Made by a program: the position numbers and the translations under genes
Shown: one piece after another, positions 1 through 64,000 of the stretch
Numbering within the stretch: position 1 is the first letter of the stretch
Layout: each line of letters starts with the position of its first letter
Sequence record: MG976803.1
Reading direction: 5' to 3' (one strand)
From: Escherichia phage myPSH2311
Length of the DNA stretch: 64,000 nucleotides
Notes under the pieces: model-generated
The model's database searches: none
What the model was told of the DNA's origin: nothing
What the model saw: the letters and a program-made list of their open reading frames with translations, nothing else

Positions 1-584
1 ACCGTCGCTCTCTGCTTGATAACCGTCCCGGTGGAGTGGTTGAAATGGAACGTCAGGACGCTATTGACCTGTTCCCATACCATAACCTACCTCAAGGTAT
101 TGACGGCCTCCTAGGCATGTCTGAGGAGCTTAAAGAGACACGTACAGGTGTAACCAAACTAGGCATGGGTATCAACCCTGATGTGTTTAAGAATGATAAC
201 GCTTATGCAACTGTAGGCTTGATGATGAATGCTGCACAGAACCGTCTCCGTATGGTGTGTCGTAACATTGCTCACAACGGTATGGTTGAATTGATGCGTG
301 GTATTTACAACCTTATCAGAGAAAATGGTGAAGTCCCTATCGAGGTACAAACCCCTCGCGGTATGATTCAGGTAAATCCGAAACAATTACCAGCTCGTCA
401 CAATCTCCAAGTTGTTGTAGCTATCTCTCCTAATGAGAAAGCAGAACGTGCACAGAAACTGATTAGCTTGAAACAGCTGATTGCAGCAGATGCACAGTTA
501 GCACCTCTCTTTGGTTTGGAGCAAGACCGTTACATGACTGCACAGATCTTTGAGTTGATGGGTATTAAAGATACACATAAATAA
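1..584 (+). CDS. Portal (head-tail connector) protein, C-terminal part; reading frame is open to the window start
   Basis: Frame 0 has no stop from position 3; sits immediately upstream of scaffold-like and capsid genes; no motif-level confirmation. Confidence 0.4.
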   Translation, partial: RRSLLDNRPGGVVEMERQDAIDLFPYHNLPQGIDGLLGMSEELKETRTGVTKLGMGINPDVFKNDNAYATVGLMMNAAQNRLRMVCRNIAHNGMVELMRGIYNLIRENGEVPIEVQTPRGMIQVNPKQLPARHNLQVVVAISPNEKAERAQKLISLKQLIAADAQLAPLFGLEQDRYMTAQIFELMGIKDTHK

Positions 585-628
585 TTGCCGATTTTCAGGT
601 TGAGAACGTACAGGCTTCTTCTCAGAAG

Positions 629-1033
629 ATGATTGCTGATGCATTCGACCAACGTGAACGTACTACATTCGAACAGCAGAAAGCTGCGGATGAGTTAAGT
701 CTGCGTCAGGAAGAGTTGCAGTTCAAGCAAGAAAATGCAGCAGATGCTATGACTCTGGAAAACCGTAAAGAAGATAACAATGCTACTCTGGAACAAGCTA
801 AGCACAAGTTAGCTCTTATGCAACAGCAGGTCCGTCAGTATGAATCTGTACTGAAAGAATTGCAGATGGTTATGTCTCATCAGGTAGACCAAGAGAAGAT
901 TGTTCAGCAAGCTCGTGTTCAGGACAAAACTTTGGAACTCCAAAAGAAAGAAGCTAATGTAACTAAGAAAGAGCAACAAGCTTCTCTCAAAGATTCACGG
1001 ATTCCAGGCAAACGTCTTGGAAGTAAAAAGTAA
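629..1033 (+). CDS. Coiled-coil Q/E/K-rich protein, possible scaffolding/assembly protein
   Basis: 134 aa, strongly helical low-complexity composition, located between portal and capsid. Confidence 0.35.
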   Translation: MIADAFDQRERTTFEQQKAADELSLRQEELQFKQENAADAMTLENRKEDNNATLEQAKHKLALMQQQVRQYESVLKELQMVMSHQVDQEKIVQQARVQDKTLELQKKEANVTKKEQQASLKDSRIPGKRLGSKK

Positions 1034-1042
1034 GGACGTCGA

Positions 1043-1279
1043 ATGAACATTAGGCATCAATTCAATAAAGAGCACGCCGCCGCTTTGGCGGCTCTCAATC
1101 TTAACGGCAGTCTTGACGCAGCATTAGAGGCATTGAAAGAAAGACTCATGACAGAGATCGTACAAACCGAACCTCATGAGAATAAGAAACGCGAAGATTG
1201 TTATCAAAAGTATAAAATGGTGGGCAGCTTAAAAGAGGTCATAAAAGCTGCTATCAATAGTGCAGGAGATGTTTCATAA
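1043..1279 (+). CDS. Hypothetical protein
   Basis: 78-aa ORF in operon context, TAA stop overlapping next start (ATGA). Confidence 0.3.
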   Translation: MNIRHQFNKEHAAALAALNLNGSLDAALEALKERLMTEIVQTEPHENKKREDCYQKYKMVGSLKEVIKAAINSAGDVS

Positions 1280-2364
1280 TGCCACAAGATAATTATATTG
1301 ACCCGAACGATTTTAAATCTTTCCTCCAACTGGATGACCTAAAAGGTTCTTTCAAAGAAGAACTCGGTCGATTAGAATCTGAACAAGAACCAGAAGTGGA
1401 CATTGACGATGAGTTCCCGGAAAAAGACGGTGACGATTTCGACTTTGATACCGACCTTCTCGGTGAAAGCGATGAGCTTAAGTTCGAAGATGAAGATGGT
1501 TGGGAAGATCGTGAAGAGGAAGGCGAAGTCGAACAAGATGAGGAAGAATTTGATGAATCAGACGAAAACTCTGAAGCAGATGAGGAAGACTCAAGCGATG
1601 CAGGATATGAAGATGATTCTGCTGACGGTGATGGTGAAGTCTTTGATGTAGACTACGAAACCGTTATCACCCTTCCTGATGGACGTGAGATGACTATTGA
1701 AGAACTTTCTAATGGCTATCTTACTGGTGCTGATATGACAGAGCGAGAATCAACTCTTCAGCGTCATATGGAAGCATTTGAGGAACGTGTAGTAGGTTTG
1801 AAGGATGTATTAGAATTAGCGTCTTTAGAAGCAGACCGAGTAATTGAAGATTATAACGGTTTTGATTGGGACAAGCTTGCAGTAGAAGATCCTCAAGCGT
1901 ATGTTGAAAACAAACGTTTCCTAGAGAAGTACACAGCTCGCCGTCAACAGCTTGAACAGGCTCAGGTCCGTATTAAGCAGGAAGCAGCAGCTAAAGAGCA
2001 GGAAGCTTTCCAAGCCAAGAGCATTGAATGTGTTAATATTCTGAAACGTGAGATTCCAAATTGGGATGAAAACTTATATCAAAACTTAATGCAATACGCA
2101 ATTGACTTAGGTGCTACTGAAGAAGAAGTATTGAAGGAAAACCGTCCGTCTATTTTCCTAGCTCTCCATAAAGCATACCAATTTGATAAAGGTAAGCAAC
2201 AGGTGATGGCTAAGATTAAACGTCCCGGTGCTCCACGCAAGGTTGTGAAGTCTGATGCTGCAAAGTCTCGTACTTCCAATAAGCCCGACAACGCTAAGGT
2301 TGCCAAGGCATTCGCAGAGGGTCGCGTTAGTCACGAAGACGCATTCAAATTCCTCGTAGATTAA
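1279..2364 (+). CDS. Highly acidic protein (D/E-rich N-terminal half, helical C-terminal half), scaffolding-like
   Basis: 361 aa; residues ~35-110 almost entirely D/E; position upstream of capsid. Confidence 0.4.
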   Translation: MPQDNYIDPNDFKSFLQLDDLKGSFKEELGRLESEQEPEVDIDDEFPEKDGDDFDFDTDLLGESDELKFEDEDGWEDREEEGEVEQDEEEFDESDENSEADEEDSSDAGYEDDSADGDGEVFDVDYETVITLPDGREMTIEELSNGYLTGADMTERESTLQRHMEAFEERVVGLKDVLELASLEADRVIEDYNGFDWDKLAVEDPQAYVENKRFLEKYTARRQQLEQAQVRIKQEAAAKEQEAFQAKSIECVNILKREIPNWDENLYQNLMQYAIDLGATEEEVLKENRPSIFLALHKAYQFDKGKQQVMAKIKRPGAPRKVVKSDAAKSRTSNKPDNAKVAKAFAEGRVSHEDAFKFLVD

Positions 2365-2405
2365 TCGACAAATTAAATTATTAATAGTATAGGAGCTAAC
2401 ATAAC

Positions 2406-3353
2406 ATGGCTAATCCAACTTTATTTGTATCGTATGACCAGAATGGTAAAAAACTTTCTTTTGCTAACTGGATTTCTGTTCTGTCCCCTCAGGATACCCC
2501 GTTCGTATCTATGACCGGTAAAGAGTCTATCAACCAGACTATCTTTAGCTGGCAGACCGATGCACTGGCAAGCGTTGACAGTAATAACGCACACGTCGAA
2601 GGCTCTCGTGCTGAAGACGGCGAAATGAAACCGACTGTTATCAAATCTAACGTTAATGGTCCTTTGGACGTGGTAACTGATTGCAGTGTCAAGTCTTGGC
2701 ATATGTCCATGTCCATGGCATTAAGCTATAAAGGCGCTTAGACATGCGTATTGCGTCTGAATGACACCCATGCAGCTCGTAAGACTGGTGCATTCCAGTT
2801 CCTGTGTGCTCACGGTGGTCTGGCTGGTGGCGTTGTTGACAAGACCAAGAATGGTCCTGCTGACCCGGACACTGGTGCAGTAACTGTTAAAGTTGCACAG
2901 AATGCTTCTAACCCGACCACTAACATTGGTTTCGACGAAGCTGATATCTTTGATATGACTCTGCAACTGTATACCGCTGGTTCTGAAGCAGATATCATCA
3001 TGATTAACCCGGCTCATGCTAAGATCTTTGCTGGTCTGCAAGAAAATACTCAGGGTTCACGTAAGCGTATCTTTGAGAACACCAAGCAGTTCATCTACGA
3101 AGTTAACAGCATCACTGACCCGCTGGGCCAGAGCTACAAAATCATCGTTAACCGTTGGATGCCTACCGATGCAGTTTACTTCTTCCGTAGCGCTGACTGG
3201 ACCCAGATGGTTCTACGTGCTCCGAAACGTACTGAACTGGCTAAAGACGGTTCTTACGAGAAGTGGATGATTGAAATGGAAGTTGGTCTGCGTCACCGCA
3301 ACCCGTATGCTTCCGGCGTTCTGTTCACTGCTGCGGGAAAGGTGGCGGCGTAA
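2406..3353 (+). CDS. Major capsid protein, interrupted by an in-frame TAG at 2739-2741
   Basis: ORFs 2406-2741 and 2751-3353 are in the same frame separated only by TAG; strong optimal-codon bias; RBS-like AGGAG upstream of 2406; terminator downstream. Confidence 0.6.
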
Positions 3354-3877
3354 CAGTAGACAGTGTGACTGTTAGCCCTGCGTCTTTAGCAAGCCTAGAG
3401 ACAGGGGCTACTCGGCAGTTCACTGCAAGCGCGGAGAAAAGTGATGGTTCTACCGAAACAACTGGCTTTACTTGGTCAGTGACAGGAGGTGGTTCTATCA
3501 CTCAGTCGGGTTTGTATACTGCCCCGAGTGCGTCTCAATCCACTGATGTATCCATTACTGCAACTTTAGAAGGTGTTTCTGGTACAGCAACCATTTCTGA
3601 AATTGTTGCTCCTACTCCTACTATTGTGAGTCGTGGGCCAATTACAGGTAAAGTAGGTGGTACTACCACTAACTTCAACACCATGTTTACTGTAACTAAT
3701 TCTATTGCTGATGATTACACACTTGTTGTAACTCCCGCAGAAGCTGGTACAATAAGCGCTAATAATTCGTTAAAATTAGATGCTGCTGCAAGTGGCGAAG
3801 TTACTGTTCAAGCAAGTTTGACAGCTGACCCGTCCATCAATGCAACATGCACTTTTACTGGTGTAACACCTGCTTAA
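3275..3877 (+). CDS. Ig-like (Big_2-type) domain ORF in -1 frame; probable C-terminal extension of capsid (long form) or decoration protein
   Basis: Translation has Big_2-like pattern (ATRQFTASAEK...TWSVTGGGSITQSGLYTAPSASQSTDVSITATLEGVSG); only start is GTG at 3365; overlaps capsid 3' end. Confidence 0.5.
   Translation, partial: NGSWSASPQPVCFRRSVHCCGKGGGVTVDSVTVSPASLASLETGATRQFTASAEKSDGSTETTGFTWSVTGGGSITQSGLYTAPSASQSTDVSITATLEGVSGTATISEIVAPTPTIVSRGPITGKVGGTTTNFNTMFTVTNSIADDYTLVVTPAEAGTISANNSLKLDAAASGEVTVQASLTADPSINATCTFTGVTPA
3335..3341 (+). other. Candidate programmed -1 ribosomal frameshift slippery heptamer G_GGA_AAG near capsid 3' end
   Basis: GGGAAAG in X_XXY_YYZ register relative to capsid frame, 10 nt before capsid TAA; -1 frame is open from 3275 into Ig-like ORF. 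Confidence 0.5.
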
Positions 3878-3884
3878 AAACTAG

Positions 3885-3912
3885 ACCCTGCCTTCGGGCG
3901 GGGTTTTTTTCG
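3885..3912 (+). terminator. Rho-independent terminator after capsid module
   Basis: ACCCTGCC-TTCG-GGCGGGGT stem-loop followed by T7 run. Confidence 0.7.
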
Positions 3913-3980
3913 TTTTAAGACCTATACAAGCTAGTGTGTAATGTATATTCTTTGTCTACATACAACAAGGAGGACAACCT

Positions 3981-4733
3981 ATGGCGATGCCAGATGTGGC
4001 CTATCCGATTAACACGTATGGCTGGCTTAAGAAAGCTGTTGCCTTGTGGGCCGATCGGGACGATGACGAATTTGTTAATCAAATTCCAAACTTTATTAAC
4101 TTTGCAGAGAAAGAGGTTTATCGTAACTTACGTATTCCTCCTCTGGAAAAAGAAGTGTATTTAGATATTAAAGATGGAGTGGCTTATATTCCTCCTGATT
4201 ACTTAGAAGCTCAATGGATGATGAGATCCAAAGATGGTACAATCTTCCAAGTAACATCTCCTGAGGAGATAAGCTATCGGAGACAGCACGGGGCTATTAA
4301 CTCTTCACATTGGAATAACCAACCTGTTAATTTTGCACGGTTTGGAGCACGTTTCTTATTCTATCCTAGAATAAATGCAGATGTTCCGCATTACCCTGAT
4401 GATGGTAGTCCGATTGTTCCAGCGGAGAGTTCGGTAATCTTGAGTTATTATGCAGATCCTCCAGAATTTCACGAAGATGGTGATACAAGTGCGATTCTTA
4501 CCATTGCACCAGAGCTTCTTTTATATTTTACTCTGAGGCATGCATGTTTATTTGTTCAAGATGATAATGGGGTTCAAAAGTGGTCTGCTTTAGGTAAGGC
4601 TATTCTTGACGAGCTAGTAGAACAGAATAAGAAACAAGAGTACTCAGGTTCACCTATTGCAATTCCGAATAACATGACTCGACTTCAGAGCAGCCTGCCT
4701 GATATTTATGGTATTCGTACTTCTCGTCTATAA
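3981..4733 (+). CDS. Virion structural protein (possible head-tail adaptor or tail protein)
   Basis: 250-aa ORF with AAGGAGGA RBS; position between capsid and tail fibre. Confidence 0.35.
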   Translation: MAMPDVAYPINTYGWLKKAVALWADRDDDEFVNQIPNFINFAEKEVYRNLRIPPLEKEVYLDIKDGVAYIPPDYLEAQWMMRSKDGTIFQVTSPEEISYRRQHGAINSSHWNNQPVNFARFGARFLFYPRINADVPHYPDDGSPIVPAESSVILSYYADPPEFHEDGDTSAILTIAPELLLYFTLRHACLFVQDDNGVQKWSALGKAILDELVEQNKKQEYSGSPIAIPNNMTRLQSSLPDIYGIRTSRL

Positions 4734-4742
4734 GGAGATAAT

Positions 4743-7733
4743 ATGATCGTTTATAACAACCAAGCACCTAAGAATGTTAACAATGTAGGACAATTTGGAG
4801 CTACTGAGGGAACTATTGGTGCTTATAAATCAGCAGCTGAATATGCAGCAGACTCTAAATATTGGGCATTGTTGTCCCAAACTAAATACTCCTCAGTAGA
4901 GGAGATTTTGGCTGAAGTAGAACGTCTGTATGCTCAAGGTCATCTACTGGAAGAAGACATTAAACAACTCAAGAGTGACTTTGAGTCACAAGAACAAGTG
5001 CTCTTAGGTTTGATTCAATCCACAGGAACTGCAATTGACAACACCAATGCAGCAACTGAGCTTTCAAAAGAGGCAACTCAAAACGTTCTAGCACAACTTG
5101 ACATTATCTCTAACATGACAGTTCAAACAACGCTTCTTCCTCCGGGAAGCCTAGCTACGGGGTCTTATGATAATGCAACAGGTGTCTTTGCTTTTGGTAT
5201 TCCAGAAGGTAAACCGGGGCGTGATGGTACTGACGGAACAATCGGTGATATTGGAAGCGTTCCTGTTGGTACCCCTGTTGTTGATGACTATGGTTTCTAT
5301 GTAGATAAAGATGATGGTGGTTTATACCGAGCTGACATGTCAGATATTGCCAACTTGATTCCATCTGTTCGATCTGTTTCAATCAATGGCGGCGCTGAAC
5401 AAACAGGTTCAGTGGTTTTTGATTCTGTCTCCACATTCAATGGACGTAAGGGTGCTGTAGTTCCTGCTACTGGAGACTACACAGCTGCTCAAGTGGGAGC
5501 TTTTAGTGTAACTAATAACCTATCCGAAATAACCGACACAAGTGCAGCTATTACAAATATTGGACTCGCTGAGCATGGGATTGGTAGCCCTACCTTAACC
5601 AAAGTGAAGGCTATGGACTGGCAAACATTTAATTTTGTCAATGGAGGTAACTATTCAGTATTAATGTCGAATATTACAAATGCCCCTGCTGAGATAAATT
5701 ATCCTGCCAATTATGGGTTATATCTTGAAGTCATTGGCGTAGTTACAGGAGGAGGTGAGGTACGAGTGGTGCCAATTGCATTGGGAATCCTCTCAATGGC
5801 ATATTTTCCGCTTGGCCAATGCGCTTATGCCGTGGCAAATGTGCCACAACTGCTGCATTGTGTGTAGCATCGCCAGCTTAGCGCTGCATCAATTGTACCT
5901 ATTACCAAAGGTGGTACAGGAGCTACTTCATCAGAGAATGCTCGACTAGCTCTAGTTGCAGCTAAGAGTGGTGATAACTCTGATATCACCTCGATGACCA
6001 ACAAGGTTACTTTCACACAATCTCCAGTAATTCCTGATGCTGTAGATGATAATGACGCGGTTGCTTTGAGACAGTTGCATACAAGTGAAGCAGATTTGCT
6101 GGCAAGGCTGAAAAGTAGTAATGCAGGTGAAGGTGCATCCCTTATTACCTTTGAAAATGGTAATTCTGTTGAGAGTCTTTCCAGTAAAGATGGGGCTAAA
6201 AACATTGGCAGTGGTGAGAGAAGTTTGCTTGTCCGTAACAACGACATTAAGCATTCAGGAGATTTCCCTACCTTACAAGCTGCGGTAAATGCATCGTTAC
6301 CAAAAAACGACTTAATTGTTTCCCCCGGTGAATACAGTGAAGCGATTACTATTGGTAGTACACAGTTAAAGGGTGTTGGTGGAGCCACGGTACTGAAAGC
6401 TCCGTCAAACTTTACAGACACTATTCAGGTTAAGGCATCTACGCCTCATTGGCAATTCCGCCATAGTGGTGGTTTTGCTATAGATGGTTCTGGGACAACC
6501 GGGGCTGTAGGTATTAGTTTTGACCCGACCGACCAATATGCTGGTCGTCACAACTTTAGTGACGTATACATCCATAACATTAACAAGGCCATTCAGAAAC
6601 CTTCCGGGAATATAGGTAATACATGGAAAGGCATTGGCGTGCAAGGTTGTGACTGGGGTTACTGGGCACAGTCTGCTTCTGAGATGCACTTAGGCTCTGA
6701 CACCCTTCAGAACATGCACTTTGATGGTATTAGCACTTACTGTGTTTACTTGAACGCTACAACAGGAGAAGCGCCTGGTACATTCGGAGGTGGTGTAGGC
6801 GGCTGGTGGATTAAAGATAGTATTATGGAAGCCTCTGGCGGTGGTGGTATTTACCTCAAGAACAAGGATGGTGACTGCCCTACTGCCCCATGTGGTGTAT
6901 CCAATGTATGGATGGAAGCTATCGCTACTACTCCAGCTATTAATGTAGATGGTGTATCTCAGAAGCCTCGTGTCCTTAAACTTATTGATACCAGTATCTT
7001 CTTTGCAGAGTACACATACCTTAATAACGTAGAGCTTCAGAACTCCAACCTTGTTACTTATGGCTGCCGAGTAGATAATTCAGATGGCCACATGGATATC
7101 TCTGTAGATGCCAACAGCAGTTTTGTGGCTGATCAATTGTACCTGAATGGTAGCTCCGGCAAAGATGTAATGGTACGTTCTGTAGCGGCTCAGACAGGCA
7201 AGATTGGGCAAAGCTGGTCACCTAATATGAGTATGCGTGGATACCTGCCGGAAGGATACATCTATCGTGTACCTGGTAATAAGCTGGTAGCTAAACCCTT
7301 CGATGGAGGTACTGCTGAATTTAGTGGTACGGCAAGCAGCACTGGGAGTTTGCAGCCACAAGGCCAGTTATCTCAGAGCTGCATGTACTTCGAAATCCCT
7401 GGTGCTGCTGAGTATGAGCTTACTGGTGCTGCATTTCAGATAACTTCCGGTAACTGGTATGTATGGGGCATTAGCACTGAACTGGTACAGGGAACCCCTA
7501 CAAACTTCCGCATCGGTGGAGATATCAATGTAGGTGAAGTATTTACTAAGGGGGGCCAGTGGGTGAGTACCTTTGGTGTAGCTCAGGCTAGTGCTTCCGG
7601 TTCAGTGAACCTGCGCCTAAGTACAGCCGGTACAGGCGGAGTAGTCCTACGCCTCGCTGATTACTTCGTAGCGGAGTTCACTACTCAGGCAGAGGCTATG
7701 CGCTTCGCTAATAGTAGACGTGCCCTGCGTTAA
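4743..7733 (+). CDS. Tail fibre/tailspike protein with in-frame TAG at 5865-5867; C-terminal part resembles a beta-helix depolymerase domain
   Basis: ORFs 4743-5867 and 5994-7733 share one frame; between TAG and first ATG there is no stop and no ATG/GTG/TTG, yet it encodes a tail-fibre-like PITKGGTGATSSENARLAL motif. Confidence 0.5.
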
Positions 7734-7757
7734 GAGTAATGACATTACTATAAGCAA

Positions 7758-7777
7758 AACCCCGCTTAGGCGGGGTT
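7758..7777 (+). terminator. Hairpin after tail fibre gene (weak terminator candidate)
   Basis: AACCCCGC-TTAG-GCGGGGTT stem-loop; no clean T-tract. Confidence 0.3.
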
Positions 7778-7959
7778 AGCTTCCATAGGGTAGTTGTTTT
7801 CCCTGATGTAGTGGAATTTATCGGAGACAATGAGCTGGCTGCTTTGTTGCATTCTGATAAATAGTTCATAACTCCCCTTCGAGGTCTTTAGTAGTAAGTA
7901 CCTTTAGTAAGTAATGAAACTAATATATCCCAAGAGGTTAATACATAGGAGACAGATAA

Positions 7960-8178
7960 ATGAAAATGATGAAACAAGCTGCATATGGTTTAATATGCTT
8001 AGGCGCAGGTGTTGTGGTATCCACCGCAGTTCCTGTAGGCGCAGTTCATCCATTAGTTACAGCACCTTCTCCAGTAGAGAAGCTTAGCTCTCAATGTAAA
8101 CAGAGAACAATTCAAAATAACCTAGTTGTTATTTGTCCTGATGCTGAATCTAACGCTCTGAGAAAGATACTACCTTAA
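7960..8178 (+). CDS. Small membrane protein, possible holin
   Basis: 72 aa, N-terminal hydrophobic segment (AAYGLICLGAGVVVSTAVPV), immediately upstream of lysozyme. Confidence 0.3.
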   Translation: MKMMKQAAYGLICLGAGVVVSTAVPVGAVHPLVTAPSPVEKLSSQCKQRTIQNNLVVICPDAESNALRKILP

Positions 8179-8207
8179 TTTAAAGGGACCACAAAAGGAG
8201 GTTAGAA

Positions 8208-8699
8208 ATGGATAACGCCGCATTGCCACCTGTACAATTAAACTTAAGCCCAGCTGGAATGGAATTCATTATGAAGCATGAAGGTATGAGAACCAAGGCT
8301 TATAAAGATTCCGCAGGCATCTGGACGATATGTGTAGGGGCTACGCGCGATATGAATGGTTATCCGGTTAGACAAGGATTAACGTATTCTATAGAGGATT
8401 GTCTAGCTCTGCTAGATAGAGACACACAAGACTCTGTTCGTGCTACTCAGAAGAACATAAAAGTTCCTTTACTAGTTCATGAGTTTGATGCACTCACTTC
8501 TTTCAATTTTAATGTTGGAAGTGGTGCTTTGAGCACATCTAAGTTAAGGAAGGTTATCAATGGAGATGTTAAAGGGGATATTTATTCCGAATTTCTTCGT
8601 TGGGATAAGATAACGGTCAAGGGAGTGAAGCAGAGAAGTCAGGGTCTTCATAACAGAAGGGTTGCAGAAGCTGATCTTTATACCGAAGGTAAATATTAA
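8208..8699 (+). CDS. Lysozyme/endolysin (glycoside hydrolase family 24, T4/lambda-R type)
   Basis: HEGMRTKAYKDSAGIWTICVGAT catalytic-region signature; AAGGAGG RBS. Confidence 0.8.
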   Translation: MDNAALPPVQLNLSPAGMEFIMKHEGMRTKAYKDSAGIWTICVGATRDMNGYPVRQGLTYSIEDCLALLDRDTQDSVRATQKNIKVPLLVHEFDALTSFNFNVGSGALSTSKLRKVINGDVKGDIYSEFLRWDKITVKGVKQRSQGLHNRRVAEADLYTEGKY

Positions 8700-8711
8700 T
8701 GGAGGTGCCTC

Positions 8712-9515
8712 TTGGCTATTGAAACTAATGCGGTAGTAGTTACCGACTTAAACCCACTCTATCCTCGTGATAGAGATTATATCTATGAAGGTGCAGCCCA
8801 GCTGCGCCTAGTTAAGCAAGTATTACAGAACACATTCCCCAACTTAACTGAGCCTATGACTGTAAACTCTGACACACTAGCTGCTATCTCTGACAAGATC
8901 TCTTTTGCTGGTGACTATATGGATGTTGGTGGTTTGATGATTAAGAATGGTACAGCAGGTACTGGTAATAACGACTTTACCACCAAAGCCCAAATGGAAT
9001 CTTTTATGCTCAACTGGATGCAGAATAAGATTTACAGGGTTGGGTCTTATTACATCACTGAGGAAGATATTAACCCGGGAGATTCTACATCTTTAGGGTT
9101 TGGTATCTGGACACAAGTTACTGGTGTTATCATGGGTGCTGGGGTTGTGAACCCTGATGGGACAGTCCCTAATGCTCAGCGTGTGGAGTTTACTGCTGGT
9201 GCTACAGGTGGTCGTGTTTACAACACAGTTAAGACAGAGAACCTGCCATTGACTACAATCTCTGGTTCAAGTTTTTCTCTTTCTAACTATACACACTCAC
9301 ACACTACATCATTTGGACGTGGAGATGCAAGTGGACATAACAGCTCACCTAACTGGTATAATCCGGGGGTTAGTTATTCTGTTGCATCAAGTTCTGATAC
9401 TCACACCCACACCATTACAGGTGATGCAACATTTGGCTATGATGATGTATCTCGTCAACCTATAAATACGTTACCACCCTTCCGTGCAGCATATATCTGG
9501 AGACGTATCAGTTAA
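8712..9515 (+). CDS. Tail fibre-like structural protein
   Basis: 267 aa, G/T/S-rich C-terminus with HxH repeats; structural operon context. Confidence 0.35.
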   Translation: MAIETNAVVVTDLNPLYPRDRDYIYEGAAQLRLVKQVLQNTFPNLTEPMTVNSDTLAAISDKISFAGDYMDVGGLMIKNGTAGTGNNDFTTKAQMESFMLNWMQNKIYRVGSYYITEEDINPGDSTSLGFGIWTQVTGVIMGAGVVNPDGTVPNAQRVEFTAGATGGRVYNTVKTENLPLTTISGSSFSLSNYTHSHTTSFGRGDASGHNSSPNWYNPGVSYSVASSSDTHTHTITGDATFGYDDVSRQPINTLPPFRAAYIWRRIS

Positions 9516-9524
9516 GGAGGAAGT

Positions 9525-12482
9525 ATGGCTCTTTACCCAATAAAATCTTTGGGTGCGGTTGGTGTTATTGCCGACCAATCTCCTACAGATCTGGCTCCTA
9601 ATGCATTTACTAATGCAATTAATGCTCGGTTTGTAGAACAGCGTGTGTTTAAGACGGGGGGCTCTGCCCCTCTTTCTTACGTTGAAAGTGATAAAGAAAT
9701 AAGACCATTATCATTCACTTCAATGCCTTTTGACTACTTCAGTGCTAACAATAGTTTCTTACTGGTAGGTACAGATAAGAGTATTTTTAGATTAAATAAT
9801 GAATCTATGGTTGATGTTAGTCGAAGAGTGGCTACAGTCACCAAAAAAGCAGTATCTTATGTCAAGATAAACCCCGTACTAACAGAGATCGTCCCTAAAG
9901 AAACATCTGTTATTATGAATCTTAATGAAAGCAAGGTTCTCGAGGTATCTCTTCTTCCAGAAGGTGTTGTTACTCCATCCCTTGTGTGGGAGGTTAGTAA
10001 TCCCTCCTATGGTTCAATATTAGTTGACCCTGATGATAGTAAGAAAGCTACATTGAGTGTCTTATCTAATGAGGGTAGCTTTACTGTCACTGTCTCTAAT
10101 GAAGATGAATCTGTAACTACCAGTATCTCCGTAAAGGTTGTTGATTCTGATTCTGGTATCTTCCTTAACCGGGACTCTGTTCAACTTCGTAAAGGTGGAA
10201 CAACCACACTTACAGCAACAACCAGCAAGACCCCACTAACGTGGACTTCTTCTAACCCGTCCATTATATCTGTGGCGCCTAATGGTGACACTACTACAGC
10301 AATATTAACCGCTCAAGGAGTAGGTAATGCACTGATAACAGTAAGCAATGGGTCTAAAACCTCGGAATGCTCTGTTAGTGTTATCAATCAGATTGACAGT
10401 ATATCTTTAAGTCAAACAGATTTACAAATTAACCGTGGGACGTCATATGTCTTATACTCTAGTTTAATTCCATCAAATGCTGCAAATCAGAGAATAACTT
10501 GGACTTCCTCTAACCCAAATATCGCCACTGTTTCGGGAACAGGTCTTCAAGGAACTGTCTCTGGGTTAACTGCTGGGTTTACAGTTATAACAGCAACTAC
10601 GGAAGAAGGTGAAAGGACCGCCACCTGTAACGTCAGGGTTGAGTTATCAAGTAGGGCCCTTTTTTCTGCTGCATCAGCTCCTTCTGAAGAACCTAGTTCT
10701 ACGGATTCAGATATTGACACCTCATCTATGTCAGAGGGCAATGCTTTTTATGACTATTCTATGGTTGATGGTGTTGAAGCCTATTCTATAAATGAAGTCA
10801 TGTCTAGGTCAACTCAGCTTGAATCCTTAACTCTTGACATTGTGGATACTGAAATTGATGTTGGAGATGAGTTAGTAATAACTGCAACGGCATTCCCTGA
10901 AGGGGAGTACCTTTATAATTGGGTGGTAGATCAGCCGGGGTATATATCCTCTACTTCCACTACCGACTCTTCCTTTACCTTAACTGCTATTAAGACTGGC
11001 AAAGTGAAGATAACCTGCACTGCTAGTCAAGTAGCTCGTAGAGACTATGAAGCATTTGAGGAGTATCCTTGGTATAATACGATTATCTCTAACTGCGCAG
11101 TATTCACTACTCACTACGAAACCCCTCAAGTAAAAGAGTTTGCCTCTGAGTATTTCACAGATCTTCCGGGGTGGGGTGAGCAGACAATAGTAGATGCTAA
11201 TGGGAACCCTTCTGTTGTAAAATATAACTGGAAGTGCGAAAGGATTCGTGCATTTAATAATCGTCTATTTGCTCTTAATATGCGAGAGTCTAATGCATCA
11301 GGAGTTACTACTCACTACCCTCTTCGACTTCGCTGGTCTAACTATGCTAATGAGAATAAGGCACCTACTTTATGGGATGATTTTGCTTATGATAGATATG
11401 TGACTTCAGATTTAGCAGCAAATGTTGTAGGTCAAACTGAGGCTCTAGAAAATGGATATGCCGGATACATAGATTTAGCTGACTCAAACGGTAGCTTAGT
11501 CGAAATTCTTCCTCTTAAGGATTATCTATTTATCTATACGGAGTTTGAGACTTACATTGGATCCCCAACTAACAACACATATCAACCTCTAATGTTCAAG
11601 AAGCTCTTCAACGACTCTGGAATCTTAGCACCTGAGTGTGTAGTTGAAGTTGAGAGCGGACATTTCGTGGTCACTCAGAATGATGTTATTCTACACAATG
11701 GTGCAACCAAGAAGTCTATTGCATCTAACAGGGTCAAGAATATGCTTATCAACGAAGTGTGTTTAGTAAACCCTTTGGCTACTAAAGTTCATCTTCACCA
11801 AGACAAGAAGGAAGTGTGGATTCTTTATGTAGGACCCGGAGAACCTGCTGGGAGCTTTGCTTGTACGAAAGCCGCTGTATGGAACTATGAGTTTGATACG
11901 TGGTCTTTCCGTACAATCCCATTCTCTCATTGTATTGGTTTAGTCGATCCTCCTACTTTAGAGAAAGGTCCTACTTGGGTTGATTTCCAAGAGTACACTT
12001 GGGATGACCCTTCAATCAGTGAACTTGTGTGGAGAAAGGATTCTACTAACTTCCGTCAGAGAGTTACTGTAGTAGGTTCTTGGATGAAAGGTTTTTACCA
12101 AGTGGACATAGGTCCTTATGACTACTCTTATGATAGGCTGAATGATATTGTTGTCAAAAAGCCCCTAGAGATGAGACTGGAAAGAACTGGTATAGATTTT
12201 GACAACGTAACTAATGAATGGAATCAAAAGCACATAAACCGATTCCGTCCACAAGTAACCGGGTCAGGTACGTACATATTCCAAGCTGGTGGTAGTCAGT
12301 ATTCGGATCAAGAGGATAGGCATATTCATAGTGAAAAGTCTTATACAATTGGTGTGGACAGACATGTAGGTGTCCGACTGAACCATCCGTATCTATTCTA
12401 TAATGTTATAGATAATGATGTTAACAGTAATGCAGCAATCAATGGTCTAACTATTGAGTTTGCTGTTGGCGGGCGAAGATAA
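9525..12482 (+). CDS. Large tail/virion protein with three tandem Ig-like (Big_2) domains
   Basis: 985 aa; repeated ~90-aa segments with W(T/E)SSNP...TA motif between residues ~120-370. Confidence 0.45.
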   Translation: MALYPIKSLGAVGVIADQSPTDLAPNAFTNAINARFVEQRVFKTGGSAPLSYVESDKEIRPLSFTSMPFDYFSANNSFLLVGTDKSIFRLNNESMVDVSRRVATVTKKAVSYVKINPVLTEIVPKETSVIMNLNESKVLEVSLLPEGVVTPSLVWEVSNPSYGSILVDPDDSKKATLSVLSNEGSFTVTVSNEDESVTTSISVKVVDSDSGIFLNRDSVQLRKGGTTTLTATTSKTPLTWTSSNPSIISVAPNGDTTTAILTAQGVGNALITVSNGSKTSECSVSVINQIDSISLSQTDLQINRGTSYVLYSSLIPSNAANQRITWTSSNPNIATVSGTGLQGTVSGLTAGFTVITATTEEGERTATCNVRVELSSRALFSAASAPSEEPSSTDSDIDTSSMSEGNAFYDYSMVDGVEAYSINEVMSRSTQLESLTLDIVDTEIDVGDELVITATAFPEGEYLYNWVVDQPGYISSTSTTDSSFTLTAIKTGKVKITCTASQVARRDYEAFEEYPWYNTIISNCAVFTTHYETPQVKEFASEYFTDLPGWGEQTIVDANGNPSVVKYNWKCERIRAFNNRLFALNMRESNASGVTTHYPLRLRWSNYANENKAPTLWDDFAYDRYVTSDLAANVVGQTEALENGYAGYIDLADSNGSLVEILPLKDYLFIYTEFETYIGSPTNNTYQPLMFKKLFNDSGILAPECVVEVESGHFVVTQNDVILHNGATKKSIASNRVKNMLINEVCLVNPLATKVHLHQDKKEVWILYVGPGEPAGSFACTKAAVWNYEFDTWSFRTIPFSHCIGLVDPPTLEKGPTWVDFQEYTWDDPSISELVWRKDSTNFRQRVTVVGSWMKGFYQVDIGPYDYSYDRLNDIVVKKPLEMRLERTGIDFDNVTNEWNQKHINRFRPQVTGSGTYIFQAGGSQYSDQEDRHIHSEKSYTIGVDRHVGVRLNHPYLFYNVIDNDVNSNAAINGLTIEFAVGGRR

Positions 12483-12488
12483 TACTAA

Positions 12489-12514
12489 GGGAGCTTCGTG
12501 CTCCCTTTTCTTGT
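12489..12514 (+). terminator. Rho-independent terminator
   Basis: GGGAGC-TTCGT-GCTCCC hairpin followed by TTTTCTTGTTT. Confidence 0.6.
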
Positions 12515-12532
12515 TTATTATAAGGAGGGTCT

Positions 12533-13501
12533 ATGGGTGCTGGTGGCTTTCGTAAGAATACCGGAAGAAACAACACAACACAACCTTATAGTGTGGGCTT
12601 TCTAAACACCTCTGAGAGTGTAGAAACCAATAACGTTGCAATATATGATGAACTCCAGAACATTAGCACTGCAACCAATCAAATGTTCCAAGCTATAGAT
12701 GAAATCCACGAGGAGATTGATGTTCGTATTAAAGCTCTTCATGCTATGAATTTGCAATTCGATGAATTAGAGAACCGTGTTACAACAGAGATTGAGACTG
12801 CCATTGCAGATATCATAACACAAATGGGTAATCTATCCACTGATGATATTTGGGATAACTCTGTTCAGCCTCCTGTTAAGTTAGATTCAACTATGTCTGG
12901 TATTAAGACTTCTATAGAAGGCAATACAGCATCTATTCAAACTGTCGAAGGCATTGTCAATGATCAAGGACAAGAGATTGCCCTTATTCAGTCTGATTTA
13001 ACTAACGGGACAGGTAGTGCTTCTCAATATATGAAACTCACTGAATATGAAGCTACTTGGGGAGTAAATTCCACAGTAAATGGAAAGACAGCAGGAGTAA
13101 AACTGACAAATAATGGTTCTGTAAGCCAATTCCAAGTCACAGCTGATAAGTTTGTGGTATCTGATGGCACATCAGGAAGTACTCCCTTCAAGGTTGAGAA
13201 TGGAAGGGCTGTTATGGAGTTTGCTGATATTACTAATGTCAATATTACAACAGCTCAAATAGCAACAGCTAGGATTGAATGGGCACAGATTGATAATGTT
13301 AGTATAACAAATGCACAAATCACAAGTCTCTCCGCTGATAAGATAACGGCTGGGTCTATGTCAGGGACTAATTGGCGTCTTACAGTTGGCGGTGACTTTG
13401 TTTTAGGTGGAACAGGTGGTGCACAATTATGGATGAATGGAAACAGAATAGATTTCTACGACGGAAGTGGTGCTCTAAGAATTAGAATAGGGAGTTGGTA
13501 A
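12533..13501 (+). CDS. Tail fibre-like protein with short beta-helical repeats
   Basis: 322 aa; repeated ITTAQIATARIEWAQIDNVSITNAQITSLSADKITAG pattern. Confidence 0.35.
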   Translation: MGAGGFRKNTGRNNTTQPYSVGFLNTSESVETNNVAIYDELQNISTATNQMFQAIDEIHEEIDVRIKALHAMNLQFDELENRVTTEIETAIADIITQMGNLSTDDIWDNSVQPPVKLDSTMSGIKTSIEGNTASIQTVEGIVNDQGQEIALIQSDLTNGTGSASQYMKLTEYEATWGVNSTVNGKTAGVKLTNNGSVSQFQVTADKFVVSDGTSGSTPFKVENGRAVMEFADITNVNITTAQIATARIEWAQIDNVSITNAQITSLSADKITAGSMSGTNWRLTVGGDFVLGGTGGAQLWMNGNRIDFYDGSGALRIRIGSW

Positions 13502-13502
13502 T

Positions 13503-14534
13503 ATGGCATATGGAATATGGACACAACCAGTAGGGCCGGGGCCAGCAACCCCCGCTCCCTTGTTTATTGATAGCGGAAGTACTTTCCCTCAGTTCAAGAA
13601 TAGTATAAGAGGGAGCTTTAACTTTAATGGAGCTGGGAGATCTTTCCCTATTAGTGGATGGGATGGCAGTGGTCAGATAGTTATTGTTCCTACCGGTTCT
13701 TTATGCTGGCAATGGGAAGTCCCTCCTAACCTAGTTCCTGATGTTTATTGTGTGAATAATATCTATGTAGAAAACAACTCCTCTTTTAGAGTTACTCTGA
13801 ATCAGAACCCCGGTAGTAATCCACTATTCGATTGTGGGTTCAACGTATATCAAATATGGCCTAGAGCGGATAGGAATTATGGAATTACCTTTTCTAATAC
13901 AGCAGACTACTTCTCAATATCTGACAGTGGGGTCGTCGGTCAATGTATTTGGGCTTGGCAGGGGACCATAAACAATGCCCTTCAGATACCAAATATCGGT
14001 GGGTTCAATATGACCAATGCTGTTGTGTTTGCTAATTGGTCTGATGGAGGGGTAGGACTATCTTATACCTCTGATGACAGGGTTATTCGCGTCTATCAGA
14101 ACAGACCCTATGTCAACGGAAACACTAATGAAGGAGGGTCTGTCTTTGCGAGGGTTGCCGTATTCTGTAACGGAGCTGGTGTTCCTGAGCATAATGGAGG
14201 TTTGAATATTTACTCTCCGGGTACCACACAATGTGTCTTCTCTACTAACAGAACACCTTTCACTGTGGATACTTTTATAGGATCAGGAGGTGGTAACACG
14301 GGAATGTCATACCCCATGATACCTCTTACCTCTGGGATAGGTGCAATAAAAGGCCGAGGCAGTGGATGGAGATATCAGCAAATGAGATCTCACACAATGA
14401 GTGGTTCTACGATAGGAACTGGCTATGGAAGGTATTTGTTTCAGTGGGATCAAAATTACGACCTAGGAGCTGATACTGTAGTTAATTTATCAGTCCCTGT
14501 AATAAATGCAGCTAAGGTTTTTGCTGGACTATAA
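13503..14534 (+). CDS. Virion structural protein (G/N/S-rich)
   Basis: 343-aa ORF, ATGG overlap with preceding stop, structural context. Confidence 0.3.
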   Translation: MAYGIWTQPVGPGPATPAPLFIDSGSTFPQFKNSIRGSFNFNGAGRSFPISGWDGSGQIVIVPTGSLCWQWEVPPNLVPDVYCVNNIYVENNSSFRVTLNQNPGSNPLFDCGFNVYQIWPRADRNYGITFSNTADYFSISDSGVVGQCIWAWQGTINNALQIPNIGGFNMTNAVVFANWSDGGVGLSYTSDDRVIRVYQNRPYVNGNTNEGGSVFARVAVFCNGAGVPEHNGGLNIYSPGTTQCVFSTNRTPFTVDTFIGSGGGNTGMSYPMIPLTSGIGAIKGRGSGWRYQQMRSHTMSGSTIGTGYGRYLFQWDQNYDLGADTVVNLSVPVINAAKVFAGL

Positions 14535-14546
14535 CAAGGAGATATT

Positions 14547-15329
14547 ATGGCAATTAAAATGGGTATTGAAGAACTAGACCCAATGGTTCAACAGGCTTCA
14601 AAGAAGTATGGGATTCCTGCTGCTTTGATTCATGCTGTAATCCAAAGAGAGTCTAGTGGTCGTCCTACAGTAGCTTCTGGAACTGGTCCTGTAGGTTTAA
14701 TGCAAATCAGTAAAGGGTTGGCTAAAGACTACGGATATAAATTGGAAGATAGATTGGACCCAGCAAAGAATATTGATATGGGTGCTCGGTATATCAGAGA
14801 CAACCTAAAAGCTTTTAACGGTGACGTCAAGAAAGCAATGGTTGGTTATTCAGAAGGTATCGGCGGAGCTAAGCAAATGTTCGCTGGTAAAAGAGGGTTT
14901 ACTCCACAGGCTCTTGATTCAATGAACAATAAACACTTTCTTCCTTTCTATGGTGATGCAGCTTCTCAGATTGCTAACCCTATTGGAGCTTTGCAAGCTG
15001 TTCAACCAGTTAACCAGTTTAGTCCGGATACTCTTGATAGAGAGAAGGCTGCTCAAGCTCCGACTCAGGCAGAAATTGCTGCTTCTAAGACTGGTGCTTT
15101 AGGCGGCAATCCAGTAGAGTTTTACTCTGATGAAGCACAGGAAGGAGAAGATCAGAAGCCTCAACAGAACTTTGGTAATGCAGTATTAGGAGTAGCTGCT
15201 ATGCTTGCTGGTAAACCTCCTACTTCTCAAACAGTTCAGAGGGCAAGTGCACCACATGCAGCAGGTTCTCAGTACAGTCCACAAACACAAGCAGTGCTCA
15301 GACGTTTGGCTAGCATTGGTGTGAAGTAA
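14547..15329 (+). CDS. Lytic transglycosylase (SLT) domain protein, probable internal virion/ejection protein
   Basis: AVIQRESSGRPTVASGTGPVGLMQISKGLAKDYGY matches SLT catalytic-region pattern (E-S...GLMQ). Confidence 0.65.
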   Translation: MAIKMGIEELDPMVQQASKKYGIPAALIHAVIQRESSGRPTVASGTGPVGLMQISKGLAKDYGYKLEDRLDPAKNIDMGARYIRDNLKAFNGDVKKAMVGYSEGIGGAKQMFAGKRGFTPQALDSMNNKHFLPFYGDAASQIANPIGALQAVQPVNQFSPDTLDREKAAQAPTQAEIAASKTGALGGNPVEFYSDEAQEGEDQKPQQNFGNAVLGVAAMLAGKPPTSQTVQRASAPHAAGSQYSPQTQAVLRRLASIGVK

Positions 15330-15348
15330 TAATCGTTAAGGAGGACTT

Positions 15349-16401
15349 ATGTCTTTATTTGGAAAATCAGCTTCTAGCAAAACCACAGTGGCTCCTTCCT
15401 CTCAGGTTGATGCCCTGCTGAAGCAGATTGTTGCTAATGCTCAGAATATGCAGAACAACGATCAGGGTTTTATTTCCCAACAGCTGGCTGGGTTCAATGG
15501 CAACCAACAAGGTGCTCTGAATAACTTAGCAGCTTCCACAACTCAAAAACAATTGGCTAATATGTACACACCTCGTACACAGCAAGGATTGGACCAACTA
15601 AATGCTCTTGCCCAACAGTATCAGAATATTGTTAATAGTGGTGGAGTGACGGCTGAAGGGGTTAATAACTTTAGTAAAGGTTTGAATAACTCAGCTCTTG
15701 CACAAGCTACTAGCAAAGCAGCTTCTAATGTCTCTCTTGGTAATGGCTCTGACTCTGGCTCTCTCCGTAGGGCTGCGGCTCAAGGGGCTGCTTTGAATGG
15801 TGCTAACACTAACCTGTCTCGTACTATCAGTGGCAAGAATATGGGGATCAGTGCTCTTCAACAAGACCAAAACTTCCAGAGAGGCTTACTTGGTGCTCAG
15901 TCAGGGTTAGCTGGACAGAATCTCAATCTTGGTGCTCAAGGTGTTCAGGCAACTCAACAGGCTATTCAGAATCAGCTCATGGCTGGTAATTTACAACAGC
16001 AGCAAGCTCAGGCTCAAGCTGATATCAATTGGCAGAACGCTATTGGCTCTCAGCAGTATGGATGGAATCAGCTTAACAACCAGCTTAATGTACTAAACAG
16101 TGTAAGTCCAATGGCTGGATACACAATTAAGAATGCTGCTCCGGGAGTTAATGTTGGACAGCAGCTCCTAGGTGCTGGTATCACTGGATTAGGTATTGCA
16201 GGTCGTATGGGTGCTTTCTCTCCTAATCAACAGACTCAGAATGCTTGGAGTTCCTATAACAACTCAGGTGGGCAATCTGGAATGGCTGGTCCTATGATTG
16301 GGGGTTCTAATCTTTCTCAACAGAGAGGTCAGTCTAACTGGTTATCCACAGCAGGTAGTAATATCTTAGGTGGTGTCTTAGGGGCATTTGGAGCAAACTA
16401 A
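15349..16401 (+). CDS. Q/N/G-rich virion protein
   Basis: 350 aa low-complexity; N-terminus MSLFG shared with next ORF (paralogues). Confidence 0.3.
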   Translation: MSLFGKSASSKTTVAPSSQVDALLKQIVANAQNMQNNDQGFISQQLAGFNGNQQGALNNLAASTTQKQLANMYTPRTQQGLDQLNALAQQYQNIVNSGGVTAEGVNNFSKGLNNSALAQATSKAASNVSLGNGSDSGSLRRAAAQGAALNGANTNLSRTISGKNMGISALQQDQNFQRGLLGAQSGLAGQNLNLGAQGVQATQQAIQNQLMAGNLQQQQAQAQADINWQNAIGSQQYGWNQLNNQLNVLNSVSPMAGYTIKNAAPGVNVGQQLLGAGITGLGIAGRMGAFSPNQQTQNAWSSYNNSGGQSGMAGPMIGGSNLSQQRGQSNWLSTAGSNILGGVLGAFGAN

Positions 16402-16413
16402 AGGAGAATATCT

Positions 16414-17382
16414 ATGTCACTTTTTGGTGGAGGCGGAAGTAAAACTACTTCCCAAATGATTCGTCCTGAATACATTCAACAGTATATTGACCAGCTTAAT
16501 AAGCAGATTGGTAATACCAGTTCAGGGGATTATGTTTATCGAGATAATGTAGGGTTTAATAATAACCAGACAGAGGCACTTAACAACTTAGCACAATCTG
16601 GTGCTCTAGGAACTCTCTCACAGCAGTATATGGATGCAGCAGGTCAAGGGTTAGGGTATCTAGATAATGCCTATAAAGGCTATCAGAGCCTCTCTGGACA
16701 AGGTGGGATTACTGGAGAACAGATTGGTGCTCTCGCTGGTCAATTATATGATGATGACGCTGTGCAAGCAGCCATTACAGCTAATAATGAACAAGTTCAA
16801 CAGAATCTAGCACGTAATGCTCTTCCTCAGTTAGCTCAGCAGTATGCTGGTCAGCAAGGTTCAGGTGCTCGTATGGCTAAATCTTTTGCCCAAGGTGATG
16901 CTCTGAATCAGATGCAAGGGCAAGCAACAGATATTACCAACAGTGCCTATAACTCGGCTATTAGTCAAGCTGAAAGCATTCTCTCTGGTAATAGACAGAA
17001 TCAGGCAGCTGCTCTCTCTGGTCTTTCTACTATTGGTTCTAACCTTTCTAACCTAGGTCAGCAGGGTGCTAATTTGTCTCAACAGCAAATGATGAATCAA
17101 TGGAATGCAGGATTGCAGCAACAACAGCAACAACAGAATGAATATGATAATGCCTACCAGAATGCTCAGAACGCAGCTAATTGGGGATGGCAAGATATCA
17201 ACAACCAACTCGGTGCAGCAGGTGTACTTAACGGTGCTCTCGGACAAACTACAACCACTAAAACCTCTGGTGGCAAAGGTGGTTTCCTTGGTGGAGCTAT
17301 GAGTGGTTCAGCAGCAGGCTCTTCCTTTGGGCCTTGGGGTGCATTAGCTGGGGGTCTAATCGGTGGGTTGGCTAGTACTTAA
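16414..17382 (+). CDS. Q/N/G-rich virion protein, paralogue of 15349-16401
   Basis: Shared MSLFG start and Q/N-rich composition, Gly-rich C-terminus. Confidence 0.3.
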   Translation: MSLFGGGGSKTTSQMIRPEYIQQYIDQLNKQIGNTSSGDYVYRDNVGFNNNQTEALNNLAQSGALGTLSQQYMDAAGQGLGYLDNAYKGYQSLSGQGGITGEQIGALAGQLYDDDAVQAAITANNEQVQQNLARNALPQLAQQYAGQQGSGARMAKSFAQGDALNQMQGQATDITNSAYNSAISQAESILSGNRQNQAAALSGLSTIGSNLSNLGQQGANLSQQQMMNQWNAGLQQQQQQQNEYDNAYQNAQNAANWGWQDINNQLGAAGVLNGALGQTTTTKTSGGKGGFLGGAMSGSAAGSSFGPWGALAGGLIGGLAST

Positions 17383-17395
17383 TTAGGAGATAAAT

Positions 17396-19045
17396 ATGCA
17401 ACAGACAACTTACGCTCAGGTCAGAAGTCGTGACCCGAGAAATACTTTCTATGGTGTTAATCCGGGAGCGGCTTCGGCCTCTCCTTATATGGCTAGACCC
17501 GTTCAGACAGCAGATATTTCTATGTATCAACGACCTGCTGTACCTGCTGGGTTATCTGCTCTTGTAGGTCAAACTTCAGTTGATTATCAGAATATGTTGA
17601 ATCCTGTTCAGAGTAATGGTCTTCCTTCTGACATTCCGAATGATGTACAACCTCAATCACAACAGGCTGTAACTCTTCCTGAGTTTGAGAACCAAGAAAC
17701 CATGCAAGCTGCTGGACTTTCTCCTTCTGCTATTCCTCAAGAATCAGAACCTCTTCCGGTAACACCTCCTACTAAACCGCTAGAAGCTGGTCCTATGGAG
17801 TTTACTCCTTCTCAGGTAGAACAGGCACAAGGTGTGATTAACACTCTTGCTCAAGGACAAGACACTGGTGATGGAATGGCTGCTGCTACTCGTGCTAAAG
17901 ATCAAGAGCGTGTTAACAACGATATCTTGCAAGTTGCGAAAGCTAAAGACCCTTCAGAAGCTTGGAACAAACTACAGAAAGAACCATTCTATCAGAACTC
18001 TAGTTTCTATACAGGTTTGATGGGTGTAGGTCTTTCCATTATGTCAGGTAAGTCTCCTATTGAAGCTTTCCAGATTGGTCAGGGAATGGCTAATCAGGAT
18101 GAGACTAAGAAGCAACTGGAAGCTAACCGTGATGCCTTGATTGAACAAGGCTTCTCTCAAGACTCGATCGCAGCTGCTATTGCTAACGGAGACCCGTCTC
18201 TACTGAAGATGAGAGCTGTAGACCCTGCTCAGAAAGAAGCGCTGTATGCTGCTCGTGAAGAACGACAAAATGCTGAATGGGATAGACGTCAACAGATTCA
18301 AGAGCAAACTATGCGTGAGCGTGCTGATGAAACTCGTCGTGCCGCTGAAGAAAGAGCTAACATGAACTTTGAACGTCAGAAAGAGTTGATTGGTTATCGT
18401 GATAAGGTTAAGGCTGAACGTGCTGAACAAGCTGCTCAGAGTTTTAACTTTAACCCGAAAGAAGTTCGTCTTGCTCAGAATACAGCTGAAGGTACGGTTG
18501 CTAAGCAGTGGGCAGAGAAAGGTGGCCTGTTTAACCAGTCTAACAAAGACTTGGATTTGGCTGATAAAGCTGTTAAGGATAAAGACTATCAGACAGCTCG
18601 TTCTGCTTACATGCAGGCTATCATGAACTCTGCAAGGGCTGAAATCGGTGCTACTCGTTCTCTTACCGAAGAAGACTTAGGGCACTTTGCAGAAGACCCA
18701 TCAATCTTCGTTCGTGTTGGCAACAAGTTTGCACTGAAATCTGGATGGCGTCCTACTGATTCTGCTCTTGCTTATGCTCGTAAGCAAGCTAACGTTGGTC
18801 ACACCTCTGCAATGAAAGGTGTTGCTGATGCTAAGAGAGCTACGATTGAAGCTTACATCGGTTCTGGTATGGATAAGAAGAGAGCTACTGCATTGGTTAA
18901 CCGTGCAATCCCTTCTGGTGGTTTCTATGACCCTCTAGGTGTTTTCTCTGAACAAGCAGAAGAAGCAGTTGGTGGTGCAGTAACCAATCCTAAGCTTAAT
19001 GGTGCTTTATCAGCTGTCGAAGACACTAGCTGGTTCACTCAATAA
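17396..19045 (+). CDS. Internal virion protein
   Basis: 549-aa ORF in structural operon; no recognisable catalytic motif. Confidence 0.3.
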   Translation: MQQTTYAQVRSRDPRNTFYGVNPGAASASPYMARPVQTADISMYQRPAVPAGLSALVGQTSVDYQNMLNPVQSNGLPSDIPNDVQPQSQQAVTLPEFENQETMQAAGLSPSAIPQESEPLPVTPPTKPLEAGPMEFTPSQVEQAQGVINTLAQGQDTGDGMAAATRAKDQERVNNDILQVAKAKDPSEAWNKLQKEPFYQNSSFYTGLMGVGLSIMSGKSPIEAFQIGQGMANQDETKKQLEANRDALIEQGFSQDSIAAAIANGDPSLLKMRAVDPAQKEALYAAREERQNAEWDRRQQIQEQTMRERADETRRAAEERANMNFERQKELIGYRDKVKAERAEQAAQSFNFNPKEVRLAQNTAEGTVAKQWAEKGGLFNQSNKDLDLADKAVKDKDYQTARSAYMQAIMNSARAEIGATRSLTEEDLGHFAEDPSIFVRVGNKFALKSGWRPTDSALAYARKQANVGHTSAMKGVADAKRATIEAYIGSGMDKKRATALVNRAIPSGGFYDPLGVFSEQAEEAVGGAVTNPKLNGALSAVEDTSWFTQ

Positions 19046-19112
19046 GACCTAAGTCCTGCCTTCTATAATGTATATAGGGGGTAGGACATTTTTATTTATA
19101 AAAGGAGACGTT

Positions 19113-19460
19113 ATGGCTAACATTAAACCGTGGGAAGAAGCTTCCAAAGCTCCTGCGTATCTGAATGCCTCTCCGGAGCAACAAGCTCAAATGAGAGAAC
19201 AATATAAGGCAGCAGGTGGCTCTATTCCTGAGGAACAACCAGTAGCACAACCACAACAAGAAGAACGTGGTGCTATAGGTGAGTTTGCTCAAGGTGTGTC
19301 AAATGCTCTTCAATCTGGTGGTGCAAATATTGCAGCTAGTGCTGCTAAAGGTATTGGTGGTTTAGTTGAGATTGGTGAGAATCTAGCTGGAGCACAAACT
19401 AGTTATGGTAAGCGTATCCAAGAGAACTCTCAGAAAGTCAGTGTCATGAGTTGCTGGTGA
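19113..19460 (+). CDS. Small virion-associated protein
   Basis: ATG at 19113 preceded by AAAAGGAGA RBS (the longer ORF from 19068 lacks an RBS). Confidence 0.3.
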   Translation: MANIKPWEEASKAPAYLNASPEQQAQMREQYKAAGGSIPEEQPVAQPQQEERGAIGEFAQGVSNALQSGGANIAASAAKGIGGLVEIGENLAGAQTSYGKRIQENSQKVSVMSCW

Positions 19461-19467
19461 TATCGGT

Positions 19468-22260
19468 TTGACAGTTGCTAACCCATTGGCTGCTGCTGCT
19501 ATCATCGCAGGTCGTGAGACAGGTCGTGCATATGCAGACCAAACCCCTGAAGAGGGAGAAGATAAGTCTATTCTAGATGCAGCCTTAGTTGGTGGTGCTA
19601 ACTATGCGGCTCAGAGAATCCTTCCGGGTGCTGTCGGTACAGCTGAGTCCACACTTGGACGTATTGGTCAGAACGTTGCTAGTAACGCAGTGGCTGGTGC
19701 TAAAGGTGGCGCTCTTGTGGGTGCTGCTGAAGCTCAGAACAAGCATGGAGATGATACAACCTTTGCTAATGTATTAGAGGGTGCTATCGAAGAAGGTGCT
19801 ATGGGTGCTGCATTCGGTGGTGCAGTTGGTGGAGTTCATGGTTTGATTAGCCGTCCAGATTCTGCTGTCTTCAAGAATACTCCAGAGTATGCGAAGACTG
19901 ATATTGCTGCTGATGATGAACTAATTCGTAGTGCTAAGAATATTGATGAACTGAAAGAAGCTTACTCTAAAGCTGAAACTGCTAACGCTGCTTCTGCTCT
20001 GAATCTTCTGGATGAGAATGGATTCCGTATTACAGATGCTGTTGCTGTGGATTCTCCTGCTGCTCAGCGTATTCTTAATACTGACCAAGCTCGTGCTGAG
20101 AAAGCTGCTTCTGTTCAGAAAGAACATTCCAACATTCCGGGCCTTAATCCTTTAGCTTCTCCTGCTAAGACTCGTGGTAAAGCATTTGCTGATAATGAGC
20201 ACAACCAGAAGCAGGCTGTTGCTATGAAGGATGCAATGGCTGACTACACCAAAGACAACACGAAAGCTCTTACAGATGTTCTAGATAACCTAGACCGTGA
20301 ATTAACTTCTCTCCGAGCTTCTGGTGATTTTACTGGTAGTCCGATTGATATTAAGAATCGTACACAAGCTGACCGTGATTTCATTGATGCTTACAAGACT
20401 TTCTACAATGAAGCAAATCGATTCAAAGCTCGTGAAGGTGAAGATTTTAATAACTTTGTAGAGAAAGCTACTGAACTACAGAAGATGGCTGATAATGTTT
20501 CTCCAGAGATGAAGAAAGCTATCGGTGGGTTGAAGAAACTGAAAGGTATGCCTGAAGGTTTTAATCCTATTCAAGATGCTTATACTCTGAACAATACAGC
20601 TAAATTCATGAGCAACCAAGATCGTGGTTGGACTTCCTTGACTGATGATGGATTCCGTGAAGCTTCTTCACCTAGTCTGGTAATGAACACTCTTGGTGCT
20701 GCTAAGTATGCTCTGAATCGCTTCTCTTCTCAGCGTGCTCGTTCTCAACGTGTTAAGCAACAAGAATCTAACAGTGAAGCTATCCGCTCTCTTGCTCGTG
20801 GTGATTTGGAAGTTGCTCGTGCTAAATCTACTGCTGATGAAGCTCGTGCTAAGATGGAAGAAGAACCAGTTGTTGATGACATTAAATTTAAGACGCAAAA
20901 TGACGTAGAAACCGAACCGGTTCGGGAGCCTTCTTCTAGTACTGTGACGGAAGAAAATCTTCCTTCTTCTACTCCTCAAGAGACTCCTCTTACAGCTCGT
21001 GATTTAGTTGCGCAAAGACGCGCTATCCGTCAGGCTGAACAGCGTCGCGCTGAAGAAGAGGCATTGGCTGCTCAAGAAGCTCCGGTCGAACAGGCTCCAC
21101 AGGCTGAACCTCTCCCTGCTCGTAACCCTCTAGAGGAGCGTCGTGCAATGGAACAGCAACGTGCTCAAGAAGAGGCCGCACAGGCTCCAGAACCTACCGT
21201 AGAGGAACCAACAGTCAAAGCTGAGCCATTACCTGCCCGTGCTCCTAAAGCTCCTAAGGAAGCTGTACAGGACGTTAAACCGGCAAGTGGTGTAGAACGT
21301 TTAGCTGCTATGTCTAGTGCTGCTCGTCAGGCTACTAAAGATCGTGCAGAACGCTTTGCTCGTTCTCTGTACTCTAAGGCTGCTAAAGCTAAAGCTACTG
21401 CTGAAAACTTCTTGGCTTATAAAGGTGATCCTAAGGAACTGATGCGTCGTATTCGTCAGGAAGATAATGCTATCAACACTGAACGTCATGAAGAAATGGC
21501 TCGTAACCAGAGTTGCATGTCCGAAGCGGTTATCGAGGAACGTGGTCTGCCAGAAGACATTGCTACTAAGGCATTACGTGCTGAAGAGAAAGGTTTAGGT
21601 GGGAACGTAACTAACTTGGATAGTCTGAAACGTCGTGCTGAAAGGTTGTATCAGAAGCAGCGTGAAGATGAGTTTGATAGACTGTACCAACAAGCTCTAG
21701 AAGAGAATAAAGCTTTCGATAACAAGAATGCTCCTAAGCTGGTTGACCAGAAGAAAGAGCTTCAGTCTGAGATTGATACTTTGATTGATGCAGAACCTTT
21801 ACGTCCTGCTCAGAAAGACGCTATGCGTAAATTGATGAATGACTTTGTAGATGGAAAGTTTAAATCTTCAGAGAAGGCTGGTAGGGAAGAGGCTTTGGAA
21901 GTTGGTCAGATGAAGGATATTTGGGATGGGTTTATTAACACCTATAACAGAGAAGTGAATGCCTTCAACAAAGCTAACAAGAACTCTCAGTACGAAGCTG
22001 CTGCTAAGCATTTACAGGCTCGTGAAGAACGTCTTGCTACACTCAGGAAAAAGGCTCAGGCTCGTTCGGATGCTAAAGCTGCTGTTGAGAATGAACGTAA
22101 AACTCTAGAGGCTATTGCAGCTCAGAAGAGTGAGATTGAGAAGATGATGGAAGGTTTACCTAAACCTGTTCGTGAGGCTCAGGAATCTCGTACACTGAAA
22201 CAGTTGGCTGCTCACCACGATAAGAACTCTCCAGTTCCTCCAGAGAAGTTCCGTAGTTAA
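19468..22260 (+). CDS. Large A/E/K-rich internal virion/ejection protein (TTG start)
   Basis: 930 aa; internal AEPLPAR repeats; TTG at 19468 is the first start codon in frame after an upstream stop. Confidence 0.35.
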   Translation: MTVANPLAAAAIIAGRETGRAYADQTPEEGEDKSILDAALVGGANYAAQRILPGAVGTAESTLGRIGQNVASNAVAGAKGGALVGAAEAQNKHGDDTTFANVLEGAIEEGAMGAAFGGAVGGVHGLISRPDSAVFKNTPEYAKTDIAADDELIRSAKNIDELKEAYSKAETANAASALNLLDENGFRITDAVAVDSPAAQRILNTDQARAEKAASVQKEHSNIPGLNPLASPAKTRGKAFADNEHNQKQAVAMKDAMADYTKDNTKALTDVLDNLDRELTSLRASGDFTGSPIDIKNRTQADRDFIDAYKTFYNEANRFKAREGEDFNNFVEKATELQKMADNVSPEMKKAIGGLKKLKGMPEGFNPIQDAYTLNNTAKFMSNQDRGWTSLTDDGFREASSPSLVMNTLGAAKYALNRFSSQRARSQRVKQQESNSEAIRSLARGDLEVARAKSTADEARAKMEEEPVVDDIKFKTQNDVETEPVREPSSSTVTEENLPSSTPQETPLTARDLVAQRRAIRQAEQRRAEEEALAAQEAPVEQAPQAEPLPARNPLEERRAMEQQRAQEEAAQAPEPTVEEPTVKAEPLPARAPKAPKEAVQDVKPASGVERLAAMSSAARQATKDRAERFARSLYSKAAKAKATAENFLAYKGDPKELMRRIRQEDNAINTERHEEMARNQSCMSEAVIEERGLPEDIATKALRAEEKGLGGNVTNLDSLKRRAERLYQKQREDEFDRLYQQALEENKAFDNKNAPKLVDQKKELQSEIDTLIDAEPLRPAQKDAMRKLMNDFVDGKFKSSEKAGREEALEVGQMKDIWDGFINTYNREVNAFNKANKNSQYEAAAKHLQAREERLATLRKKAQARSDAKAAVENERKTLEAIAAQKSEIEKMMEGLPKPVREAQESRTLKQLAAHHDKNSPVPPEKFRS

Positions 22261-22427
22261 TTGCAAGCCTTTTAAGGCGCGCTGAAGCGGCTTTAAATGG
22301 CGCTAAATCGTGCAAAATGCCCATTGGGAGCCTGAATGGCGCGTGTTTTGCATAAGCCGGCGTTTGCCCAGTTCGTAAGGCTGGTATTTTGCTGTAAAGC
22401 GTGATTCATCGCCGCCTGATGCGTACT

Positions 22428-23535
22428 ATGGAAGATAAGGGCATATCTAGAGAGGATGCTGAAGCATTTGCTGGTTCCTATATGGATAACCGTTATGCAC
22501 TTCTTGAGAAGCCTATGACTCCTACTGAACATCAGAATGCTCGTTCTCGTATCGAAGCTGATGTTGAGAAGTTTGCTAAGAAGTACGAATCAATGACTCC
22601 TATCGAGAAAGAGATTGTTAAGGTTACTGGAGATACTGAAGGTAAGCTTGATAACTTGGATGCGGATACTAGGAAGGCTATTGAGGAGGCTCAGAAGGTT
22701 GACTCTGATATTAAGAAACTGCAAGAGGAAGAGTTGGAGATGGAGAAGATTCGTTCTGCTCTGCCTGATGATGAAAGATCTCAAGCAAATTCTGATATCT
22801 TGGAAAGCATTAAACAACAGGAAGAGGTCTTTGCTGATAAAGTAGAGAAAGCTTTCTTGAGTGGGAAGAGCTTGGATGAGTTGGCTAGTGTGGCTGAAGT
22901 TTTAGACAGGGTTCATGGTGCAGATAAGGCTGGTAACAACCGTCGCTTTGTACGTGCATTGCAGACTGCTGCTGAAAACAAGAAGAAGTATGGTGATAAT
23001 CCAGTAGCTTGGTTTAGTGCTGATGATTACTCTGCCATTGCTAAACTTGGTGCTTCTTCCGCAGGTGGTAACAAATCCAGAGCACTGGAGAAGATCTTTG
23101 GTTCTACAGCTGAACAGGCTAAGAGTAAGTTGCTTGGTAGGGATGATGTAGCGAAGATGAGACGTGTGATTGAAGAGAACCCTGATATCAAGATTCCTTC
23201 TTACAAGACAGGTCAGGTTTCCAGTCCCAGTCAATGGGCATGCATGGTCCAAAATCGGCCCCTAGGGTAACGTCGGAATCCGGTACGCTTATGCCCCTAA
23301 GTGCATTTTTTTGCTTGGTAGGGATGATGTAGCGAAGATGAGACGTGTGATTGAAGAGAACCCTGATATCAAGATTCCTTCTTACAAGACAACAAATCGT
23401 ACTGAGTACTTGCAGTTCTTGGAGAAGTTTAATGACGAAGGGAAGCCTAAGATTAAACGTGGCTCATTGTCAGAGAAGCTTGAACGCAGTAAGCGTCAAT
23501 CGAGACTCCGTGTAAGAGTTCGACCTAAGGAGTGA
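22428..23535 (+). CDS. Hypothetical late protein, reading frame broken by a 100-bp insert plus 81-bp duplication (23211-23391)
   Basis: ORF 22401-23270 ends inside the GC-rich insert; ORF 23311-23535 restarts with a duplicated LGRDDVAKMRRVIEENPDIKIPSYKT segment. Confidence 0.35.
23211..23310. other. GC-rich insert flanked by 81-bp perfect direct repeats (23130-23210 and 23311-23391)
   Basis: Direct comparison of the two repeat copies; insert has different composition from flanks. Confidence 0.6.
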
Positions 23536-23812
23536 TAAAAGAAAAGCCCAGGGCTCGTTCAAGTCAAATGATGGGCTAGTCAATTAAGCCCCTTGGGCAT
23601 AGCTGGCAATGCTAGTCACAACTTCTTCATTCATATACCCTCCTAGATTGTGTTTATAAAATTAGTAAGTTTCTCTTCACTTTCATCAAAAGCTTTTCCA
23701 GCTGCTTCCATCTCCCAAGTATCGGCATTGTCAATAAAGCTCTGAGCTTCTAATAGGTCGTGGATTAAGTCGAAGAGTTTATTTTTATCTGCTTGTGTGA
23801 TCATGTCAGTTC

Positions 23813-24079
23813 CTAGATTAAATCGTAATACTGAATAATGTCAGAGAGTTTGAACTCTCGAATCTCATCTTTCTCTACATCTATCGCTGTCATAATCCAA
23901 CAAGGTTTGCCACCGTTATGAAAACGGGAGCTAGCAACGGAGGTTCGGAGTGGAATAACGGACCGGTCAGCAACCTCGCCTCTCCAATTGCGATAGCGAA
24001 AGCGAAGCACTTGTTGCGTAGATTTTTGATCATCACTCATTTCCTTTTTTGAATTGTTTTCTTGCATCATTATTGGCAA
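23813..24079 (-). CDS. Hypothetical protein
   Basis: 88-aa ORF at the distal end of the minus-strand module. Confidence 0.3.
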   Translation of the reverse strand: MPIMMQENNSKKEMSDDQKSTQQVLRFRYRNWRGEVADRSVIPLRTSVASSRFHNGGKPCWIMTAIDVEKDEIREFKLSDIIQYYDLI

Positions 24080-24366
24080 TGCTTAACGTAACTAGCTTGG
24101 GCTTCATGGTCAAGAGGAACTATAGGCTCTATGTGGTCAATAGCCATATCCTTTACAGGGTGGTCAGAACCACACATGGCACACTTAAAGTGCATTGCCA
24201 GTCTACCTGTCTTTGGATTAATCTTCTGCTCTGTCTTGGCGTCTGCTAGTGCATCGAACATGGGCTTCCACTTTCTAGTCAGAGAACGAATCCCTGACTT
24301 GATAAAAGAATTGTAACGAGCTTCAGTCCACATTCCAGAGCATCTAGTCTTCTCAGCCTTCGCCAT
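24070..24366 (-). CDS. HNH endonuclease
   Basis: CAMCGSDHPVKDMAIDHIEPIVPLDH: Cys pair plus DH...N/H pattern typical of HNH nucleases. Confidence 0.5.
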   Translation of the reverse strand: MAKAEKTRCSGMWTEARYNSFIKSGIRSLTRKWKPMFDALADAKTEQKINPKTGRLAMHFKCAMCGSDHPVKDMAIDHIEPIVPLDHEAQASYVKHCQ

Positions 24367-24739
24367 AACCTACACTCATATCATCTTCTTCCCATACACG
24401 TTTATCTACTCGGTGTGATACTTTTTCACGTTTTTCTTTAATATAGCGGTTGCCTAATTCGTGGCTATATTTAATACGCTGCTCTTTACGAGATTCACGG
24501 TTGGAGGAGTTTTCATCATATGAACGATAATCAAATTTACCCATTATAATATCCTTATTACCAAGATTTATCTAACCATGTCCAGTCGAACAGGTCTTCC
24601 GGAGTCTGACCAACAAAGAGCAGCCGAGCATTCTCAAGCATCTTCTCTTCATCTTCAGTATCGAACTTCTTATAATATTCCATTCGTACTATATGATACA
24701 TGGTCCAAGCCTGCATTGAACCGTAAAGCCCTTAGGCTG

Positions 24740-25366
24740 TTAGTTACCACCCCACATAACCTCTTTACGTTCCCCACATCCGGGGATGTTATCCGTACCA
24801 TCTCCAATCAACATTTGATAGAAGAAGTTTTGCCATGAAACTAAATCAGATACGTAATGAGGAGGGACTTCTTTCTGTCTTTCTCCACAAGCCCAGCGAT
24901 AATGCCATCCGGGAGTTATCAACAAATCCTTGTCTCTAGTACAGATGATAGTATTCTTATCCCTACGTTGCCTTTCAGCTAGTGCATCATCAGCCTCTCT
25001 CCCAAAGACCTCAATGTATTCGTACTTGGCTTTAATGTAATCACCAACGTTTTGCCAGTGAAAAGGTCTTTCTCCGGGAGGTCTGTTTGCCTTGTAGTCT
25101 TGTTGCTTAGCAACATCGAAACGGAAGTTACCGCCTTCGCTGAAGTAGAATACAACCTTACTACAACCCGAGCGAGCTATAATTGTATCAATCTTGTACT
25201 GAAGTCGTTCAATCATGAAATTGTAATCAACTGGAACACGTCCTGTGTCAAGGAAGGGATGCTCCTGAGTAAGAGCACCCACTTCATACCGAAGAACGTC
25301 AGCGTCCACTATAGCAACTTCAGGGAGCTTAACTTCTTCCATAAATATCATCCTGAGCTTGAGCAA
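24740..25366 (-). CDS. 5'-3' exonuclease/flap endonuclease family protein (N-terminal nuclease domain)
   Basis: FGREADDALA motif (EADD acidic cluster typical of FEN/5'-exo family). Confidence 0.45.
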   Translation of the reverse strand: MLKLRMIFMEEVKLPEVAIVDADVLRYEVGALTQEHPFLDTGRVPVDYNFMIERLQYKIDTIIARSGCSKVVFYFSEGGNFRFDVAKQQDYKANRPPGERPFHWQNVGDYIKAKYEYIEVFGREADDALAERQRRDKNTIICTRDKDLLITPGWHYRWACGERQKEVPPHYVSDLVSWQNFFYQMLIGDGTDNIPGCGERKEVMWGGN

Positions 25367-26218
25367 TAATCCAATCTAGGTCTGATACTGCTGATTCAAT
25401 AGTTGAGTCATTAAACAGTAGATATGTTTTTCTCTGTTCGCCTTCAATATACGAGCGAGAATCTCTATCAAAAGAACAACCATCTCTAAGAACTTGGACA
25501 ACTTGGACATTGAAATTCTTTTCTAGTTCTCGTACCTCTGCATCAAAGCCTCCGTCAGTGAAAACAATAATGTCGTCCTGACCCAGCCCTTCTTGTTTGA
25601 TGCTCTCTACAGCAAGATTCCCCATATGGTTGTTGCCAAACATAGGTTTTAAGAAGTCTTCACTTGTAGAAATCATCAAATCTCTTACAGACTTCCCTCC
25701 CCATTCTGGTCTAGGCTTTTCTTTCCATTCACGATCTTCATAGAGTGCTAGAAAGTTTTCTAGAGGCATACCCAATGCAGCAGCAGCTACATTATACATC
25801 GGCTCCTTGAAAGACTTGGTTGAATATCCATGATGGTATGAGTGTGCATTTACCCAAGCACTAGCTATCGTATCTTTACCACAACCCGGAGGCCCATTAA
25901 GAATTACCACTAAAGGTTTATATTGGGAGCATTCCACCATATTAGTCAGTGCTGGATTGCCTTGAGATTCCATTTCTAATTGCTCCGTGTGGTCATGTGA
26001 GTAGTCTACTGGAGAAGTTTTGTTACCAGTAACTTTAGGTAAAATCGCTCTAGTTGTTTCTACGTATTTACCGCCATCAATATTGATTTGAAACTCTACA
26101 AGCTCATTCTGTAACTCATATCCTGATAAGTTGGATAGCTCCTCCAACTCATCTCTGACGAAATTTAAATGTTTGATTTTAATTGCAAGAGCTTTCTTTA
26201 AAGCTTTTACCTCTTCAT

Positions 26219-26228
<10 letters not shown>
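25329..26228 (-). CDS. P-loop nucleotide/nucleoside-monophosphate kinase-like protein
   Basis: Walker A GPPGCGKDT in C-terminal half; N-terminal coiled-coil region. Confidence 0.45.
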
Positions 26229-27470
<1,242 letters not shown>

Positions 27471-27716
27471 AATGCATCTCTTTATAAATAGTTTCCGTGT
27501 TCTTCTTCCAGTTAGATAAACCGGTAAGAACCCTCTGAGCAACTTCATCAGCTGCCCTACTTCTTTCAATCTCTAACTCTTGCTGGTGCTTCTCTTTGTC
27601 CAGATTACTGCTGTCTGTTTGGTACTCGTTAAACTTCATACCACCAAAGAATACAAGAGCTGAGAAAATGATAAACCCTATATTATCACTTAATGTACTT
27701 TGCATACTGTCTCCAA

Positions 27717-27742
27717 CGAAAAAAGCCACCCGAAGGTGGCTA
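27717..27742 (-). terminator. Rho-independent terminator downstream of SSB gene
   Basis: Minus-strand GCCACC-UUCG-GGUGGC hairpin followed by U6. Confidence 0.7.
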
Positions 27743-27762
27743 AGCTATAACAAGGAGAGTTA

Positions 27763-28509
27763 TCAGAAAGGCGAATCGTTATCATCTTCATAAGTAGAAG
27801 CAGGCTCTTTATCAATCGTAGGAATTGAAGGAGTAGCTTCTTTCTGTTCTGTTTCAGAAGCACGAGTAATTTCACGACCAGCCAGAGGCATGTTCTTAGC
27901 GTCATTAGCTTGAGTAAGCAGATTGCGCTGGAACGGGAACATCAGTTGATAAGATGCTACGTTCTCGTCGGTTTCAGCATACGGTTCGAAGAATACCAGA
28001 GGACTACGAGCTTCACCAACTGCTGCACGATATTTAGTTGGGATTGGAGAAATGGTCTTGATGGAGTTTTTAACTTCACCAGCTTTGTTAGTGTAAGAGT
28101 TAACCAGAATGTTAACAGGCTGACCTAACAGAACATCCTTGAACCAAGACAGATCACCTTTCAGTGCTTGAATACTTGGGTCAACCATCTTGCAAAGATC
28201 AAGAATACCAGAGTTCTTAGCTCGTGGGTTTACATCATAGCTCTTGAACTGGCAAGCCGGACGTGGTTCTAATGCCTTACCATCGGAATCTTTACCAGTA
28301 GCATCAACACCAATCAGCTCGAAAGCTAAATCCATACGGAAAGCCGGATTCTTAGGAGTTACTGCTTTGGTCTTCGGGTCAATCCAAGGGTCACGATTGT
28401 GAACACCCAAACCTACTACACGAACGATACGTGCTTCGTATTCACCATCAGGGATTACATCGTAGTTGGATTTACGGGAAGAAGTTGCGATAGTTGGAAT
28501 CATAGACAT
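27763..28509 (-). CDS. Single-stranded DNA-binding protein (T7 gp2.5-like)
   Basis: 248 aa with acidic C-terminal tail ending ...YEDDNDSPF (acidic tail plus terminal Phe as in gp2.5-type SSBs). Confidence 0.45.
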   Translation of the reverse strand: MSMIPTIATSSRKSNYDVIPDGEYEARIVRVVGLGVHNRDPWIDPKTKAVTPKNPAFRMDLAFELIGVDATGKDSDGKALEPRPACQFKSYDVNPRAKNSGILDLCKMVDPSIQALKGDLSWFKDVLLGQPVNILVNSYTNKAGEVKNSIKTISPIPTKYRAAVGEARSPLVFFEPYAETDENVASYQLMFPFQRNLLTQANDAKNMPLAGREITRASETEQKEATPSIPTIDKEPASTYEDDNDSPF

Positions 28510-29071
28510 AGTGTAATTTCCTTATTTAATTTGAAAGATTGTTGCTCTCTTTGAGCGGTTATGTATAATATACATTACATATATAGTGTAGGAACTACCG
28601 GAAGGTAGTAGGTTTTGTCCAAACAAAAGTCTCTTTAGAATTATTTGTTGGAGATTGTCTCTTATAAACCCGAGACTGCCTAGCAGTTACATAAGCTCTA
28701 GCTTTTTCTGTAGCTGCATACTTATGGTTAAATTTCATGGTAGTATATCTCTAAGTGCTATAATGTATATAAGTTATAGCTGATAAAGTTATTGCACGGG
28801 ACTGACGACGATAAGGCGCAGACGACAATCTCTCATAAGTTTGTAAGAAATTGAGAGACTACCGGAAGGGCAGGAGCCACCTGCGAGATAAAAATAGAGA
28901 ATTAAGGAATCCTTGATTTAGGTTGTAGGGACTCCTAGGGACTTTGATTCTCTATTTAAAAGAATATTAATTACTTATTACCTAAATAATTAACTAACTT
29001 ACTTAAACCAAATTCAATAAGAATAGATAAAAAGATTATTCCTAAGAAAGCTAAAAAGTAAAGGATATAAG
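28510..29071. promoter_or_regulatory. AT-rich intergenic region with TATAAT-like boxes and a duplicated ACTACCGGAAGG motif
   Basis: Motif at 28594-28605 and 28858-28869; no ORF over 60 aa. Confidence 0.3.
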
Positions 29072-29201
29072 TTACCATTCAAGTAAACCTTTAAAGTTAG
29101 ATTTTTCTACTATCCTCTGATAACGAAGATTAGAATCAGCTTGTTTCTTTAACATCTCATTATACTGATCTCTGATAGAGTCTTTATGTACTACAGGTTC
29201 T

Positions 29202-29705
29202 TTAAATAACGAGATCTTGTTCTTTTCTTCTTTCATCAAAGACCTTCCTAATCTCTTGCAGAGAAACAGCTTTATAGTTAATTTGCTCCATTGATGTACA
29301 GAAATATCTCCAATCATCAATTACGTGGTTATGAGTATGAGCATAAATATTAAACTTCCCTCTCATCTCATCAGTGTGAATAGGAATATGAGTTACCCAA
29401 AACTCTTTATATTTATAATCACCAGAGATTCTACGGAAGACTTTCATCATATCAGGGAGAAGTTCTAACCTGTCATGGTTCCCTAAGACTAGATGCTTCT
29501 CTCCTCTTACTTCAGCGATGATATCAAGGGCATACTTTTCAAACACCCAATCACCGGTAAAGAAGATTTTATCACGTTTAGTTACATGATCAAATGCAGC
29601 TAGGATTGCTTTGTCATGTTCTTCGATGGTTTTAAATTGCTTACGAAAACTACAGATGTTGCGATGGCCTAAGTGACCATCCCCTGCAAAATAAACTTCA
29701 GCCAT
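29202..29705 (-). CDS. Calcineurin-like metallophosphoesterase
   Basis: GDGHLGH, FTGDW and LVLGNHD motifs (GDxHG...GDxxDRG...GNH[DE]). Confidence 0.6.
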   Translation of the reverse strand: MAEVYFAGDGHLGHRNICSFRKQFKTIEEHDKAILAAFDHVTKRDKIFFTGDWVFEKYALDIIAEVRGEKHLVLGNHDRLELLPDMMKVFRRISGDYKYKEFWVTHIPIHTDEMRGKFNIYAHTHNHVIDDWRYFCTSMEQINYKAVSLQEIRKVFDERRKEQDLVI

Positions 29706-29714
29706 AAAGACCTC

Positions 29715-29825
29715 TTAGATAGTTAATTTGTGATCTTCCTCCGCTCTGTTTCTAACAGAGACGGCTTCTTCTAGGGTTGAGAAAGTTCCTAGGTATTTAG
29801 TTTTCGTTGAAAGGCTTAAGGCTTT
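29715..29825 (-). CDS. AP2-like DNA-binding domain fragment (remnant of HNH/AP2 homing-endonuclease-like gene)
   Basis: Translation KYLGTFSTLEEAVSVRNRAEEDH resembles the Y.G.F.T.EEA AP2 signature; upstream part replaced by GC-rich sequence. Confidence 0.3.
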   Translation of the reverse strand, partial: KALSLSTKTKYLGTFSTLEEAVSVRNRAEEDHKLTI

Positions 29826-30607
29826 TGGCATAGCTGCAAAATGGGCCCGTTAATATGACCCGTTAAAGGCTTTTTTGGCATGCGTAAAAGGCTTGCTTAA
29901 ATTTCCTGCCTCATCACCCCGCCTGCATTTTGTTCCGTTGCGAATTCTCCAGAACACTTTCCCAGATGATAAATCACAAACAAAGAACTCATCCAGAAGA
30001 TCTTCTATCATATCATGCAACCATCGCAAGTTAAGTCACCTAGCAGGGACAGGGAAAGTAATCTGGATTGCTCATCGCTGTATAGTTGATCAATCTCTTC
30101 TTTAAGTTTTGCCAACTCCATAAAGTTAATGAGCTGACCATGTTCGAGGCAGTCTGTTTTTAGTACGAACAAAACTTCAGCGTTGGTTGAGTCTTCACTT
30201 GAGTATTTATCAATGTATTCCATTTTTATGCCACATCTCCTTGTTTGTTGTTAATAATATCCAGTGCTGTATAAGCTTTACCTGTTCCTAAGTATTCCAA
30301 AACTGGAGGACTCTTCTTTTCTTCAGCGACTACATAAGGTGTGATCTTCCCTTTCAGTACAGCCTGAGATGCTTTAGCACTGTCTTCAGAGGTATGAATA
30401 GTAGTAAGCCCTTTCTTTCCAATTCTATAAGTGTGAACCCAAATCATTCTTCTTCCTCATATTCCCAATTTCTTTCATAATATCCAGAGTTATAGTTTAG
30501 GGCGCACTTCTCGGCCTCTTCTATGTCGTCGGTGTTTAGGATATTCACCCACCCTCCAGCTTCATCAAAACCTTCTTCTTCCTCGTTAATCCATACACTA
30601 TATTTCT

Positions 30608-31018
30608 TCATCGAATCACCAAAGGCTCTTCAGAGTACACAGGAGCGGCTATTTCTACAGGAGGTGCTGCCCTAAGGTCATTAAGTCTTACGCCCTTCAG
30701 CATACCGTCTAGGTGGTCCTTTTTGGGGATTCCAACAGGGAAGTCATCAATCCAGATATCGACGAAGAAGCCTAACTGTCGACACACCTCATCCTTCTGC
30801 ACACCATTACAAAAGATGACAGGGATTTGCAGGGTCTCTGCATCATAGAGGATATCCACGTTATCATAACCATTAGGCTCTGAGAAACGGAAAGTCACGA
30901 ATCTTACATCATGTCCATACCCTTTCATCAATCCTATCACATCTCTCCACAGTCGTCTGTCTGCTGTGTAAGTGTCATCATAATCTAAACCAATATTCAT
31001 GTCAAACCCTTTAGACAA
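30608..31018 (-). CDS. Hypothetical protein
   Basis: 136-aa ORF followed by terminator. Confidence 0.3.
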   Translation of the reverse strand: MSKGFDMNIGLDYDDTYTADRRLWRDVIGLMKGYGHDVRFVTFRFSEPNGYDNVDILYDAETLQIPVIFCNGVQKDEVCRQLGFFVDIWIDDFPVGIPKKDHLDGMLKGVRLNDLRAAPPVEIAAPVYSEEPLVIR

Positions 31019-31045
31019 GAAAAGCCGCCCGAAGGCAGCTTCTTA
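31019..31045 (-). terminator. Rho-independent terminator
   Basis: Minus-strand AAGCUGCC-UUCG-GGCGGCUU hairpin followed by U-rich tract. Confidence 0.6.
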
Positions 31046-31783
31046 TTTAACTGTTCACTTTAGCTTCAAGTGTTTCGTTTTCAATACTCAAGTCAATCAC
31101 TACACCAGTAAGCTCAACGACTGCTTGGCGAAGGGCATCTTTACCCATAGAGTGTACTTGAGATAAGAAGAAAGCTTTACCTTCTTCAGTGGATAGGGTT
31201 TCTTTTAATTCAGAAGCAGTCATTGATATTCCTTATGTTATGTTATAAATTCGCATGATTGTACCACCGGTTAGTTCAATTTCGGCAATCTTCTCATCTC
31301 GTTCTAAATCTGTATACACTAGCACATTCTCAAATACACCTGTTGCGTCAGTATAAAGGATGTTATACTTCGGAGGTGGCTTACGGTAGATACCTTCCAT
31401 CACTCTTTCTCCTCTCGTTCTTTCCACAGTTCAGCAAGTTCTAAATAAAACTCAGCTTCATCAGGACGTCCTTGTTCATTACAGATGGCGCTCTGACGAT
31501 AACACCAATCCGATGGCATCTCTTCCACTTCAATCTCCTTGTTACGAACCAATCAATAAGAATAGTTCATTCATCTTATTTATTCACTCTACCAATGCAG
31601 GTACTTCTATCCTTTTAACTGTGAATGACTTGTTTGGAAACTTTCGAACTAGCTCTGCTGCTTTGGTTATTGCTAAGTTCTCTGTCTCAAAGATACACAG
31701 TTGACCATTTAATGCTACGAGAGTGGAGCCACCACTGTAGATGGCCCAAGATTGATAATAACCACGAACACTCATAACTCACC

Positions 31784-33628
31784 TTAGTGCGTATGCATCC
31801 AGTTAAGTCCAATCTGACAATCAGAGGCCAGAGGACATTCCATATTCAAATACTCACCAGCCTTCTTAACACAAAGCTCGGTGTGCTCTTTGAGTTTCTG
31901 TACATCGTTACGATTAACTGAGAACTGGCCCTCGTCGTGCATATCAATTACCTTAGCACAACGAACTCCATCCTTCTCAATCCACTTGTTAAGGAACATC
32001 ATAGCGTATTTCATAACAACAGCACCAGCACATTGCAGGAGAGTGTTAAGTGCTTTATGAACCATAACTTTACCAGTGGCATCTCGTCTCATTGTAATCT
32101 TACGACCATCAACACCAATCAAGTATCCTTGAGCAGCTTTCTCTGTCATACGATCAATGAGGATTGCAATACATGGGTTCTCTGCCAAGAAACGTGCTCG
32201 CATCACTGAACCTTCGTCAGCCCCACCACCTACAATTGAGCCAAGCTTAGCGTCGCCAGCACCGTAGTTGAATGCATAGATAAACGTTTTAGCATTGTCA
32301 CGAGTAGGAAGACCAGCAAGTTTCTGGTTGTGGGAGTGGATATCACCTTCAAGGAGAATATCACGATACATAATAGCAGAAGCTAAACCACGTTCTGCCA
32401 GAGCTTTCTTAGCTGGGTTGTTCTCTTCGATTGCCTCAGCAAGCATATCCCTACACTCTTTAATGAGGTAGTGAGCTAGCATACGAAGTTCAAGTCCAGA
32501 ACCATCATACCCTAAGAATACTTCTTTGCCAGCGGGTATGTAATATTTGTAAGCACCTATAGGTTTGTCTTTCTTCCCCGGCTTACCTTTCTCGTAAATT
32601 ACGTTAGTACCTTTTCGTATATAACAACCATCAGGAACAACGTTAGTAATAACGAAAGGATGAGAATGATCACTGTCTGAGTTATAGTCAGACTCAAACA
32701 AACTGCGGCACTCGTGACCAAACAAACCACGGGAGGGAATATTAACCACGATACGATGTTTGAATCGAAAAGTCGGCGTAGCGCAGCTGTTAGCTTCTGC
32801 CGAAAGTTTACCATCTTCGCGCTCCTTTGCTATGAGTCCACTGATAAGACCTAGCCTGTGAGCCGCTACAACGCGTCTCTTAAGCAAACTTCCGACACTC
32901 CCTAGCTCACCCCCTAACCCTTCTTCAAGGGTCTCCTCGAGGTTTGTAGGAGCTGTAGGCCACTTGTTTGATGTGGCTAGTGCTTTCTTAATCTCATCAA
33001 ACGTTACAGGATTACGGCGATTAGGGTTTAATCCCAAACCAAATACGTAAGCCTTCATATAATTCTTAGTTTTAAACCTGAAATGCTTTTCTAAGAACTT
33101 CTTAATATCAGCGTCAACCATCTCGGCTGTCTGCTTCTGCTTAGCATTGCCTCGCATCCAAGCAGTATACCATGCTTGGTACGTTCCATACTTTCTCATA
33201 TCTTTCTTGATTTCGAAAGTATTCCAAGGCTTCTTAGATACGTTAAACTCTGGAGGAAGAAATCCCTCATCCATAAGAGCTTCTTTAACTCGTGCATCTT
33301 TCGATGGGTCAAAGTCTACGTATTCGACACAGGTGAAAGCTCCACCAATGTCTTCCCTCTTCAGCCCAACCCTATCACAATAGGCTTGAGGCCACTTCTG
33401 TAAAGCTCCAGACTTCTTAAACGGCTTCATATAAGTAGAGCCATCTAATCTCATCTTAGGTAAGAGAGGAATCAGTTCTTTGTCAATATTAACAATAATC
33501 TCTTTAAGGAGGTGAACATACCACCGAGCATTTCTTCGGTTGAAACTCACTCCGTGCTTTGCTTGCTTAGAGATTATATCAGCGACAGTCATCTCTGTCA
33601 AAAATGGAAGAGCGTCCGGGTTGCTCAC
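31784..33628 (-). CDS. DNA polymerase, family A (polymerase domain only)
   Basis: Motif A GYDGSGLELRMLAH, motif B RDNAKTFIYAFNYGAG, motif C VIDMHDEGQF. Confidence 0.85.
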   Translation of the reverse strand: MSNPDALPFLTEMTVADIISKQAKHGVSFNRRNARWYVHLLKEIIVNIDKELIPLLPKMRLDGSTYMKPFKKSGALQKWPQAYCDRVGLKREDIGGAFTCVEYVDFDPSKDARVKEALMDEGFLPPEFNVSKKPWNTFEIKKDMRKYGTYQAWYTAWMRGNAKQKQTAEMVDADIKKFLEKHFRFKTKNYMKAYVFGLGLNPNRRNPVTFDEIKKALATSNKWPTAPTNLEETLEEGLGGELGSVGSLLKRRVVAAHRLGLISGLIAKEREDGKLSAEANSCATPTFRFKHRIVVNIPSRGLFGHECRSLFESDYNSDSDHSHPFVITNVVPDGCYIRKGTNVIYEKGKPGKKDKPIGAYKYYIPAGKEVFLGYDGSGLELRMLAHYLIKECRDMLAEAIEENNPAKKALAERGLASAIMYRDILLEGDIHSHNQKLAGLPTRDNAKTFIYAFNYGAGDAKLGSIVGGGADEGSVMRARFLAENPCIAILIDRMTEKAAQGYLIGVDGRKITMRRDATGKVMVHKALNTLLQCAGAVVMKYAMMFLNKWIEKDGVRCAKVIDMHDEGQFSVNRNDVQKLKEHTELCVKKAGEYLNMECPLASDCQIGLNWMHTH

Positions 33629-33644
33629 TTTATACTCCTTTAAA

Positions 33645-34067
33645 TTATTGGTAAAGTAAATCTGTAAATGCTTGGTTATCTTCTACTACATTCAGCATGG
33701 TTGCTTCATCACTATAAGCCCTAACTGTCCCGTTGACAACTGTCCAAGGAGGGGGCGGAGGTGGTGTATGTGTAGCTCTGGCTTCACGAGGTTGTTCTCG
33801 TACCAGATGAGCCACAACCCTCTGATTAGCAACTTCTTCTCTTTCTCTAATAGCTCTCTGAATGTAGGCCAGCTTCATACCCCAAGCTTCTTCAAACTCT
33901 TGAGGGTGTTTATCACTGATAACCACATACTGACGTTCAGGAATACCAGAGCGAATCTCTGATAATAATTCATGGAACAAATCTAGTTCATGTTCAGTGA
34001 GATTCATTTCGATATCATCCCACTTGAGAACTAAGAAACGGTTTTGGTGTCTAGCTGGTAATGGCAT
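33645..34067 (-). CDS. Hypothetical protein
   Basis: 140-aa ORF directly upstream of polymerase. Confidence 0.3.
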   Translation of the reverse strand: MPLPARHQNRFLVLKWDDIEMNLTEHELDLFHELLSEIRSGIPERQYVVISDKHPQEFEEAWGMKLAYIQRAIREREEVANQRVVAHLVREQPREARATHTPPPPPPWTVVNGTVRAYSDEATMLNVVEDNQAFTDLLYQ

Positions 34068-34230
34068 CCTACTCCACCTCTACTTCAATGTAAGTTCTCT
34101 CACCGACGTCATCTTTTAAGACCCATGACTTGGCATCTTCTTCAGACTTAAAAGCTTTCACAACGCTGTAACCACCTTCCCATTCATCACCGAACCAGCG
34201 CTGTCCTACGTAAATGTATTCTTTCATTAC

Positions 34231-34771
34231 TCAACCTTTTGGGAATGGCATCAAAAATTCCATAGCAGATTTAATCTCATTATTGATTCGTGAATCACGA
34301 TAAGAGATAAACTTACCTTTGCTATCACGTAACATCACATGGGTTCTGGCTGTTTTGTGAGGGAGCAATGTGATACTAGTTGGAATAGCATCAATCCCTA
34401 CAGCGTATTTGTCAATAGTCTTACTTTCAGCCAACAGATAAGACCAAGTACGCGGTTTCTGCTCCGGGCGGTTAGGGTATGTGTCCCGAATTTGAACCAT
34501 AGCTAACTTATTCATATTAAACTCCTTTAGGGAATGGGATGAGATTTTCTACTGCAACACGGAAAGATTTTTCTACGTTCTTATTCTTATAAGAGATAAA
34601 TTTTCCATCAGCTCCTCGAAGGAGTACGTTAGTGCGAGCTGTATTTGGGTTTTGTTGAATCATAGAACGAATGATGTTCTCTGAACCTCTATGCTTATTG
34701 GTGAATTTCCAACTGATAGTTTTACCGGTACGAGTTACATCAATGATATTTACGATTTTTACAATAGACAT
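34231..34771 (-). CDS. Two tandem paralogous small proteins (34517-34771 and 34231-34515)
   Basis: Both ~90 aa with shared ...R(T)xV(M/L)LR...GKFISY...PFPKG pattern. Confidence 0.35.
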
Positions 34772-35144
34772 ATTTATTACCTAAGAAGTTTAATTTGGTT
34801 TATATAAAAGAAAAGGCCACCTGATTAGGCAGCCTTTGTTCTAGAGACGAAGCCAAGTTTGATAGTCAGCTTCAGTGTAATGGTTGTTTCGAGAGTTGTT
34901 TTTCATTTCCTTGAGAGTAGCTCTCAGGTCAATGTTATGCTCTCTCCTTGTTCTATTCGGGTCTGTATCTTCTAATAGATGGGAGTGATCACTACAAGAG
35001 TAGTGCTTATAGTGGTCCCTGTATCCTCTACTTGGAGAATACTTGGTCATTAAAGTTGCAACTCTTTTTACACCCTCTGCTTTACAGAATTTACAATAAG
35101 TGTGAATTGTACATCTTTTTGTTTCTGCTGACACTATAACCTCT

Positions 35145-36128
35145 TTATGAGCTTAAAGCTCCTTTGCGTGCTCCAGCTGCTTTTCCAGCTCGATCACCAC
35201 TTTTGCCGCCGTTTGAACGGTTTGAGCTGACTGATTCAACACGTAAGTTGCTTGACGCATTAGAGCCTCCAGACTTGACAGCTCGTTTGTGTCCAACGTC
35301 TTTACCTCTGACAGCAGCTTTTCCATCGCGCTTTTCAACGATGCGACGTGCACGGTGGCGCTGAGCATCTCCGCTCTTGCTCCCAATTCCCGTTTCACCG
35401 CGCTTGATCGCAGTCCTTCTTTCTTGTGCATAATCTCTCTTTCCTACATGATCTGCCATTAGATTTCTCCTGTTGGGCAATGACGTTAAACGCCCGTTGT
35501 GGCCCAAAATTGGCGCCCAAAATTGGGGCTTAATGCGTGCGTAATTTTTGGGCCAAATTAAGGCCGTATATAATAACAGCTGAGAGGTTTCTCCCAATCG
35601 AGTCATGATTGAGAAGGCTTCATCTTTAGTGGTGTTCTGGAACTCATCAACAATAACAATAGCATCATTGAAAGAACGACCACGGAGATATTCCAGAGGT
35701 ACAAACTCAATGTTACCATTTCCGATTTGGCATTCATAGAATCCCTTACCATATCGCTGAGTAATAACATCAATGATAGGCATCAGGTAAGGTTCAAACT
35801 TCTCACGCATTCCTCCCGGAAGTAACCCAAGAGAGTTGCCCATGCCGACAGAAGGGCGACTCAGAATGATCTTCTGAATCTTACCGCTCTTCAGTGCATC
35901 AATAACTGTGGAAGTGATTACAAAGGTCTTACCACAGCCCGCAGGAGCGTCTGTGAACACAACTTGTTTAGTCTTAATAGCATTGAGTAGCTCAGACTGA
36001 AACTGGTTCTGAGGGACTACAGGCTTTGCTAAAACCACCTCTTCATACTCTCGCTTACCTTTACGAGTAACAAGTGCTTCCCGACGAAGGTCTTTCCGTG
36101 ATTCTTTCCGTGATTGACGACGACTCAT
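35145..36128 (-). CDS. phoH: PhoH-like ATPase, reading frame runs through a GC-rich insert after the DEFQN motif
   Basis: Walker A APAGCGKT; DEFQNTT...TRLG; downstream translation (LLLYTALIWPKNYARIKPQFW...) is insert-encoded. Confidence 0.5.
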   Translation of the reverse strand: MSRRQSRKESRKDLRREALVTRKGKREYEEVVLAKPVVPQNQFQSELLNAIKTKQVVFTDAPAGCGKTFVITSTVIDALKSGKIQKIILSRPSVGMGNSLGLLPGGMREKFEPYLMPIIDVITQRYGKGFYECQIGNGNIEFVPLEYLRGRSFNDAIVIVDEFQNTTKDEAFSIMTRLGETSQLLLYTALIWPKNYARIKPQFWAPILGHNGRLTSLPNRRNLMADHVGKRDYAQERRTAIKRGETGIGSKSGDAQRHRARRIVEKRDGKAAVRGKDVGHKRAVKSGGSNASSNLRVESVSSNRSNGGKSGDRAGKAAGARKGALSS

Positions 36129-37038
36129 TTACGCTCTCCAATTTCTTCGTAATGACACTCAGTAGTTAAGCAGTCTTTACAGATTGCTGTATAAACCCTG
36201 ACGTTAGTAAATCGTTTGTTCTTCCCTTTGGTTGGAGAGCCTTTGGCAAGCTCTCTGATAACCTTGTTACTTAAATGAAGGTTTGTTCCTTCACATTTAG
36301 AGCACTTCATGGTTCATATCTTTATGAATCCTGTAAACAGCTGTCGCCATACAAGCAACAGCCTCGTTGTGTGGGAGGTGCATCCCTGTAGAACCATCCC
36401 AATCTTTGAACTCATTGTCAAAGACTCCGGTAGGCTCTGGATATAGAGCTTGCAGCTCCACTAGATCATTAGCAACTTGTTGCCATTTATCATCAGACCA
36501 GATAGGGTCATCCAACCAGTAATACAAATAGGAATGGATGATCAATTGCCTTCTATGCCGATTGATTACTTCAGCGGGACTTATCTCACTTCCATTTGAA
36601 GTCCTAAATGTATTACTGTCAATCATTTCACAACCTTAAATTTGAATGTTGTTGGGTGATAATAATGCAACCTATTGATAGTGTGCTTTGTTTCGAGATA
36701 TATCCTGCAAGAGTGGCACATGACATGGGTCAGACCAGTTACAGGGTTAGGTTTGAAGTTGGCGACAGGCTTCTCTTTCTTACAGAAGCTACAGACTTTC
36801 TTTTCCATCTTTTCTCCAGTGGTCAACGAATTGCTGAAACACCTTATGGTCGAATGTGAAACCACGAGCAATCCCACACTCTACGAAAGTAGAAGGCATA
36901 TAGTCTACATCATCTTTAGACGTATGACCATAAACTTGAATAAGCTTTTTAATCTTATCCTTCTCTCTTCGAGGAAGCATCCTAAATGCCTCCTGAATAT
37001 CTGTAATATGTTTGATTTTCATCAGAAAGCCTCTGATA

Positions 37039-37383
37039 TTAACTCTCCAAAGTTTTCTTCAGAGCTGCCCATGAGATTGGGTAGAGCTTAGCCATCTCTT
37101 CATCTACGGATTTAGCAAACACTCGAACTTCATATTGAGCGTGAGATGAGAGTCGCTGACGACACAACTCAAACCAGCCATACAAAGAACCAGTCCACAC
37201 CCACTCAGTGATCATCCCCTGAGGAAGAACAAATCGAGCTTGCTCTGGTGCAATAAATTCAATCAACTTGTCATATGTTGCTAGAGAAGCTTCATATGCA
37301 TCGTTAATCAACATTAATGCTTCAGCTCGTTCTCCGTCGATGAGTTGAATCCCTGAACCTGCATGGTTTGCCCAAAATGGCAT
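37039..37383 (-). CDS. thyX: ThyX, C-terminal half
   Basis: PEQARFVLPQGMITEWVWTGSLYGWFELCRQRLSSHAQYEVR matches ThyX C-terminal helical region. Confidence 0.55.
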   Translation of the reverse strand: MPFWANHAGSGIQLIDGERAEALMLINDAYEASLATYDKLIEFIAPEQARFVLPQGMITEWVWTGSLYGWFELCRQRLSSHAQYEVRVFAKSVDEEMAKLYPISWAALKKTLES

Positions 37384-37451
37384 TGGCGCTATAGCATGGG
37401 GCTTTTTAAATGGCCCCGCGGGTTAATGCTAATGGCGGATTTTGGCCACGG
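37384..37451. other. GC-rich insert splitting thyX into two ORFs in different frames
   Basis: 68 bp between the two ThyX ORFs; composition unlike flanking coding sequence. Confidence 0.55.
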
Positions 37452-37757
37452 TTATGCATGCGTAGGGAGTTCAACTGCTCCATCTTTATACCGCCGGGAC
37501 ATTTCGTTCCACGAGAATCCAACCTGATGCTTGCCCAGCTGTCTCGCAATTGCGATAGGTGCTTTGCATCGGAAACTGACTTGCGGGTGTCGGAATGGAG
37601 TACAGTGTTTTTCCCGTGCAAGGAAGTTGATAAGTTTTGTGTCTCTCTCATTTAAGTCACCTTCTCGAACAACACCGAAAGATACTCTAGCTGCATTGAC
37701 TACAGATTTGTCACTACCCATTGCTTCAATCAGTGTTGCTTGTAGTTGTTCGTTCAA
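37452..37757 (-). CDS. thyX: Flavin-dependent thymidylate synthase ThyX, N-terminal half (gene split)
   Basis: AARVSF...TPFRHPQVSFRCKAPIAIARQ...S(11)...SRRY ThyX-like pattern; ends shortly after SRRY. Confidence 0.55.
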   Translation of the reverse strand: MNEQLQATLIEAMGSDKSVVNAARVSFGVVREGDLNERDTKLINFLAREKHCTPFRHPQVSFRCKAPIAIARQLGKHQVGFSWNEMSRRYKDGAVELPTHA

Positions 37758-38196
37758 TTAAAAGTTCCTTTTTTCGATTCATGTAAACTTGATGAGCTTC
37801 TTCGGCAGTTCCATACATACCTAGATGTATATCTACTTTATCAATACAAATAACAGCCCTATATCTAATAGTCCCTGATTTATATTTGACAACCTTAACA
37901 CCTTGAAGCCCTGTTTCCTTGTTTGATACCCTAGCCCCGAACTGGTTGTGGCAGTTTGTCGAGGTGTCCACCAATCTCAAGTTCTGTATTGAGTTGTTCT
38001 TCTTATTTCTATCGATATGGTCTATCTGAGAAGAAGGCCACTCTCCATAGTAAAAGAACCATGCCACTTTATGAGCTTTGTGTACTTTCCCTTTAAACCG
38101 CAGGGTTATGTACTTACTTCGAGTTCCTCCTAATTTCTTACCTTTTCGAAAGAACTCTCCAGTCTCAGGGATATACTCTAAATCATCGATTAACAT
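37726..38196 (-). CDS. HNH homing-endonuclease-like protein
   Basis: KVHKAHKVAWFFYYGEWPSSQIDHIDRNKKNNSIQNLRLV...NCHNQ HNH-type motif. Confidence 0.55.
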   Translation of the reverse strand: MLIDDLEYIPETGEFFRKGKKLGGTRSKYITLRFKGKVHKAHKVAWFFYYGEWPSSQIDHIDRNKKNNSIQNLRLVDTSTNCHNQFGARVSNKETGLQGVKVVKYKSGTIRYRAVICIDKVDIHLGMYGTAEEAHQVYMNRKKELLIERTTTSNTD

Positions 38197-38461
38197 TCAG
38201 AGCTGTATCTAAAAATGCTTTCAGGTTTGCTTCAGTCTGCATACCAGAGAGGCTGTAGTGTGCACCACTGTTACGGTCAGGCACAACGAAAGCAGGGATA
38301 CTTCGTACACCATACTTAACAGCTTGTTCACGACCATCACCTTCAAGGATGTTAATCTCTTCCACTTCTACATCAAACTCCTTAACAACCTTCTCAAAGG
38401 TAGGAGCCATTGCTTTACATGGAGCACACTGATCACTATAAAACTTAATTACTTTAGACAT
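38183..38461 (-). CDS. Thioredoxin/glutaredoxin-like protein
   Basis: CAPC active-site motif in a ~90-aa protein. Confidence 0.55.
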   Translation of the reverse strand: MSKVIKFYSDQCAPCKAMAPTFEKVVKEFDVEVEEINILEGDGREQAVKYGVRSIPAFVVPDRNSGAHYSLSGMQTEANLKAFLDTALNVNR

Positions 38462-38710
38462 GTAAATCCTTATGCAGTCAGGAGGTGAAGCAGGAACGGG
38501 ATAACAACAGCTACGATAACCATGATAGTTGATGCTGTTTGAATCTCACCTTTCTTATCAGGAGTTTCTTCAATAAGCTTACCAGAAGCCCAATAAATAC
38601 CACCACCAATAAAGATAGCCCAAATACCCCATACGATTGCTGATAACATATATCTATATCCTTATAAATAAGTTCGCCCCACCTCGGGTTAGGAGACAGG
38701 GCGGAGGTTT

Positions 38711-39322
38711 TTAGTAAGACACGTCACCACTTGAATGGGACATGTTGCTCTTGACGAAGTAGCAATACTTGCCAAGACCTTCATTAATTTCTTGAAGCAT
38801 ACTCTGATCGACAGGGTAGGATGCTAAATCGCCATCAAACTCATCCATCTTCTCAATAATACACATCAAGGTCATGCACATATCAGAGAGCATACCGTCC
38901 ATGTCTAGATCAGCATTACCCTCTGAGAACCAGGCATGGGAGAGGTAGTTAGCCGCTGTAGCATCCACCTTAACGCAGTGGTATCGCATACGCTCAGCAA
39001 TACGATCTCCTACCTGTCGTGCGTAATCTTCCAGCTCGTCAAACATACCATGAACACCCTGAAATCCTGCACCAGAGACATTCCAGTGGTAGTTTTTAGC
39101 TTTGATATGCAAGAGTTCCATGTTAGCTTGTAAGCAGCTCAGGATGTGTTCTAGGCTGTTTGCACTAATCATGCCTTGCATTGTTTCAAGGCGAGAGATT
39201 GAAAGCTCAGACCGGTCTAACATACTATAACTGTCACGACCAATCTCAGGTAAATCAAAAACATTCTTATGCATTTGGGTTTTCTCCATCAAGTTCAACT
39301 GAGTTAGCAACATTACGTGCAA
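38711..39322 (-). CDS. Dps/ferritin-like protein
   Basis: KNYHWNVSGAGFQGVHGMFDELEDYARQVGDRIAERMR resembles Dps ferroxidase-region pattern; assignment from memory. Confidence 0.45.
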   Translation of the reverse strand: MHVMLLTQLNLMEKTQMHKNVFDLPEIGRDSYSMLDRSELSISRLETMQGMISANSLEHILSCLQANMELLHIKAKNYHWNVSGAGFQGVHGMFDELEDYARQVGDRIAERMRYHCVKVDATAANYLSHAWFSEGNADLDMDGMLSDMCMTLMCIIEKMDEFDGDLASYPVDQSMLQEINEGLGKYCYFVKSNMSHSSGDVSY

Positions 39323-40135
39323 TATTATCCATTACCTGCTGGGTAATTACGATGCAGTTTAGGCATGGTAATGCGTTTAGGCGTCTTGGGGAGGTGCCCC
39401 CAGTTGCAAGCTGATGCTGCGGGTAAATTGGCGCCATGGGAAACGCGTTAATGCGTGCCTGATGTTATCTTTTCTCATGTGTTGCTCAAGATCCCAAACA
39501 ACATGAATAGCCCACATCTTTTTCATTAGTAATGTACCTTTCCGCTGATATAAACACGACCAGAAGAATACTCCTTGGCCTTATGGATGCTGATACTATT
39601 AACCACGTCACCAGTAAGCATAGTCTTTTTAAAATCTCGAGCTTGTTGACGAGTAGGGAGTGCAGTCATAGTCATACCACCTGATGCCCACTTAATCTTC
39701 GCTAACCAGAATTTTCTCATAGTGATTGGTCTCATTAGTAATAAACCTTACTGTTGACACAAAAAGCACCTTCACTATTCACGATAGCTTTTCCTAATGT
39801 AACCTTGTTAAGTCTAAAAGTAGACTTGTATTGGTTTTTGACCCTACGTGCGTGCTCTCGAGTATTAACAAAATCTACAGCTACTAACTCTCCAGTCGTG
39901 TTATCATGTACACGAACAATCCACTTTTTCATTTTACTAAACCCTTCATGTAGTCATAAAGATCATTAGAAGCTTTACCCCATTCAAGGTGCTTCTTATC
40001 CATATAACGCTTACAGACTTCTTTATTACCTTCATCACAAGTATCAAATCGATGACATGCCCGACCAAATACCATTGCTTTTAACTGAGCATCAGTAGTT
40101 AAATATTTAAGTTCTTGAAACTCTTCTTTATTCAT

Positions 40136-40669
40136 TTACACACCCTTAGATGCAACTACACCTTCAGAGTTATTATAACGACCCTTCACTGCATAGGAGT
40201 GTTCCCCTGCATGAGAGTGCTCAAACATGACCATCTGACCAACACGCATACCAGCACGAACTCGTAAGCTATGATGCTTGGTTACGTTATGGAATTCAAA
40301 TGTCAGCTTACTACTATTAAATCCTGCATCTGCCCAACCGGCGTGAAGGTGGTTCAAACCACAACGAGCCATAGACGAACGCAGAACAAACAGACTTGAG
40401 ATGTTATCTGGAAGATTAAACTCCTCCATAGAGTGAGCCAAGAAGAACTGACCCGGAGTGATAACCAAACCCTCTTCAGGAATCTTTACTTCCTTCCACT
40501 GAAGATTCTCTTTCGCATCAATATCAACGATGCCATCAGCCTGTTCTTCAACAAGGATAGTATCGCCAATACGAATATCCACACTAGCAGCGTTAACATA
40601 CTTATGCTCCGCATCCAGATAGCCATTGTCAATTACATCATGCAGTTCAACACTTCCTAGTAAACTCAT
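40136..40669 (-). CDS. dcd: dCTP deaminase/dUTPase-family protein
   Basis: 177 aa; beta-rich dUTPase-like sequence; RBS AAGGAG before ATG. Confidence 0.5.
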   Translation of the reverse strand: MSLLGSVELHDVIDNGYLDAEHKYVNAASVDIRIGDTILVEEQADGIVDIDAKENLQWKEVKIPEEGLVITPGQFFLAHSMEEFNLPDNISSLFVLRSSMARCGLNHLHAGWADAGFNSSKLTFEFHNVTKHHSLRVRAGMRVGQMVMFEHSHAGEHSYAVKGRYNNSEGVVASKGV

Positions 40670-40696
40670 TCTTGCTCCTTAGTTATTTGTTTCCAT

Positions 40697-40861
40697 TTAA
40701 GCGTGCATATTTTGGCTAATTTTTGGCGTAAAAGTTTTCGCCCAGTGCCTGATTGAACCGGGTCGTAATTATTGCCCGGGTAGTGTTTAAAATGGCGAGG
40801 AATTAACAGCTGAGTGTGGTGCATCAATAACACCATCATCAATTAATTTATGTAACTCTGG
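40697..40861. other. Insert upstream of dcd carrying a diverged duplicate of the dcd start region
   Basis: 45-bp near-identical repeat (40652-40696 vs 40862-40906, 2 mismatches) including RBS and ATG; copy at 40818-40908 encodes MSLLGSPELHKLIDDGVIDAPHSAVN vs MSLLGSVELHDVIDNGYLDAEHKYVN. Confidence 0.55.
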
Positions 40862-40888
40862 ACTTCCTAGTAAACTCATTCTTATTCC

Positions 40889-41266
40889 TTAGTTATTTGT
40901 TTCCATGTCAAAAGAGATTCCACGACCCGCTTCATCGGCAAACCGAACTGTACGGGTTTGAGGTTCTAATACTTCAGGGTTGTTAGCAATAAAGCGATCA
41001 GCGAGACTATCTCCCAAATCTTGTTCCATACCTTCATCAGTCCAGATAACACGAGAAGGGGCGTTGATATCACCAACAGCGAAACCCTGACCAGAGAACT
41101 GACGTGCGCTAACAGTTAAGCCGTTTGGTCGACCACGAGAGGGTCTAGCCATCCATCGCTCCATAGAATCACTTGTAATACCAAGAGCTTCTTCAAAAGA
41201 TGTTCTACGAGTAGGGCTTTCTCTTCGTGACTCTTGTGCTCGACGCATTGCAGGGGCTACAAACAC
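40889..41266 (-). CDS. Probable C-terminal part of the same nucleotidyltransferase, separated by a GC-rich insert
   Basis: Adjacent same-strand ORF after insert 41245-41375; combined length ~430 aa fits family. Confidence 0.35.
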   Translation of the reverse strand: MFVAPAMRRAQESRRESPTRRTSFEEALGITSDSMERWMARPSRGRPNGLTVSARQFSGQGFAVGDINAPSRVIWTDEGMEQDLGDSLADRFIANNPEVLEPQTRTVRFADEAGRGISFDMETNN

Positions 41267-41322
41267 CCCTTCAATTGCAAATTGGCGCCCAATTTGGCAA
41301 TGATTTGCCCCGTTTGTTAAGC

Positions 41323-42183
41323 CTATGCAAATGTGCGCTTTGGCGATTGGGCCAAATTGGCCTGAAGACTAGACATAATCTGAATCTCTTCATAAGGGAT
41401 TCCAAAGAATCGACTCATGTCTCGGTTAACACAATATAGAGCACTTGTTGTATCTTCAATAAGAGAAACCTGACCTAATCCATTGACTAGATGACTAACT
41501 GGCTGAGGTGTGGGAAGATATCGAGTTTGGGCCATGTATTGATGCGCAACTGCTGGAGAGGAAAATCTCAACACTTGTGAGTTAGGCCACTTCTTGTGAA
41601 CATACCTGATTTCACGACTAGAGACAACCACTGGACAAGGGGAAGTCATAGCCAAATATCCGTGAGAAGTCATGAATAAGTTGTCAAGAGTCATCGCACC
41701 ACGGCACATCATAGGAAAATTATCCAATACCTCTTCAATAGAAGTAGGATAATTAAACATGAATTGGATACGAACCCCATTCCACTGAAACTCAATAATA
41801 TCAGTGAATGTTAATTGAGAACCCCCAGCATAGGATTCGTTTGTAGCTTCAGCAAGAAGTGATGCATATTCAATATCTTGTGACTCTAGCCATTCCTTCA
41901 CATTACTTTCAATCTCCCGTCCAAGCTCTTGCCAACGATCAGTTGGGATGAAAGTGTTTTGAGTTCTTGGTGTTTGTCCTCTGACAATAAAGATATCAAT
42001 GTCATGTGGAGCTATGTTATTAAGGACAGCATCACGAACAGCCCCACCAGTAATGATGGGACAGATACCATCTGGAATCAAGTTGTTGTTAATCAACTGT
42101 TCAATGAAGTGACGACCAACAGTGATATCAGGTTGTTGAGCAACCTTATCTTCAATTTGGTTAATCGGGATAACAATCATTTT
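41323..42183 (-). CDS. Pol-beta superfamily nucleotidyltransferase (CCA-adding/poly(A)-polymerase-like), N-terminal part
   Basis: GICPIITGGAVRDAVLNNIAPHDIDIF matches GG.VRD...D.D NTase signature; C-terminal 16 residues are insert-encoded. Confidence 0.5.
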   Translation of the reverse strand, partial: KMIVIPINQIEDKVAQQPDITVGRHFIEQLINNNLIPDGICPIITGGAVRDAVLNNIAPHDIDIFIVRGQTPRTQNTFIPTDRWQELGREIESNVKEWLESQDIEYASLLAEATNESYAGGSQLTFTDIIEFQWNGVRIQFMFNYPTSIEEVLDNFPMMCRGAMTLDNLFMTSHGYLAMTSPCPVVVSSREIRYVHKKWPNSQVLRFSSPAVAHQYMAQTRYLPTPQPVSHLVNGLGQVSLIEDTTSALYCVNRDMSRFFGIPYEEIQIMSSLQANLAQSPKRTFA

Positions 42184-42739
42184 ACATTTTCCAATATAAT
42201 GAAGGTGGGTCGTAAGGGTCAAATCCCGTGAGTTCACACAAGAAAAGATAAACCTTAACAGTTAAGTTAACGTCCTGTTCACAATAAGTAAACATATCTT
42301 CAGTGAAAGCATCCCATGCTTCCTCTTGCTCACCATAATCGCCCTTAAGTTCTCCTAAGAACTCACCCCACTGCTTCAAACCATGACCCCTTGGGCCACG
42401 TCTAGGGTCGCCTTTCGGATACTCAGGACTGTCACCAATACGGTCAGGTTTAAGATATCGACTAAGACATAAAGTGTCGAAGACGTTAAAACGATAGTTA
42501 ATCAGATTGGGATACATCTTCTTCAGAGCACAAAGGTCGAAGTCAATAATATTGTGACCCACCAGTACATCTGCTTCTGTAAGTTTACGAATCCCATCTT
42601 CAATTTGGTGAGGCCGATAGCCCCACCTTTCACCAGTTTCAACATCGAAGATATAAATACACCATACTTTAGTTATGTCATCGTACAGTGCATTACTCTC
42701 GATATCGAATGCAAACACTTTCTTCTTTTTCTTTACCAC
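42182..42739 (-). CDS. DnaQ-like 3'-5' exonuclease (stand-alone)
   Basis: Exo motifs [10 protein letters not shown] (DxE), [16 protein letters not shown] (Yx3D). Confidence 0.65.
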
Positions 42740-44073
42740 GGTGAAGCTCCATCTGCTTGGTTGACGAGAGAAGCTGCATCCTCTCCGTTAGTTAAAACGA
42801 ATGGATTATCTTCATCAACTTCAAAGTCTTCCCTTTCTACAAGTCTCCCGGTTTCACTGATATACTTAGTATAGCAGACACCTGTCTGACCGTAGTTACG
42901 TTCTTTCAGTAATCGAATGACTGAGAGGTTCTTAGCTAAGCCATCAGCTTGCTTGTCACGCTCAAAGCCAATGATACACTGACACCAACGCATAAGAGAA
43001 CGAGAGCCAGTGAACTGCACTTCACGTACCTGTCCACCTTCTTCATGAGGAGCACCACCTGCCGGAGCATTAAGGTGAGATAGCACGAAAGCGGTAAAGT
43101 CTAATTCTTTGCACATACCAGCAAGCTCGGAAGCAATCTTACTGATTTCAGTGTTAATCTCTGAAGGTGTTAAATGGGACACCAGAGCGGTAATGTTATC
43201 AAGGATGATGAACTTACACTGGTTTTCAACTACCCAGAAACGGATACACTGTTTAATGTCTTCCCATTCATTCTGTCCGAAGTTGTCATACAAGAAGAAT
43301 TTGTCTGCATAACGAAGTGCTTCATTACGCAAATCCTCCTCATCATATTCAACATCAGGTCGGTGGAAAGGAATTGATGCCGACTTACCAGCAATGTTCT
43401 TAACAGACATGCCTACCTTCTCTTCCAAGAAGAAGCCACCTCCATTAAAACCATGTTCTAAGCACAGATGAGCAACCAGCTCATGAGCAATGAGTGTTTT
43501 ACCACTCCCTACTCCACCACCAATTGCTACCACCTCTCCCCATCGAATACCGAAGGTCATCTCATTCAGAGTCTTCCACGGATATGGGATACCCCACTCC
43601 GCTTTCTTCAGAGCATCATCAAGGCAATCAAAGATTGTTACAGCACCAGCAGGAGATTCCCGCTTTGCTGAGTACTTGAGAATGTTGAATAACTCTTGAC
43701 CACGACCAGACAGAAGCATGTCATTCGCATCCTTAATCTCTTTCTCCACACCGTTGTATGGGAAAGTTCCTTTAGGAATACGAGCAAACTTAACATGAGG
43801 GAATAAAGAACGACCTTTTGTTAAAGCTATCTCACCTGCATCATCGTTGTCCATGCAGAGCACAACCTCCTCAAAACCATTTACGAAGTCTCGATTACGA
43901 GACAACACAGAAGAGATTGAACCTGCACCGAACGGTAAAGAAACACATGCTGGTTTGATGTTTGTTGCATTTGTAAAAGCTGTAAGGACATGGAAACCTG
44001 ACATACAGGATAGCGGGTCTTCAAAAATGAACAGCTTCTTGTTGTACACATCTCCACGTTGAGCTTGTGCCAT
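42733..44073 (-). CDS. DNA primase/helicase (Toprim domain plus DnaB-like helicase)
   Basis: Toprim MDNDDAGE; Walker [10 protein letters not shown]; Walker B-like FIILDNIT. Confidence 0.75.
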
Positions 44074-44240
44074 ACCAAAATTGCGTGACGTTGGCTAATT
44101 GCTGACGTGGAATGGCCCTGGCAATTGGGATGCCCCGTGTTAGCTGCGATTTGGCGCGTTATTGGCCCCGTGTTTGCAAGTAATGCGCGGGCTTTATGCC
44201 GTTAATGCTGGGTTTATGCGTGCATATTGCTGTGCCAATG
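44074..44240. other. GC-rich insert between primase zinc-ribbon and Toprim coding regions
   Basis: Zinc-ribbon ORF runs into this segment and stops; Toprim ORF begins just after it; composition unlike flanks. Confidence 0.55.
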
Positions 44241-44412
44241 CGTAATGGGTAGTGCCCTTTTCGAACACTTCGTAATTCCCACAACGGTTACAACTCCCCC
44301 ACTCCTCACCAGTCTCTTCGTTACGGAAGAGAATCATGTGGTTGTGGGTTTTATCACGACCATGAGAGATACATTCCTTACAACCTGTGTCTCCCAAAAT
44401 GATCTTTGACAT
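44194..44412 (-). CDS. Primase zinc-binding domain (N-terminal fragment of primase)
   Basis: CKEC...CNRC Cys4 zinc-ribbon; last ~17 residues are insert-encoded. Confidence 0.5.
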   Translation of the reverse strand: MSKIILGDTGCKECISHGRDKTHNHMILFRNEETGEEWGSCNRCGNYEVFEKGTTHYALAQQYARINPALTA

Positions 44413-44590
44413 GCTCTTCCTCCTTGGAATCCTTGAGCTTAGTAGAACGAACGAATTTCATCCCACACTTGTTCCTGTTCTTTCCTATAAAAAGAAAGTT
44501 GGGTCTTGAACATCTCCACTGATGATTCAAAGTTTTTGGTTTGTGCAGCTTCAACGAAACGTTCATGTCGGTTGATTTTGCACCGTAGCA

Positions 44591-45214
44591 TTAAATACTT
44601 GGCTTCAAGTCTCCGAAGAGCCATGTGGCAATTTTATCTTGTTCTTCGTCGATATGATAAATCCAAGCGATAACAGTTTCACCTGAGTCCATCTTAACAG
44701 CAATCTGAGTACGCTGATAGAAGCTGTCTTCAGGGCTACGTTTGTTGTAACCTTCCAGACGGTCATACGGACCTTCCAGACCTGCTTTGTCAGTAGCAAA
44801 CACTTCTACACGAACAGGCTTGTTGTTATTGCTGTGTGCGAGAGAGATGCTCGGGAAGTAGGAACCACCGTAACGGAACAGATCAAAGTTGTCTAATGGG
44901 CCGTTTTATGCGGTTTAAAGGCCTTGACCAGTGCATTTGCCCGTTAAATGGCGTGGGGATTTCCCAGTGCGGGTGGCCAGTAAACGTGTTTTGTCTTTGT
45001 CAGTAGCAAACACTTCTACACGAACAGGCTTGTTGTTATTGCTGTGTGCGAGAGAGATGCTCGGGAAGTAGGAACCACCGTAACGGAACAGATCAAAGTT
45101 GTCTTCAGTCCAACCTTCACCAATTGACTTAGCACCAGCTCGGTCATTAACTAAATAGTTAGCTTGACCACGACGAAGAGAACCATAAGTTGCTACGTAA
45201 ATTACTTCTGACAT
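44591..45214 (-). CDS. Gamma-glutamyl cyclotransferase (AIG2/GGCT)-like protein, interrupted by 100-bp insert with 110-bp flanking direct repeats
   Basis: N-terminus MSEVIYVATYGSLRRGQAN resembles YGSL...G GGCT signature; ORFs 44915-45214 and 44591-44803 join if 44895-45104 is removed. Confidence 0.45.
44895..44994. other. GC-rich insert flanked by 110-bp perfect direct repeats (44785-44894 and 44995-45104)
   Basis: Exact repeat verified by reading both copies. Confidence 0.6.
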
Positions 45215-45425
45215 TATCTATACCTTTCCAGTCTTTCATGATGTTTTCAATGTAAGCACACTGCTGATCAGTGGCTCCTGTTACAAACACTTCTAACCCC
45301 AACTGCTCACAGAAGGGATTAAGAATCAATATTCTGGTTTGCCCATACGAGTGATGCTCTCGGTAGATAACACACCCAGCATCCCATACAGAATCAATGG
45401 CTTTACTCAATCTTTCATGTTTCAT
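45159..45425 (-). CDS. Hypothetical protein
   Basis: 88-aa ORF overlapping GGCT-like start. Confidence 0.3.
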   Translation of the reverse strand: MKHERLSKAIDSVWDAGCVIYREHHSYGQTRILILNPFCEQLGLEVFVTGATDQQCAYIENIMKDWKGIDNVRSNLRSNLWFSSSWSS

Positions 45426-45478
45426 AAAACCTCCAGCTTATCCGAACTAGCCTCCTCTTTCGAAGAGGCTAAAGCAGA

Positions 45479-46880
45479 TTACTCTGTAATAAAGATTTTG
45501 ATTACACCACAGATTGCTGCACTCTCAAATACTGCAACAGCTTCACTCCCCTGAAAGAAGGCCACTTTGCCGTCAGAGAAGTTAAACATGTCAGCATCTA
45601 GGTCCATAGCTCGCATATCACCAGCGTCGTTAGTATCTTTAAACAGAACTTTATACTTATTCACAGATAGGTCACTCCTTTGTCTTGTTGTGCTTCAGAG
45701 ATGATACGTTCTACACATTCCATAGAATACTTATCACCACGTTTCAGGAAAGTCACAATTGCAGAGAATTGATTACCAATCATTCGCTGATTAGTAATAC
45801 CCCACTCCTCACACAACTTACGCAACTCTTTACGAGAGCCTACAATCAGAGGCTCTTTTTGTTCCATCATTCCATTTTGTACTAGATCTTCCAATGAAAA
45901 CATATCCATATATCCTTAGTAGTTTACAACAGTGCCATCGTTCAGGGTAAGGCTATTAATCTGCAACACACGACCAAGCTGACGATCACTAATTGGTGCG
46001 TTCCATCCAGAGCGGTAGAAGTTACGACCACAGAAGAACAAGATCACATTACTTGCTACAGTCGAACCGTTTTCAGGATGCTTGATGTTAGCGATATAAT
46101 AACCACGACGCAGATTACGACGGGTTACAGGGTTGATCTCTAACCCTTGCTCTTCAACTTGCATTGTTTCAGGAACAGGTTCCGAAGATTCTTCAGCAAC
46201 TGGCTCGGAGCTTTCCACTGACAGTGCGTAATCCTCATCACCTGCTGGTGAAAATGTTTCTTCCACTTCTTCAACAGGAAGTTCGTATGCAACACGATAG
46301 TCAGGCTCAACACCAGAGAAGCTCTTAACAAACTCAACAATATTGTGAGTATAGGTTTCCAGAGTTGTTCCAGTCAGTCCCGGAGCTGTGTTAACTTCCA
46401 GAACCCAAGCGTTAGTATTTTTACTAATCAGGTCAACAGCACCAAAGTTCAAACCCAGAGCAGATACAGCTTTGTGAGCTTGAATCAAAACCTGATCAGG
46501 AGGCGCATCTTGGAAGTTTGAGGAATAAACCCAACCAGTGTGATGATTTCGAACGTCTTCACGATAGGAAGGATCTTCACGGTAACCATTACGACGAATC
46601 TTCTTCTGAACGTAAGTGATAACACCTTCGAATACATGAACACGCCATTCACGATTGGTGAACGATAAGGGAAAGGTCCTTGGCCATAGCGTGGCGTATG
46701 CATGCATGCATGCATAAATTGCGTGTTTTGGGCGCGGTGAACGACTGTTAAAGTGTTAGCTTGACCACGACGAAGAGAACCATAAGTTGCTACGTAAATT
46801 ACTTCTGACATTATCTATACCTTTGTTGGTTTGTTTAGTTTATCCGAACTAGCCTCCTCTTTCGAAGAGGCTAAAGCAGA
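45479..46880 (-). repeat. Tandem repeat unit 3: truncated ATP-grasp copy (45916-46707), 82-aa ORF (45661-45909), 61-aa ORF (45479-45664), plus GC-rich junction and GGCT-start fragment
   Basis: Near-identical to units at 46881-48246 and 48247-49904; truncated copy begins exactly at codons REWRVHV. Confidence 0.7.
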
Positions 46881-48246
46881 TTACTCTGTAATAAAGATTT
46901 TGATTACACCACAGATTGCTGCACTTTCAAATACTGCAACAGCTTCACTTCCCTGAAAGAAGGCCACTTTGCCATCAGAGAAGTTAAACATGTCAGCATC
47001 TAGGTCCATAGCTCGCATATCACCAGCATCATTAGTATCTTTAAACAGAACTTTATACTTATTCACAGATAGGTCACTCCTTTGTCTTGTTGTGCTTCAG
47101 TGATGATACGTTCTACACATTCCATAGAATACTTATCACCACGTTTCAGGAAAGTTACAATTGCAGAGAATTGATTACCAATCATTCGCTGATTAGTAAT
47201 ACCCCACTCCTCACACAACTTACGCAACTCTTTACGAGAGCCTACAATCAGAGGCTCTTTTTGTTCCATCATTCCATTTTGTACTAGATCTTCCAATGAA
47301 AACATATCCATATATCCTTAGTAGTTTACAACAGTGCCATCATTCAGGGTAAGACTGTTAATCTGCAACACACGACCAAGCTGGCGATCACCAATCGGTG
47401 CATTCCACCCAGAGCGGTAGAAGTTACGACCACAGAAGAACAAGATCACATTACTTGCTACAGTTGAACCATTCTCAGGGTGCTTGATATTAGCGATGTA
47501 ATAACCACGACGTAAAGTACGACGGGTTACAGGGTTGATCTCTAACCCTTGTTCTTCCACTTGCATTGTTTCAGGAACAGGCTCCGAAGACTCTTCAACA
47601 ACTGGTTCAGCTGTCAATGCAAAGTTCTCGTCATCTGCTGATTCAGCAAACTCTTCCACTTCTTCAACAGGCAGTTCGTAAGCAACGCGGTAGTCAGGAT
47701 CAACACCAGAGAAACTCTTAACAAACTCAACGATGTTGTGAGTGTAAGTTTCCAGAGTTGTTCCAGTCAGGCCCGGAGCTGTATTAACTTCCAGAACCCA
47801 AGCGTTAGTACCTTTGCTAATCAGGTCAACAGCACCGAAGTTCAAACCCAGAGCAGATACAGCTTTGTGGGCTTGAATCAGAACCTGATCAGGCGGCGCA
47901 TCTTGGAAGTTTGAGGAATAAACCCAACCAGTATGATGGTTTCGAACGTCTTCACGATAGGAAGGATCTTCACGATAACCATTACGGCGAATCTTTTTCT
48001 GAACATAGGTGATAACACCTTCAAACACATGAACACGCCATTCACGAGGTGTAAGCTGCGAATGCGGTTAAATTGCAATGCGTGCCCAAGTGTTTTTGCT
48101 AAGGTGGGTAACATTTACGCGGTCCATTAGTCGTCGTGCAGTTGCGTATAAGTTGCTACGTAAATTACTTCTGACATTATCTATACCTTTGTTGGTTTGT
48201 TTAGTTTATCCGAACTAGCCTCATCTTTCGAAGAGGCTAAAGCAGA
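46881..48246 (-). repeat. Tandem repeat unit 2: truncated ATP-grasp copy (47318-48028), 82-aa ORF (47063-47311), 61-aa ORF (46881-47066), plus GC-rich junction
   Basis: Protein copies differ at a few residues from unit 1; same breakpoint as unit 3. Confidence 0.7.
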
Positions 48247-48432
48247 TTACTCTGTAATAAAGATTTTGATTACACCGCAGATTGCTGCACTTTCAAACAC
48301 TGCAACAGCTTCACTTCCTTGAAAGAAGGCCACTTTGCCATCAGAGAAGTTAAACATGTCAGCATCGAGGTCCATTGCTCGCATCTCACCAGCTGCATTG
48401 GTATCTTTAAACAGAACTTTATACTTATTCAC
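48247..48432 (-). CDS. Small protein (61 aa), first of three copies
   Basis: 61 aa; copies at 46881-47066 and 45479-45664 are identical in protein sequence, the unit-1 copy differs at two residues; followed by conserved hairpin. Confidence 0.35.
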   Translation of the reverse strand: MNKYKVLFKDTNAAGEMRAMDLDADMFNFSDGKVAFFQGSEAVAVFESAAICGVIKIFITE

Positions 48433-48677
48433 AGATATGTTACTCCCTTGTCTTGTTGTGCTTCAGTGATGATACGCTCTACACATTCCATAGAGTACTT
48501 ATCACCACGTTTTAGGAAAGTTACAATTGCAGAGAATTGATTACCAATCATTCGCTGATTAGTAATACCCAACTCCTCACACAATTTACGCAACTCTTTA
48601 CGAGAGCCTACAATAAGAGGCTCTTTTTGTTCCATCATTCCATTTTGTACTAGATCTTCCAATGAAAACATATCCAT
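48429..48677 (-). CDS. Small protein (82 aa), first of three copies
   Basis: Conserved in all three repeat units. Confidence 0.35.
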   Translation of the reverse strand: MDMFSLEDLVQNGMMEQKEPLIVGSRKELRKLCEELGITNQRMIGNQFSAIVTFLKRGDKYSMECVERIITEAQQDKGVTYL

Positions 48678-48683
48678 ATATCC

Positions 48684-49904
48684 TTAGTAGTTTACAACAG
48701 TGCCATCATTCAGGGTAAGGTTATTAATCTGCAACACACGACCAAGCTGACGATCACTAATTGGTGCGTTCCATCCAGAGCGGTAGAAGTTACGACCACA
48801 GAAGAACAAGATCACATTACTTGCTACAGTTGAACCATTTTCAGGATGCTTGATGTTAGCGATATAATAACCACGACGCAGATTACGACGGGTTACAGGG
48901 TTGATCTCTAACCCTTGCTCTTCAACCTGCATTATTTCAGGGACAGGCTCCGAAGACTCTTCAACAACTGGCTCGGAGCTTTCCGCTGATAGTGCGTAAT
49001 CCTCATCACCTGCTGGTGAAAATGTTTCTTCCACTTCTTCCACGGGAAGTTCGTATGCAACACGGTAGTCAGGCTCAACACCAGAGAAGCTCTTAACAAA
49101 CTCAACGATGTTGTGAGTGTAGGTTTCCAGAGTTGTGCCAGTCAGGCCCGGAGCTGTATTAACTTCCAGAACCCAAGCGTTAGTACCTTTGCTAATCAGG
49201 TCAACAGCACCGAAGTTCAAACCCAGAGCAGATACAGCTTTGTGAGCTTGAATCAGAACTTGATCAGGAGGCGCTTCAGTGAAGGAGTTAGAATAAACCC
49301 AACCAGTATGATGGTTACGAATATCTTCACGATAGCTTTCCAGTTCACGATAACCATTACGACGAATCTTCTTCTGAACGTAAGTGATAACACCTTCGAA
49401 CACATGAACACGCCATTCACGACGTGGGCCTTGGATGCCTTTGGTGTACAGAGGAGCATCCGCAACACCTTCTCGCGGAAGACGAACAGTGATCCCCTCA
49501 CCAGAGTGACCAGTCAAGGTTGCACGTTCATAAACAATTTCATTCCGGTTCCAGTTCTGAGCTACTTCACGATCTACGGTGTATTCAACAGTTTTGACTT
49601 CAGCTAAACGCAGTGCGTTAAATGCTGCAACTTTGTTAGCGGCTCGGTTCAAGGCAACCACAGAGTTCAATACAGTTGCACCGCCAAAGAAAGAATCATT
49701 ATATCGACGGTTTCCATAGTTGACAACAATATCACCAACTCGAGAACGATAACGAGAACCCTCTGATACCAGAGACATTACGTTAGCATTTAAGCGAAGT
49801 TCCTGAATCTTAGTTAACGGGTTACATGATGCGTTTAAGCCTGTTACCGTGGCGTTAAATCGGGTTAAGTCAGTCGTAGTGCGTAGTGACTTGTGTGATG
49901 GCAT
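48684..49904 (-). CDS. ATP-grasp family ligase (full-length copy)
   Basis: 406 aa; C-terminal half contains GAVDLISKGTNAWVLEVNTAPGLTG (ATP-grasp EVN..PG signature). Confidence 0.5.
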   Translation of the reverse strand: MPSHKSLRTTTDLTRFNATVTGLNASCNPLTKIQELRLNANVMSLVSEGSRYRSRVGDIVVNYGNRRYNDSFFGGATVLNSVVALNRAANKVAAFNALRLAEVKTVEYTVDREVAQNWNRNEIVYERATLTGHSGEGITVRLPREGVADAPLYTKGIQGPRREWRVHVFEGVITYVQKKIRRNGYRELESYREDIRNHHTGWVYSNSFTEAPPDQVLIQAHKAVSALGLNFGAVDLISKGTNAWVLEVNTAPGLTGTTLETYTHNIVEFVKSFSGVEPDYRVAYELPVEEVEETFSPAGDEDYALSAESSEPVVEESSEPVPEIMQVEEQGLEINPVTRRNLRRGYYIANIKHPENGSTVASNVILFFCGRNFYRSGWNAPISDRQLGRVLQINNLTLNDGTVVNY

Positions 49905-50353
49905 AGGTAACCTACGCCTATATGTACGTGACCACAGTCAGTACGAAGTCCCTTGTTCTGAGAAGTGGGGGACGGATTTTTCTGACCAGTGAAAGCGTTG
50001 AAGTCAGGAGTACATCCAAAGATGAACGCTGATTCATTAAAGGTCTTCATTTCTTCTTCGGTGAAGATGTGAGAGCTAACACCCGGAGCTGTTTCCATGT
50101 CCAGTTTGTTCAGGACATTATTGGTAAGATCGATACCACGTTGCATGTTATCGTTAAACGCTTCAAAACCGCTCTGTGGGTCGATATCAAACTCAGCCAG
50201 TACGTTGTCCTCTTGAAGACGAACATCTTTAGCCAGAGTGATCTTATCGTCCTTAGAACAGCCTAATAGACCAGCTACAGAGGTGATGATACCATTACTG
50301 GTACGAACGAACATTTCAGGGTCAGAGCCGATAAGGAATTTGCGCTTAGTCAT
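49865..50353 (-). CDS. Hypothetical protein (possible ligase-associated)
   Basis: 162-aa ORF overlapping neighbours; no confident motif. Confidence 0.3.
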   Translation of the reverse strand: MTKRKFLIGSDPEMFVRTSNGIITSVAGLLGCSKDDKITLAKDVRLQEDNVLAEFDIDPQSGFEAFNDNMQRGIDLTNNVLNKLDMETAPGVSSHIFTEEEMKTFNESAFIFGCTPDFNAFTGQKNPSPTSQNKGLRTDCGHVHIGVGYLCHHTSHYALRLT

Positions 50354-51317
50354 TGTAATACTCCACTAGTTCAGAAAAGAGAGATGAGATTGTGTTACCA
50401 ACTTCTTCAGGAGTAAGACCGGAATCTTCTCCAGTTCTTTGAATCAGTCGGGCTATAAAGTTTTGTACTGTAATGTTTCCCAACTTGTCGTCTATGGTTT
50501 CACGTTTATGACCATGACAAGTGGACCAGAGTCTTAGCCACTCTGACATTGTTGCATATTCAGCTGGGTCTTGATCTTTAGCAAGAGCAAATCTTCGTAA
50601 GGTCTCTGGGTTATGGTTACGAACATAGCCGTTCTCATTGTAACCAACACCAAAAGGGTTTTGAACCCATACTTGATTCGTGTATTCATCAGAGTCTACA
50701 ACCAAAGGAAGGAATGCTGATGCTGGCATATTGTAGTTAATAACAATAGATGTGCTCTCACTGCTCCCATTGGATCTTCCTTGTTGAGTCCACCCTCCAA
50801 AGAAGTCACGACCCAACCCAGCTAACACTAGAGCGATGCCGATGCGTTTACGCTTCAGCCACTCTTCCCTGTCTTCAATTCCTTCTGCTAGGAAATCCAT
50901 TCCACGATACTGCCCTTCCAGAATGCTACGGAAGAGCATAAGTCCTGTGAAGATCTGATCTGCTGGATGCTCACGAAGGTTGACAGCAACACTATTCGCT
51001 GAAGTGATCGTAAATACGTCACGATAGCAAGACATGGAGTTCATAATGTCTGCTGTTTCAACTAAGTTCTTTTCGATATCAGATGTAACATGACCGTGAA
51101 AAGAGTGAGTCCAGTAATTCAACATCTCCAGTTGCAAGTTGATATCACGGTTGAAGCTACGATAGCGCCCTTCTTCCGTGATAACTTCACCATTAATGTC
51201 ATTTACCCACTGGCCTTGCATGTGGTTGTGGATACCGAAGCACCCACGACCTAAGAACTTCTGTTCCCCTAAATCCTGTTGAAGATTCAGAGGTACGATC
51301 GTTGTGGAGATTGACAT
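50346..51317 (-). CDS. Hypothetical protein (possible carboxylate-amine ligase-like)
   Basis: 323-aa ORF in operon with ATP-grasp gene; assignment speculative. Confidence 0.25.
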   Translation of the reverse strand: MSISTTIVPLNLQQDLGEQKFLGRGCFGIHNHMQGQWVNDINGEVITEEGRYRSFNRDINLQLEMLNYWTHSFHGHVTSDIEKNLVETADIMNSMSCYRDVFTITSANSVAVNLREHPADQIFTGLMLFRSILEGQYRGMDFLAEGIEDREEWLKRKRIGIALVLAGLGRDFFGGWTQQGRSNGSSESTSIVINYNMPASAFLPLVVDSDEYTNQVWVQNPFGVGYNENGYVRNHNPETLRRFALAKDQDPAEYATMSEWLRLWSTCHGHKRETIDDKLGNITVQNFIARLIQRTGEDSGLTPEEVGNTISSLFSELVEYYND

Positions 51318-51327
51318 AACTAACCTT

Positions 51328-52527
51328 TTATTTTCCTAAAAATAATCCGCTCATAACACCATCCCACTCAGAGGATGGAATCACTGAATACTCCGAACTT
51401 TGGTCCAGAGTCCCACTACTAAATCGCTGAATAATGTTGTAGATGTTGAACAGGTCTTTAGCCTCGGCACGAATGCCGTAGATTAACCTGTTAGCTGTTC
51501 TCTCATTTTTAGACACGCGACGGGTAAAGTTAATCAGAAGGTTGTCACATTTCAGGATTTCCGATTCACTCTCTACTAAGTCGGGGTGCATCACCGGCAA
51601 GAACATCGAGTTATTAACTCGTAATTCTGCTGTTTCATCATTCTCATAATGAATCCACTTAAAATCTTCATCACGGAAATGACCGCATCCATCCCTATAC
51701 GACTGTTGACGCCAAGGCACTTGAAATGCTTCAGCATATTTATCAGCCATACCAACTGTAAACAGTGACGCTGGGAAGATACAAGCATCCCAATCATTAC
51801 CGACCAGAGTTGCTTTCGTTTCGCCCAAGAGGTTGGTGTAGGTGCTAACCATTCGTGAGTAAACGTAAGCCTGAAGGATTGTCCAGCCTTCAACCAACCA
51901 TTTATGAAGGAAGGTTTCCACTTGGCTCTCTTCATCTTCAAAATAGAAGGTTCGATCTAACATCAAATAGAACAGACAACGATCAGCAGGAACATTCTCA
52001 GTTGCTACACCCATAAAACCTTTTTCGTGCCAGCGTAAACAGGAGGGACGATCTTTGTCCACAAATGCTTCCATAGCTTCCAGTACAGCACGAGGTGTGG
52101 TTCGGTGTTCAGGGTTTTTGTCGTTCCAACGTTCGATGTTATTTTTAGGAGGTGTGTCTTCATCTTCATATGAACACCAACTTAAAGCTTCAGCTACGTG
52201 CTTTTCATCACGCCAGCGTCTGAAACCTAACATCTTCATGTGAGTTCCGGAGTTCCAGATATGCTTGATTTTACACATATCCATTTCTCGGCTTAGCCGG
52301 AACTCTTCTCCATCAGCACTACGAACGTTAGCTTCTTCATGCCACACTCGAACGTGCATATTCCACCCATGAGTTGCCTCATAAGTGTTAGGTTCAAAAT
52401 ATTCATCATACTCTTCATCGTCTTCATCAACGCCACCGTTATAGTTGCGAAGCTGAAGGAACCCATAACAAGGGGGGTTGACCGTTAAAACATTACCTTC
52501 AGTATCTTCTAATGTTACTGGAAACAT
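51328..52527 (-). CDS. Hypothetical protein
   Basis: 399-aa ORF, acidic N-terminal region. Confidence 0.3.
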   Translation of the reverse strand: MFPVTLEDTEGNVLTVNPPCYGFLQLRNYNGGVDEDDEEYDEYFEPNTYEATHGWNMHVRVWHEEANVRSADGEEFRLSREMDMCKIKHIWNSGTHMKMLGFRRWRDEKHVAEALSWCSYEDEDTPPKNNIERWNDKNPEHRTTPRAVLEAMEAFVDKDRPSCLRWHEKGFMGVATENVPADRCLFYLMLDRTFYFEDEESQVETFLHKWLVEGWTILQAYVYSRMVSTYTNLLGETKATLVGNDWDACIFPASLFTVGMADKYAEAFQVPWRQQSYRDGCGHFRDEDFKWIHYENDETAELRVNNSMFLPVMHPDLVESESEILKCDNLLINFTRRVSKNERTANRLIYGIRAEAKDLFNIYNIIQRFSSGTLDQSSEYSVIPSSEWDGVMSGLFLGK

Positions 52528-52538
52528 TATACCAACCT

Positions 52539-52901
52539 CTATTGGTTTTTAATTAACTCAATCGACTTACGGATATAAAGAATATCTCGGAAGTTTCGAT
52601 AGTTGTTCATAAATTGGTGCTTCTGGAAAGTAGCTTCTTCCAGCGCTTTCTTTGCTTCTGCGTAGCTTTTACGGGCAAGATGTACAACCCGATCTGGTAG
52701 CATGTTTGCATGACGGATGACATACTTGTGAGCTTTCATGTTGCTTTGCTCACGAGCAATCTTACCTTTAGCAACTTTGATACCATTTGCAATCCAAGCA
52801 AGTTCTTGCTCAAGCTCATCGTTGGACATTCCACCGAGGTTTGATGCAACCTTGTTCAGAGTTTCAATATTAACGTTGCCCTTGATGGGACGTGTATTCA
52901 T
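52539..52901 (-). CDS. Hypothetical protein
   Basis: 120-aa ORF. Confidence 0.3.
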   Translation of the reverse strand: MNTRPIKGNVNIETLNKVASNLGGMSNDELEQELAWIANGIKVAKGKIAREQSNMKAHKYVIRHANMLPDRVVHLARKSYAEAKKALEEATFQKHQFMNNYRNFRDILYIRKSIELIKNQ

Positions 52902-53072
52902 ACTTACTCCTGTTGTTTACACTCGTCAATAACCCACTGATAAGTGGATTGCCCAGAAAAGAAACACTGAATAAATCCAGATGTTCTCTGCGTTACCAGT
53001 GCTAGTGCACAAATCACTACCGCTGCTGCTAGCAGTTTTAAATCTAATTTAGACATATTTCCTCTCGTTGAA

Positions 53073-53100
53073 TTTAAAAAAGGACTCTCCGAAAAGAGTC
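53073..53100 (-). terminator. Rho-independent terminator
   Basis: Minus-strand GACUCU-UUUCGG-AGAGUC hairpin followed by CUUUUUU. Confidence 0.6.
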
Positions 53101-53282
53101 AAGCTTTAAATACAAAAAGATATTACCCAATATCTGTGGATAACCTGCTCTTAAAATATCTATCCGACGGATGTTTGAGGAACACTCCTCGCCCTAGCAT
53201 CGGCCCCATACGGGAAATATATTAAGATTAGGTTAGTTGAGTCAGAATAACTCACATAGCCCTCCGAAGAAGGCTATAGATG

Positions 53283-53750
53283 TTACTCTACCTTAACTGA
53301 AGGACAGTATTTCTCTTTCTTGCTGCGATACATCACAACAATCCAGTTTGAATCACGACGTTGCTTTTTAAGTCGTTTCTTTTCGGCACGAATTTCGTAT
53401 GTGCTATCTCGGCGATCTCGGAGTTTGTCACGCACCTTAGTTAAAAGCCACGTTGTACCAATTATGAAACCGACTAAGCTTCCAGCAGCACCTAAACCAA
53501 CCATAGGAGCAGCAAACCAAGTCCACCATACAAACGTACCTGCTGTATCGTGCCCCATCAGTGAGCCTCCGATAAGACATAACGCTACATATACCATAGC
53601 GGATAGCACTATTAATACAGCAAAGTTTTGAACTGTTCGCCAGAAGTATTCACAGAAGTTGGTCATGTTGTCCCAATGATAATTGGGTAGGTTTGACATA
53701 TATTTGTTGAATCTGTGCAACCAGCCGTTCTTGTTAATCTTGATCATCAT
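53283..53750 (-). CDS. Membrane protein
   Basis: 155 aa with two or three hydrophobic segments and basic C-terminus. Confidence 0.35.
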   Translation of the reverse strand: MMIKINKNGWLHRFNKYMSNLPNYHWDNMTNFCEYFWRTVQNFAVLIVLSAMVYVALCLIGGSLMGHDTAGTFVWWTWFAAPMVGLGAAGSLVGFIIGTTWLLTKVRDKLRDRRDSTYEIRAEKKRLKKQRRDSNWIVVMYRSKKEKYCPSVKVE

Positions 53751-54235
53751 TCGCCTTTCTTAGCACGATCTTTGGCAGTTTTGCCAGTGCGGATGCGATG
53801 AGAAACGTTAACCAGAGTGCCACCATCAACTACGGTAACGCTCTTGTTTTTAGCCAGATCAAATACAGTCTTCTCTGTGCCACCCAAGCGAATTTGCTTA
53901 GGCTCACTGAAGGTTTGGGTTGATTTGGATTGGAACTGGAACGGTTGACGGATTGCATCGATTGCGCTTACTTTAGACATAGTGGAAATTCCTTAAAAAG
54001 TTATGGCTGCGTAGAGGGAATTCTCTACGCAAATTGGACCGCCTAAAAAGAGGCGTCATAGTACTAAAAATAAGGCGTAGCGTAGTAGAGATGAGTCAGC
54101 ATGTAATGCGTGATGACGTCGTTTTTCGTCCGTATTACAAACCAGATAATTGAACCGTCAGGCTGGCGTTGACCGAAGCCTTTCTGGTTGATCATATCAT
54201 CATAAGAATATGCTTTTGTTTTCACTTACTTACCC

Positions 54236-55018
54236 TTACATCGGAGTTAAGATGATCTCTGCTTTGGCAAACTTCTCGCCAACTTCAAGAGTGTCAGAAA
54301 CAGGACGAGGTTCGATGTGCAGTTCGTCCAATTCATCAAGACCTTTAACAGATAGTACACCTGTGGATAGATTCACTACAGGAACCCAGCCACTGGCTAT
54401 ACGGATGTTACCAGAAGCATTTTCAACCCTCATATAATACTGAGGAGAGGCACTTCCGTGCTGAACCATGAAGGGGTTTCCGGGAATGATTGTTTCCAAT
54501 CGAACCGTATTATCCTTTTTCTTTGGGATGATTTTCATTATGTATTATCCACCAAAAGTTCTGCCGACACAGGAATAACTCGACAATAAATAGAAGGTGC
54601 TGTTACATTGCCATCAGACAGACGAAGAGTGATTGATCTGTCAGAGTTGATAGTAACGTTTGGACTTGCAGACACAGACCCTTTGACATACAGGGTTGCA
54701 TTGTCAGGAAACTTAAACACAGCTCCGCTGGGAAGTGAGTTGAGGTCAACTGTAGTCACTTCTTCTTTCTTGTGAGTAATCTTCATATTATTTACCCTGA
54801 ATAATAAGTTTAGATTCGAACAGATCAACAGTATTGGACAAAGGGACAGGAAAGAAAATATCTTTAGGGTTCCGAACACACATTGCAGAATGCTCCCCTG
54901 TTTTTATCCAGAATTTAGGGACTACATCGTCACCAGTAAAACGAAAAACATCTCCATTCTCCAAGTCAGAGAAAGTCTTGGAGGGTGTTTTGCTTTTTGG
55001 TACTAGCTCAAAATTCAT
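54236..55018 (-). CDS. Three tandem small paralogous ORFs (54788-55018, 54538-54879, 54236-54538)
   Basis: Shared hydrophobic-x-G-(D/A/S)-V-F motif about 20-30 residues from N-terminus. Confidence 0.35.
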
Positions 55019-55026
55019 CTTGATTC

Positions 55027-55338
55027 CTATTTAAGTTTGAGGCTAATGTTAAGGTGCATACATGCTCTGTTCTGTACAGCAGCATAACTTCTACCGAGCA
55101 TGTCAGCCATTCTCTGAATAGACATGAACCCAGCATTACGGATAAGGAACTGGTCCTCTTCTTCAGACCATTTAACTCGGATTGAAGCTCTTGATATGCC
55201 GAATTTAGTGCAAGCTGTGTTAACAGCATTCTCCGTTACATTCATAATCTGAGCTACTTCTTGAACCGAGTACTCTTTGATTAGTCTCCGAAGATTTTCA
55301 ATCTGCATCGGAGTCCATATAGTTCTTCGTGCTTTCAT
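55027..55338 (-). CDS. Myb/SANT-like helix-turn-helix DNA-binding regulator
   Basis: Two W...EED...L repeats (WTPMQIENLRRL and WSEEEDQFLIRN) with HTH-like segments. Confidence 0.4.
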   Translation of the reverse strand: MKARRTIWTPMQIENLRRLIKEYSVQEVAQIMNVTENAVNTACTKFGISRASIRVKWSEEEDQFLIRNAGFMSIQRMADMLGRSYAAVQNRACMHLNISLKLK

Positions 55339-56600
55339 ACATCCTCCAATTAATTGTTAAAACTATCAGGGGAGAACACTAGCTCTGGGCCACGCTGTAG
55401 ATATCGGCCTACCTTCCACAGCTAATCAGCTAATATACTCCCCTAATAGTTTATGAATAGGGGGAGGGGACGAATCCTCCCTTATCCTATTAGTTAATAT
55501 TGCATGTAAGATCTAACAATCGGTTGCCTTTGTAGGAATAAGCGTAAAGCCAATCCAGCACTAAACTCCCGCCCCCTTAGTGGGCTGGGTTATTAAAGGG
55601 TAACGCCCTTATGGGCTAGTTACATGAATGTTAGTTTGATAGGAGATCTGAAGTCCTATCTCAAAGGACTCTCGTAAGAATCCTTCACGATATTACTTAT
55701 TCATCTCTCGTCGGCTATCTCTCCAAGCCAACCAAGTGTAGGTTTTCAGTTCTTCAAAGTCTTCTGGAGAGAATAGATACTCTTTGAAGGTGTTCCCAAA
55801 CCACTCTAAAAATTCTTCAGTCATGAGTCCTCATACAGTGATCTGAGTCGTTTGAACGAGCTGAGTTTCAGGAGCTTCTGAGTCATGCCAGGATGTCGTA
55901 GTCGTGATGTTTTTAGTGAGGACCAATTCAGAACTTACGAGCACCACAGCAAGGAGAGTTGACATAAGAGTAACCAGCTTGTGTATTCTTGATTGTTTGC
56001 TTAGACATTTGAGCTTCCTCTTGTTAGTTTAGGTAAACCACCCCAATCACTGCTGCACTCATTCATGTGGAATGCAGATGGGAAAAGTAATTAAAGGTGA
56101 TTTACCTAAAACAACAAAGGCCACCCGAAGCCAGCTAAGCTACTGACATTGCATGAATCCAAAAGCCTTCCAGTTTCAGAGCACCATTAGCTACTGCATC
56201 CATACGTTCAGGGCGGTTCATACGTTTGGTTGATACTTTCATACCTATCTCTCTTTGTTAGTGGAGGCATTATTGCCAGTTGATATAAGGGATAGCCCTA
56301 GTCAGTAGACTAATCCTGACCGCGTACTCATTGCCGACCTTCTCTGCCTAAGAGTTCAGGTTCTAGAGCTATCTCTTATTCCAACTGGTGAAGACTCCCT
56401 ACCCCTAGGAAGTCTCCTGAATCCCAAACTAATACGTACCCCTACATATCAGAAAGTCTTTCGAAAATTAACAGGTTTTAGTCTAGCACCGGATGTTCGA
56501 GCAAGCTCTCCCTAGCGGTGTGGCATATGCCTGAATTAATAAGTTAATGAGGAACACCCTCACATAGCCCTCTGATAAACACAAGGGCTATAAGTCGATG

Positions 56601-57620
56601 TTACTTTTGAGTCAAACACAGATCGGGACGTGGCATAACAGTGGTTGATAGACCGAAGACTTCAACATAACCGCTGCTCAAGTTAGCAGCCTTACGCAAA
56701 CCGTCAGAGGTCTTATCTTCTAGCATCAGCCAGAAACGTTTATCGTAAGAGAAAACATCACCGCCCTTAACATCTTCTGCATTTGCATATTTAGGATAAT
56801 CAACTACTTTAATTTCCATTCACTTACCTTTATTAGTAATTACTGCATCTGGGATAAGGATTACAGGAAGATTTGAATTAAGCTTCATAACCTGATTAGT
56901 TCTTAAACCAAGCACAACTGTTCCAGAATCTTTCCTGTTCGACTCGGTTACGTGTGGAGTGAATAAACTAACAACCAAATAGTGATCGACGCATGTAGAT
57001 TTAACTTGGAATACATCTCCAAGCTTTAAATCACCCACTGTAAGATCTGGGTCTTTCATCTCAAGATCAATCTTCATCTTTAGCCTCTATGTTGGTTATG
57101 TGAAGATCACTACGTACTTGGCAGACTTCATCCCGTTTAAAAGGCATGAGCTTTCCAGTTACCACATCAACACAGTTGACATAATTGTCTGCGTACAATG
57201 TGTCGGTTCTGATGTAAAGGGATTCTTTACGCTCAAACAGAACCCCCGGCTTCATGTTATTTAAGCGAAGCATTGTACGATCGGATTTAATATTAACTTT
57301 CATCTTTAATCCACCTTATTGGTAAGTCGAGCATTATCAACTACCTGAACAACAGTATCTTTTCTCAACATTGTTATTCTATCCGAAGTGAGATCTACTA
57401 CTACTCTTTCGTCAGGCTTCCAACTAGCTGAATAAACGGTTGAGGAATCTAGCTTTACTGTAAGATATATTTTATTTTTAGGTGGAACAGTTTCAAAAAC
57501 ACTCCCCACCTTCAGGTCTTTCAGTTGCTTGACTACAGGGGCTGTATTAATATCATGCTTCATTGTTAATCTCCTGCTGTTTAGCAATAGCCACTCGCAA
57601 GTCTTCATTAGCACGAGCAA
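56601..57620 (-). CDS. Four tandem small paralogous ORFs (57306-57620, 57067-57303, 56820-57077, 56601-56819)
   Basis: Each 70-105 aa with (D/N)(L/V/M)K.G(D/S/V)(V/L)F motif; same family as 54236-55018. Confidence 0.35.
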
Positions 57621-58048
57621 GGCGTAACACTTCGTGGTTGAGGTTCTGAAGACGCTTGTTTCTGTCCTCTACTTGCATAATAAGATCGTTAAGTGTTACT
57701 TTAACTTTCTCATTATACATCTCATCCACTCGAACTAGGGATTTATACATTCTTTCCCAGCTTGCTGCTTTGTTTCTGAGAACAATAAATCCTAGAACAC
57801 TGATAGTTAAACAGCTTACAAAAAGGAATTTATATACTTCTAAAGTCATATTATTTACCCTTTATCAGAGATTAAAAGTAATATTATTTAAGTAAGTTAT
57901 ATTTAGTAAACTTATTTTCTAAGAAATTTTCAAAGGGTCTATATACAGAGCATTACCCATAGTCCCAGAATACTACCATCTTTTTCAATAAATTTACTAA
58001 GTGGTTGGTTTATAAAGGAATTTAGTTTGTCAAATCTGGCACTAGTGA

Positions 58049-58438
58049 TTATTCCCTAGAGCTGTTATCGAACACTAAATCACCACAATACATAGGATTG
58101 GCATACCATTTTGGCACCCCTTCGCTCTTACTCTGAAAGTAAGTCCCACTATACAGCGGAACATAATTCTTCTTAAGGGCACGTTTAGCAAGTCGCTCGC
58201 TTTCTCCAATGGCTTGCTTAGTCATCGGATTTTTATCACGAATCAGCTTTACATAACGTTTATAAGGTTTCTCCTGTTTTAATAGTACCGGAATCCACTC
58301 AAACTGGTTCTTTTGTCTTATCACCTGTTCAGCGGTCAGTTTTCGTTGGGCCATTCTATTTATCACGGTATCCGCAACTAAAGCCTTACATGCGGTTGGC
58401 TGATTCCCTGCCTCATAATAAATAGTCAATGTCAACAT
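58049..58438 (-). CDS. Cell-wall hydrolase (SleB/CwlJ-like)
   Basis: IYYEAGNQP...CKALVADTVINRM resembles the hydrolase_2 pattern (EA.GE...A...V..NR); RBS AACAGGAGG. Confidence 0.45.
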   Translation of the reverse strand: MLTLTIYYEAGNQPTACKALVADTVINRMAQRKLTAEQVIRQKNQFEWIPVLLKQEKPYKRYVKLIRDKNPMTKQAIGESERLAKRALKKNYVPLYSGTYFQSKSEGVPKWYANPMYCGDLVFDNSSRE

Positions 58439-58487
58439 TAGCTGTGCCGTTGTTATCAGAACTTGATACCTCCTGTTTTACGGGCAT

Positions 58488-58513
58488 AAAAAAGCCCCAG
58501 CCGTAGCCGGGGC
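58488..58513 (-). terminator. Rho-independent terminator (second of two tandem hairpins; the other at 58580-58606)
   Basis: Minus-strand GCCCCGGC-UACG-GCUGGGGC followed by U6. Confidence 0.6.
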
Positions 58514-58824
58514 AAACCTGAAAGCAACACATGACCGTTGCTATAAATACACTCGCAAATGCACTTACAGCAACGCAAAAAGCCGCTCAAAGGCGGCTAT
58601 GCGGAAGCTTCAAATGGGGAGAGGGCACGACGCGACAGAAAGAGCGTCATAGTACTAAAAAGAGAGGCTATTGGAGAGGTTACTTATTGCCTTCCTTAAT
58701 GCCTTGTTTTCTTGTTTAACCAATTCGTTTTCTTCTTGCAAGGATGCTACCAGATGGACCAGAACATCAACTACTGCATCACCTTGCCGCATCTCTCTGA
58801 CTTTATTTAGAATCTCTGAATAAA

Positions 58825-59268
58825 TCATTTTACCCTCGCCTCTTTGATGGGGTCGATGTATTTCTCAACGCCCCACTTGTGTTTACTATCTGCGTAGAAA
58901 ACATCAGGTGCACATTGGCTTGTTTTAGGGAAGGCTTGCGGGTCTTTCGTGCTCCCCTTAAACTTCTGTTTACCTCGAGTGCGACCATTACAGAAGATTT
59001 CTAACTTCTTCTCTTCTTCTGTTTTAGCTCCCCCGCTCTGTAACAAAGAACGTTTATGATCAGCCAACAACAACGCATCAGCCCGATGGACACGATGGCC
59101 TACACGCTTTGCCACACTGGAAGGAACATGGGATTCAGCCTCAGCCTTTGCAGCACGACGTTTTAAACTACGCTTACTAACGTGATTAGTTGCCTTCGGT
59201 TTCTCTTTCTCTAGTTCAGAGATAGCAAAACAACGACCGCCCTTCATGCTGATTTTAGATTTAGCCAC
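58825..59268 (-). CDS. Basic hypothetical protein
   Basis: 147 aa, K/R-rich. Confidence 0.3.
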   Translation of the reverse strand: MAKSKISMKGGRCFAISELEKEKPKATNHVSKRSLKRRAAKAEAESHVPSSVAKRVGHRVHRADALLLADHKRSLLQSGGAKTEEEKKLEIFCNGRTRGKQKFKGSTKDPQAFPKTSQCAPDVFYADSKHKWGVEKYIDPIKEARVK

Positions 59269-59385
59269 AATCTTATTCCTTTCAGTGATAAGTTATATCG
59301 GGCAAGCCCATCAAGGCGATAGGCTTGAACAAATAACTTAATCAAGTAAACTAAACGATTTCCAACTCTTTTTTACGGTGCCCGA

Positions 59386-59688
59386 TTATCTACGTTGCGA
59401 TCTTTTGCTGATGGCAGTCTTTAAGTCGCTAGTCGGTAGTCGGGTATCTTTACTGTCTTTAGTCGTAGTCGTAAATGCGTACTTTGTCAAAAGTCGTGCA
59501 TGTGATTGAGCAAATGACGCTTTAACAGCCATTTTCCTAACTTCTTCTTTACGCTGGTTAGTGTGTACAGTATCCCAATGATTGTTATCACGTTGGCGCT
59601 GTAATATCTTACTACATTTGCGATGGTTTCCCGTGCTGCGATGTTTCTCGCAAATAGGACACTTGCCAAAATTATTACTGAATATCAT
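59386..59688 (-). CDS. Cys/His-containing small protein (possible zinc-binding)
   Basis: CPIC...H...C spacing in first 30 residues. Confidence 0.3.
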   Translation of the reverse strand: MIFSNNFGKCPICEKHRSTGNHRKCSKILQRQRDNNHWDTVHTNQRKEEVRKMAVKASFAQSHARLLTKYAFTTTTKDSKDTRLPTSDLKTAISKRSQRR

Positions 59689-59944
59689 TTTCTCAATCCC
59701 AACTTTCTTAAGATACGGCCTAACGTTGTTTCTTGCGTGATAATATAGCTGATTGCTTCACGTTCCAATGTTTCAATCTTCATTGGTGACGGATACCATT
59801 CACCGGTAATAACACATTTACATTCAACGCCATACTTTTTAGATAGGCGGTAATGTTGACCGTTGACAAGATTCCTATAGATCGTGGTATGTGTAATTAA
59901 CATGATCGTCACCTTTGATTAGATTCTTTGATTAATGCACTGAA

Positions 59945-59979
59945 TCAATGCACTGATAAAAGAAAAGGCGCTACCCGTT
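59945..59979 (-). terminator. Rho-independent terminator
   Basis: Minus-strand GGCGCUA-loop-UAGCGCC followed by UUUUCUUUU. Confidence 0.55.
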
Positions 59980-60014
59980 AAGATAGCGCCTTATGTTTAT
60001 TTAAATTGTCTTAC

Positions 60015-61242
60015 TTATGCCGCTTGACGTGCCGCCATAATCTCAGCCGCTTTGCGCAGTACTTCTTCCTCTTCTGCTTTCGCCGCTTGTTCACTACGGA
60101 TTGCAACCGTTGAAGAGATACGACCGCGCAGGTTATCTAATTTTTCCTGCATTTTGGCAATGGTGGATTCCATTTCATCAGCGTATGAATCGAGTGATTC
60201 TAATTCCTTGCTTGATGCGTTCATCAGATAATCATCCGAGATCGCTACCGTTGAGGCCGTGACTTTCTTGATGAGTGAATCAAAGGACTTTTTAACCTTC
60301 CCAACTTCTTCACTCAGGGCGATAGTGTTATCGCTAGTTGCGCCGTTGCGCTCATCAGCCAGTAATTTGGCTTCAATACGGATTGCATTCAAACGTTCGA
60401 CTAAAGCGTAAATATCTTGGTTAAAATCTTCCTTGTTTTTCGCCGGTATTTGCAGGTGTGCCACTACGTTGTCATTGCAACCCTTGTAAAAGTTAGGATT
60501 ATCGACTTCAATTTCACGACCTAGTGCAAAATTTTCGAAAGCATTTGACCAGCGAGCGCGGTTTAGTACCATTTTGGATTTAATTTGCGCTACTTTCGCA
60601 TCTTCTTTAGCTTTCGCCTCACCTTCCAGAATAAACCACTATTTACGAACATATGCGTCCCGTGTACCCGTCGTTTACTTGACTGGCTTTGTCATGCGTA
60701 TTTTGTCGTACGTGACTGTTTTCGTACGTTGCGTGCATGCGTTTTGTCAAAATGTTTTTCGCCGGTATTTGCAGGTGTGCCACTACGTTGTCATTGCAAC
60801 CCTTGTAAAAGTTAGGATTATCGACTTCAATTTCACGACCTAGTGCAAAATTTTCGAAAGCATTTGACCAGCGAGCGCGGTTTTGTTCCATTTTGGTTTT
60901 AATTTGCGCTTCTTTCGCATCTTCTTTAGCTTTCGCCTCACCTTCCAGATTAATCCACTTTTTACGACCATTTGCCGCATCGGTGTTAAACTTGATAGGA
61001 GTTAAGAAAGTAATTGCGGTAGCGATAACATCCATATCACGGAAACGTTCAGTTAACAGGAAGTCAACCGCCGCCTGCAATACATCTAACTTCTTACCGT
61101 TGCTACGAAAGTGCTGCAAATGCCCTAACAGGAAGTTAGAAACATCTTGTTTGATCGCCGCGTTATTACTGCGAATGTTGTTAGCCAGAGCATTAAAACC
61201 GGATTCGTTAACCAGAGTAAAGATTTTAGCCATAATATTCAC
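60015..61242 (-). CDS. Hypothetical protein, interrupted by 102-bp insert and 217-bp duplicated segment
   Basis: ORFs 60643-61242 and 60015-60572 share a duplicated RARWSNAFENFALGREIEVDNPNFYKGCNDNVVAHLQIPAKN segment. Confidence 0.4.
60651..60752. other. Insert flanked by 217-bp direct repeats (60434-60650 and 60753-60969) that differ at 8 positions
   Basis: Base-by-base comparison of the two copies. Confidence 0.6.
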
Positions 61243-63019
61243 CTTTCAATTGTAAGGGCGCTATTGCCCCGCTCTCTATGAGCTTGTTTAAGTCACTATT
61301 AACTTAACTATAACCACTCGTTGTTAAGTAGTTATAGGTAAGCGGGGCGGTCTTATCAGGAGTTAACCTTGCCGCCCCCTTATCCGTGATGTTTCATCTG
61401 GTATCTTTAATTAGTCGCTATAAACGAAGCCGACCTGATAGCGATGATCAATCATCACAATAAGGCTATGCGTCCGACTCTATTTAATTACATTGCTGTA
61501 ACCGTCGGCAATATCGTCTACTTTGTTTTCGCTCCCGCTTATCCTTTTGTATCAGCTCTCTATCGCTAGTCATCGCCCACTACGGGATACTATTGCGAAA
61601 GAGTCACTAACCGCCTAATATTCCGGCGTTTTATATCTTTCAGCAGGTTTACTACATAACCCGGCTATGTACTTTCATCCTATGATGAATCTCAAGCCGT
61701 TCACATCGTAAACGTTCGCATTAAACCTTATTGTTAAATAGCAATTTGCCACTTTTTAACCACTCCCCGCCGCTCTCAATTGAGCGTTAATTCGTCGGAC
61801 TTGCCTACCCTGATTAACTTCTTTCACTGTAGCACCGTGTTAGCAATGACCGCCGCTACCCTTAACCGTGGGCGATTAGCTCAAGTCTTTGCGTGTACTC
61901 AATGAATCCGTTTATCAATGGTGACGTTTCCAGTAAGGGAATGTAAAACTGTTTACCCTGATAATTTAGGGAGTTTTACGCCGTTTTATCTGGTATGCTT
62001 TCCGATGGTTATTATCATCAAGCATATTCAACCGATATAGGAGAATGTTTAAATTATTAAAGAGCGGTAAATCTATCAGTGTGCTTTCTCACACTATGCA
62101 ACTGTTAGCCGTTGTTACGCTTTTCACTGAAGCGATGATTTGCTTAGTGAGTGCTCATTATGAATCATGTTGTTTTCGCTGTCAACCGCTTTTTAATCTT
62201 TTTTCGTCGTTCCCGCTATTGGGAGGATATATCAATCAGCTTTGTTTGATTGAAGATTAAGCGGTGAGGCTTAACTTATGATTCATATTGTTAAAGAGCG
62301 TTTTTAGCCTTTTATAGTGTCTGCTAATCACTGCATCATTGAAGGCTTACTGATTCATTAACAGGACGCCTAACCCTGAACTACTCGCTGCACTATGTGC
62401 CACCTTTCCCGCGATACGTTGATTTGGGAACTTGTTAGCGGTGTATCTGCTAACTTGTGGTTAGTATGGACTACTTTAACCACGTTTGCAACTCTTTTTA
62501 TCATCTTCTTTTAATTCCTTTCCCTTATCTCGCGTGAATCTATGCGAAAGGGCAAGATGATAAGTTTTTAAAGAGCGGGATTTTTTAAGTCATCGCTGAC
62601 TATGCTCACTATATGTCAGGCTGTTTTCGGTGTCAATACTCTTTTTGAGAATATTTTCACTTTCTAGCCTGATTTTTAAAGAGCGGGGCAATTTCTTGCC
62701 TTGTATGTTTTACATCGTACCCGATGAAATGAAGTATACGCTAATCAGATGAGGTTGCAATAGGGTAAAGCAAATTATTTTAAACTTTTTCACTATAGGA
62801 AGGTAAAAGAGCAGGCGCACGCGATACATCATAGAAAATGGCTTGTAAAGCGATATTTAGCGGCCTAAAACGCATCACAACGAGCTAAAAGGGAGTAAGG
62901 CATACAATCACCTCATAAAAGAGAAAAGCCTCACTAGGAGGCTTACAGGAAGGATTAGAGAATCAGATAAATTATGACCATAGGCATGACTACGGCACAA
63001 TACAGGAGAAAGATTAAGC
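61243..63019. promoter_or_regulatory. Long non-coding region with an 83-bp imperfect hairpin (61266-61348) and four direct TTAAAGAGCGG repeats
   Basis: No ORF over 71 aa; motif at 62057, 62291 (last base T), 62568 and 62677. Confidence 0.35.
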
Positions 63020-63391
63020 CTATGGATTTACACATTGACCGTTACCGGATGCCATTTCATTCATGGACTCATCAAAGAGCGTCAACGATGAGCGCATCAA
63101 GTGATCTACCGTGATTTGCTTACCAGTGGTTTCATTTACCAGTTGAATAGTTTTATCGTATGATTGTACATGTTCGAAATCATTCACATGTAAAATAATA
63201 ACTTTAGGTGACTTTTTACCAGTTTCGTAATTCTCTACGAGATAGGTACACTGTAAACCGTCAACCGTATCAGGGGAGAATGTTGCAGCCTTTACACTAC
63301 CCATATCCGATAGCAGGACACCTAACAGGAGAACAACCAGAAAGAAGCCTACAACCGTTTTAACGACGAATTTAATAAACCACATAGCCAA
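63020..63391 (-). CDS. Membrane protein (N-terminal transmembrane segment)
   Basis: 123 aa; hydrophobic stretch VVGFFLVVLLLGVLL near N-terminus. Confidence 0.35.
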   Translation of the reverse strand: MAMWFIKFVVKTVVGFFLVVLLLGVLLSDMGSVKAATFSPDTVDGLQCTYLVENYETGKKSPKVIILHVNDFEHVQSYDKTIQLVNETTGKQITVDHLMRSSLTLFDESMNEMASGNGQCVNP

Positions 63392-63578
63392 TCAACCTTT
63401 AATAATGAGATTAAGCACATCGAGAGCGGCAACAATCAGTAAGTAATTTAAAGAAATGAAGCCCACGACAAACAAAAACAAAAACAGCACATCCAGACCT
63501 TAGAAAACGTAAGAATACAGCATATCAGTAATGAACAGCAGGAAGGTCGCACCAAACAAGCAACGCCAAAAATAATCA

Positions 63579-63854
63579 CTATTCATCGTTGCTATTCTCG
63601 CCAAAAAATGCTACGCTAATCTGTTCCACTTCTTCCAGCGACAGGAGAATCCCGCGTTGGGCTAAATACTTCCCAACGGTTATATAATCTTGCACTAAAC
63701 AGACAATAGGAAAGCGTATATTTTGAATCTCACCTTTGGAAAGAAAAGACAAATATCCAACGTCGATTGATTCATCAAAGGACAATGTAACGCCACCGTA
63801 ATTATGCGTATCAATTAACGCAATAGTTTCATTTCCCATTGGTATCATCCCCAA
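63579..63854 (-). CDS. Hypothetical protein
   Basis: 91-aa ORF. Confidence 0.3.
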   Translation of the reverse strand: MGMIPMGNETIALIDTHNYGGVTLSFDESIDVGYLSFLSKGEIQNIRFPIVCLVQDYITVGKYLAQRGILLSLEEVEQISVAFFGENSNDE

Positions 63855-64000
63855 TCAGACCATGATTAAGCAGGTTAGCCAGCGACAAATCACCGTCAAT
63901 ATAGATTGATCTGAAATCATCGCGGGTAATTTCGAAATCAGCAAAGGTTAGCCAATCTTTAAGAGGCTGATATTCCATCCTGCAAAAAGTGATAACAGGC

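Follow-up and report, generated by a model that had tools for sequence, protein, structure and literature searches.

Direct repeats around a 100-nt insert in the GGACT-like gene of a Kuravirus sequence very probably mark a non-biological join

The window analyzed here, a 64,000-nt stretch of DNA, belongs to a Kuravirus (phiEco32/SU10/NJ01 group), with Escherichia phage ES17 (MN508615.2) as the nearest record, and contains a gene for a GGACT-like protein that is interrupted by an insert lying between two copies of a 110-nt segment of the gene itself. This repeat-insert-repeat structure is almost certainly an artefact of the joining or scaffolding type, or a synthetic one, and not an excisable element; the feature is not real biology. 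The original prediction, which took it for an insert that recombination could remove in the phage population, did not survive comparison with related genomes: the locus is one of many non-biological joins across the window, and the assembly artefact that the prediction had named as the alternative speaking against itself is, with very little doubt, what the structure represents. The direct observations are the geometry of the joins, their recurrence, the unnatural composition of the sequences placed between the joined pieces (hereafter, fillers), the absence of these sequences from all databases searched, the disruption of essential genes, and a gene that is intact and single-copy in every natural relative.

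A repeat search of the window found the 110-nt direct repeats at positions 44785-44894 (copy A) and 44995-45104 (copy B) as two copies, 100% identical and with a start-to-start spacing of 210 nt, as had been described from the sequence originally; a perfect match of this length within 64 kb cannot have arisen by chance. The insert enclosed by the repeats, as defined by the repeat coordinates and by reading the sequence, measures exactly 100 nt (44895-44994; GC 0.51, G+T 0.63) and is a non-phage filler. Copy A, on the minus strand, encodes approximately residues 37-73 of the GGCT-like protein; it corresponds to ES17 51895-52004 and closes the left-hand piece. The right-hand piece opens with copy B, also on the minus strand, which corresponds to ES17 51895-52004 once again. 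The GGACT-like gene runs along the minus strand from an ATG at 45214, and the filler contains stops in frame with it, so that the truncated 5' open reading frame (ORF) (44915-45214, minus strand) terminates at an in-frame stop within the insert after 99 aa, of which 73 are native and 26 are read from the filler. The separate 3' fragment (44594-44905, minus strand) is a stop-to-stop frame that covers ES17 residues 38-123 and then continues into an aberrant tail. A look-up of the 99-aa chimera of GGCT and filler in public assemblies returned no record.

The same gene bears a second lesion at 44623-44634, where 12 nt of filler stand for 59 nt of ES17 (51686-51744) and take away the last 16 codons together with the native stop. 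Deletion of one repeat and the insert in silico yields a protein that is 100% identical to the ES17 GGCT over residues 1-123, with a total length of 137 aa, in which, owing to this lesion, 14 unrelated residues stand in for the last 16 native ones. The expectation that excision would restore an intact ORF was thus correct for collinearity with nine natural loci and for the first 123 residues, but not for the native C terminus.

The identity of the gene was assessed by profile matching, with a score above the gathering threshold taken as membership. The reconstructed protein matches Pfam family PF06094 (E=9.1e-15; 55.7 bits against a cut-off of 22.8), and each of the two gene fragments also scores above the cut-off (26.2 and 25.4 bits). 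On this match, which agrees with the family assigned in the original prediction, the interrupted gene is a predicted GGACT/AIG2-like gamma-glutamyl cyclotransferase. In the relatives, the gene is annotated as 'gamma-glutamyl cyclotransferase' or 'YtfP/UPF0131', and it carries an accessory, 'moron' annotation. The GGACT/AIG2-like (YtfP/UPF0131) genes ES17_77, SU10_078, and Bas91_0071 are the same underlying gene as that in the window; however, natural Kuravirus genomes carry it as a single intact ORF of 139 aa, and only the copy in the window is split and altered at the C terminus. It is an ordinary, single-copy accessory gene present in all Kuraviruses.

The natural state of the locus was examined at two levels. 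When a 1.2-kb query spanning the locus was searched, 33 records covered at least 80% of it, and each of the 30 best-matching ones aligned as three pieces with 91% coverage. Neither the duplication nor the insert is present in any of these 30 best relatives of the 33, and their records span ~164 nt less than the query does, a difference that corresponds to the 210 nt of duplication plus insert minus the net loss of 47 nt at the second lesion. Nine natural loci were then compared directly (ES17, Bas91, SGF2, SU10, DE5, TH38, MK373770, one ENA metagenome scaffold, and one Logan contig). All nine have an intact 139-aa gene with a single copy of the 110-nt segment and no insert, and the 'excised' form of the window sequence aligns to each of them free of gaps. 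Four natural contigs that encode the exact dCTP-deaminase allele of the window, which is not that of ES17, likewise contain one 139-aa PF06094 gene each, adjoining a primase/helicase gene of 596 aa.

Comparison of the whole window with ES17 by local megablast revealed that the interrupted gene is part of a general pattern. The window consists of 32 blocks collinear with ES17, most of them 99-100% identical, which are divided by nonaligning blocks, resulting in ~30 breakpoints relative to ES17. Filler blocks of ~100 nt occupy at least 18 of the breakpoints (~18-20 in all). Six nonhomologous blocks are exactly 100 nt long (23211-23310, 37367-37466, 39360-39459, 40697-40796, 44895-44994, and 55837-55936), and seven have lengths of 94-109 nt (2656-2754, 5775-5883, 35473-35574, 46655-46748, 48052-48147, 49815-49911, and 60657-60752); other fillers measure 68, 83, 135, 140, or 169 nt, in addition to a class of 7-36 nt. 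On passing from one side of a ~100-nt block to the other, the position in ES17 shifts either backward, by 81, 110, 110, 223, 1279, or 1308 nt, which gives rise to flanking 'direct repeats' or 'tandem copies', or forward, by 38, 452, 1040, 1786, or 4717 nt, which gives rise to apparent 'deletions'.

The backward jump of 81 nt produces a second perfect structure of the same kind at 23130-23391 (plus strand), with 81-nt repeats at 23130-23210 and 23311-23391 enclosing the filler 23211-23310, inside the gene for a TolA-like virion protein (ES17_25 homolog). The largest forward jump is found at 49815-49911, where 97 nt of filler replace 4,717 nt of ES17 comprising the rest of the ATP-grasp gene, the aminotransferase gene, ES17_84/85, and part of the COOH.NH2 ligase gene. 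Similarly, 1,040 nt of ES17 are missing at the filler 35473-35574, 452 nt at 39360-39459, and 1,786 nt at 55837-55936. In the comparison with ES17, fillers of the same class as that at 49815-49911 were also identified at 37367-37466, 2656-2754, 5775-5883, 22264-22403, 41280-41362, 44080-44248, and 59368-59502. The strings of the 7-36-nt class (584-595, 19436-19449, 21511-21535, 24072-24099, 24708-24743, 26403-26428, 44623-44634, 54315-54332, and 56136-56142) are filler-like as well and stand for 51-209 nt of ES17 each.

At several joins, the two pieces come from different strain alleles. The third join that combines a 110-nt overlap with a 100-nt filler lies at 40587-40906 (minus strand), where a TH38-like dCTP-deaminase allele extends to 40696 and is followed by the filler 40697-40796 and then by the ES17-like allele. 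The piece preceding the filler ends at ES17 47836, and the ES17-like sequence (100% identical) restarts at ES17 47727, so that the overlap is 110 nt in ES17 coordinates (47727-47836), with the copies only ~79% identical. The TH38-like dCTP deaminase shares 59% amino acid identity with that of ES17 and occurs in exact form in 103 blocks of public contigs. Because the two 'copies' are different alleles, duplication in situ cannot produce this structure, whereas overlapping pieces from different strains can. Another allelic overlap, at 60434-60975 (minus strand), consists of 223-nt repeats, 96% identical, around the 96-nt filler 60657-60752; it splits the ES17_119 homolog, and identity to ES17 is 95% for the left piece and 99.7% for the right.

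The region next to the GGACT-like gene contains three tandem 'copies' of a hyp78-hyp79-ATP-grasp segment (45435-49814, minus strand), namely, copy 1 at 45435-46654, copy 2 at 46749-48051, and copy 3 at 48148-49814, joined by the fillers 46655-46748 (94 nt) and 48052-48147 (96 nt). Copy 3 is ES17-like (99.8%), copy 2 is closest to SU10/DE5 (96.8%), and copy 1 is ~94-95% identical to all relatives. The later two copies each open with a remnant of the 5' end of the GGCT gene (for instance, the MSEVIYVATYGSLRRGQAN ORF from 46811), and a look-up of the 82-aa ORF of copy 1 returned no record in public assemblies. Differences of the tandem copies from ES17 fall at third codon positions in 30 of 46 and 44 of 64 cases, and 36 of the 46 and 58 of the 64 are shared with other natural Kuraviruses. 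Judged by these substitution patterns, the tandem 'copies' are three natural strain alleles. None of the 92 matching records contains the triplication at 45435-49814; each maps to one region of ~1.9 kb. Simulated random mutation was also considered as the origin of the divergence between the tandem copies and was ruled out by the third-position bias and by the sharing of the differences with natural Kuraviruses.

The fillers share a k-mer style that is unnatural, and they are non-biological. Their GC content is ~0.5 compared with 0.425 for the window, and the chi-square statistic of their 4-mers amounts to 1388, compared with 245+-28 for independent, identically distributed sequences matched in base composition and 418+-58 for phage samples of equal size. 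The most over-represented 4-mer is ATGC, with 34 occurrences against 6.9 expected, followed by AATG, TGGC, GCAT, and TGCA. The fillers have 349 same-strand 7-mers in common, vs. 134 when compared in reverse complement and 100+-13 in shuffled sequences. On the plus strand of the window, the fillers are rich in G+T in both genome arms and regardless of gene orientation, the gene strand switch being located at ~23.5 kb; their strand bias follows the direction of the written sequence and not that of transcription or replication. Shared style does not extend to shared sequence: alignment of the two exactly 100-nt inserts 44895-44994 and 23211-23310 showed no real similarity in either orientation. 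A log-odds scan with 4-mers trained on the fillers recovered the fillers and one further filler-like segment of ~100 nt (29808-29909).

Searches for the source of the fillers were negative throughout. Neither the insert nor 17 concatenated fillers (1788 nt) had a match in 50,697 phage records, and the fillers had no match in 5,426 complete Escherichia coli genomes with their plasmids and no exact-pattern match in IMG/VR, JGI metagenomes, or GTDB genomes; the sole return of the filler searches was a 31-nt chance match with E=3. The insert 44895-44994 contains no ORF and no Rfam match at E<=1, and the one Rfam match obtained, to Zeta-pan, does not fall within the insert and scores well short of the threshold (22 bits against a gathering score of 56.7). 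Fold z-scores of +0.39, -0.30, +0.97, and -0.03, the first two of which pertain to the insert itself, are no different from those of shuffled sequences. ARAGORN identified no tRNA genes in the window. In at least one relative, phiEc_1, a tRNA-Arg is annotated in the corresponding region of the right arm.

The joins break genes that a phage would need. The portal gene changes frame after a net loss of 64 nt, the homolog of the major capsid gene ES17_11 and the tail fibre gene ES17_14 (1021 aa) are broken by joins, and the TolA-like virion protein is in four pieces. The terS, exonuclease, PhoH, thyX, and nucleotidyltransferase genes are broken as well, as are the GGCT and ATP-grasp genes and the ES17_119 homolog. 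In the primase/helicase gene, the 169-nt filler 44080-44248 takes the place of 280 nt, and the largest remaining fragment encodes 446 aa (ORF 42733-44073), compared with 596 aa in all relatives. With breaks in the genes for the portal, the major capsid protein, the tail fibre, and the primase/helicase, the genome is not viable in its written form. No real phage could bear this full set of lesions, which therefore belong to the text and not to a replicating genome.

The structure in the GGACT-like gene is very probably accounted for by two Kuravirus stretches that overlapped by 110 nt and whose overlap was left unmerged. The unmerged stretches would have been bridged with a placeholder of a fixed length of ~100 nt, which here would consist of pseudo-random A, C, G, and T and not of N, and the same joining operation would have been performed ~18-20 times along the window. 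Under this scheme, overlapping neighbors would yield 'direct repeats', perfect if the pieces came from one strain and imperfect if they came from different strains; sequence absent between pieces would yield 'deletions'; and several strain variants of one region set in series would yield 'tandem copies'. Such geometry is that of reference-guided scaffolding of a fragmented, mixed-strain Kuravirus assembly, and the pipeline may have been a scaffolder followed by replacement of N runs or 'polishing', unless the window was built outright by synthetic or generative means. The 'ATGC-rich' style that the fillers share, bound as it is to one orientation, suggests a generator of some kind as their source; it may have acted when N runs were replaced, during polishing or consensus calling, or in a synthetic or generative assembly of the whole sequence.

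By the AGP convention, a 100-bp gap denotes a gap of unknown size, and this is the default in RagTag, which also sets inferred gaps of <1 bp, negative values being overlaps, to 100 bp (PMC9753292). The window resembles the products of such scaffolding in two respects. First, it has spacers of fixed length, ~100 nt (six of exactly 100 nt and seven of 94-109 nt), between reference-collinear pieces. Second, such pieces recur with overlap or loss between them: overlap results in duplicated flanks, including the allelic overlaps at 40.7 and 60.6 kb, loss results in deletions, and variant contigs stand in tandem. In contrast, a gap in AGP or RagTag output is written as N, whereas no N run occupies the joins of the window and the spacers consist of A, C, G, and T, several of them being 94-109 or 7-36 nt long. 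These differences count against an artefact of this type: a true scaffold gap would be an N run, so that an extra step is needed, and fillers of 7-36, 68, 83, 135, 140, and 169 nt replace 51-280 nt of ES17, which simple scaffolding with gaps of fixed length does not account for. Because the spacers are not N, the locus works like a scaffold join but is not a standard AGP gap. The k-mer overlap of a de Bruijn graph was separately considered as the source of the repeats and was rejected, given that the overlaps of 81, 110, and 223 nt fit no single k.

Among the biological explanations, a very recent, real duplication-insertion, in which template switching or illegitimate recombination duplicated the 110 nt and captured 100 nt of filler, with reversion possible by homologous recombination, would agree with several features of the locus. 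The repeats are perfect and direct, and a real duplication of very recent origin would likewise show two identical 110-nt copies, a point against the artefact; the unit of repeat plus insert adds 210 nt to the GGACT-like gene, a length divisible by 3; excision gives back collinearity with all relatives; and, in an accessory 'moron' gene, a null allele could be tolerated. However, this geometry is also seen at essential genes, among them portal, capsid, tail fibre, and primase, which cannot tolerate it, and independent biological events would not be expected to yield a fixed length of ~100 nt together with unrelated sequences that have an artificial composition in common. Moreover, at 40.7 kb, the geometry of 110 nt plus 100 nt joins different alleles, the GGACT-like gene carries a second, independent lesion, and the allele was found in no relative or metagenomic contig in the sets searched. 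Natural tandem duplications in phages resemble the structure in having perfect direct repeats and in being formally revertible by recombination, but they are arranged head to tail with no spacer, whereas the copies in the window are parted by a 100-nt foreign spacer and the pattern also strikes essential genes and joins different alleles. Taken together, we consider a real duplication-insertion very improbable.

Deliberate engineering appears just as improbable. A recombineering barcode or scar, or a single-crossover integration that duplicates a homology arm, would be compatible with the round length of the insert, 100 nt, and with flanks of 81-110 nt that resemble homology arms. Nevertheless, ~20 sites that disrupt essential genes and delete up to 4.7 kb would leave no propagatable phage, the fillers had no vector- or plasmid-like match in the set of E. 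coli genomes including plasmids, and tandem arrays of mixed strain alleles are not an outcome of engineering.

A real but unstable allele within a badly reconstructed sequence, that is, a 210-nt duplication with filler that switches the accessory gene off and reverts through the 110-nt repeats, is in our view even less probable than the preceding explanations. Least probable of all is a small nonautonomous mobile element (MITE-like, a homing element, or a miniature intron) that generates long flanking duplications, which would fit an insert of discrete length between direct repeats of host sequence and the presence of HNH homing endonucleases elsewhere in Kuraviruses, but not an insert for which the repeat search reported no terminal inverted repeats and which has no ORF, Rfam match, or stable fold; nor the other ~100-nt inserts, which are unrelated to it and to each other and of which no copy was found in any database searched; nor flanks of 81, 110, 223, and ~1300 nt that are often replaced by a deletion (38-4717 nt). 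Transposons and MITEs share with the window the arrangement of an insert between direct repeats of host sequence, but their target-site duplications are of a fixed 2-15 nt, whereas the repeats in the window are 81-223 nt or more and variable; the original remark that these repeats are not a transposon target-site duplication was correct. As for self-splicing introns and homing elements, the insert matches no Rfam intron family and has no such structure, and these elements do not duplicate exon sequence, whereas here 110 nt of coding sequence are duplicated.

With a non-biological join as the preferred reading, the finding is a matter of quality control: the window is not a faithful phage genome. 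Further findings from this sequence that depend on 'inserts' of ~100 nt, on direct repeats with complete or nearly complete identity, on genes that are split or present in tandem, or on deletions should be read as the same artefact. This applies to the 81-nt repeats at 23.1 kb, to the ATP-grasp region with its three copies, to the primase and portal genes, both of which are split, and to the loss of 4.7 kb.

Two further blocks of the window depart from ES17. The block at 45228-45434, next to the start of the GGACT-like gene, is a 207-nt segment that is 100% identical to Bas91 (Bas91_0072) and is not found in ES17; the Bas91_0072 gene is also present in SU10, DE5, and SGF2. The block may represent natural mosaicism or a contig of another strain, and it makes clear that, in its natural parts, the window is a mosaic or mixture of Kuravirus strains and not ES17 alone. 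The other block, of 294 nt at 29724-30017, is likewise not present in ES17 and combines natural-looking AT-rich flanks with a filler-like core of ~100 nt at 29808-29909.

Follow-up and report, generated by a model that had tools for sequence, protein, structure and literature searches.

The segment 44591-52527 of the 64,000-nucleotide stretch of Escherichia phage myPSH2311 analysed here (MG976803.1; the window) is assigned, by sequence comparison, to the previously described phiEco32/SU10-type amide-ligase gene cluster in a Kuravirus genome, and the way its genes are arranged here is an artefact of assembly. The best explanation as a whole, a cassette lying in a reference-ordered draft assembly together with a proposed amide-ligation mechanism, was given a probability of about 75%. 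The window, a phiEco32/SU10-like Kuravirus genome, is nearly identical, block by block, to Escherichia phage myPSH1131, and its genes are orthologous to those of SU10, phiEco32 and ES17 (87-100% identity). Every ORF cited in the earlier note was found, on the minus strand. Blocks collinear with SU10 are interrupted throughout the window by segments of 94-100 nt without homology, referred to below as fillers.

The GGCT gene is present in two parts on the minus strand. Its C-terminal part (44591-44894), at a contig end, shows 96.6% identity to SU10 gp078 aa 38-126 by tblastn and matches Pfam GGACT at profile positions 70-107; the N-terminal part (44995-45214; aa 1-73, with the YGSL motif) is 100% identical to SU10 gp078 aa 1-73. 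The fragments 44591-44803 and 44915-45214 scored 25.4 and 26.2 bits, over the Pfam GGACT threshold of 22.8, and the SU10 orthologue scored 63.6 bits to GGACT / AIG2-like (PF06094). The filler at the contig join between the two parts (44895-44994, no strand; 100 nt, G/T-rich) has no homology to SU10 or myPSH1131 and lies between the two copies of an exact 110-nt overlap (44785-44894 and 44995-45104). When the filler and one copy of the overlap were removed, an intact full-length GGCT ORF with YGSLRRG and DRLEGY was obtained; a YGSL motif and a catalytic Glu are features of the GGACT/AIG2 family. By profile match and motifs the protein is a member of the GGACT / AIG2-like gamma-glutamyl cyclotransferase family. 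It had been described as adjacent to the ATP-grasp enzyme, a description that does not hold, as the gene is split by filler and overlap and is separated from the full ATP-grasp gene by two extra, partial copies of the ATP-grasp unit.

The ORF 48684-49904 encodes the ATP-grasp enzyme (phrog_2599, E 1.6e-177). The first 30 codons of this 406-aa ORF come from filler and are spurious; the codons equivalent to SU10 gp082 aa 25-400 are at 48687-49814 (minus strand). A profile of 24 homologues matches RimK / alpha-L-glutamate ligase chains (PDB 4iwx, 5zct, 7qys) with E values of 4e-6 to 1e-5, and PF08443 is a precomputed match in many of the homologues. The single sequence stays under the Pfam cut-off (15.9 vs 21 bits), and its best NCBIfam matches, the RimK family and MptN, are far under the RimK equivalog cut-offs (25 vs 331 bits). 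With the family profile and PF08443 on one side and these single-sequence scores on the other, the enzyme belongs to the ATP-grasp superfamily but does not qualify as a RimK equivalog. The residues of the nucleotide/Mg site are invariant in the 24-sequence alignment (K85, G126-H127-S128-G129-x-G131, D229 and E241-V242-N243). The fold is collinear with that of RimK / alpha-L-glutamate ligase, and the EVN(T/S)xPG Mg/ATP motif is common to both, whereas the phage core is about 30 residues shorter than RimK and carries an extra C-terminal region of 130 aa. The ATP-grasp and GGCT-like calls of the earlier note were thus borne out by phrog_2599, the RimK-type profile and Pfam GGACT. An N-terminal extension of about 170 residues, claimed in the same note, proved wrong: residues 64-157 of RimK are matched by positions 48-138 of the profile, and distant homologues with a length of only about 270 aa cover residues 13-264. 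The additional part is C-terminal (approximately residues 265-400), and its last 82 aa match phrog_20552.

Three large ORFs of the locus had been listed as uncharacterised. One of them, 49865-50353 (162 aa), is a truncated COOH-NH2 ligase of the phiEco32 type. Only the N-terminal 147 of 268 codons are retained (49912-50353, minus strand; phrog_3815, E 4.7e-62, residues 1-151), with 96.6% identity to SU10 gp088 aa 1-147 by tblastn, and the filler supplies a spurious 15-residue tail and stop codon. A Pfam search with this ORF gave no match; the SU10 orthologue matches PF14395 at 34 bits over residues 139-213, largely beyond the retained 1-147. The fragment is an orthologue (phrog_3815), though an incomplete member of PF14395. 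The description stood for the other two ORFs, which are conserved, full-length and without assigned function: a 323-aa protein of the SU10 gp089 family (50346-51317, minus strand; phrog_13102), for which tblastn found no homologue outside Escherichia/Shigella phage records, and a 399-aa protein of the SU10 gp090 family (51328-52527, minus strand; phrog_13063). A small ORF homologous to SU10 gp079 (45159-45425, minus strand; phrog_13365, E 2.5e-42) accompanies only the first copy of a repeat described below; the contigs of copies 2 and 3 lack it, and so do MN03/ShigP1-type phages.

The intact relatives of the window share gene order and neighbours. The order is gp090, gp089, COOH-NH2 ligase, gp087, Amidoligase_2, class-II GATase, DUF7195, ATP-grasp, two or three small ORFs, GGCT and primase/helicase. 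In these relatives ATP-grasp and GGCT stand in a conserved co-directional block with the class-II glutamine amidotransferase, Amidoligase_2 and COOH-NH2 ligase, which lends support to the proposal of a gamma-glutamyl or peptide-ligation cassette. Sixteen IMG/VR loci keep the synteny, with identities as low as 33-35%. Among the partners of ATP-grasp, conservation is strongest for the three enzymes absent from the window; GGCT is the loosest member, missing or distant in some loci that retain the four core enzymes, and the small DUF7195 protein is always directly upstream of ATP-grasp in the loci compared. The intact cassette is widespread, in Kuravirus and its relatives, LUZ24-like phages and marine phages. 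In the LUZ24-like (Bruynoghevirus) phage UFV-P2, ORF20-ORF29 comprise a hypothetical protein, COOH-NH2 ligase, a hypothetical protein, amidoligase, GATase, a small ORF, ATP-grasp, GGCT and replication genes (PMC3890496). The gene order is that of the kuraviruses, but the LUZ24-like ATP-grasp is only 291 aa, without the C-terminal domain, and the GATase is shorter (486 aa).

The idea of a peptide-ligation cassette is already known and was predicted about 15 years ago. As cited in PMC10580990, Iyer et al. 2009 (Mol Biosyst 5:1636) proposed that the phiEco32 system makes peptide-like amide linkages, and Pfam describes PF14395 as 'Phage phiEco32-like COOH.NH2 ligase-type 2' and PF12224 as Amidoligase_2. 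No report of a product or target of the intact cassette, and no biochemical data for any of its members, were found in the literature searched. In the mechanism judged most likely, three ATP-dependent carboxylate-amine ligases (the RimK-like ATP-grasp, the glutamine-synthetase-like amidoligase and the GCS2-like COOH-NH2 ligase) would form successive amide bonds with glutamate- or glutamine-type building blocks. The Ntn-type amidotransferase would provide ammonia from glutamine, and the GGACT-like enzyme would take off a gamma-glutamyl group as 5-oxoproline, in product deprotection or recycling. Early in infection this would yield a product in the form of a small peptide-like compound or a tag. 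As a rough split for its target, some two-fifths of the weight was placed on a small metabolite or cell-wall precursor and three-tenths on a protein; a nucleotide or DNA, and any other target, each received half the share of a protein.

In butirosin biosynthesis, BtrJ is an ATP-grasp gamma-glutamyl ligase, and the gamma-glutamyl protecting group is taken off by the GGCT-like enzyme BtrG. By description, this pair likewise combines an ATP-grasp ligase with an AIG2/GGCT-fold enzyme, suggesting glutamylation followed by removal as 5-oxoproline. The phage cassette differs in that genes for an acyl carrier protein or for aminoglycosides are lacking and three more amide-forming enzymes are present.

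A narrower function, carrying a minor share of the probability, is that the ATP-grasp enzyme would act like RimK, adding glutamates to a host or phage protein, at its C-terminus or on a side chain, with GGCT and the other ligases as accessories. The best solved relatives (RimK and alpha-L-glutamate ligases) and the best NCBIfam matches given above point this way; the extra C-terminal domain of the kuravirus-group enzymes could bind a target, and the constant position of DUF7195 is also consistent with it. The bit score far below the RimK equivalog cut-offs argues against such a role, and three further ligase/amidotransferase enzymes are hard to explain for one tag. The neighbouring small proteins do not have conserved C-termini, and therefore offer no support for a C-terminal-Glu substrate of the LysW or S6 kind.

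It is unlikely that nucleotides or DNA are modified by the intact kuravirus cassette, which might attach an amino-acid-derived group, and that this underlies the restriction resistance of Gordonclarkvirinae. The cassette does adjoin primase/helicase in all examined loci that extend far enough, and lies within a nucleotide-metabolism/replication module to which dCTP deaminase, nucleotidyltransferase and ThyA also belong. Against this, profile searches recognised no DNA- or nucleotide-acting enzyme among its members, and the nearest solved ATP-grasp relatives act on protein or peptide carboxylates. The characterised pathways of thymidine hypermodification rely on kinases and pyrophosphorylase-type transferases and are not known to employ ATP-grasp ligases. 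The BASEL authors credit the possible modification to dCTP deaminase and nucleotidyltransferase, not to the cassette. A wider proposal concerns the nine-gene block of the kuraviruses, which includes the four amide-forming/amidotransfer enzymes, GGCT, DUF7195 and the fold-orphan gp089 and gp090. That this block makes an undescribed amino-acid-derived modification of nucleotide, DNA or host protein, possibly contributing to the unexplained Gordonclarkvirinae restriction resistance, is quite unlikely, and the window adds only gene content to the case.

The co-linear set of GATase II, Amidoligase_2, COOH-NH2 ligase and ATP-grasp is not found in the window, in contrast to SU10, phiEco32, 14 other loci and GenBank record MG983840.1. 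At the filler 49815-49911 (no strand), the one that contributes the spurious codons of the ATP-grasp and ligase ORFs, SU10 coordinates jump from 54774 to 59492, and 4.7 kb are lost: gp083, the DUF7195 protein gp084, GATase gp085, amidoligase gp086, gp087 and the C-terminal half of the ligase, which is thus truncated at the gap. By tblastn of the window, gp085, gp086 and gp087 gave no match; the genes lost occur in MG983840.1. Since the cassette is incomplete in the window and complete in another assembly of the same phage, the loss is an assembly gap.

Part of the cluster occurs three times. Between 45435 and 49426, a 1.2-kb unit (61-aa ORF, 82-aa ORF and the C-terminal two-thirds of ATP-grasp) is repeated, with about 100 nt of non-homologous filler between copies. 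Neither this triplication nor the 4.7-kb gap was noticed in the earlier note. All three copies are on the minus strand. Copy 1 (45435-46654; repeat family D1-D5) holds the 61-aa ORF at 45479-45664, the 82-aa ORF at 45661-45909 and an ATP-grasp C-terminal fragment at 45916-46654. In copy 2 (46749-48051), the first 21 codons of GGCT are followed by the 61-aa ORF (46881-47066), the 82-aa ORF (47063-47311) and an ATP-grasp fragment (47318-48051). Copy 3 (48148-49814; tblastn with gp082 aa 25-400, phrog_2599, RimK-like by profile against PDB) has a remnant of the GGCT start, the 61-aa ORF (48247-48432), the 82-aa ORF (48429-48677) and the ATP-grasp codons at 48687-49814.

The copies are not each other's closest relatives. 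Copy 2, with a match to ShigP1, FS2B and EcM-vB1 that begins at 46749, shows 99.8-99.9% identity over 46837-48051 to the single-copy locus of these phages (99.9% to ShigP1), and copy 3 shows 100% identity to ES17 over 48203-49426, while identity between copies is only 91-94%. Copies 2 and 3 match phages of different lineages (the ShigP1 group and ES17); the copies are redundant contigs and not an amplification. The best outside match of copy 1 is 95.4% (phage EK5). Of three places in myPSH1131, one is 100% identical to copy 1, and among about 90 kuravirus records only that of myPSH1131 has more than one place matching the unit. Since nothing nearly identical to copy 1 occurs in the phage collection, its putative source is a third co-assembled strain. 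Three contigs over the same 1.2-1.4 kb have been laid end to end, giving a false triplication.

No head-to-tail junction of genuine sequence was found between the copies; they are joined by stretches of filler, 94-100 nt long, G/T-rich and without homology. These are the contig joins 46655-46748 (about 100 nt, without homology, with ATGC repeats and positive GC skew) and 48052-48147 (about 100 nt), neither having a strand. A positive GC skew accompanies the G/T-rich composition of the fillers, in a region whose own skew is negative. SU10 coordinates jump at fillers by +210, -81, -110, -1503, -1224 and +4717, and the genes for the major head protein, thymidylate synthase and primase/helicase are also broken by them. 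The myPSH1131 genome was built from CLC de novo scaffolds ordered with CONTIGuator2 on an NCBI-downloaded sequence (PMC6200275). The pattern, the composition and this published method suggest contig concatenation with about 100 nt of non-biological filler, against which it counts that four of the BLAST-defined fillers are 94-97 nt and not exactly 100. With contigs stitched by about 100 bases of junk, the odd features are therefore assembly and not biology. A real, accordion-like tandem amplification of the C-terminal part of ATP-grasp and two small genes, with a compensating 4.7-kb amidotransferase/amidoligase deletion, would account for the identical copy-specific sequences in the window and MG983840.1, for copies 1 and 2 stopping at the same ATP-grasp position (SU10 54382 and 54386) and for a genome left near 76 kb by the net length change, but is highly improbable given the filler at all junctions, the different lineages of copies 2 and 3, the same filler breaking essential genes (capsid, primase/helicase) of a viable phage, the 'deleted' genes and further duplicated regions in MG983840.1, and the reference-guided contig ordering.

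A contig-concatenated pseudomolecule accounts for all the unusual features: the length of the ATP-grasp ORF, the frameshift in GGCT, the gene repeats and the absence of partners. Any other anomaly of the window deserves distrust unless it falls within a single contig block. The window contributes nothing new on the product or target of the cassette. The intact cassette of the relatives is a fair experimental target.

All the ORFs named in the earlier note are present on the minus strand, and their translation revealed repeats which that note had overlooked. Three copies each are present of an 82-aa ORF (45661-45909, 47063-47311 and 48429-48677), a 61-aa ORF (45479-45664, 46881-47066 and 48247-48432) and the C-terminal two-thirds of the ATP-grasp sequence (45916-46707, 47318-48028, and within the full ORF at 48684-49904), all on the minus strand. 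The repeat finder returned three copies with a start-to-start distance of ~1366-1402 nt and 90-98% identity. Nothing was reported by Tandem Repeats Finder, as the array period exceeds the limit of the tool.

By megablast the region belongs to Kuravirus (phiEco32, SU10, NJ01, ES17 and others). A 5.3-kb part of the query collapsed onto 2.4 kb in all the relatives, which are therefore single-copy for the unit. Among ~90 kuravirus records, more than one match to the unit was seen in myPSH1131 (MG983840.1) only, which is also the only place outside the window with the three ATP-grasp fragments. Each copy was then compared with the single-copy loci. Copy 2 (46837-48051) shares 99.8-99.9% identity with the locus of ShigP1, FS2B and EcM-vB1, and copy 3 (48203-49426) matches ES17 at 100%; for copy 1 (45435-46654) the best match in any other phage reaches 95.4%. 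The gp079 gene lies on copy 1; copies 2 and 3 are without it, like MN03- and ShigP1-type phages. Because copies 2 and 3 match different phage lineages, the copies are only 91-94% identical to each other and differ in gp079, and no kuravirus record but myPSH1131 has more than one match, they are best read from sequence as alternative contigs of one locus and not as paralogues. The source of these contigs is probably a mixed or contaminated library.

When SU10 was aligned with the whole window, collinear blocks were found, with many interruptions by 94-100-nt segments without homology, at which the SU10 coordinate jumps forward or backward. These fillers lie at 2656-2754 (jump of +210), 23211-23310 (-81), 37367-37466 (+38), 39360-39459 (+452), 44895-44994 (-110), 46655-46748 (-1503), 48052-48147 (-1224, measured to the large block starting at 48203), 49815-49911 (+4717) and 60657-60752 (-223). 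A further site was listed at 44080-44248. The fillers are G/T-rich (G 0.25-0.36, C 0.15-0.27, against a window average of G 0.21 and C 0.22), and the GC skew around them is locally negative. They break the genes for the major head protein, gp024, thymidylate synthase, primase/helicase and others, and the phage whose major head, thymidylate synthase and primase/helicase genes are so disrupted was propagated in the laboratory. Similar G/T-rich junk is present at the block joins of MG983840.1. The output of CONTIGuator2 consists of pseudocontigs, with 100-base spacers between contigs. For myPSH1131, CLC de novo scaffolds were ordered by CONTIGuator2, with a sequence downloaded from NCBI as reference (PMC6200275). 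From the non-homologous G/T-rich segments, the broken genes, and the use of CONTIGuator2 with its 100-base spacers, we conclude that the fillers are spacers and not phage DNA. All 64 kb of the window are a pseudomolecule ordered on a reference, and anomalies near filler points are suspect throughout it.

The window and MG983840.1 are 99.5-100% identical per block and differ in block arrangement. Between 48000 and 70000 of MG983840.1, SU10 48534-50081 and SU10 58078-59358 each occur twice as further redundant blocks. Many CDSs of this record are fragmented; it is the founding member of the proposed genus Vellorevirus. Elsewhere in the window, the tail-fibre region (4941-7873) has ~2.9 kb without nucleotide match to SU10, followed by a block only 77% identical, and is probably the usual receptor-binding-protein swap. 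At 27206 and 27763-27775 the window lacks two SU10 genes, gp033 (macro/Appr-1-p domain) and gp036 (HNH endonuclease); the junctions carry no filler, and these absences look like genuine indels.

The GGCT gene is split by one of the fillers. Its first 19 residues (MSEVIYVATYGSLRRGQAN) are found twice in the window, and the repeat finder detected an exact 110-nt duplication (44785-44894 and 44995-45104). Deleting the filler at 44895-44994 together with one copy of the 110-nt overlap gave a single intact, full-length ORF. The rebuilt protein equals SU10 gp078 over the first 123 residues and carries the motifs YGSLRRG and DRLEGY.

The ATP-grasp protein belongs to phrog_2599 (E 1.6e-177) and has more than 3,000 homologues, many with PF08443 (RimK). 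A 24-sequence profile searched against structures matched RimK and alpha-L-glutamate ligase (E 4e-6 to 1e-5), with profile positions 48-138 aligned to RimK 64-157 and 205-272 to RimK 223-290. K85, a GHSGEG loop, D229 and E241-x-N243 are invariant in the alignment. Distant homologues in other phages are ~270 aa long and align to residues 13-264. Since these homologues and the RimK alignment cover that part of the protein, the ~170-residue N-terminal extension described earlier does not exist. In the 406-aa ORF the first 30 codons come from filler, and the true first 24 codons are missing. The lineage-specific part in the kuravirus group is an acidic linker and C-terminal domain (~residues 270-406; 48687-49090), whose final 82 aa correspond to phrog_20552, a family of 82 positions. 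This domain is missing from the more distant homologues.

The filler at 49815-49911 stands in place of SU10 54775-59491, which encodes gp083, the DUF7195 protein gp084, the 676-aa class-II glutamine amidotransferase (GATase) gp085, the Amidoligase_2 protein gp086, gp087 and the C-terminal 121 codons of the COOH-NH2 ligase gp088. As MG983840.1 carries these genes, the window has a gap here and not a deletion. The 162-aa ORF at 49865-50353, previously listed as uncharacterised, consists of residues 1-147 of the COOH-NH2 ligase and a filler tail. The ORFs of the earlier note were borne out, and the extension and its view of this ORF were not. Neither the COOH-NH2 ligase nor the amidoligase had a meaningful match among PDB sequences, and no solved structure of either phage enzyme was found. 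The GATase matched PDB entries weakly, through the N-terminal Ntn domain only.

The ATP-grasp profile recovered 16 IMG/VR loci, in which the intact cassette was examined. The gene order is gp090, gp089, COOH-NH2 ligase, gp087, Amidoligase_2, GATase, DUF7195, ATP-grasp, small ORFs, GGCT and primase/helicase. The full order is kept down to ~40% ATP-grasp identity, and the four enzymes GATase, COOH-NH2 ligase, Amidoligase_2 and ATP-grasp are still found together at ~33-35%. GGCT is the loosest member, being 5-9 kb off in three loci and undetected in three others. The DUF7195 protein (73-96 aa), lost to the assembly gap of the window, lies between GATase and ATP-grasp in every locus to ~36% identity; its gene (SU10 gp084) is ~200-450 nt upstream of that for ATP-grasp. 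The protein may act on the ligase as a partner or regulator. An identical cassette order has been tabulated for the LUZ24-like phage UFV-P2 (PMC3890496). PF14395 is phiEco32-like in its Pfam description and, according to a passage in a citing paper, Iyer et al. (2009) proposed a cell-wall modification by the phiEco32 amidoligase and GATase that would prevent superinfection (PMC10580990). Literature searches found no experimental work on the phage cassette.

The 323-aa protein (50346-51317, minus strand) and its neighbour, the 399-aa protein (51328-52527, minus strand), are conserved, and their families appear limited to kuravirus-like phages. In BFVD, one of the pair has matches among uncharacterised proteins of 290-320 aa from GAP52, Proteus and Aeromonas phages. 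The model of the 323-aa protein weakly resembles PafA/Dop; that of the 399-aa protein is confident and has no PDB neighbour. A short invariant motif (PAD..F..LML.R) is common to both families, as PADQIFTGLMLFR in the 323-aa and PADRCLFYLMLDR in the 399-aa protein, and suggests distant paralogy. HMM comparison of the two families gave no cross-matches and no profile-level similarity. A link at the sequence level between the two proteins, or from either of them to the ligases of the cassette, was rejected (hhalign probabilities <3%), leaving fold-level hints and the shared motif.

The RimK, GCS2 and glutamine-synthetase affinities suggest that the cassette chemistry would involve glutamate or glutamine. 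Three ATP-dependent carboxylate-amine ligases of different folds would form successive amide bonds, ammonia would be supplied by the Ntn amidotransferase, and a GGACT-type enzyme would release the gamma-glutamyl group as 5-oxoproline. Butirosin biosynthesis employs ATP-grasp and GGCT enzymes in protect-and-deprotect steps, and the proposed logic of the phage pair resembles it. The 61-aa acidic ORF ending in Glu was considered as a LysW- or S6-like carrier and substrate of the ATP-grasp enzyme; this was rejected because the small proteins (61-aa, 82-aa and DUF7195 families) have C-termini that vary from locus to locus. The target may be a nucleotide or DNA, as replication genes are adjacent and unexplained RM resistance has been reported for Gordonclarkvirinae; none of the genes in the cassette block points specifically to such a target. 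The ligation cassette proposed in the earlier note is broadly right, and had already been described in the literature and in Pfam. The unusual local features of the window are assembly artefacts.

Follow-up and report, generated by a model that had tools for sequence, protein, structure and literature searches.

Seven small ORFs on the minus strand of a Kuravirus (phiEco32-like, host E. coli) genome are real, selected protein-coding genes that form one homologous family, predicted to fold as small SH3-like beta-barrels, and their products probably bind host molecules. The window (the whole 64,000-nucleotide stretch analysed) carries all seven within its predicted early gene block, in two tight, partly overlapping runs flanking a small HTH regulator. 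Other neighbouring genes are unannotated small genes, and neither Rfam nor a tRNA search gave a match in this region. The members are listed below; E-values are those of the A4 profile, which was built from 120 non-Kuravirus metagenomic proteins only, and PHROG matches are given where they identify a member.

54236..54538, minus strand: member A, 100 aa; in-frame deletion hybrid; A4 profile E = 1.5e-12.
54239..54313, minus strand: gp95-like C-terminal tail within A, residues 76-100, EPRPVSDTLEVGEKFAKAEIILTPM.
54538..54786, minus strand: member B, 82 aa; phiEco32 gp97 orthologue; phrog_7832, 1.5e-29; A4 profile E = 7.3e-14.
54788..55018, minus strand: member C, 76 aa; phiEco32 gp98 orthologue; phrog_10911, 9.3e-40; A4 profile E = 1e-6.
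56601..56819, minus strand: member D, 72 aa; phiEco32 gp113 orthologue; phrog_6570, 2.7e-31; A4 profile E = 2.2e-12.
56820..57077, minus strand: member E, 85 aa; phiEco32 gp114 orthologue; phrog_9955, 2e-42; A4 profile E = 8.2e-9.
57067..57303, minus strand: member F, 78 aa; phiEco32 gp115 orthologue; phrog_16423, 3.7e-49; A4 profile E = 2.9e-18.
57306..57563, minus strand: member G, 85 aa; no phiEco32 counterpart; phrog_9955, 6.3e-13.

All seven ORFs proposed in an earlier note on this DNA were present where it placed them, all on the minus strand. Five kept their boundaries, but the starts of B and G had been over-extended. For B, the GTG start at 54879, which creates a 92-nt overlap with the upstream gene, was rejected; an ATG at 54786 yields 82 aa, the same length as phiEco32 gp97 (100% amino-acid identity) and its orthologues. 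For G, the TTG start at 57620 was rejected in favour of an ATG at 57563, which is preceded by AGGAG and gives 85 aa as in the orthologues. G is found in phage Paul and others and is absent from phiEco32; it is 93% identical to its Paul orthologue (dN/dS 0.09). The start of E and the end of F overlap by 11 nt.

Pairwise similarity among the seven proteins was faint (15-29%). BLASTP comparisons were weak, with E-G (7e-6) and F-G (3e-3) as the only standouts, and hhalign comparisons of shallow subfamily profiles were mostly insignificant (E-G reached a probability of 97%). These comparisons were superseded by two further analyses. In a leave-one-out HMM search against a background of 300 real window ORFs and 1500 shuffles, every left-out member ranked first of 1800, with E-values from 0.013 to 4e-9. 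The independent A4 profile retrieved exactly these seven proteins from the window (E = 2.9e-18 to 1e-6); next in rank came a shuffle at 0.27. An iterated profile search recovered zero decoys, and the profile searches revealed no further family member in the window. The proposal of a paralogous family of seven small proteins was thus borne out. F is the nearest of the seven to the family consensus, and C is the most divergent, the family profile aligning with its N-terminal half only (hmmalign).

The G-D-V-F motif on which the family had originally been proposed is looser than described: all seven carry G-x-[V/L/P]-F with invariant G and F, but exact GDVF occurs in only three. The pattern [LIVM]xxGx[VLIP]F was found in the first 40 residues of 9 of 300 window ORFs, seven of which are the family members, against 1.67 +/- 1.2 (maximum 5) in shuffles.

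Member A joins two neighbouring paralogues in frame. A gp96-like part (phrog_7431, 6.2e-24, residues 1-69) extends from residue 1 to about residue 69, and residues 76-100 are C-terminal strands from a gp95-like paralogue (phrog_12612, 4.5e-8). This tail, EPRPVSDTLEVGEKFAKAEIILTPM, aligns with the 3' end of phiEco32 gp95 (...GEKFIKAEIILTS), and the deletion that joined the two genes is visible in a DNA alignment with myPSH1131 and phiEco32.

Comparison of orthologues indicated purifying selection (dN/dS 0.06-0.47; 0.10-0.38 for D and 0.06-0.32 for F). Among ten related phages, the number of copies per genome ranged from 1 to 11, indicating that most copies are accessory; Bas93 (1 copy) and LAMP (3 copies) are at the low end. 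Their distribution is mosaic: no more than 8 of 75 and 19 of 72 records contained 80% or more of each gene cluster. In the case of A, B, C, D and F, the best co-resident paralogue was outscored by 34-95 of the 120 non-Kuravirus members, although members near the consensus score high in general, so that outscoring is not proof of horizontal transfer. E and G are the sole pair of mutual nearest relatives among the seven and look like a local duplication. The suggestion of a lineage-specific tandem expansion was therefore supported in part, by the apparent E/G duplication, but not for the array as a whole, since five of the seven have nearer relatives outside and the family spans at least 704 clusters and has a cellular relative. 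The closeness of these outside members suggests that the array is either old or was assembled out of a shared phage gene pool; the sequence comparisons do not support recent expansion in situ.

The family is widespread and unnamed, comprising single-domain proteins of about 70-85 residues in at least 704 clusters (50% identity, E <= 1e-3) across uncultured phages. A tblastn search of cultured phages with the family consensus returned only Kuravirus-like genomes at weak E-values, and is too insensitive to measure spread. Giant repeat proteins (7573, 2710, 1315 and 504 aa) matched by our first profile were rejected as spurious: they aligned with profile positions 18-56 only, carry Ig-like or cadherin repeats and were unmatched by the non-Kuravirus profile. 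Searches of Pfam and NCBIfam with the seven proteins and 135 family members gave no match, and neither PDB sequence searches nor PADLOC gave a meaningful match to solved structures or known defence components; no characterised protein was matched in these four resources. In PHROGs the family is scattered over about nine families, each of 'unknown function': the window proteins match 6570, 7832, 7431, 9955, 16423, 10911 and 12612 (plus 8365 and 34455), with own-family matches of 1e-24 to 1e-49 and cross-hits to the others. Among the 135 members, phrog_6570 matched 121, phrog_7832 115 and phrog_7431 103. Whereas PHROGs keeps these as separate unannotated families, we find one superfamily with a common predicted fold. 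The genes were already deposited as 'hypothetical proteins', and our literature search found no account of the family and no functional test of its members. What is new here is the single superfamily of at least 704 clusters, its predicted SH3-like fold, an SprT-linked cellular relative and the copy range of 1-11, which could justify a new domain-family entry. In kind the finding is unsurprising, as small accessory families of this sort abound in the early regions of phages.

AlphaFold2 models lacked long helices and comprised five or six strands (E, pLDDT 79.3, five strands; F, pLDDT 85.9, six strands), in agreement with the beta-rich character first noticed in the sequences. These strands and their superposition on known SH3-like domains predict a small SH3-like beta-barrel. 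Conservation is concentrated in the hydrophobic core and turn glycines (G20, F23, Y30, V45, L47, G50 and V61) and in an N-terminal M-K-I, with aromatics at several conserved positions (F23, Y30, Y/F at 25 and 29). Surface residues vary, and the loop linking strand 2 (Y-[IM]-[KR]-T) to strand 3 (N-A-V-N-L) differs among members in length and sequence. Conserved columns were hydrophobic or glycine, and no catalytic-type residues were conserved. The proteins are soluble and, apart from the basic G (pI 9.3), mildly acidic (pI 5.2-6.7).

The similarity to SH3-like domains is generic in fold. The uL2 SH3-like domain, EF-P/eIF5A domain I, Spt5 KOW, Tudor/PWWP, FeoA and the DtxR C-terminal domain have no detectable sequence relationship to the family, and no KOW, ribosomal L2/EF-P, Tudor or S1-type match was found in Pfam or NCBIfam for the seven proteins or the 135 members. 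Those domains are parts of larger proteins, whereas the phage members are standalone and lack a KOW motif or basic RNA-binding residues. In BFVD, the structural neighbours are small proteins from a range of lytic phages, none of them characterised; N4 Gp21, ORFs of Escherichia phage EP335, PaP3 ORF.65 and proteins of Pseudomonas phage tf and Serratia phage Hera are of similar length (Foldseek E 1e-3 to 1e-2, TM 0.55-0.7), and the likeness to the non-Kuravirus ones is structural, between predicted models. The cellular relative is a C-terminal domain of about 50 residues in Bacteroidota SprT-like (PF10263) proteins, in which the family profile matches G-S-x-F ... Y ... C-L-x-L ... Y-L-F ... V (domain E 4e-8 to 2e-5); a five-repeat version matched at 3e-8 against the whole library. 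Relatedness is limited to this appendage, as none of the window proteins (72-100 aa) matched PF10263. The SprT-like proteins are metalloprotease fusions with a K/R-rich loop in a chromosomal housekeeping context, unlike the standalone, mostly acidic phage members, which have no protease.

[quoted passage not shown] Synteny with phiEco32 gp95-98 and gp113-115, together with this literature, supports placing the seven genes in the early class, as their description as small early proteins had implied. Two 11/12 sigma-70-like promoters lie upstream on the minus strand (62636-62608 and 62185-62157), in a scan that showed no enrichment over shuffles (28 found vs 25 expected).

We tentatively favour, at somewhat less than an even chance, the hypothesis that these proteins are non-enzymatic binders with host or host-defence targets that modulate takeover or immunity early; an anti-defence or host-takeover role is plausible. 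Each paralogue would present the shared barrel scaffold with a differing loop and surface, and so might have a macromolecular target of its own, in the host or its defences, at an early stage of infection, whereby host takeover would be modulated or immunity countered. Most copies would be accessory and dispensable, subject to gain, loss and recombination among phages. Family membership and breadth, the uncharacterised BFVD neighbours, the absence of catalytic-type residues, mild acidity, purifying selection, the mosaic distribution with 1-11 copies, the early class by synteny and the two upstream promoter-like sites are consistent with this hypothesis. So is the reported finding that Gordonclarkvirinae, for which no inhibitor is known, are remarkably resistant to the defence systems tested (PMC11990801). 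Against it, the BASEL authors tentatively ascribed restriction-modification resistance to DNA modification rather than to small proteins (PMC11990801). Bas93 carries a single copy and is itself part of this defence-resistant group, so there is no obvious relation between copy number and resistance. The lack of a characterised homologue and the promoter scan at shuffle level also count against the hypothesis. The seven genes offer a defined candidate set for host-takeover and counter-defence screens in therapeutically used Kuraviruses, e.g. ES17, and the phage subfamily in which they occur in 1 to 11 copies has drawn notice for its unexplained resistance to bacterial defences.

SprT/Spartan-type proteases are DNA-dependent, and the strongly basic loop of the SprT-fused relative (KRGKKRRTRY) points to nucleic-acid rather than protein binding. 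The proteins might accordingly act not on defence proteins but, like SH3-like, KOW or Tudor-like modules, on RNA, DNA, RNA polymerase or the ribosome, redirecting host expression early. That SprT-like C-terminal domains, with five repeats in one protein, are the only cellular relatives would suit this alternative, as would the basic G and a phage that rewires transcription via its own sigma factor and gp79. We nevertheless judge it unlikely, because acidic proteins make up six of the seven and 64% of the distant members (median pI of the family 5.3; pI above 8 in only 7.5%), the phage members lack a conserved basic loop, KOW, Tudor and S1-type matches are missing from Pfam, and the likeness of fold is generic.

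A bolder form of the host-binder hypothesis, which we regard as decidedly doubtful, would make the family a phage-wide binder scaffold with a conserved SH3-like core, a hypervariable loop and cassette shuffling, sometimes with two copies fused. In Gordonclarkvirinae it would serve as a multi-copy counter-defence arsenal aiding broad resistance, each paralogue directed against a different defence or host factor. A sub-case of counter-defence, by analogy with the Haemophilus influenzae antitoxin VapX (PDB 6zn8 chain F), is that the standalone SH3-like proteins are decoys neutralising host toxin-antitoxin or abortive-infection toxins. This seems improbable: identity to VapX is 10% with no sequence-level link, dozens of unrelated SH3-like domains are at least as similar, no VapD-type or other toxin gene adjoins the family genes and PADLOC gave no match. 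Finally, chance or compositional likeness among short beta-rich ORFs in AT-rich early DNA, or survival as non-functional remnants, might be read from the insignificant pairwise scores, the giant-protein matches, the hybrid A and truncated copies of 41-61 aa in neighbouring phages, but for the whole family is already refuted by the first rank of all seven left-out members, an independent profile and an iterated search free of decoys, dN/dS far under 1 in each gene having orthologues, and confident AlphaFold2 cores.

The window region resembles the Kuravirus (phiEco32-like, Gordonclarkvirinae) podophages of E. coli, and its best matches are myPSH1131 and ES17 (about 99% identity; 100% across both gene clusters). 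All seven small ORFs proposed in the earlier note exist on the minus strand, but two (B and G) had been drawn too long. The GTG start of the 54538-54879 ORF runs into the upstream gene; with the ATG at 54786 as start, the protein has 82 aa and is identical to phiEco32 gp97. The 57306-57620 ORF begins with TTG, and the ATG at 57563, preceded by AGGAG, gives 85 aa as in orthologues. The members are listed below, with phiEco32 equivalents assigned by synteny.

Family members in the window
54236-54538, minus strand: member A, phiEco32 gp96/gp95 hybrid
54538-54786, minus strand: member B, phiEco32 gp97
54788-55018, minus strand: member C, phiEco32 gp98
56601-56819, minus strand: member D, phiEco32 gp113
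56820-57077, minus strand: member E, phiEco32 gp114
57067-57303, minus strand: member F, phiEco32 gp115
57306-57563, minus strand: member G, no phiEco32 equivalent, found in phage Paul and others

Packing is tight: the overlap is 1 base between A and B and 11 nt between E and F, there is no gap between D and E, and the other gaps are 1-2 nt. The small coiled-coil-like ORF at 57553-57849 (minus strand, 98 aa) is the phiEco32 gp116 orthologue. Several records label gp116 orthologues 'DNA helicase', and in EcoN5 and IMEP8 the member G and F orthologues are labelled 'DNA helicase' and 'endolysin', respectively. Pfam supported none of these labels, which are therefore likely to be propagated mis-annotations.

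Pairwise identity among the seven is only 15-29%. BLASTP among them was significant for E-G alone and marginal for F-G, and comparison of shallow subfamily profiles was convincing only for E-G (97%) and D-F (73%). Three stronger tests settled the question of chance resemblance and established the ORFs as a paralogous family. HMMs built from six members ranked the seventh first every time (E 0.013 to 4e-9) among 300 real window ORFs and 1500 shuffles. A profile made exclusively from 120 non-Kuravirus proteins retrieved exactly these seven in the window (E 2.9e-18 to 1e-6), the next-best match being a shuffle at 0.27. Distant family members cross-matched the separate PHROGs of the window proteins (121 of 135 for phrog_6570, 115 of 135 for phrog_7832 and 103 of 135 for phrog_7431), single members matching several simultaneously. 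The GDVF motif described previously turned out to be looser: G and F are invariant, but the literal GDVF occurs in three members only. The observation itself stands: [LIVM]xxGx[VLIP]F near the N-terminus was found in 9 of 300 window ORFs versus 1.7 expected, seven of the nine being A-G. In an orthologue comparison across nine related phages, dN/dS was 0.06-0.47 for every member having orthologues, which identifies them as translated genes under selection.

Searched exhaustively with HMMER, 1.84 billion representatives yielded 704 clusters at E<=1e-3, nearly all of them 67-90-residue proteins matched end to end; about a dozen, 129-162 aa long, join two domains in tandem. The first profile also picked up a few giant repeat proteins, which were spurious. 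None of 135 family members matched Pfam or NCBIfam, no PDB chain matched the family profile and PADLOC gave no matches, so the family counts as undescribed. Distant members occur at one or two copies per sampled stretch on AT-rich uncultured contigs, in neighbourhoods with many small genes that lack annotation. Of three contigs examined, two carry genes of phage families, among them a sigma factor and YonG_N. The domain is also found in SprT-like (PF10263) proteins. Those of Bacteroidota, about 200 residues long, carry one C-terminal copy in a chromosomal housekeeping context (for example at 4001-4594 of a Bacteroidota contig), and in a Tenacibaculum MAG protein five repeats of the domain come after an SprT-like domain at the N-terminus. 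This C-terminal part of the SprT-like proteins appears undescribed.

Structural neighbours of the predicted SH3-like barrel include the uL2 SH3-like domain, EF-P/eIF5A domain I, Spt5 KOW, Tudor, PWWP, FeoA, the C-terminal domains of DtxR and UvrD, CarD, and the Haemophilus influenzae antitoxin VapX. Foldseek against viral models returned other Kuravirus paralogues first, then uncharacterised small proteins of N4, EP335, PaP3, Pseudomonas phage tf and other phages. Although the predicted fold class is unambiguous, it does not point to a specific function; the seven genes belong to a phage small-protein family that is new and sizeable but of an ordinary kind, with a shared predicted fold. Columns conserved among the 135 members (M1-K2-I3, G20, F23, Y30, [MI]31, [KR]32, T33, V45, L47, G50 and V61) are hydrophobic core positions and turn glycines, with no catalytic-type constellation. 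The segment from strand 2 (Y-I-K-T) to strand 3 (N-A-V-N-L) is a site of variable-length insertion, and the greatest differences among the seven lie there. The proteins are soluble, and their pI is near-neutral to acidic (5.2-6.7; family median 5.3), G being the exception at 9.3. This pattern fits a non-enzymatic binding module with specificity in its loops and surface.

Copy number varies across ten related phages and the window: one in Bas93, three in LAMP, seven each in the window, myPSH1131 and IMEP8, eight each in Paul, WFI101126 and SR02, nine in phiEco32, ten in Ptacy1532 and 11 in EP335. Few phage records carry at least 80% of a cluster: 8 of 75 for one and 19 of 72 for the other, at identities of 67% to 100%. 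The gp96-type is the sole member kept in all ten phages, including the small-genome clade (Bas93, LAMP). The Bas93 copy (9068-9313 in the locus examined) corresponds to window 54236-54538, and it is this gene that is changed by in-frame fusion in the window. Member A is an in-frame deletion product joining gp96-type N-terminal strands to the C-terminal strands of a neighbouring gp95-type paralogue, showing that paralogues recombine. About 2.4 kb of phiEco32 lying between the clusters (gp102-111, including family members gp104 and gp109, and a tRNA-Arg gene) is missing from the window and myPSH1131. The 1.26-kb inter-cluster stretch (55339-56600) holds tiny ORFs only and consists of remnants of the gp100/101 and gp113 upstream regions, with no tRNA or Rfam match. 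The proposed lineage-specific tandem expansion is only partly borne out: the best co-resident paralogue of each of A, B, C, D and F was outscored by 34-95 of 120 family members from outside, with the caveat that consensus-like outside members score well against everything, and E and G alone are each other's nearest relatives. A recent lineage-specific burst thus does not account for the array, which is either ancient or put together from a shared pool.

Between the clusters lies an HTH protein of 103 residues that gave a sigma-70 region-4-like match. By synteny, the gene block would belong with the early genes of phiEco32 and SU10, whose leftward transcription is driven by sigma-70 promoters located at the right genome end (PMC8948821, PMC9965538, PMC4281155), in line with the small early proteins of the earlier note. 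Two near-consensus sigma-70 promoter-like sites (11/12) lie upstream on the minus strand, at 62636-62608 (TTGACA-17-TATAGT) and 62185-62157 (TTGACA-17-CATAAT), where phiEco32 and SU10 have early promoters; the promoter scan as a whole showed no enrichment over shuffles. Strong terminator-like hairpins at 58513-58494 and 59992-59965 lie between these sites and the clusters, which would thus need read-through or internal promoters.

We tentatively favour, at somewhat below even confidence, the possibility that the members are SH3-like binders without enzymatic activity that are made early in infection, with loop and surface adapting each to its own host or defence target, and that they are accessory rather than essential. 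This fits the reported resistance of Gordonclarkvirinae to almost every defence system tested, for which no inhibitor is known (PMC11990801). The paper itself, however, suggests DNA modification for RM resistance, and Bas93, with its single copy, is in the same resistant group. Binding to nucleic acid, RNA polymerase or the ribosome is an alternative favoured by the kinds of structural neighbours and by the strongly basic variable loop of the SprT-linked cellular relatives; most phage members are acidic, however, and we find this unlikely. An antitoxin-like decoy role by analogy with VapX, for which the one support is a generic structural match, seems improbable. That the resemblance is due to chance or the ORFs are dead is highly improbable, and for the whole family it is excluded. 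The original interpretation holds in part: the genes are real, accessory paralogues of the early region, but the family is not confined to one lineage. They are of moderate interest, chiefly as a defined group of candidates for functional screening.

Elsewhere in the window (45435-49426), a unit of about 1.4 kb is repeated in tandem, its three copies being 90-98% identical, in a region with the following ORFs.

ORFs of the tandem-unit region
45916-46707, minus strand
47318-48028, minus strand
48684-49904, minus strand: the only full-length ATP-grasp copy (406 aa)

The unit comprises the 3' two-thirds of an ATP-grasp (RimK-like) gene and the adjacent gamma-glutamyl-cyclotransferase-like start. 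It is single-copy in related phages, where 5.8 kb of the window corresponds to about 3 kb, and could reflect either genuine partial triplication or strain variants assembled together. Just downstream lies an exact 110-nt direct repeat (44785-44894 and 44995-45104, 210-nt spacing).

Follow-up and report, generated by a model that had tools for sequence, protein, structure and literature searches.

Predicted host promoters, boxA elements and a large structured RNA in a gene-free region of phiEco32-like coliphages

The boxA element, for which the gamma-proteobacterial consensus is GYTCTTTAANA (GYUCUUUAANA in RNA sense; PMC5725501), has been described in phage early transcripts, in ribosomal RNA operons and in other host transcripts. 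In the early region of phage T7, tandem strong host promoters near the genome end are followed on the same strand by a boxA, structured RNA and the first early gene. We checked the T7 reference sequence and found the boxA, CGCTCTTTAACAA, at 812-824, between promoter A3 (750) and gene 0.3 (925). T7 has a single boxA for its three promoters; its leader, from the A3 start to gene 0.3, is about 175 nt long, and the RNase III site R0.3 lies between boxA and gene 0.3. Genetic evidence shows that this boxA, located downstream of the A promoters, functions in anti-termination (PMC3709561). In the rrn leaders of E. coli the order is strong promoter, hairpin, boxA and long untranslated structured RNA, and the rrnB leader, when checked in sequence, has a hairpin and then TGCTCTTTAACAA. 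Tethering of the 5' end at boxA has been proposed to aid the formation of long-range helices in rrn transcripts (PMC8632103). The phage lambda nut sites have a boxA in the early transcript, just downstream of the early promoter; in nutL, which was also checked in sequence, CGCTCTTAAAAA is followed by the boxB hairpin. Outside rRNA, Nus factors target the boxA elements of CRISPR arrays and of the suhB leader, which have the same consensus (PMC5725501), and the CRISPR-array boxA protects a long untranslated transcript from Rho (PMC7665894). Large structured RNAs such as GOLLD, ROOL and OLE, some of them phage-associated, have many covarying helices, including long-range ones, and invariant unpaired stretches.

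Here we describe a gap between two genes of Escherichia phage myPSH2311, a Kuravirus (ES17/myPSH1131, phiEco32-like). The gap occupies positions 61243-63019 of the window, by which we mean the whole stretch of 64,000 nucleotides that was analyzed (MG976803.1) and to which all coordinates refer. Based on the present data, we consider it probable that this gap is an early control region of the minus strand, in which host promoters, four boxA elements and a large structured RNA precede the early genes. The gap shares with the T7 early region its tandem strong host promoters near the genome end and the succession of boxA, structured RNA and first early gene on one strand. Unlike T7, it has four boxA copies, which are interleaved with the promoters and each have a hairpin of their own on the 5' side, and its last boxA is separated from the first gene by a conserved structured RNA of about 0.8 kb. 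The order of elements matches that of the rrn leaders, the rrn boxA core GCUCUUUAA is identical to the phage copies, and the match is longer in some relatives (CGCTCTTTAACAATTTATCG in SU7, TGCTCTTTAACAATTTATCA in rrnB); as in rrn, the first long-range helix of the phage RNA starts right after boxA. Unlike in rrn operons, boxC is not conserved in the phages: a GU-rich 8-mer lies at most 50 nt downstream of only 9/74 boxA copies, and a GU-rich boxC is absent 3' of all copies in the myPSH2311 window. Most of the phage boxA copies start with C, as do those of lambda and T7, and not with U as in rrn; the phage RNA is without similarity to E. coli sequence, and protein genes follow it instead of tRNA and 23S rRNA. 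Use of host Nus factors is expected both here and at the lambda nut sites, but here the hairpin comes before boxA instead of after it, and the hairpin sequence is not conserved. Whereas the CRISPR and suhB elements are single chromosomal copies, four copies are found here in a virulent phage, together with consensus promoters. The phage RNA falls in the size class of GOLLD, ROOL and OLE (about 0.8 kb) and shares with them the covarying long-range helices, the invariant unpaired stretches and a location in phage genomes. However, no covariance model of Rfam 15 matches it above chance level, even with E values up to 10 allowed, and it is the 5' leader of an mRNA, without a terminator of its own.

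The gap, its flanking genes and its transcription signals

The sequence of the gap is 100% identical in ES17 and myPSH1131, and it is present in 97 phage records. Both flanking genes, as well as every signal found in the gap, are on the minus strand. The upstream neighbor is a gp125 homolog (63020-63391) in a short operon, and the downstream neighbor, a gp124 homolog that is disrupted in the myPSH2311 genome, is the first gene of a leftward operon. A Pfam/PHROG scan of the two flanking proteins gave no Pfam match above the curated cutoff; one of their PHROGs is of unknown function and the other is labelled 'terminase'. The original prediction that the gap is non-coding was borne out, the largest open reading frame inside being 71 aa long (62045-62260, plus strand). 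We also checked for small genes tiling the region: of seven open reading frames of at least 40 aa, none is intact in all 17 relatives, and in the left 0.85 kb of the gap no open reading frame of at least 30 aa is conserved among the relatives compared. The stretch is unannotated in nearly all GenBank records, and several records annotate many tiny open reading frames in it, which are spurious.

Promoters were predicted by a sequence scan and scored out of 12, those with at least 10/12 being designated as strong. As had been suggested, the gap contains early promoters, in the form of near-consensus sigma-70 promoters predicted on the minus strand (Table 1). Papers on Kuravirus and Gordonclarkvirinae treat the gap only as 'three promoters in the spacer', and the SU10 genome paper reports three sigma-70 promoters in the corresponding spacer, as in phiEco32. 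The mapped phiEco32 start sites are known to us second-hand, via the SU10 paper. A comparison of promoter P4 in 7 phages showed variable spacer sequences between a conserved −35 element (TTGCA; TTGCG in MN05) and a conserved −10 element (TATACT), together with a conserved A/T tract. Promoter P3, immediately upstream of which lies an AAAAAG tract, is paralogous to P1 (direct repeat D4), and P1 was found in all 18 relatives with either TTGACA or TTGACG. The promoter motif of the phage sigma factor (gp36), AATGTA, was seen in the gap by eye, at non-conserved positions only.

Two intrinsic terminators were identified. The terminator at the right of the gap ends the operon of the gp125 homolog and is the upstream edge of the control region; the homologous site in SU10 is annotated as a terminator, and its stem differs by a compensatory change. 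The terminator just after the gp124 homolog is the first one met by polymerases coming from P4, P3 or P1, and in 18 relatives only two single one-sided changes occur in its otherwise invariant stem.

Table 1. Features of the gap and its surroundings, listed in the direction of minus-strand transcription. Promoters, terminators, hairpins and RNA domains are predictions.
Feature	Position	Strand	Sequence and remarks
Intrinsic terminator	62917..62944	-	AAGCCUCCUAGUGAGGCUU + U-tract; terminator scan
Promoter P4	62733..62790	-	A/T-rich tract AAAAAGTTTAAAATAATTT, then TTGCAA-16-TATACT; 9/12; inferred start near 62726
Hairpin directly 5' of boxA 4	62687..62700	-	GGCAAGAAAUUGCC; rrn boxB position; fold of 40 nt upstream
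boxA copy 4	62674..62685	-	CGCUCUUUAAAA; repeat 4 of the original prediction; perfect consensus match; kept in relatives
Promoter P3	62608..62636	-	TTGACA-17-TATAGT; 11/12; inferred start near 62601
Hairpin 5' of boxA 3	62589..62600	-	GUCAGCGAUGAC
boxA copy 3	62566..62577	-	CGCUCUUUAAAA; about +24 from predicted P3 start
boxA copy 2	62289..62300	-	CGCUCUUUAACA; perfect consensus match
Promoter P1	62157..62185	-	TTGACA-17-CATAAT; 11/12; inferred start near 62150
Hairpin 5' of boxA 1	62079..62094	-	GUGUGAGAAAGCACAC
boxA copy 1	62055..62066	-	CGCUCUUUAAUA; about +84 from predicted P1 start; directly 5' of structured RNA
Domain I	61755..62053	-	Long-range closing helix 62053-62040 with 61768-61755; helices 3-16 inside
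Invariant hairpin, helix 17	61731..61754	-	Holds one-mismatch boxA-like copy
Domain II	61457..61734	-	Long-range closing helix 61734-61725 with 61466-61457; helices 19-30 inside
3' row, nine helices 31-39	61255..61456	-	Eight hairpin units (35 nested in 34); MFE z-score −5.5
Ribosome-binding site and start codon	61233..61248	-	GAAAGG + ATG; gp124 homolog, first gene of leftward operon
Intrinsic terminator	59965..59992	-	12-bp stem + U-tract; just after gp124 homolog

boxA copies and their upstream hairpins

Four direct repeats, TTAAAGAGCG, had been recorded in the gap. All four are present in one orientation, three of them at 62057, 62291 and 62568 as described, but the fourth is at 62676 rather than 62677, and copy 2 ends in GCGT and therefore lacks the final G. 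The shared sequence CGCTCTTTAA has 4 matches in 64 kb where 0.11 are expected, and none of 100 shuffles had that many. When the repeats were likened to iterons, it was overlooked that they have to be read on the minus strand, that of the flanking genes, on which the recorded "TTAAAGAGCGG" repeats read CGCUCUUUAA(N)A. On this strand 4/4 repeats are perfect matches to the boxA consensus, within 62055-62684, as against 0.53 matches expected by chance in 64 kb, and in the early transcripts boxA, the signal of the E. coli rRNA operons, would read CGCUCUUUAANA. Copy 1 is invariant in the alignment of relatives. Copy 2 contains the 13-mer CGCUCUUUAACAA, which is also the early boxA of T7; this copy has no strong promoter of its own upstream in myPSH2311, but in relatives such as SU7 and EK010 a TTGACA-16-TAGAAT promoter lies about 50 nt upstream. 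A fifth copy with one mismatch, TGCTATTTAACAAT, which had escaped notice, is located at 61744-61731 and is invariant. In this boxA-like copy (UGCUAUUUAACAAU) A replaces C at consensus position 4, one of two positions altered in a boxA mutant that lacks SuhB association (PMC5725501).

The combination of boxA and promoters extends to 18 relatives, where each genome has 2-4 strong promoters and between 3 and 5 copies of boxA. The sense strand of the 18 phages holds 74/74 boxA copies and 50/50 promoters scoring at least 10/12, and the antisense strand holds none. With respect to the approximate predicted start sites, boxA is positioned at +13 to +148. The repeats are conserved in the sense that boxA is invariant while the modules are shuffled in a mosaic fashion between phages. 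In the distant relative 7-11, no boxA was found in the rightmost 10 kb.

Each of the hairpins 5' of boxA that we followed through the relatives keeps its pairing. For boxA 4 the relatives have GGCAGG...CUUGCC or GGCAAGG...CUUGCC; for boxA 3 they have UUCAGCGAUGAA or GGUCAGCGAUGACC, with a different stem; and the hairpin of boxA 1 covaries (GUGUG/CACAC, ACGUG/CACGU, GAGGUG/CACCUC), its GAGAAAG loop resembling that of the rrnB leader hairpin. Mean MFE was −5.2 kcal/mol for the 30 nt 5' of boxA, compared to −2.5 kcal/mol for the background (p = 3e-11), and a hairpin of −5 kcal/mol or better is present in 43/58 distinct contexts. The 30 nt 3' of boxA fold at the background level (−2.3 versus −2.5; p = 0.22). 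The hairpin sequences and loops vary between modules and between phages.

This arrangement bears on two other readings of the repeats. The original prediction had offered a replication origin with iteron-like repeats. In such an origin an initiator would recognize the four repeats as DNA sites, the hairpins and AT-rich parts would make unwinding easier, and the strong promoters might activate the origin by transcription or supply an RNA primer. Origins that lie downstream of promoters or use a structured primer RNA are indeed known from some phages and plasmids (the T7 primary origin, ColE1 RNA II), the repeats are in a gene-free stretch with a GC content that drops to 0.36-0.38 around 61900-62300 and 62500-62800, and a structured transcript is by itself compatible with priming. 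Nonetheless, our analyses did not support the idea, and we judge an origin to be distinctly unlikely: the repeats are strand-specific perfect boxA sequences in predicted transcripts downstream of promoters and are on the sense strand in all cases, their spacing is irregular (234, 277 and 108 bp) and differs between phages, and their conserved context is an RNA hairpin 5' of boxA, of which differing stems stay hairpins. Moreover, no initiator-like gene is adjacent, the flanking proteins matching no informative family, and at a resolution of 2 kb the cumulative GC skew has its only turn at about 24 kb, where gene orientation flips, and is monotonic through 61-63 kb.

Lambda-type nut sites, the second reading, would consist of boxA and a hairpin recognized by an N-like protein of the phage; the resulting complex would bypass intrinsic terminators as well, such as the one just after the gp124 homolog. 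The proximity of boxA and hairpin is part of the anatomy of nut sites too, as in nutL, and conserved intrinsic terminators are in the path of the early transcripts, with which N-type complexes are known to cope well (PMC8632103). The authors of the study on the related phage 7-11 likewise suspected an undefined anti-termination strategy. However, the hairpin is placed 5' of boxA, as in the rrn leaders, and not 3' of it, where structure is at background, and its sequence and loop are variable, although a single N-like reader would be expected to need a conserved boxB. No N homolog is known for these phages, of whose proteins the two that flank the gap were scanned. The gp124 homolog is disrupted in the viable myPSH2311 and is therefore unlikely to be an essential antiterminator. 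We regard nut sites as unlikely, and an rRNA-type use of boxA remains the reading that we prefer.

The structured RNA between the last boxA and the first gene

For the region of about 0.8 kb from the last boxA to the ribosome-binding site (62053-61255), RNAalifold and pair counts in 18 phages gave 230 predicted pairs. According to this model, the left 0.8 kb of the gap is one large conserved structured RNA consisting of two domains and a row of hairpins (Table 1), with several covarying hairpins and an irregular helix of about 26 bp between boxA and the first gene. The predicted pairs are kept at 99.0%, compared to 93.1% in shuffles (the observed value was reached by 0/500), and compensatory changes were found at 77 pairs, whereas the shuffles had 31.8±3.4 such pairs and the slid controls had 8-11. 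The MFE z-score of the RNA as a single sequence is −6.8. The helices are better fitted by the minus sense, both in pairing (99.0% versus 88.1%) and in alifold energy (−233 versus −157 kcal/mol). In six Suseptimavirus-type phages the RNA has 85-90% identity while the flanking genes have 65-77%; in these relatives the RNA is more conserved than its neighboring genes. A structurally constrained RNA of over 0.8 kb that has no Rfam family and outconserves the neighboring genes in some lineages is rare.

These substitution patterns also argue against a third reading, namely that a repressor or shut-off factor controls the early promoters by binding the repeats as DNA operators, and that small genes, decaying or unannotated, make up the remainder of the gap. 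The closeness of the repeats to the promoters would suit operators, and the many tiny open reading frames annotated in several GenBank records would suit small genes. Yet the distance between promoter and repeat covers the whole range from +13 to +148, and the repeat is without dyad symmetry and exactly equals boxA. No open reading frame of the gap is conserved across the relatives, and the substitutions track base-pairing, as seen in the 77 compensatory pairs, and not codons. We regard operators combined with small genes as most improbable.

The 83-bp imperfect inverted repeat at 61266-61348, which had been noted as a long hairpin, was confirmed in part. Its arms are where they were described, but only the inner arms form conserved structure. 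These correspond to helix 36 (61337-61326 with 61319-61308), which has compensatory changes at 6/12 pairs. The outer arms (61266-61273 with 61341-61348) have 85.4% pairing, which is the shuffled level, and 0 compensatory changes, and one of their pairs is broken in 10/18 phages. Instead, the left outer arm is predicted to pair with 61378-61372 (helix 34), where 5/7 pairs are compensatory and 100% are paired. In the single-sequence MFE structure a row of five hairpins replaces the one 83-bp hairpin, and the region of the long hairpin resolves into helices 34-39, the 3' row of helices stopping just before the ribosome-binding site. The suggestion of small RNAs was right as to the presence of structured RNA, but not as to its scale, the model giving one large RNA with long-range helices rather than several small ones.

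Covariance models of Rfam 15 gave no match at gathering score in the whole window, and a permissive search of 61150-63100 gave five matches at chance level (E 1.1-7.8), to eukaryotic snoRNA, U7 snRNA and Yersinia sRNA models. A tRNA/tmRNA scan of the window found none. Complementarity of the RNA to antisense targets in the rest of the window was at most 14 nt, which is at chance level.

The distribution of the RNA was narrow. Both blastn in distant mode and tblastn with the neighboring gene returned the same 97 records of E. coli and Shigella phages only, and a protein-guided search for the locus in IMG/VR returned known phages only. Scanning IMG/VR, metagenomes and GTDB genomes for motifs, and then applying nhmmer, yielded close relatives only, all but one of them full-length. 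The remaining motif matches in these collections are chance matches. In the searches made, the RNA is confined to Gordonclarkvirinae of E. coli and Shigella. As to a host origin, the region has no match in 5,426 E. coli genomes. We found no paper that combines boxA with phiEco32, in a search that excludes Savalia 2008 and Pavlova 2012, and the structured RNA of 0.8 kb is apparently previously undescribed.

A proposed course of early transcription

The most economical reading of these data is that the RNA is made like rRNA. Host sigma-70 RNA polymerase would initiate at the three strong promoters P4, P3 and P1, and each transcript would present, within its first 25-95 nt or so, a short hairpin and then boxA, of which there are four copies altogether. 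From the sequence we infer Nus-factor binding and Rho resistance at boxA, as well as any function of the RNA: NusB-S10 would be bound by boxA and, with NusA, NusG and SuhB, would form a Rho-resistant anti-termination complex. The anti-terminated polymerase would then cross about 0.8-1.5 kb of untranslated RNA into the early genes, meeting the conserved terminator just after the first gene en route. The role of boxA would be protection from Rho and, perhaps, co-transcriptional folding of the long-range helices. It should be noted here that complexes of the rrn type are far more effective against Rho-dependent terminators than against intrinsic ones, so that boxA alone may not explain passage of the terminator at 59992-59965. 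In addition, the RNA is G-rich relative to C and may for that reason be a poor Rho target anyway.

It is conceivable, though in our view doubtful, that the RNA forms a new class among the large ornate non-coding RNAs of phages, being made in the manner of rRNA, from consensus promoters, with repeated boxA and with a Nus complex helping the long-range helices to fold, and acting in trans. If this were so, it would be made in bulk in the first minutes of infection, and could, for example, bind a host protein as a decoy or scaffold during host take-over or counter-defence, possibly cut from the early transcript.

The 1.8-kb stretch is probably the switchboard of early transcription, which about a hundred sequenced Gordonclarkvirinae, including several therapy candidates such as ES17, carry unannotated or misannotated. 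A virulent coliphage that apparently borrows the host rRNA anti-termination signal four times offers a natural test bed for boxA, in which its roles outside rRNA operons can be addressed: protection from Rho, speed, and co-transcriptional folding of long-range helices. The phages that carry the RNA infect derivatives of E. coli K-12, which makes it experimentally tractable.

The gene-free region and its repeats

[quoted passage not shown] As originally predicted, the gap is non-coding: its longest ORF has 71 aa, no ORF among the seven that reach 40 aa stays intact throughout the 17 relatives tested, and the left 0.85 kb holds no conserved ORF of at least 30 aa. Nearly all records leave the gap unannotated and a few enter tiny ORFs. 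In the records of 101114UKE3 (compared locus L022, 3091-4761), CHD5UKE1 and EK5, the gap is tiled on both strands with 5-10 hypothetical proteins, each 30-50 aa long; since these overlie RNA helices that covary and lack conservation among phages, they are probably spurious gene calls.

The four predicted direct repeats are real, with CGCTCTTTAA matching four times on the minus strand in 64 kb against 0.11 expected, except that the start of copy 4 is 62676 and the final G is missing from copy 2. In the orientation of the flanking genes they read CGCUCUUUAA, with UA, CA, AA and AA, respectively, after it. Every copy fits the gamma-proteobacterial boxA consensus GYUCUUUAANA (PMC5725501) perfectly; the window has 4 such matches against 0.53 expected, confined to 62055-62684 of the minus strand. 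We checked known boxA sequences directly: in the E. coli rrnB leader a hairpin is followed by TGCTCTTTAACAA, T7 has CGCTCTTTAACAA at 812-824 with promoter A3 on one side and gene 0.3 on the other, and in lambda nutL CGCTCTTAAAAA is followed by the boxB hairpin. A degenerate boxA-like CUGCUCUUUUACC at ~62800-62815 (minus), past the upstream terminator but ahead of promoter P4, has variants in IME267, O18-011, MN05 and LAMP and may be a relic of another module.

The suggestion of early promoters was borne out by the prediction of three sigma-70 promoters (P1, P3 and P4) on the strand of the boxA copies. The SU10 genome paper likewise describes three sigma-70 promoters in the spacer, as in phiEco32, and a terminator that closes the four-gene operon upstream. 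Despite its low score, P4 shows the conservation expected of a real promoter, since its -35, -10 and upstream A/T tract are kept in seven phages while the spacer sequence varies.

Features of the gap and its surroundings
Feature	Position	Strand	Details
Upstream terminator	62944-62917	minus	counterpart of SU10 terminator; compensatory stem change relative to SU10
P4	62760-62733	minus	TTGCAA-16-TATACT; score only 9/12
boxA 4	62674-62685	minus	
P3	62636-62608	minus	TTGACA-17-TATAGT
boxA 3	62566-62577	minus	
boxA 2	62289-62300	minus	
P1	62185-62157	minus	TTGACA-17-CATAAT
boxA 1	62055-62066	minus	
Domain I	62053-61755	minus	closing helix begins 2 nt after boxA 1
Invariant hairpin	between domains I and II	minus	holds boxA-like sequence with one mismatch
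Domain II	61734-61457	minus	follows invariant hairpin
3' hairpin row	61456-61255	minus	nine helices in eight hairpin units; stops just before ribosome-binding site
First-gene terminator	59992-59965	minus	strong, intrinsic, conserved, right after gp124 homolog; stem near-invariant in 18 relatives

Comparison of 18 phages shows the right half of the gap to be a mosaic, its modules built of promoter, variable hairpin and boxA; a genome has 3-5 copies of boxA and 2-4 strong promoters. The 50 promoters with scores of 10/12 or more and the 74 consensus boxA copies all share the sense strand, with none in antisense orientation. Measured from the approximate start, boxA is at +13 to +148, and it is unchanged between phages whose right halves share 57-93% identity with many indels. 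The 30 nt 5' of boxA fold at a mean of -5.2 kcal/mol against a background of -2.5 (p=3e-11), and the 30 nt 3' of it do not exceed background. The 5' stems vary with pairing preserved (GUGUG/CACAC, ACGUG/CACGU, GAGGUG/CACCUC). This hairpin-then-boxA order is that of rRNA leaders and unlike that of lambda nut sites (PMC8632103); the reversed order and the variable hairpin contradict a lambda-type nut/N system, which is possible as an add-on. The third rrn element is not conserved: boxC accompanies only 9 of 74 copies. In phiEco32, SU10, Paul and EP335 (compared loci L002-L006, ~4020-4050, minus), UGUAAAUGUAGUAAC lies directly 5' of boxA 2 in a phiEco32-type module, with a core, AAUGUA, that agrees with the promoter motif of the phage sigma factor (gp36); in the window this segment is replaced by other sequence.

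The proposal that the repeats are iterons of a replication origin is contradicted by their strict strand bias, their exact match to boxA and their irregular, variable spacing. Neither is there a GC-skew inflection at the gap, the sole reversal in the window being at ~24000. That reversal coincides with a flip in gene orientation from a plus-strand to a minus-strand block, and skew tracks transcription direction across the whole window.

A large structured RNA in the left half

The minus-sense sequences of 18 phages, aligned over the stretch that runs from boxA 1 up to the start codon, gave a consensus fold of 39 helices and 230 pairs, which models the left half of the gap as a large structured RNA. 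Paired cells amount to 99.0%, compared to 93.1% when columns were shuffled (none of 500 shuffles as high), and both sides change in 77 pairs, compared to 31.8±3.4 in shuffles and 8-11 when partners were slid 1-3 columns. The single sequence has an MFE z-score of -6.8. The helices fit the minus-sense transcript: on the other strand only 88.1% of cells pair, a loss due to the 11% that are G-U pairs, and the alifold energy is -233 kcal/mol in minus sense against -157 in plus sense. This covariation, together with the variable promoter-to-repeat distance and the non-conserved ORFs, contradicts the alternative readings of the gap as a DNA operator or as a set of hidden genes for small proteins.

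The 83-bp inverted repeat of the original prediction held in part. Its arms are present and the inner arms act as a conserved helix, but the outer arms do not: they show no compensatory changes, pair like shuffled controls and have one pair broken in 10 of the 18 phages. The left outer arm has its partner in an upstream G-rich segment, with compensatory changes in 5 of 7 pairs. The near-palindrome GATGATTGATCATC (61443-61456), 99% conserved in the 18 phages, is predicted to form helix 31, a 5-bp hairpin without covariation, and may just as well be bound as DNA by a protein.

Six Suseptimavirus-type phages share 85-90% identity with ES17 over the RNA, compared to 65-77% over the flanking genes. 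A terminator scan found no intrinsic terminator directly after it, which argues for co-transcription with the first gene. It matched no Rfam 15 family and no E. coli genome, and its complementarity to the rest of the window is at chance level; IMG/VR, metagenomes and GTDB genomes gave close relatives only, all but one full-length. The RNA may be no more than a leader.

Proposed anti-termination and the early genes

The gap thus combines strong predicted sense-strand promoters, consensus boxA in the predicted nascent transcripts and 5' hairpins with a long untranslated RNA, structured according to the model, ahead of the first gene. From what is known of Nus factors (PMC5725501, PMC7665894, PMC8632103), boxA would capture NusB-S10 and nucleate a NusA/NusG/SuhB complex, which would shield untranslated transcription from Rho, as an untranslated transcript of 0.8-1.5 kb would need. 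There are precedents: boxA upstream of CRISPR arrays shields long untranslated RNA against Rho (PMC7665894), and the T7 early boxA is genetically functional (PMC3709561). For rrn, tethering of the 5' end at boxA has been proposed to aid long-range helix formation (PMC8632103); since domain-closing helices directly follow boxA 1 and the boxA-like element, we speculate that tethering there might help them form. boxA anti-termination is already known from the early regions of lambda and T7. What appears new is its multi-copy, rrn-ordered form; outside the two primary phiEco32 papers, neither boxA nor a structured leader RNA turned up in the literature on this group of phages.

According to the SU10 paper, the gap promoters are the only early promoters described for genes beyond the first-gene terminator. 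Either this terminator is leaky, or it is read through by the boxA complex, possibly with a phage factor. Downstream of it, within 59913-59992 (minus), a conserved stretch CAGUGCAUUGAUUCAGUG..AAUCAAAGAA, annotated as a promoter by SU7's authors, does not resemble the sigma-70 consensus. Two further terminator-like hairpins, GCCCCGGCUACGGCUGGGGC then U6 and AGCCGCCUUUGAGCGGCU then U5, occur inside the early gene cluster (58494-58598, minus), so early transcription must cross several intrinsic terminators.

The gp124 homolog (60015-61235, minus) has a 319-bp tandem duplication at 60434-60975, with two 223-nt copies that are 96% identical, which breaks it into ORFs of 199 and 185 aa; ES17 has a single 299-aa gene. 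By tblastn only the first 146 residues matched in myPSH1131, indicating that the window carries the myPSH1131 version. This means that the first early gene can be dispensed with, unless the duplication is an assembly artefact. RefSeq product names are implausible for small right-end ORFs of ES17 (L001, 7778-8853), phiEco32 (L002, 4936-6124) and the window (63020-63391): 'terminase', which lacks Pfam support and agrees with the PHROG family name, is given to a protein of 121-123 aa whose N-terminus is hydrophobic, and 'polymerase' to proteins of 80-90 aa.
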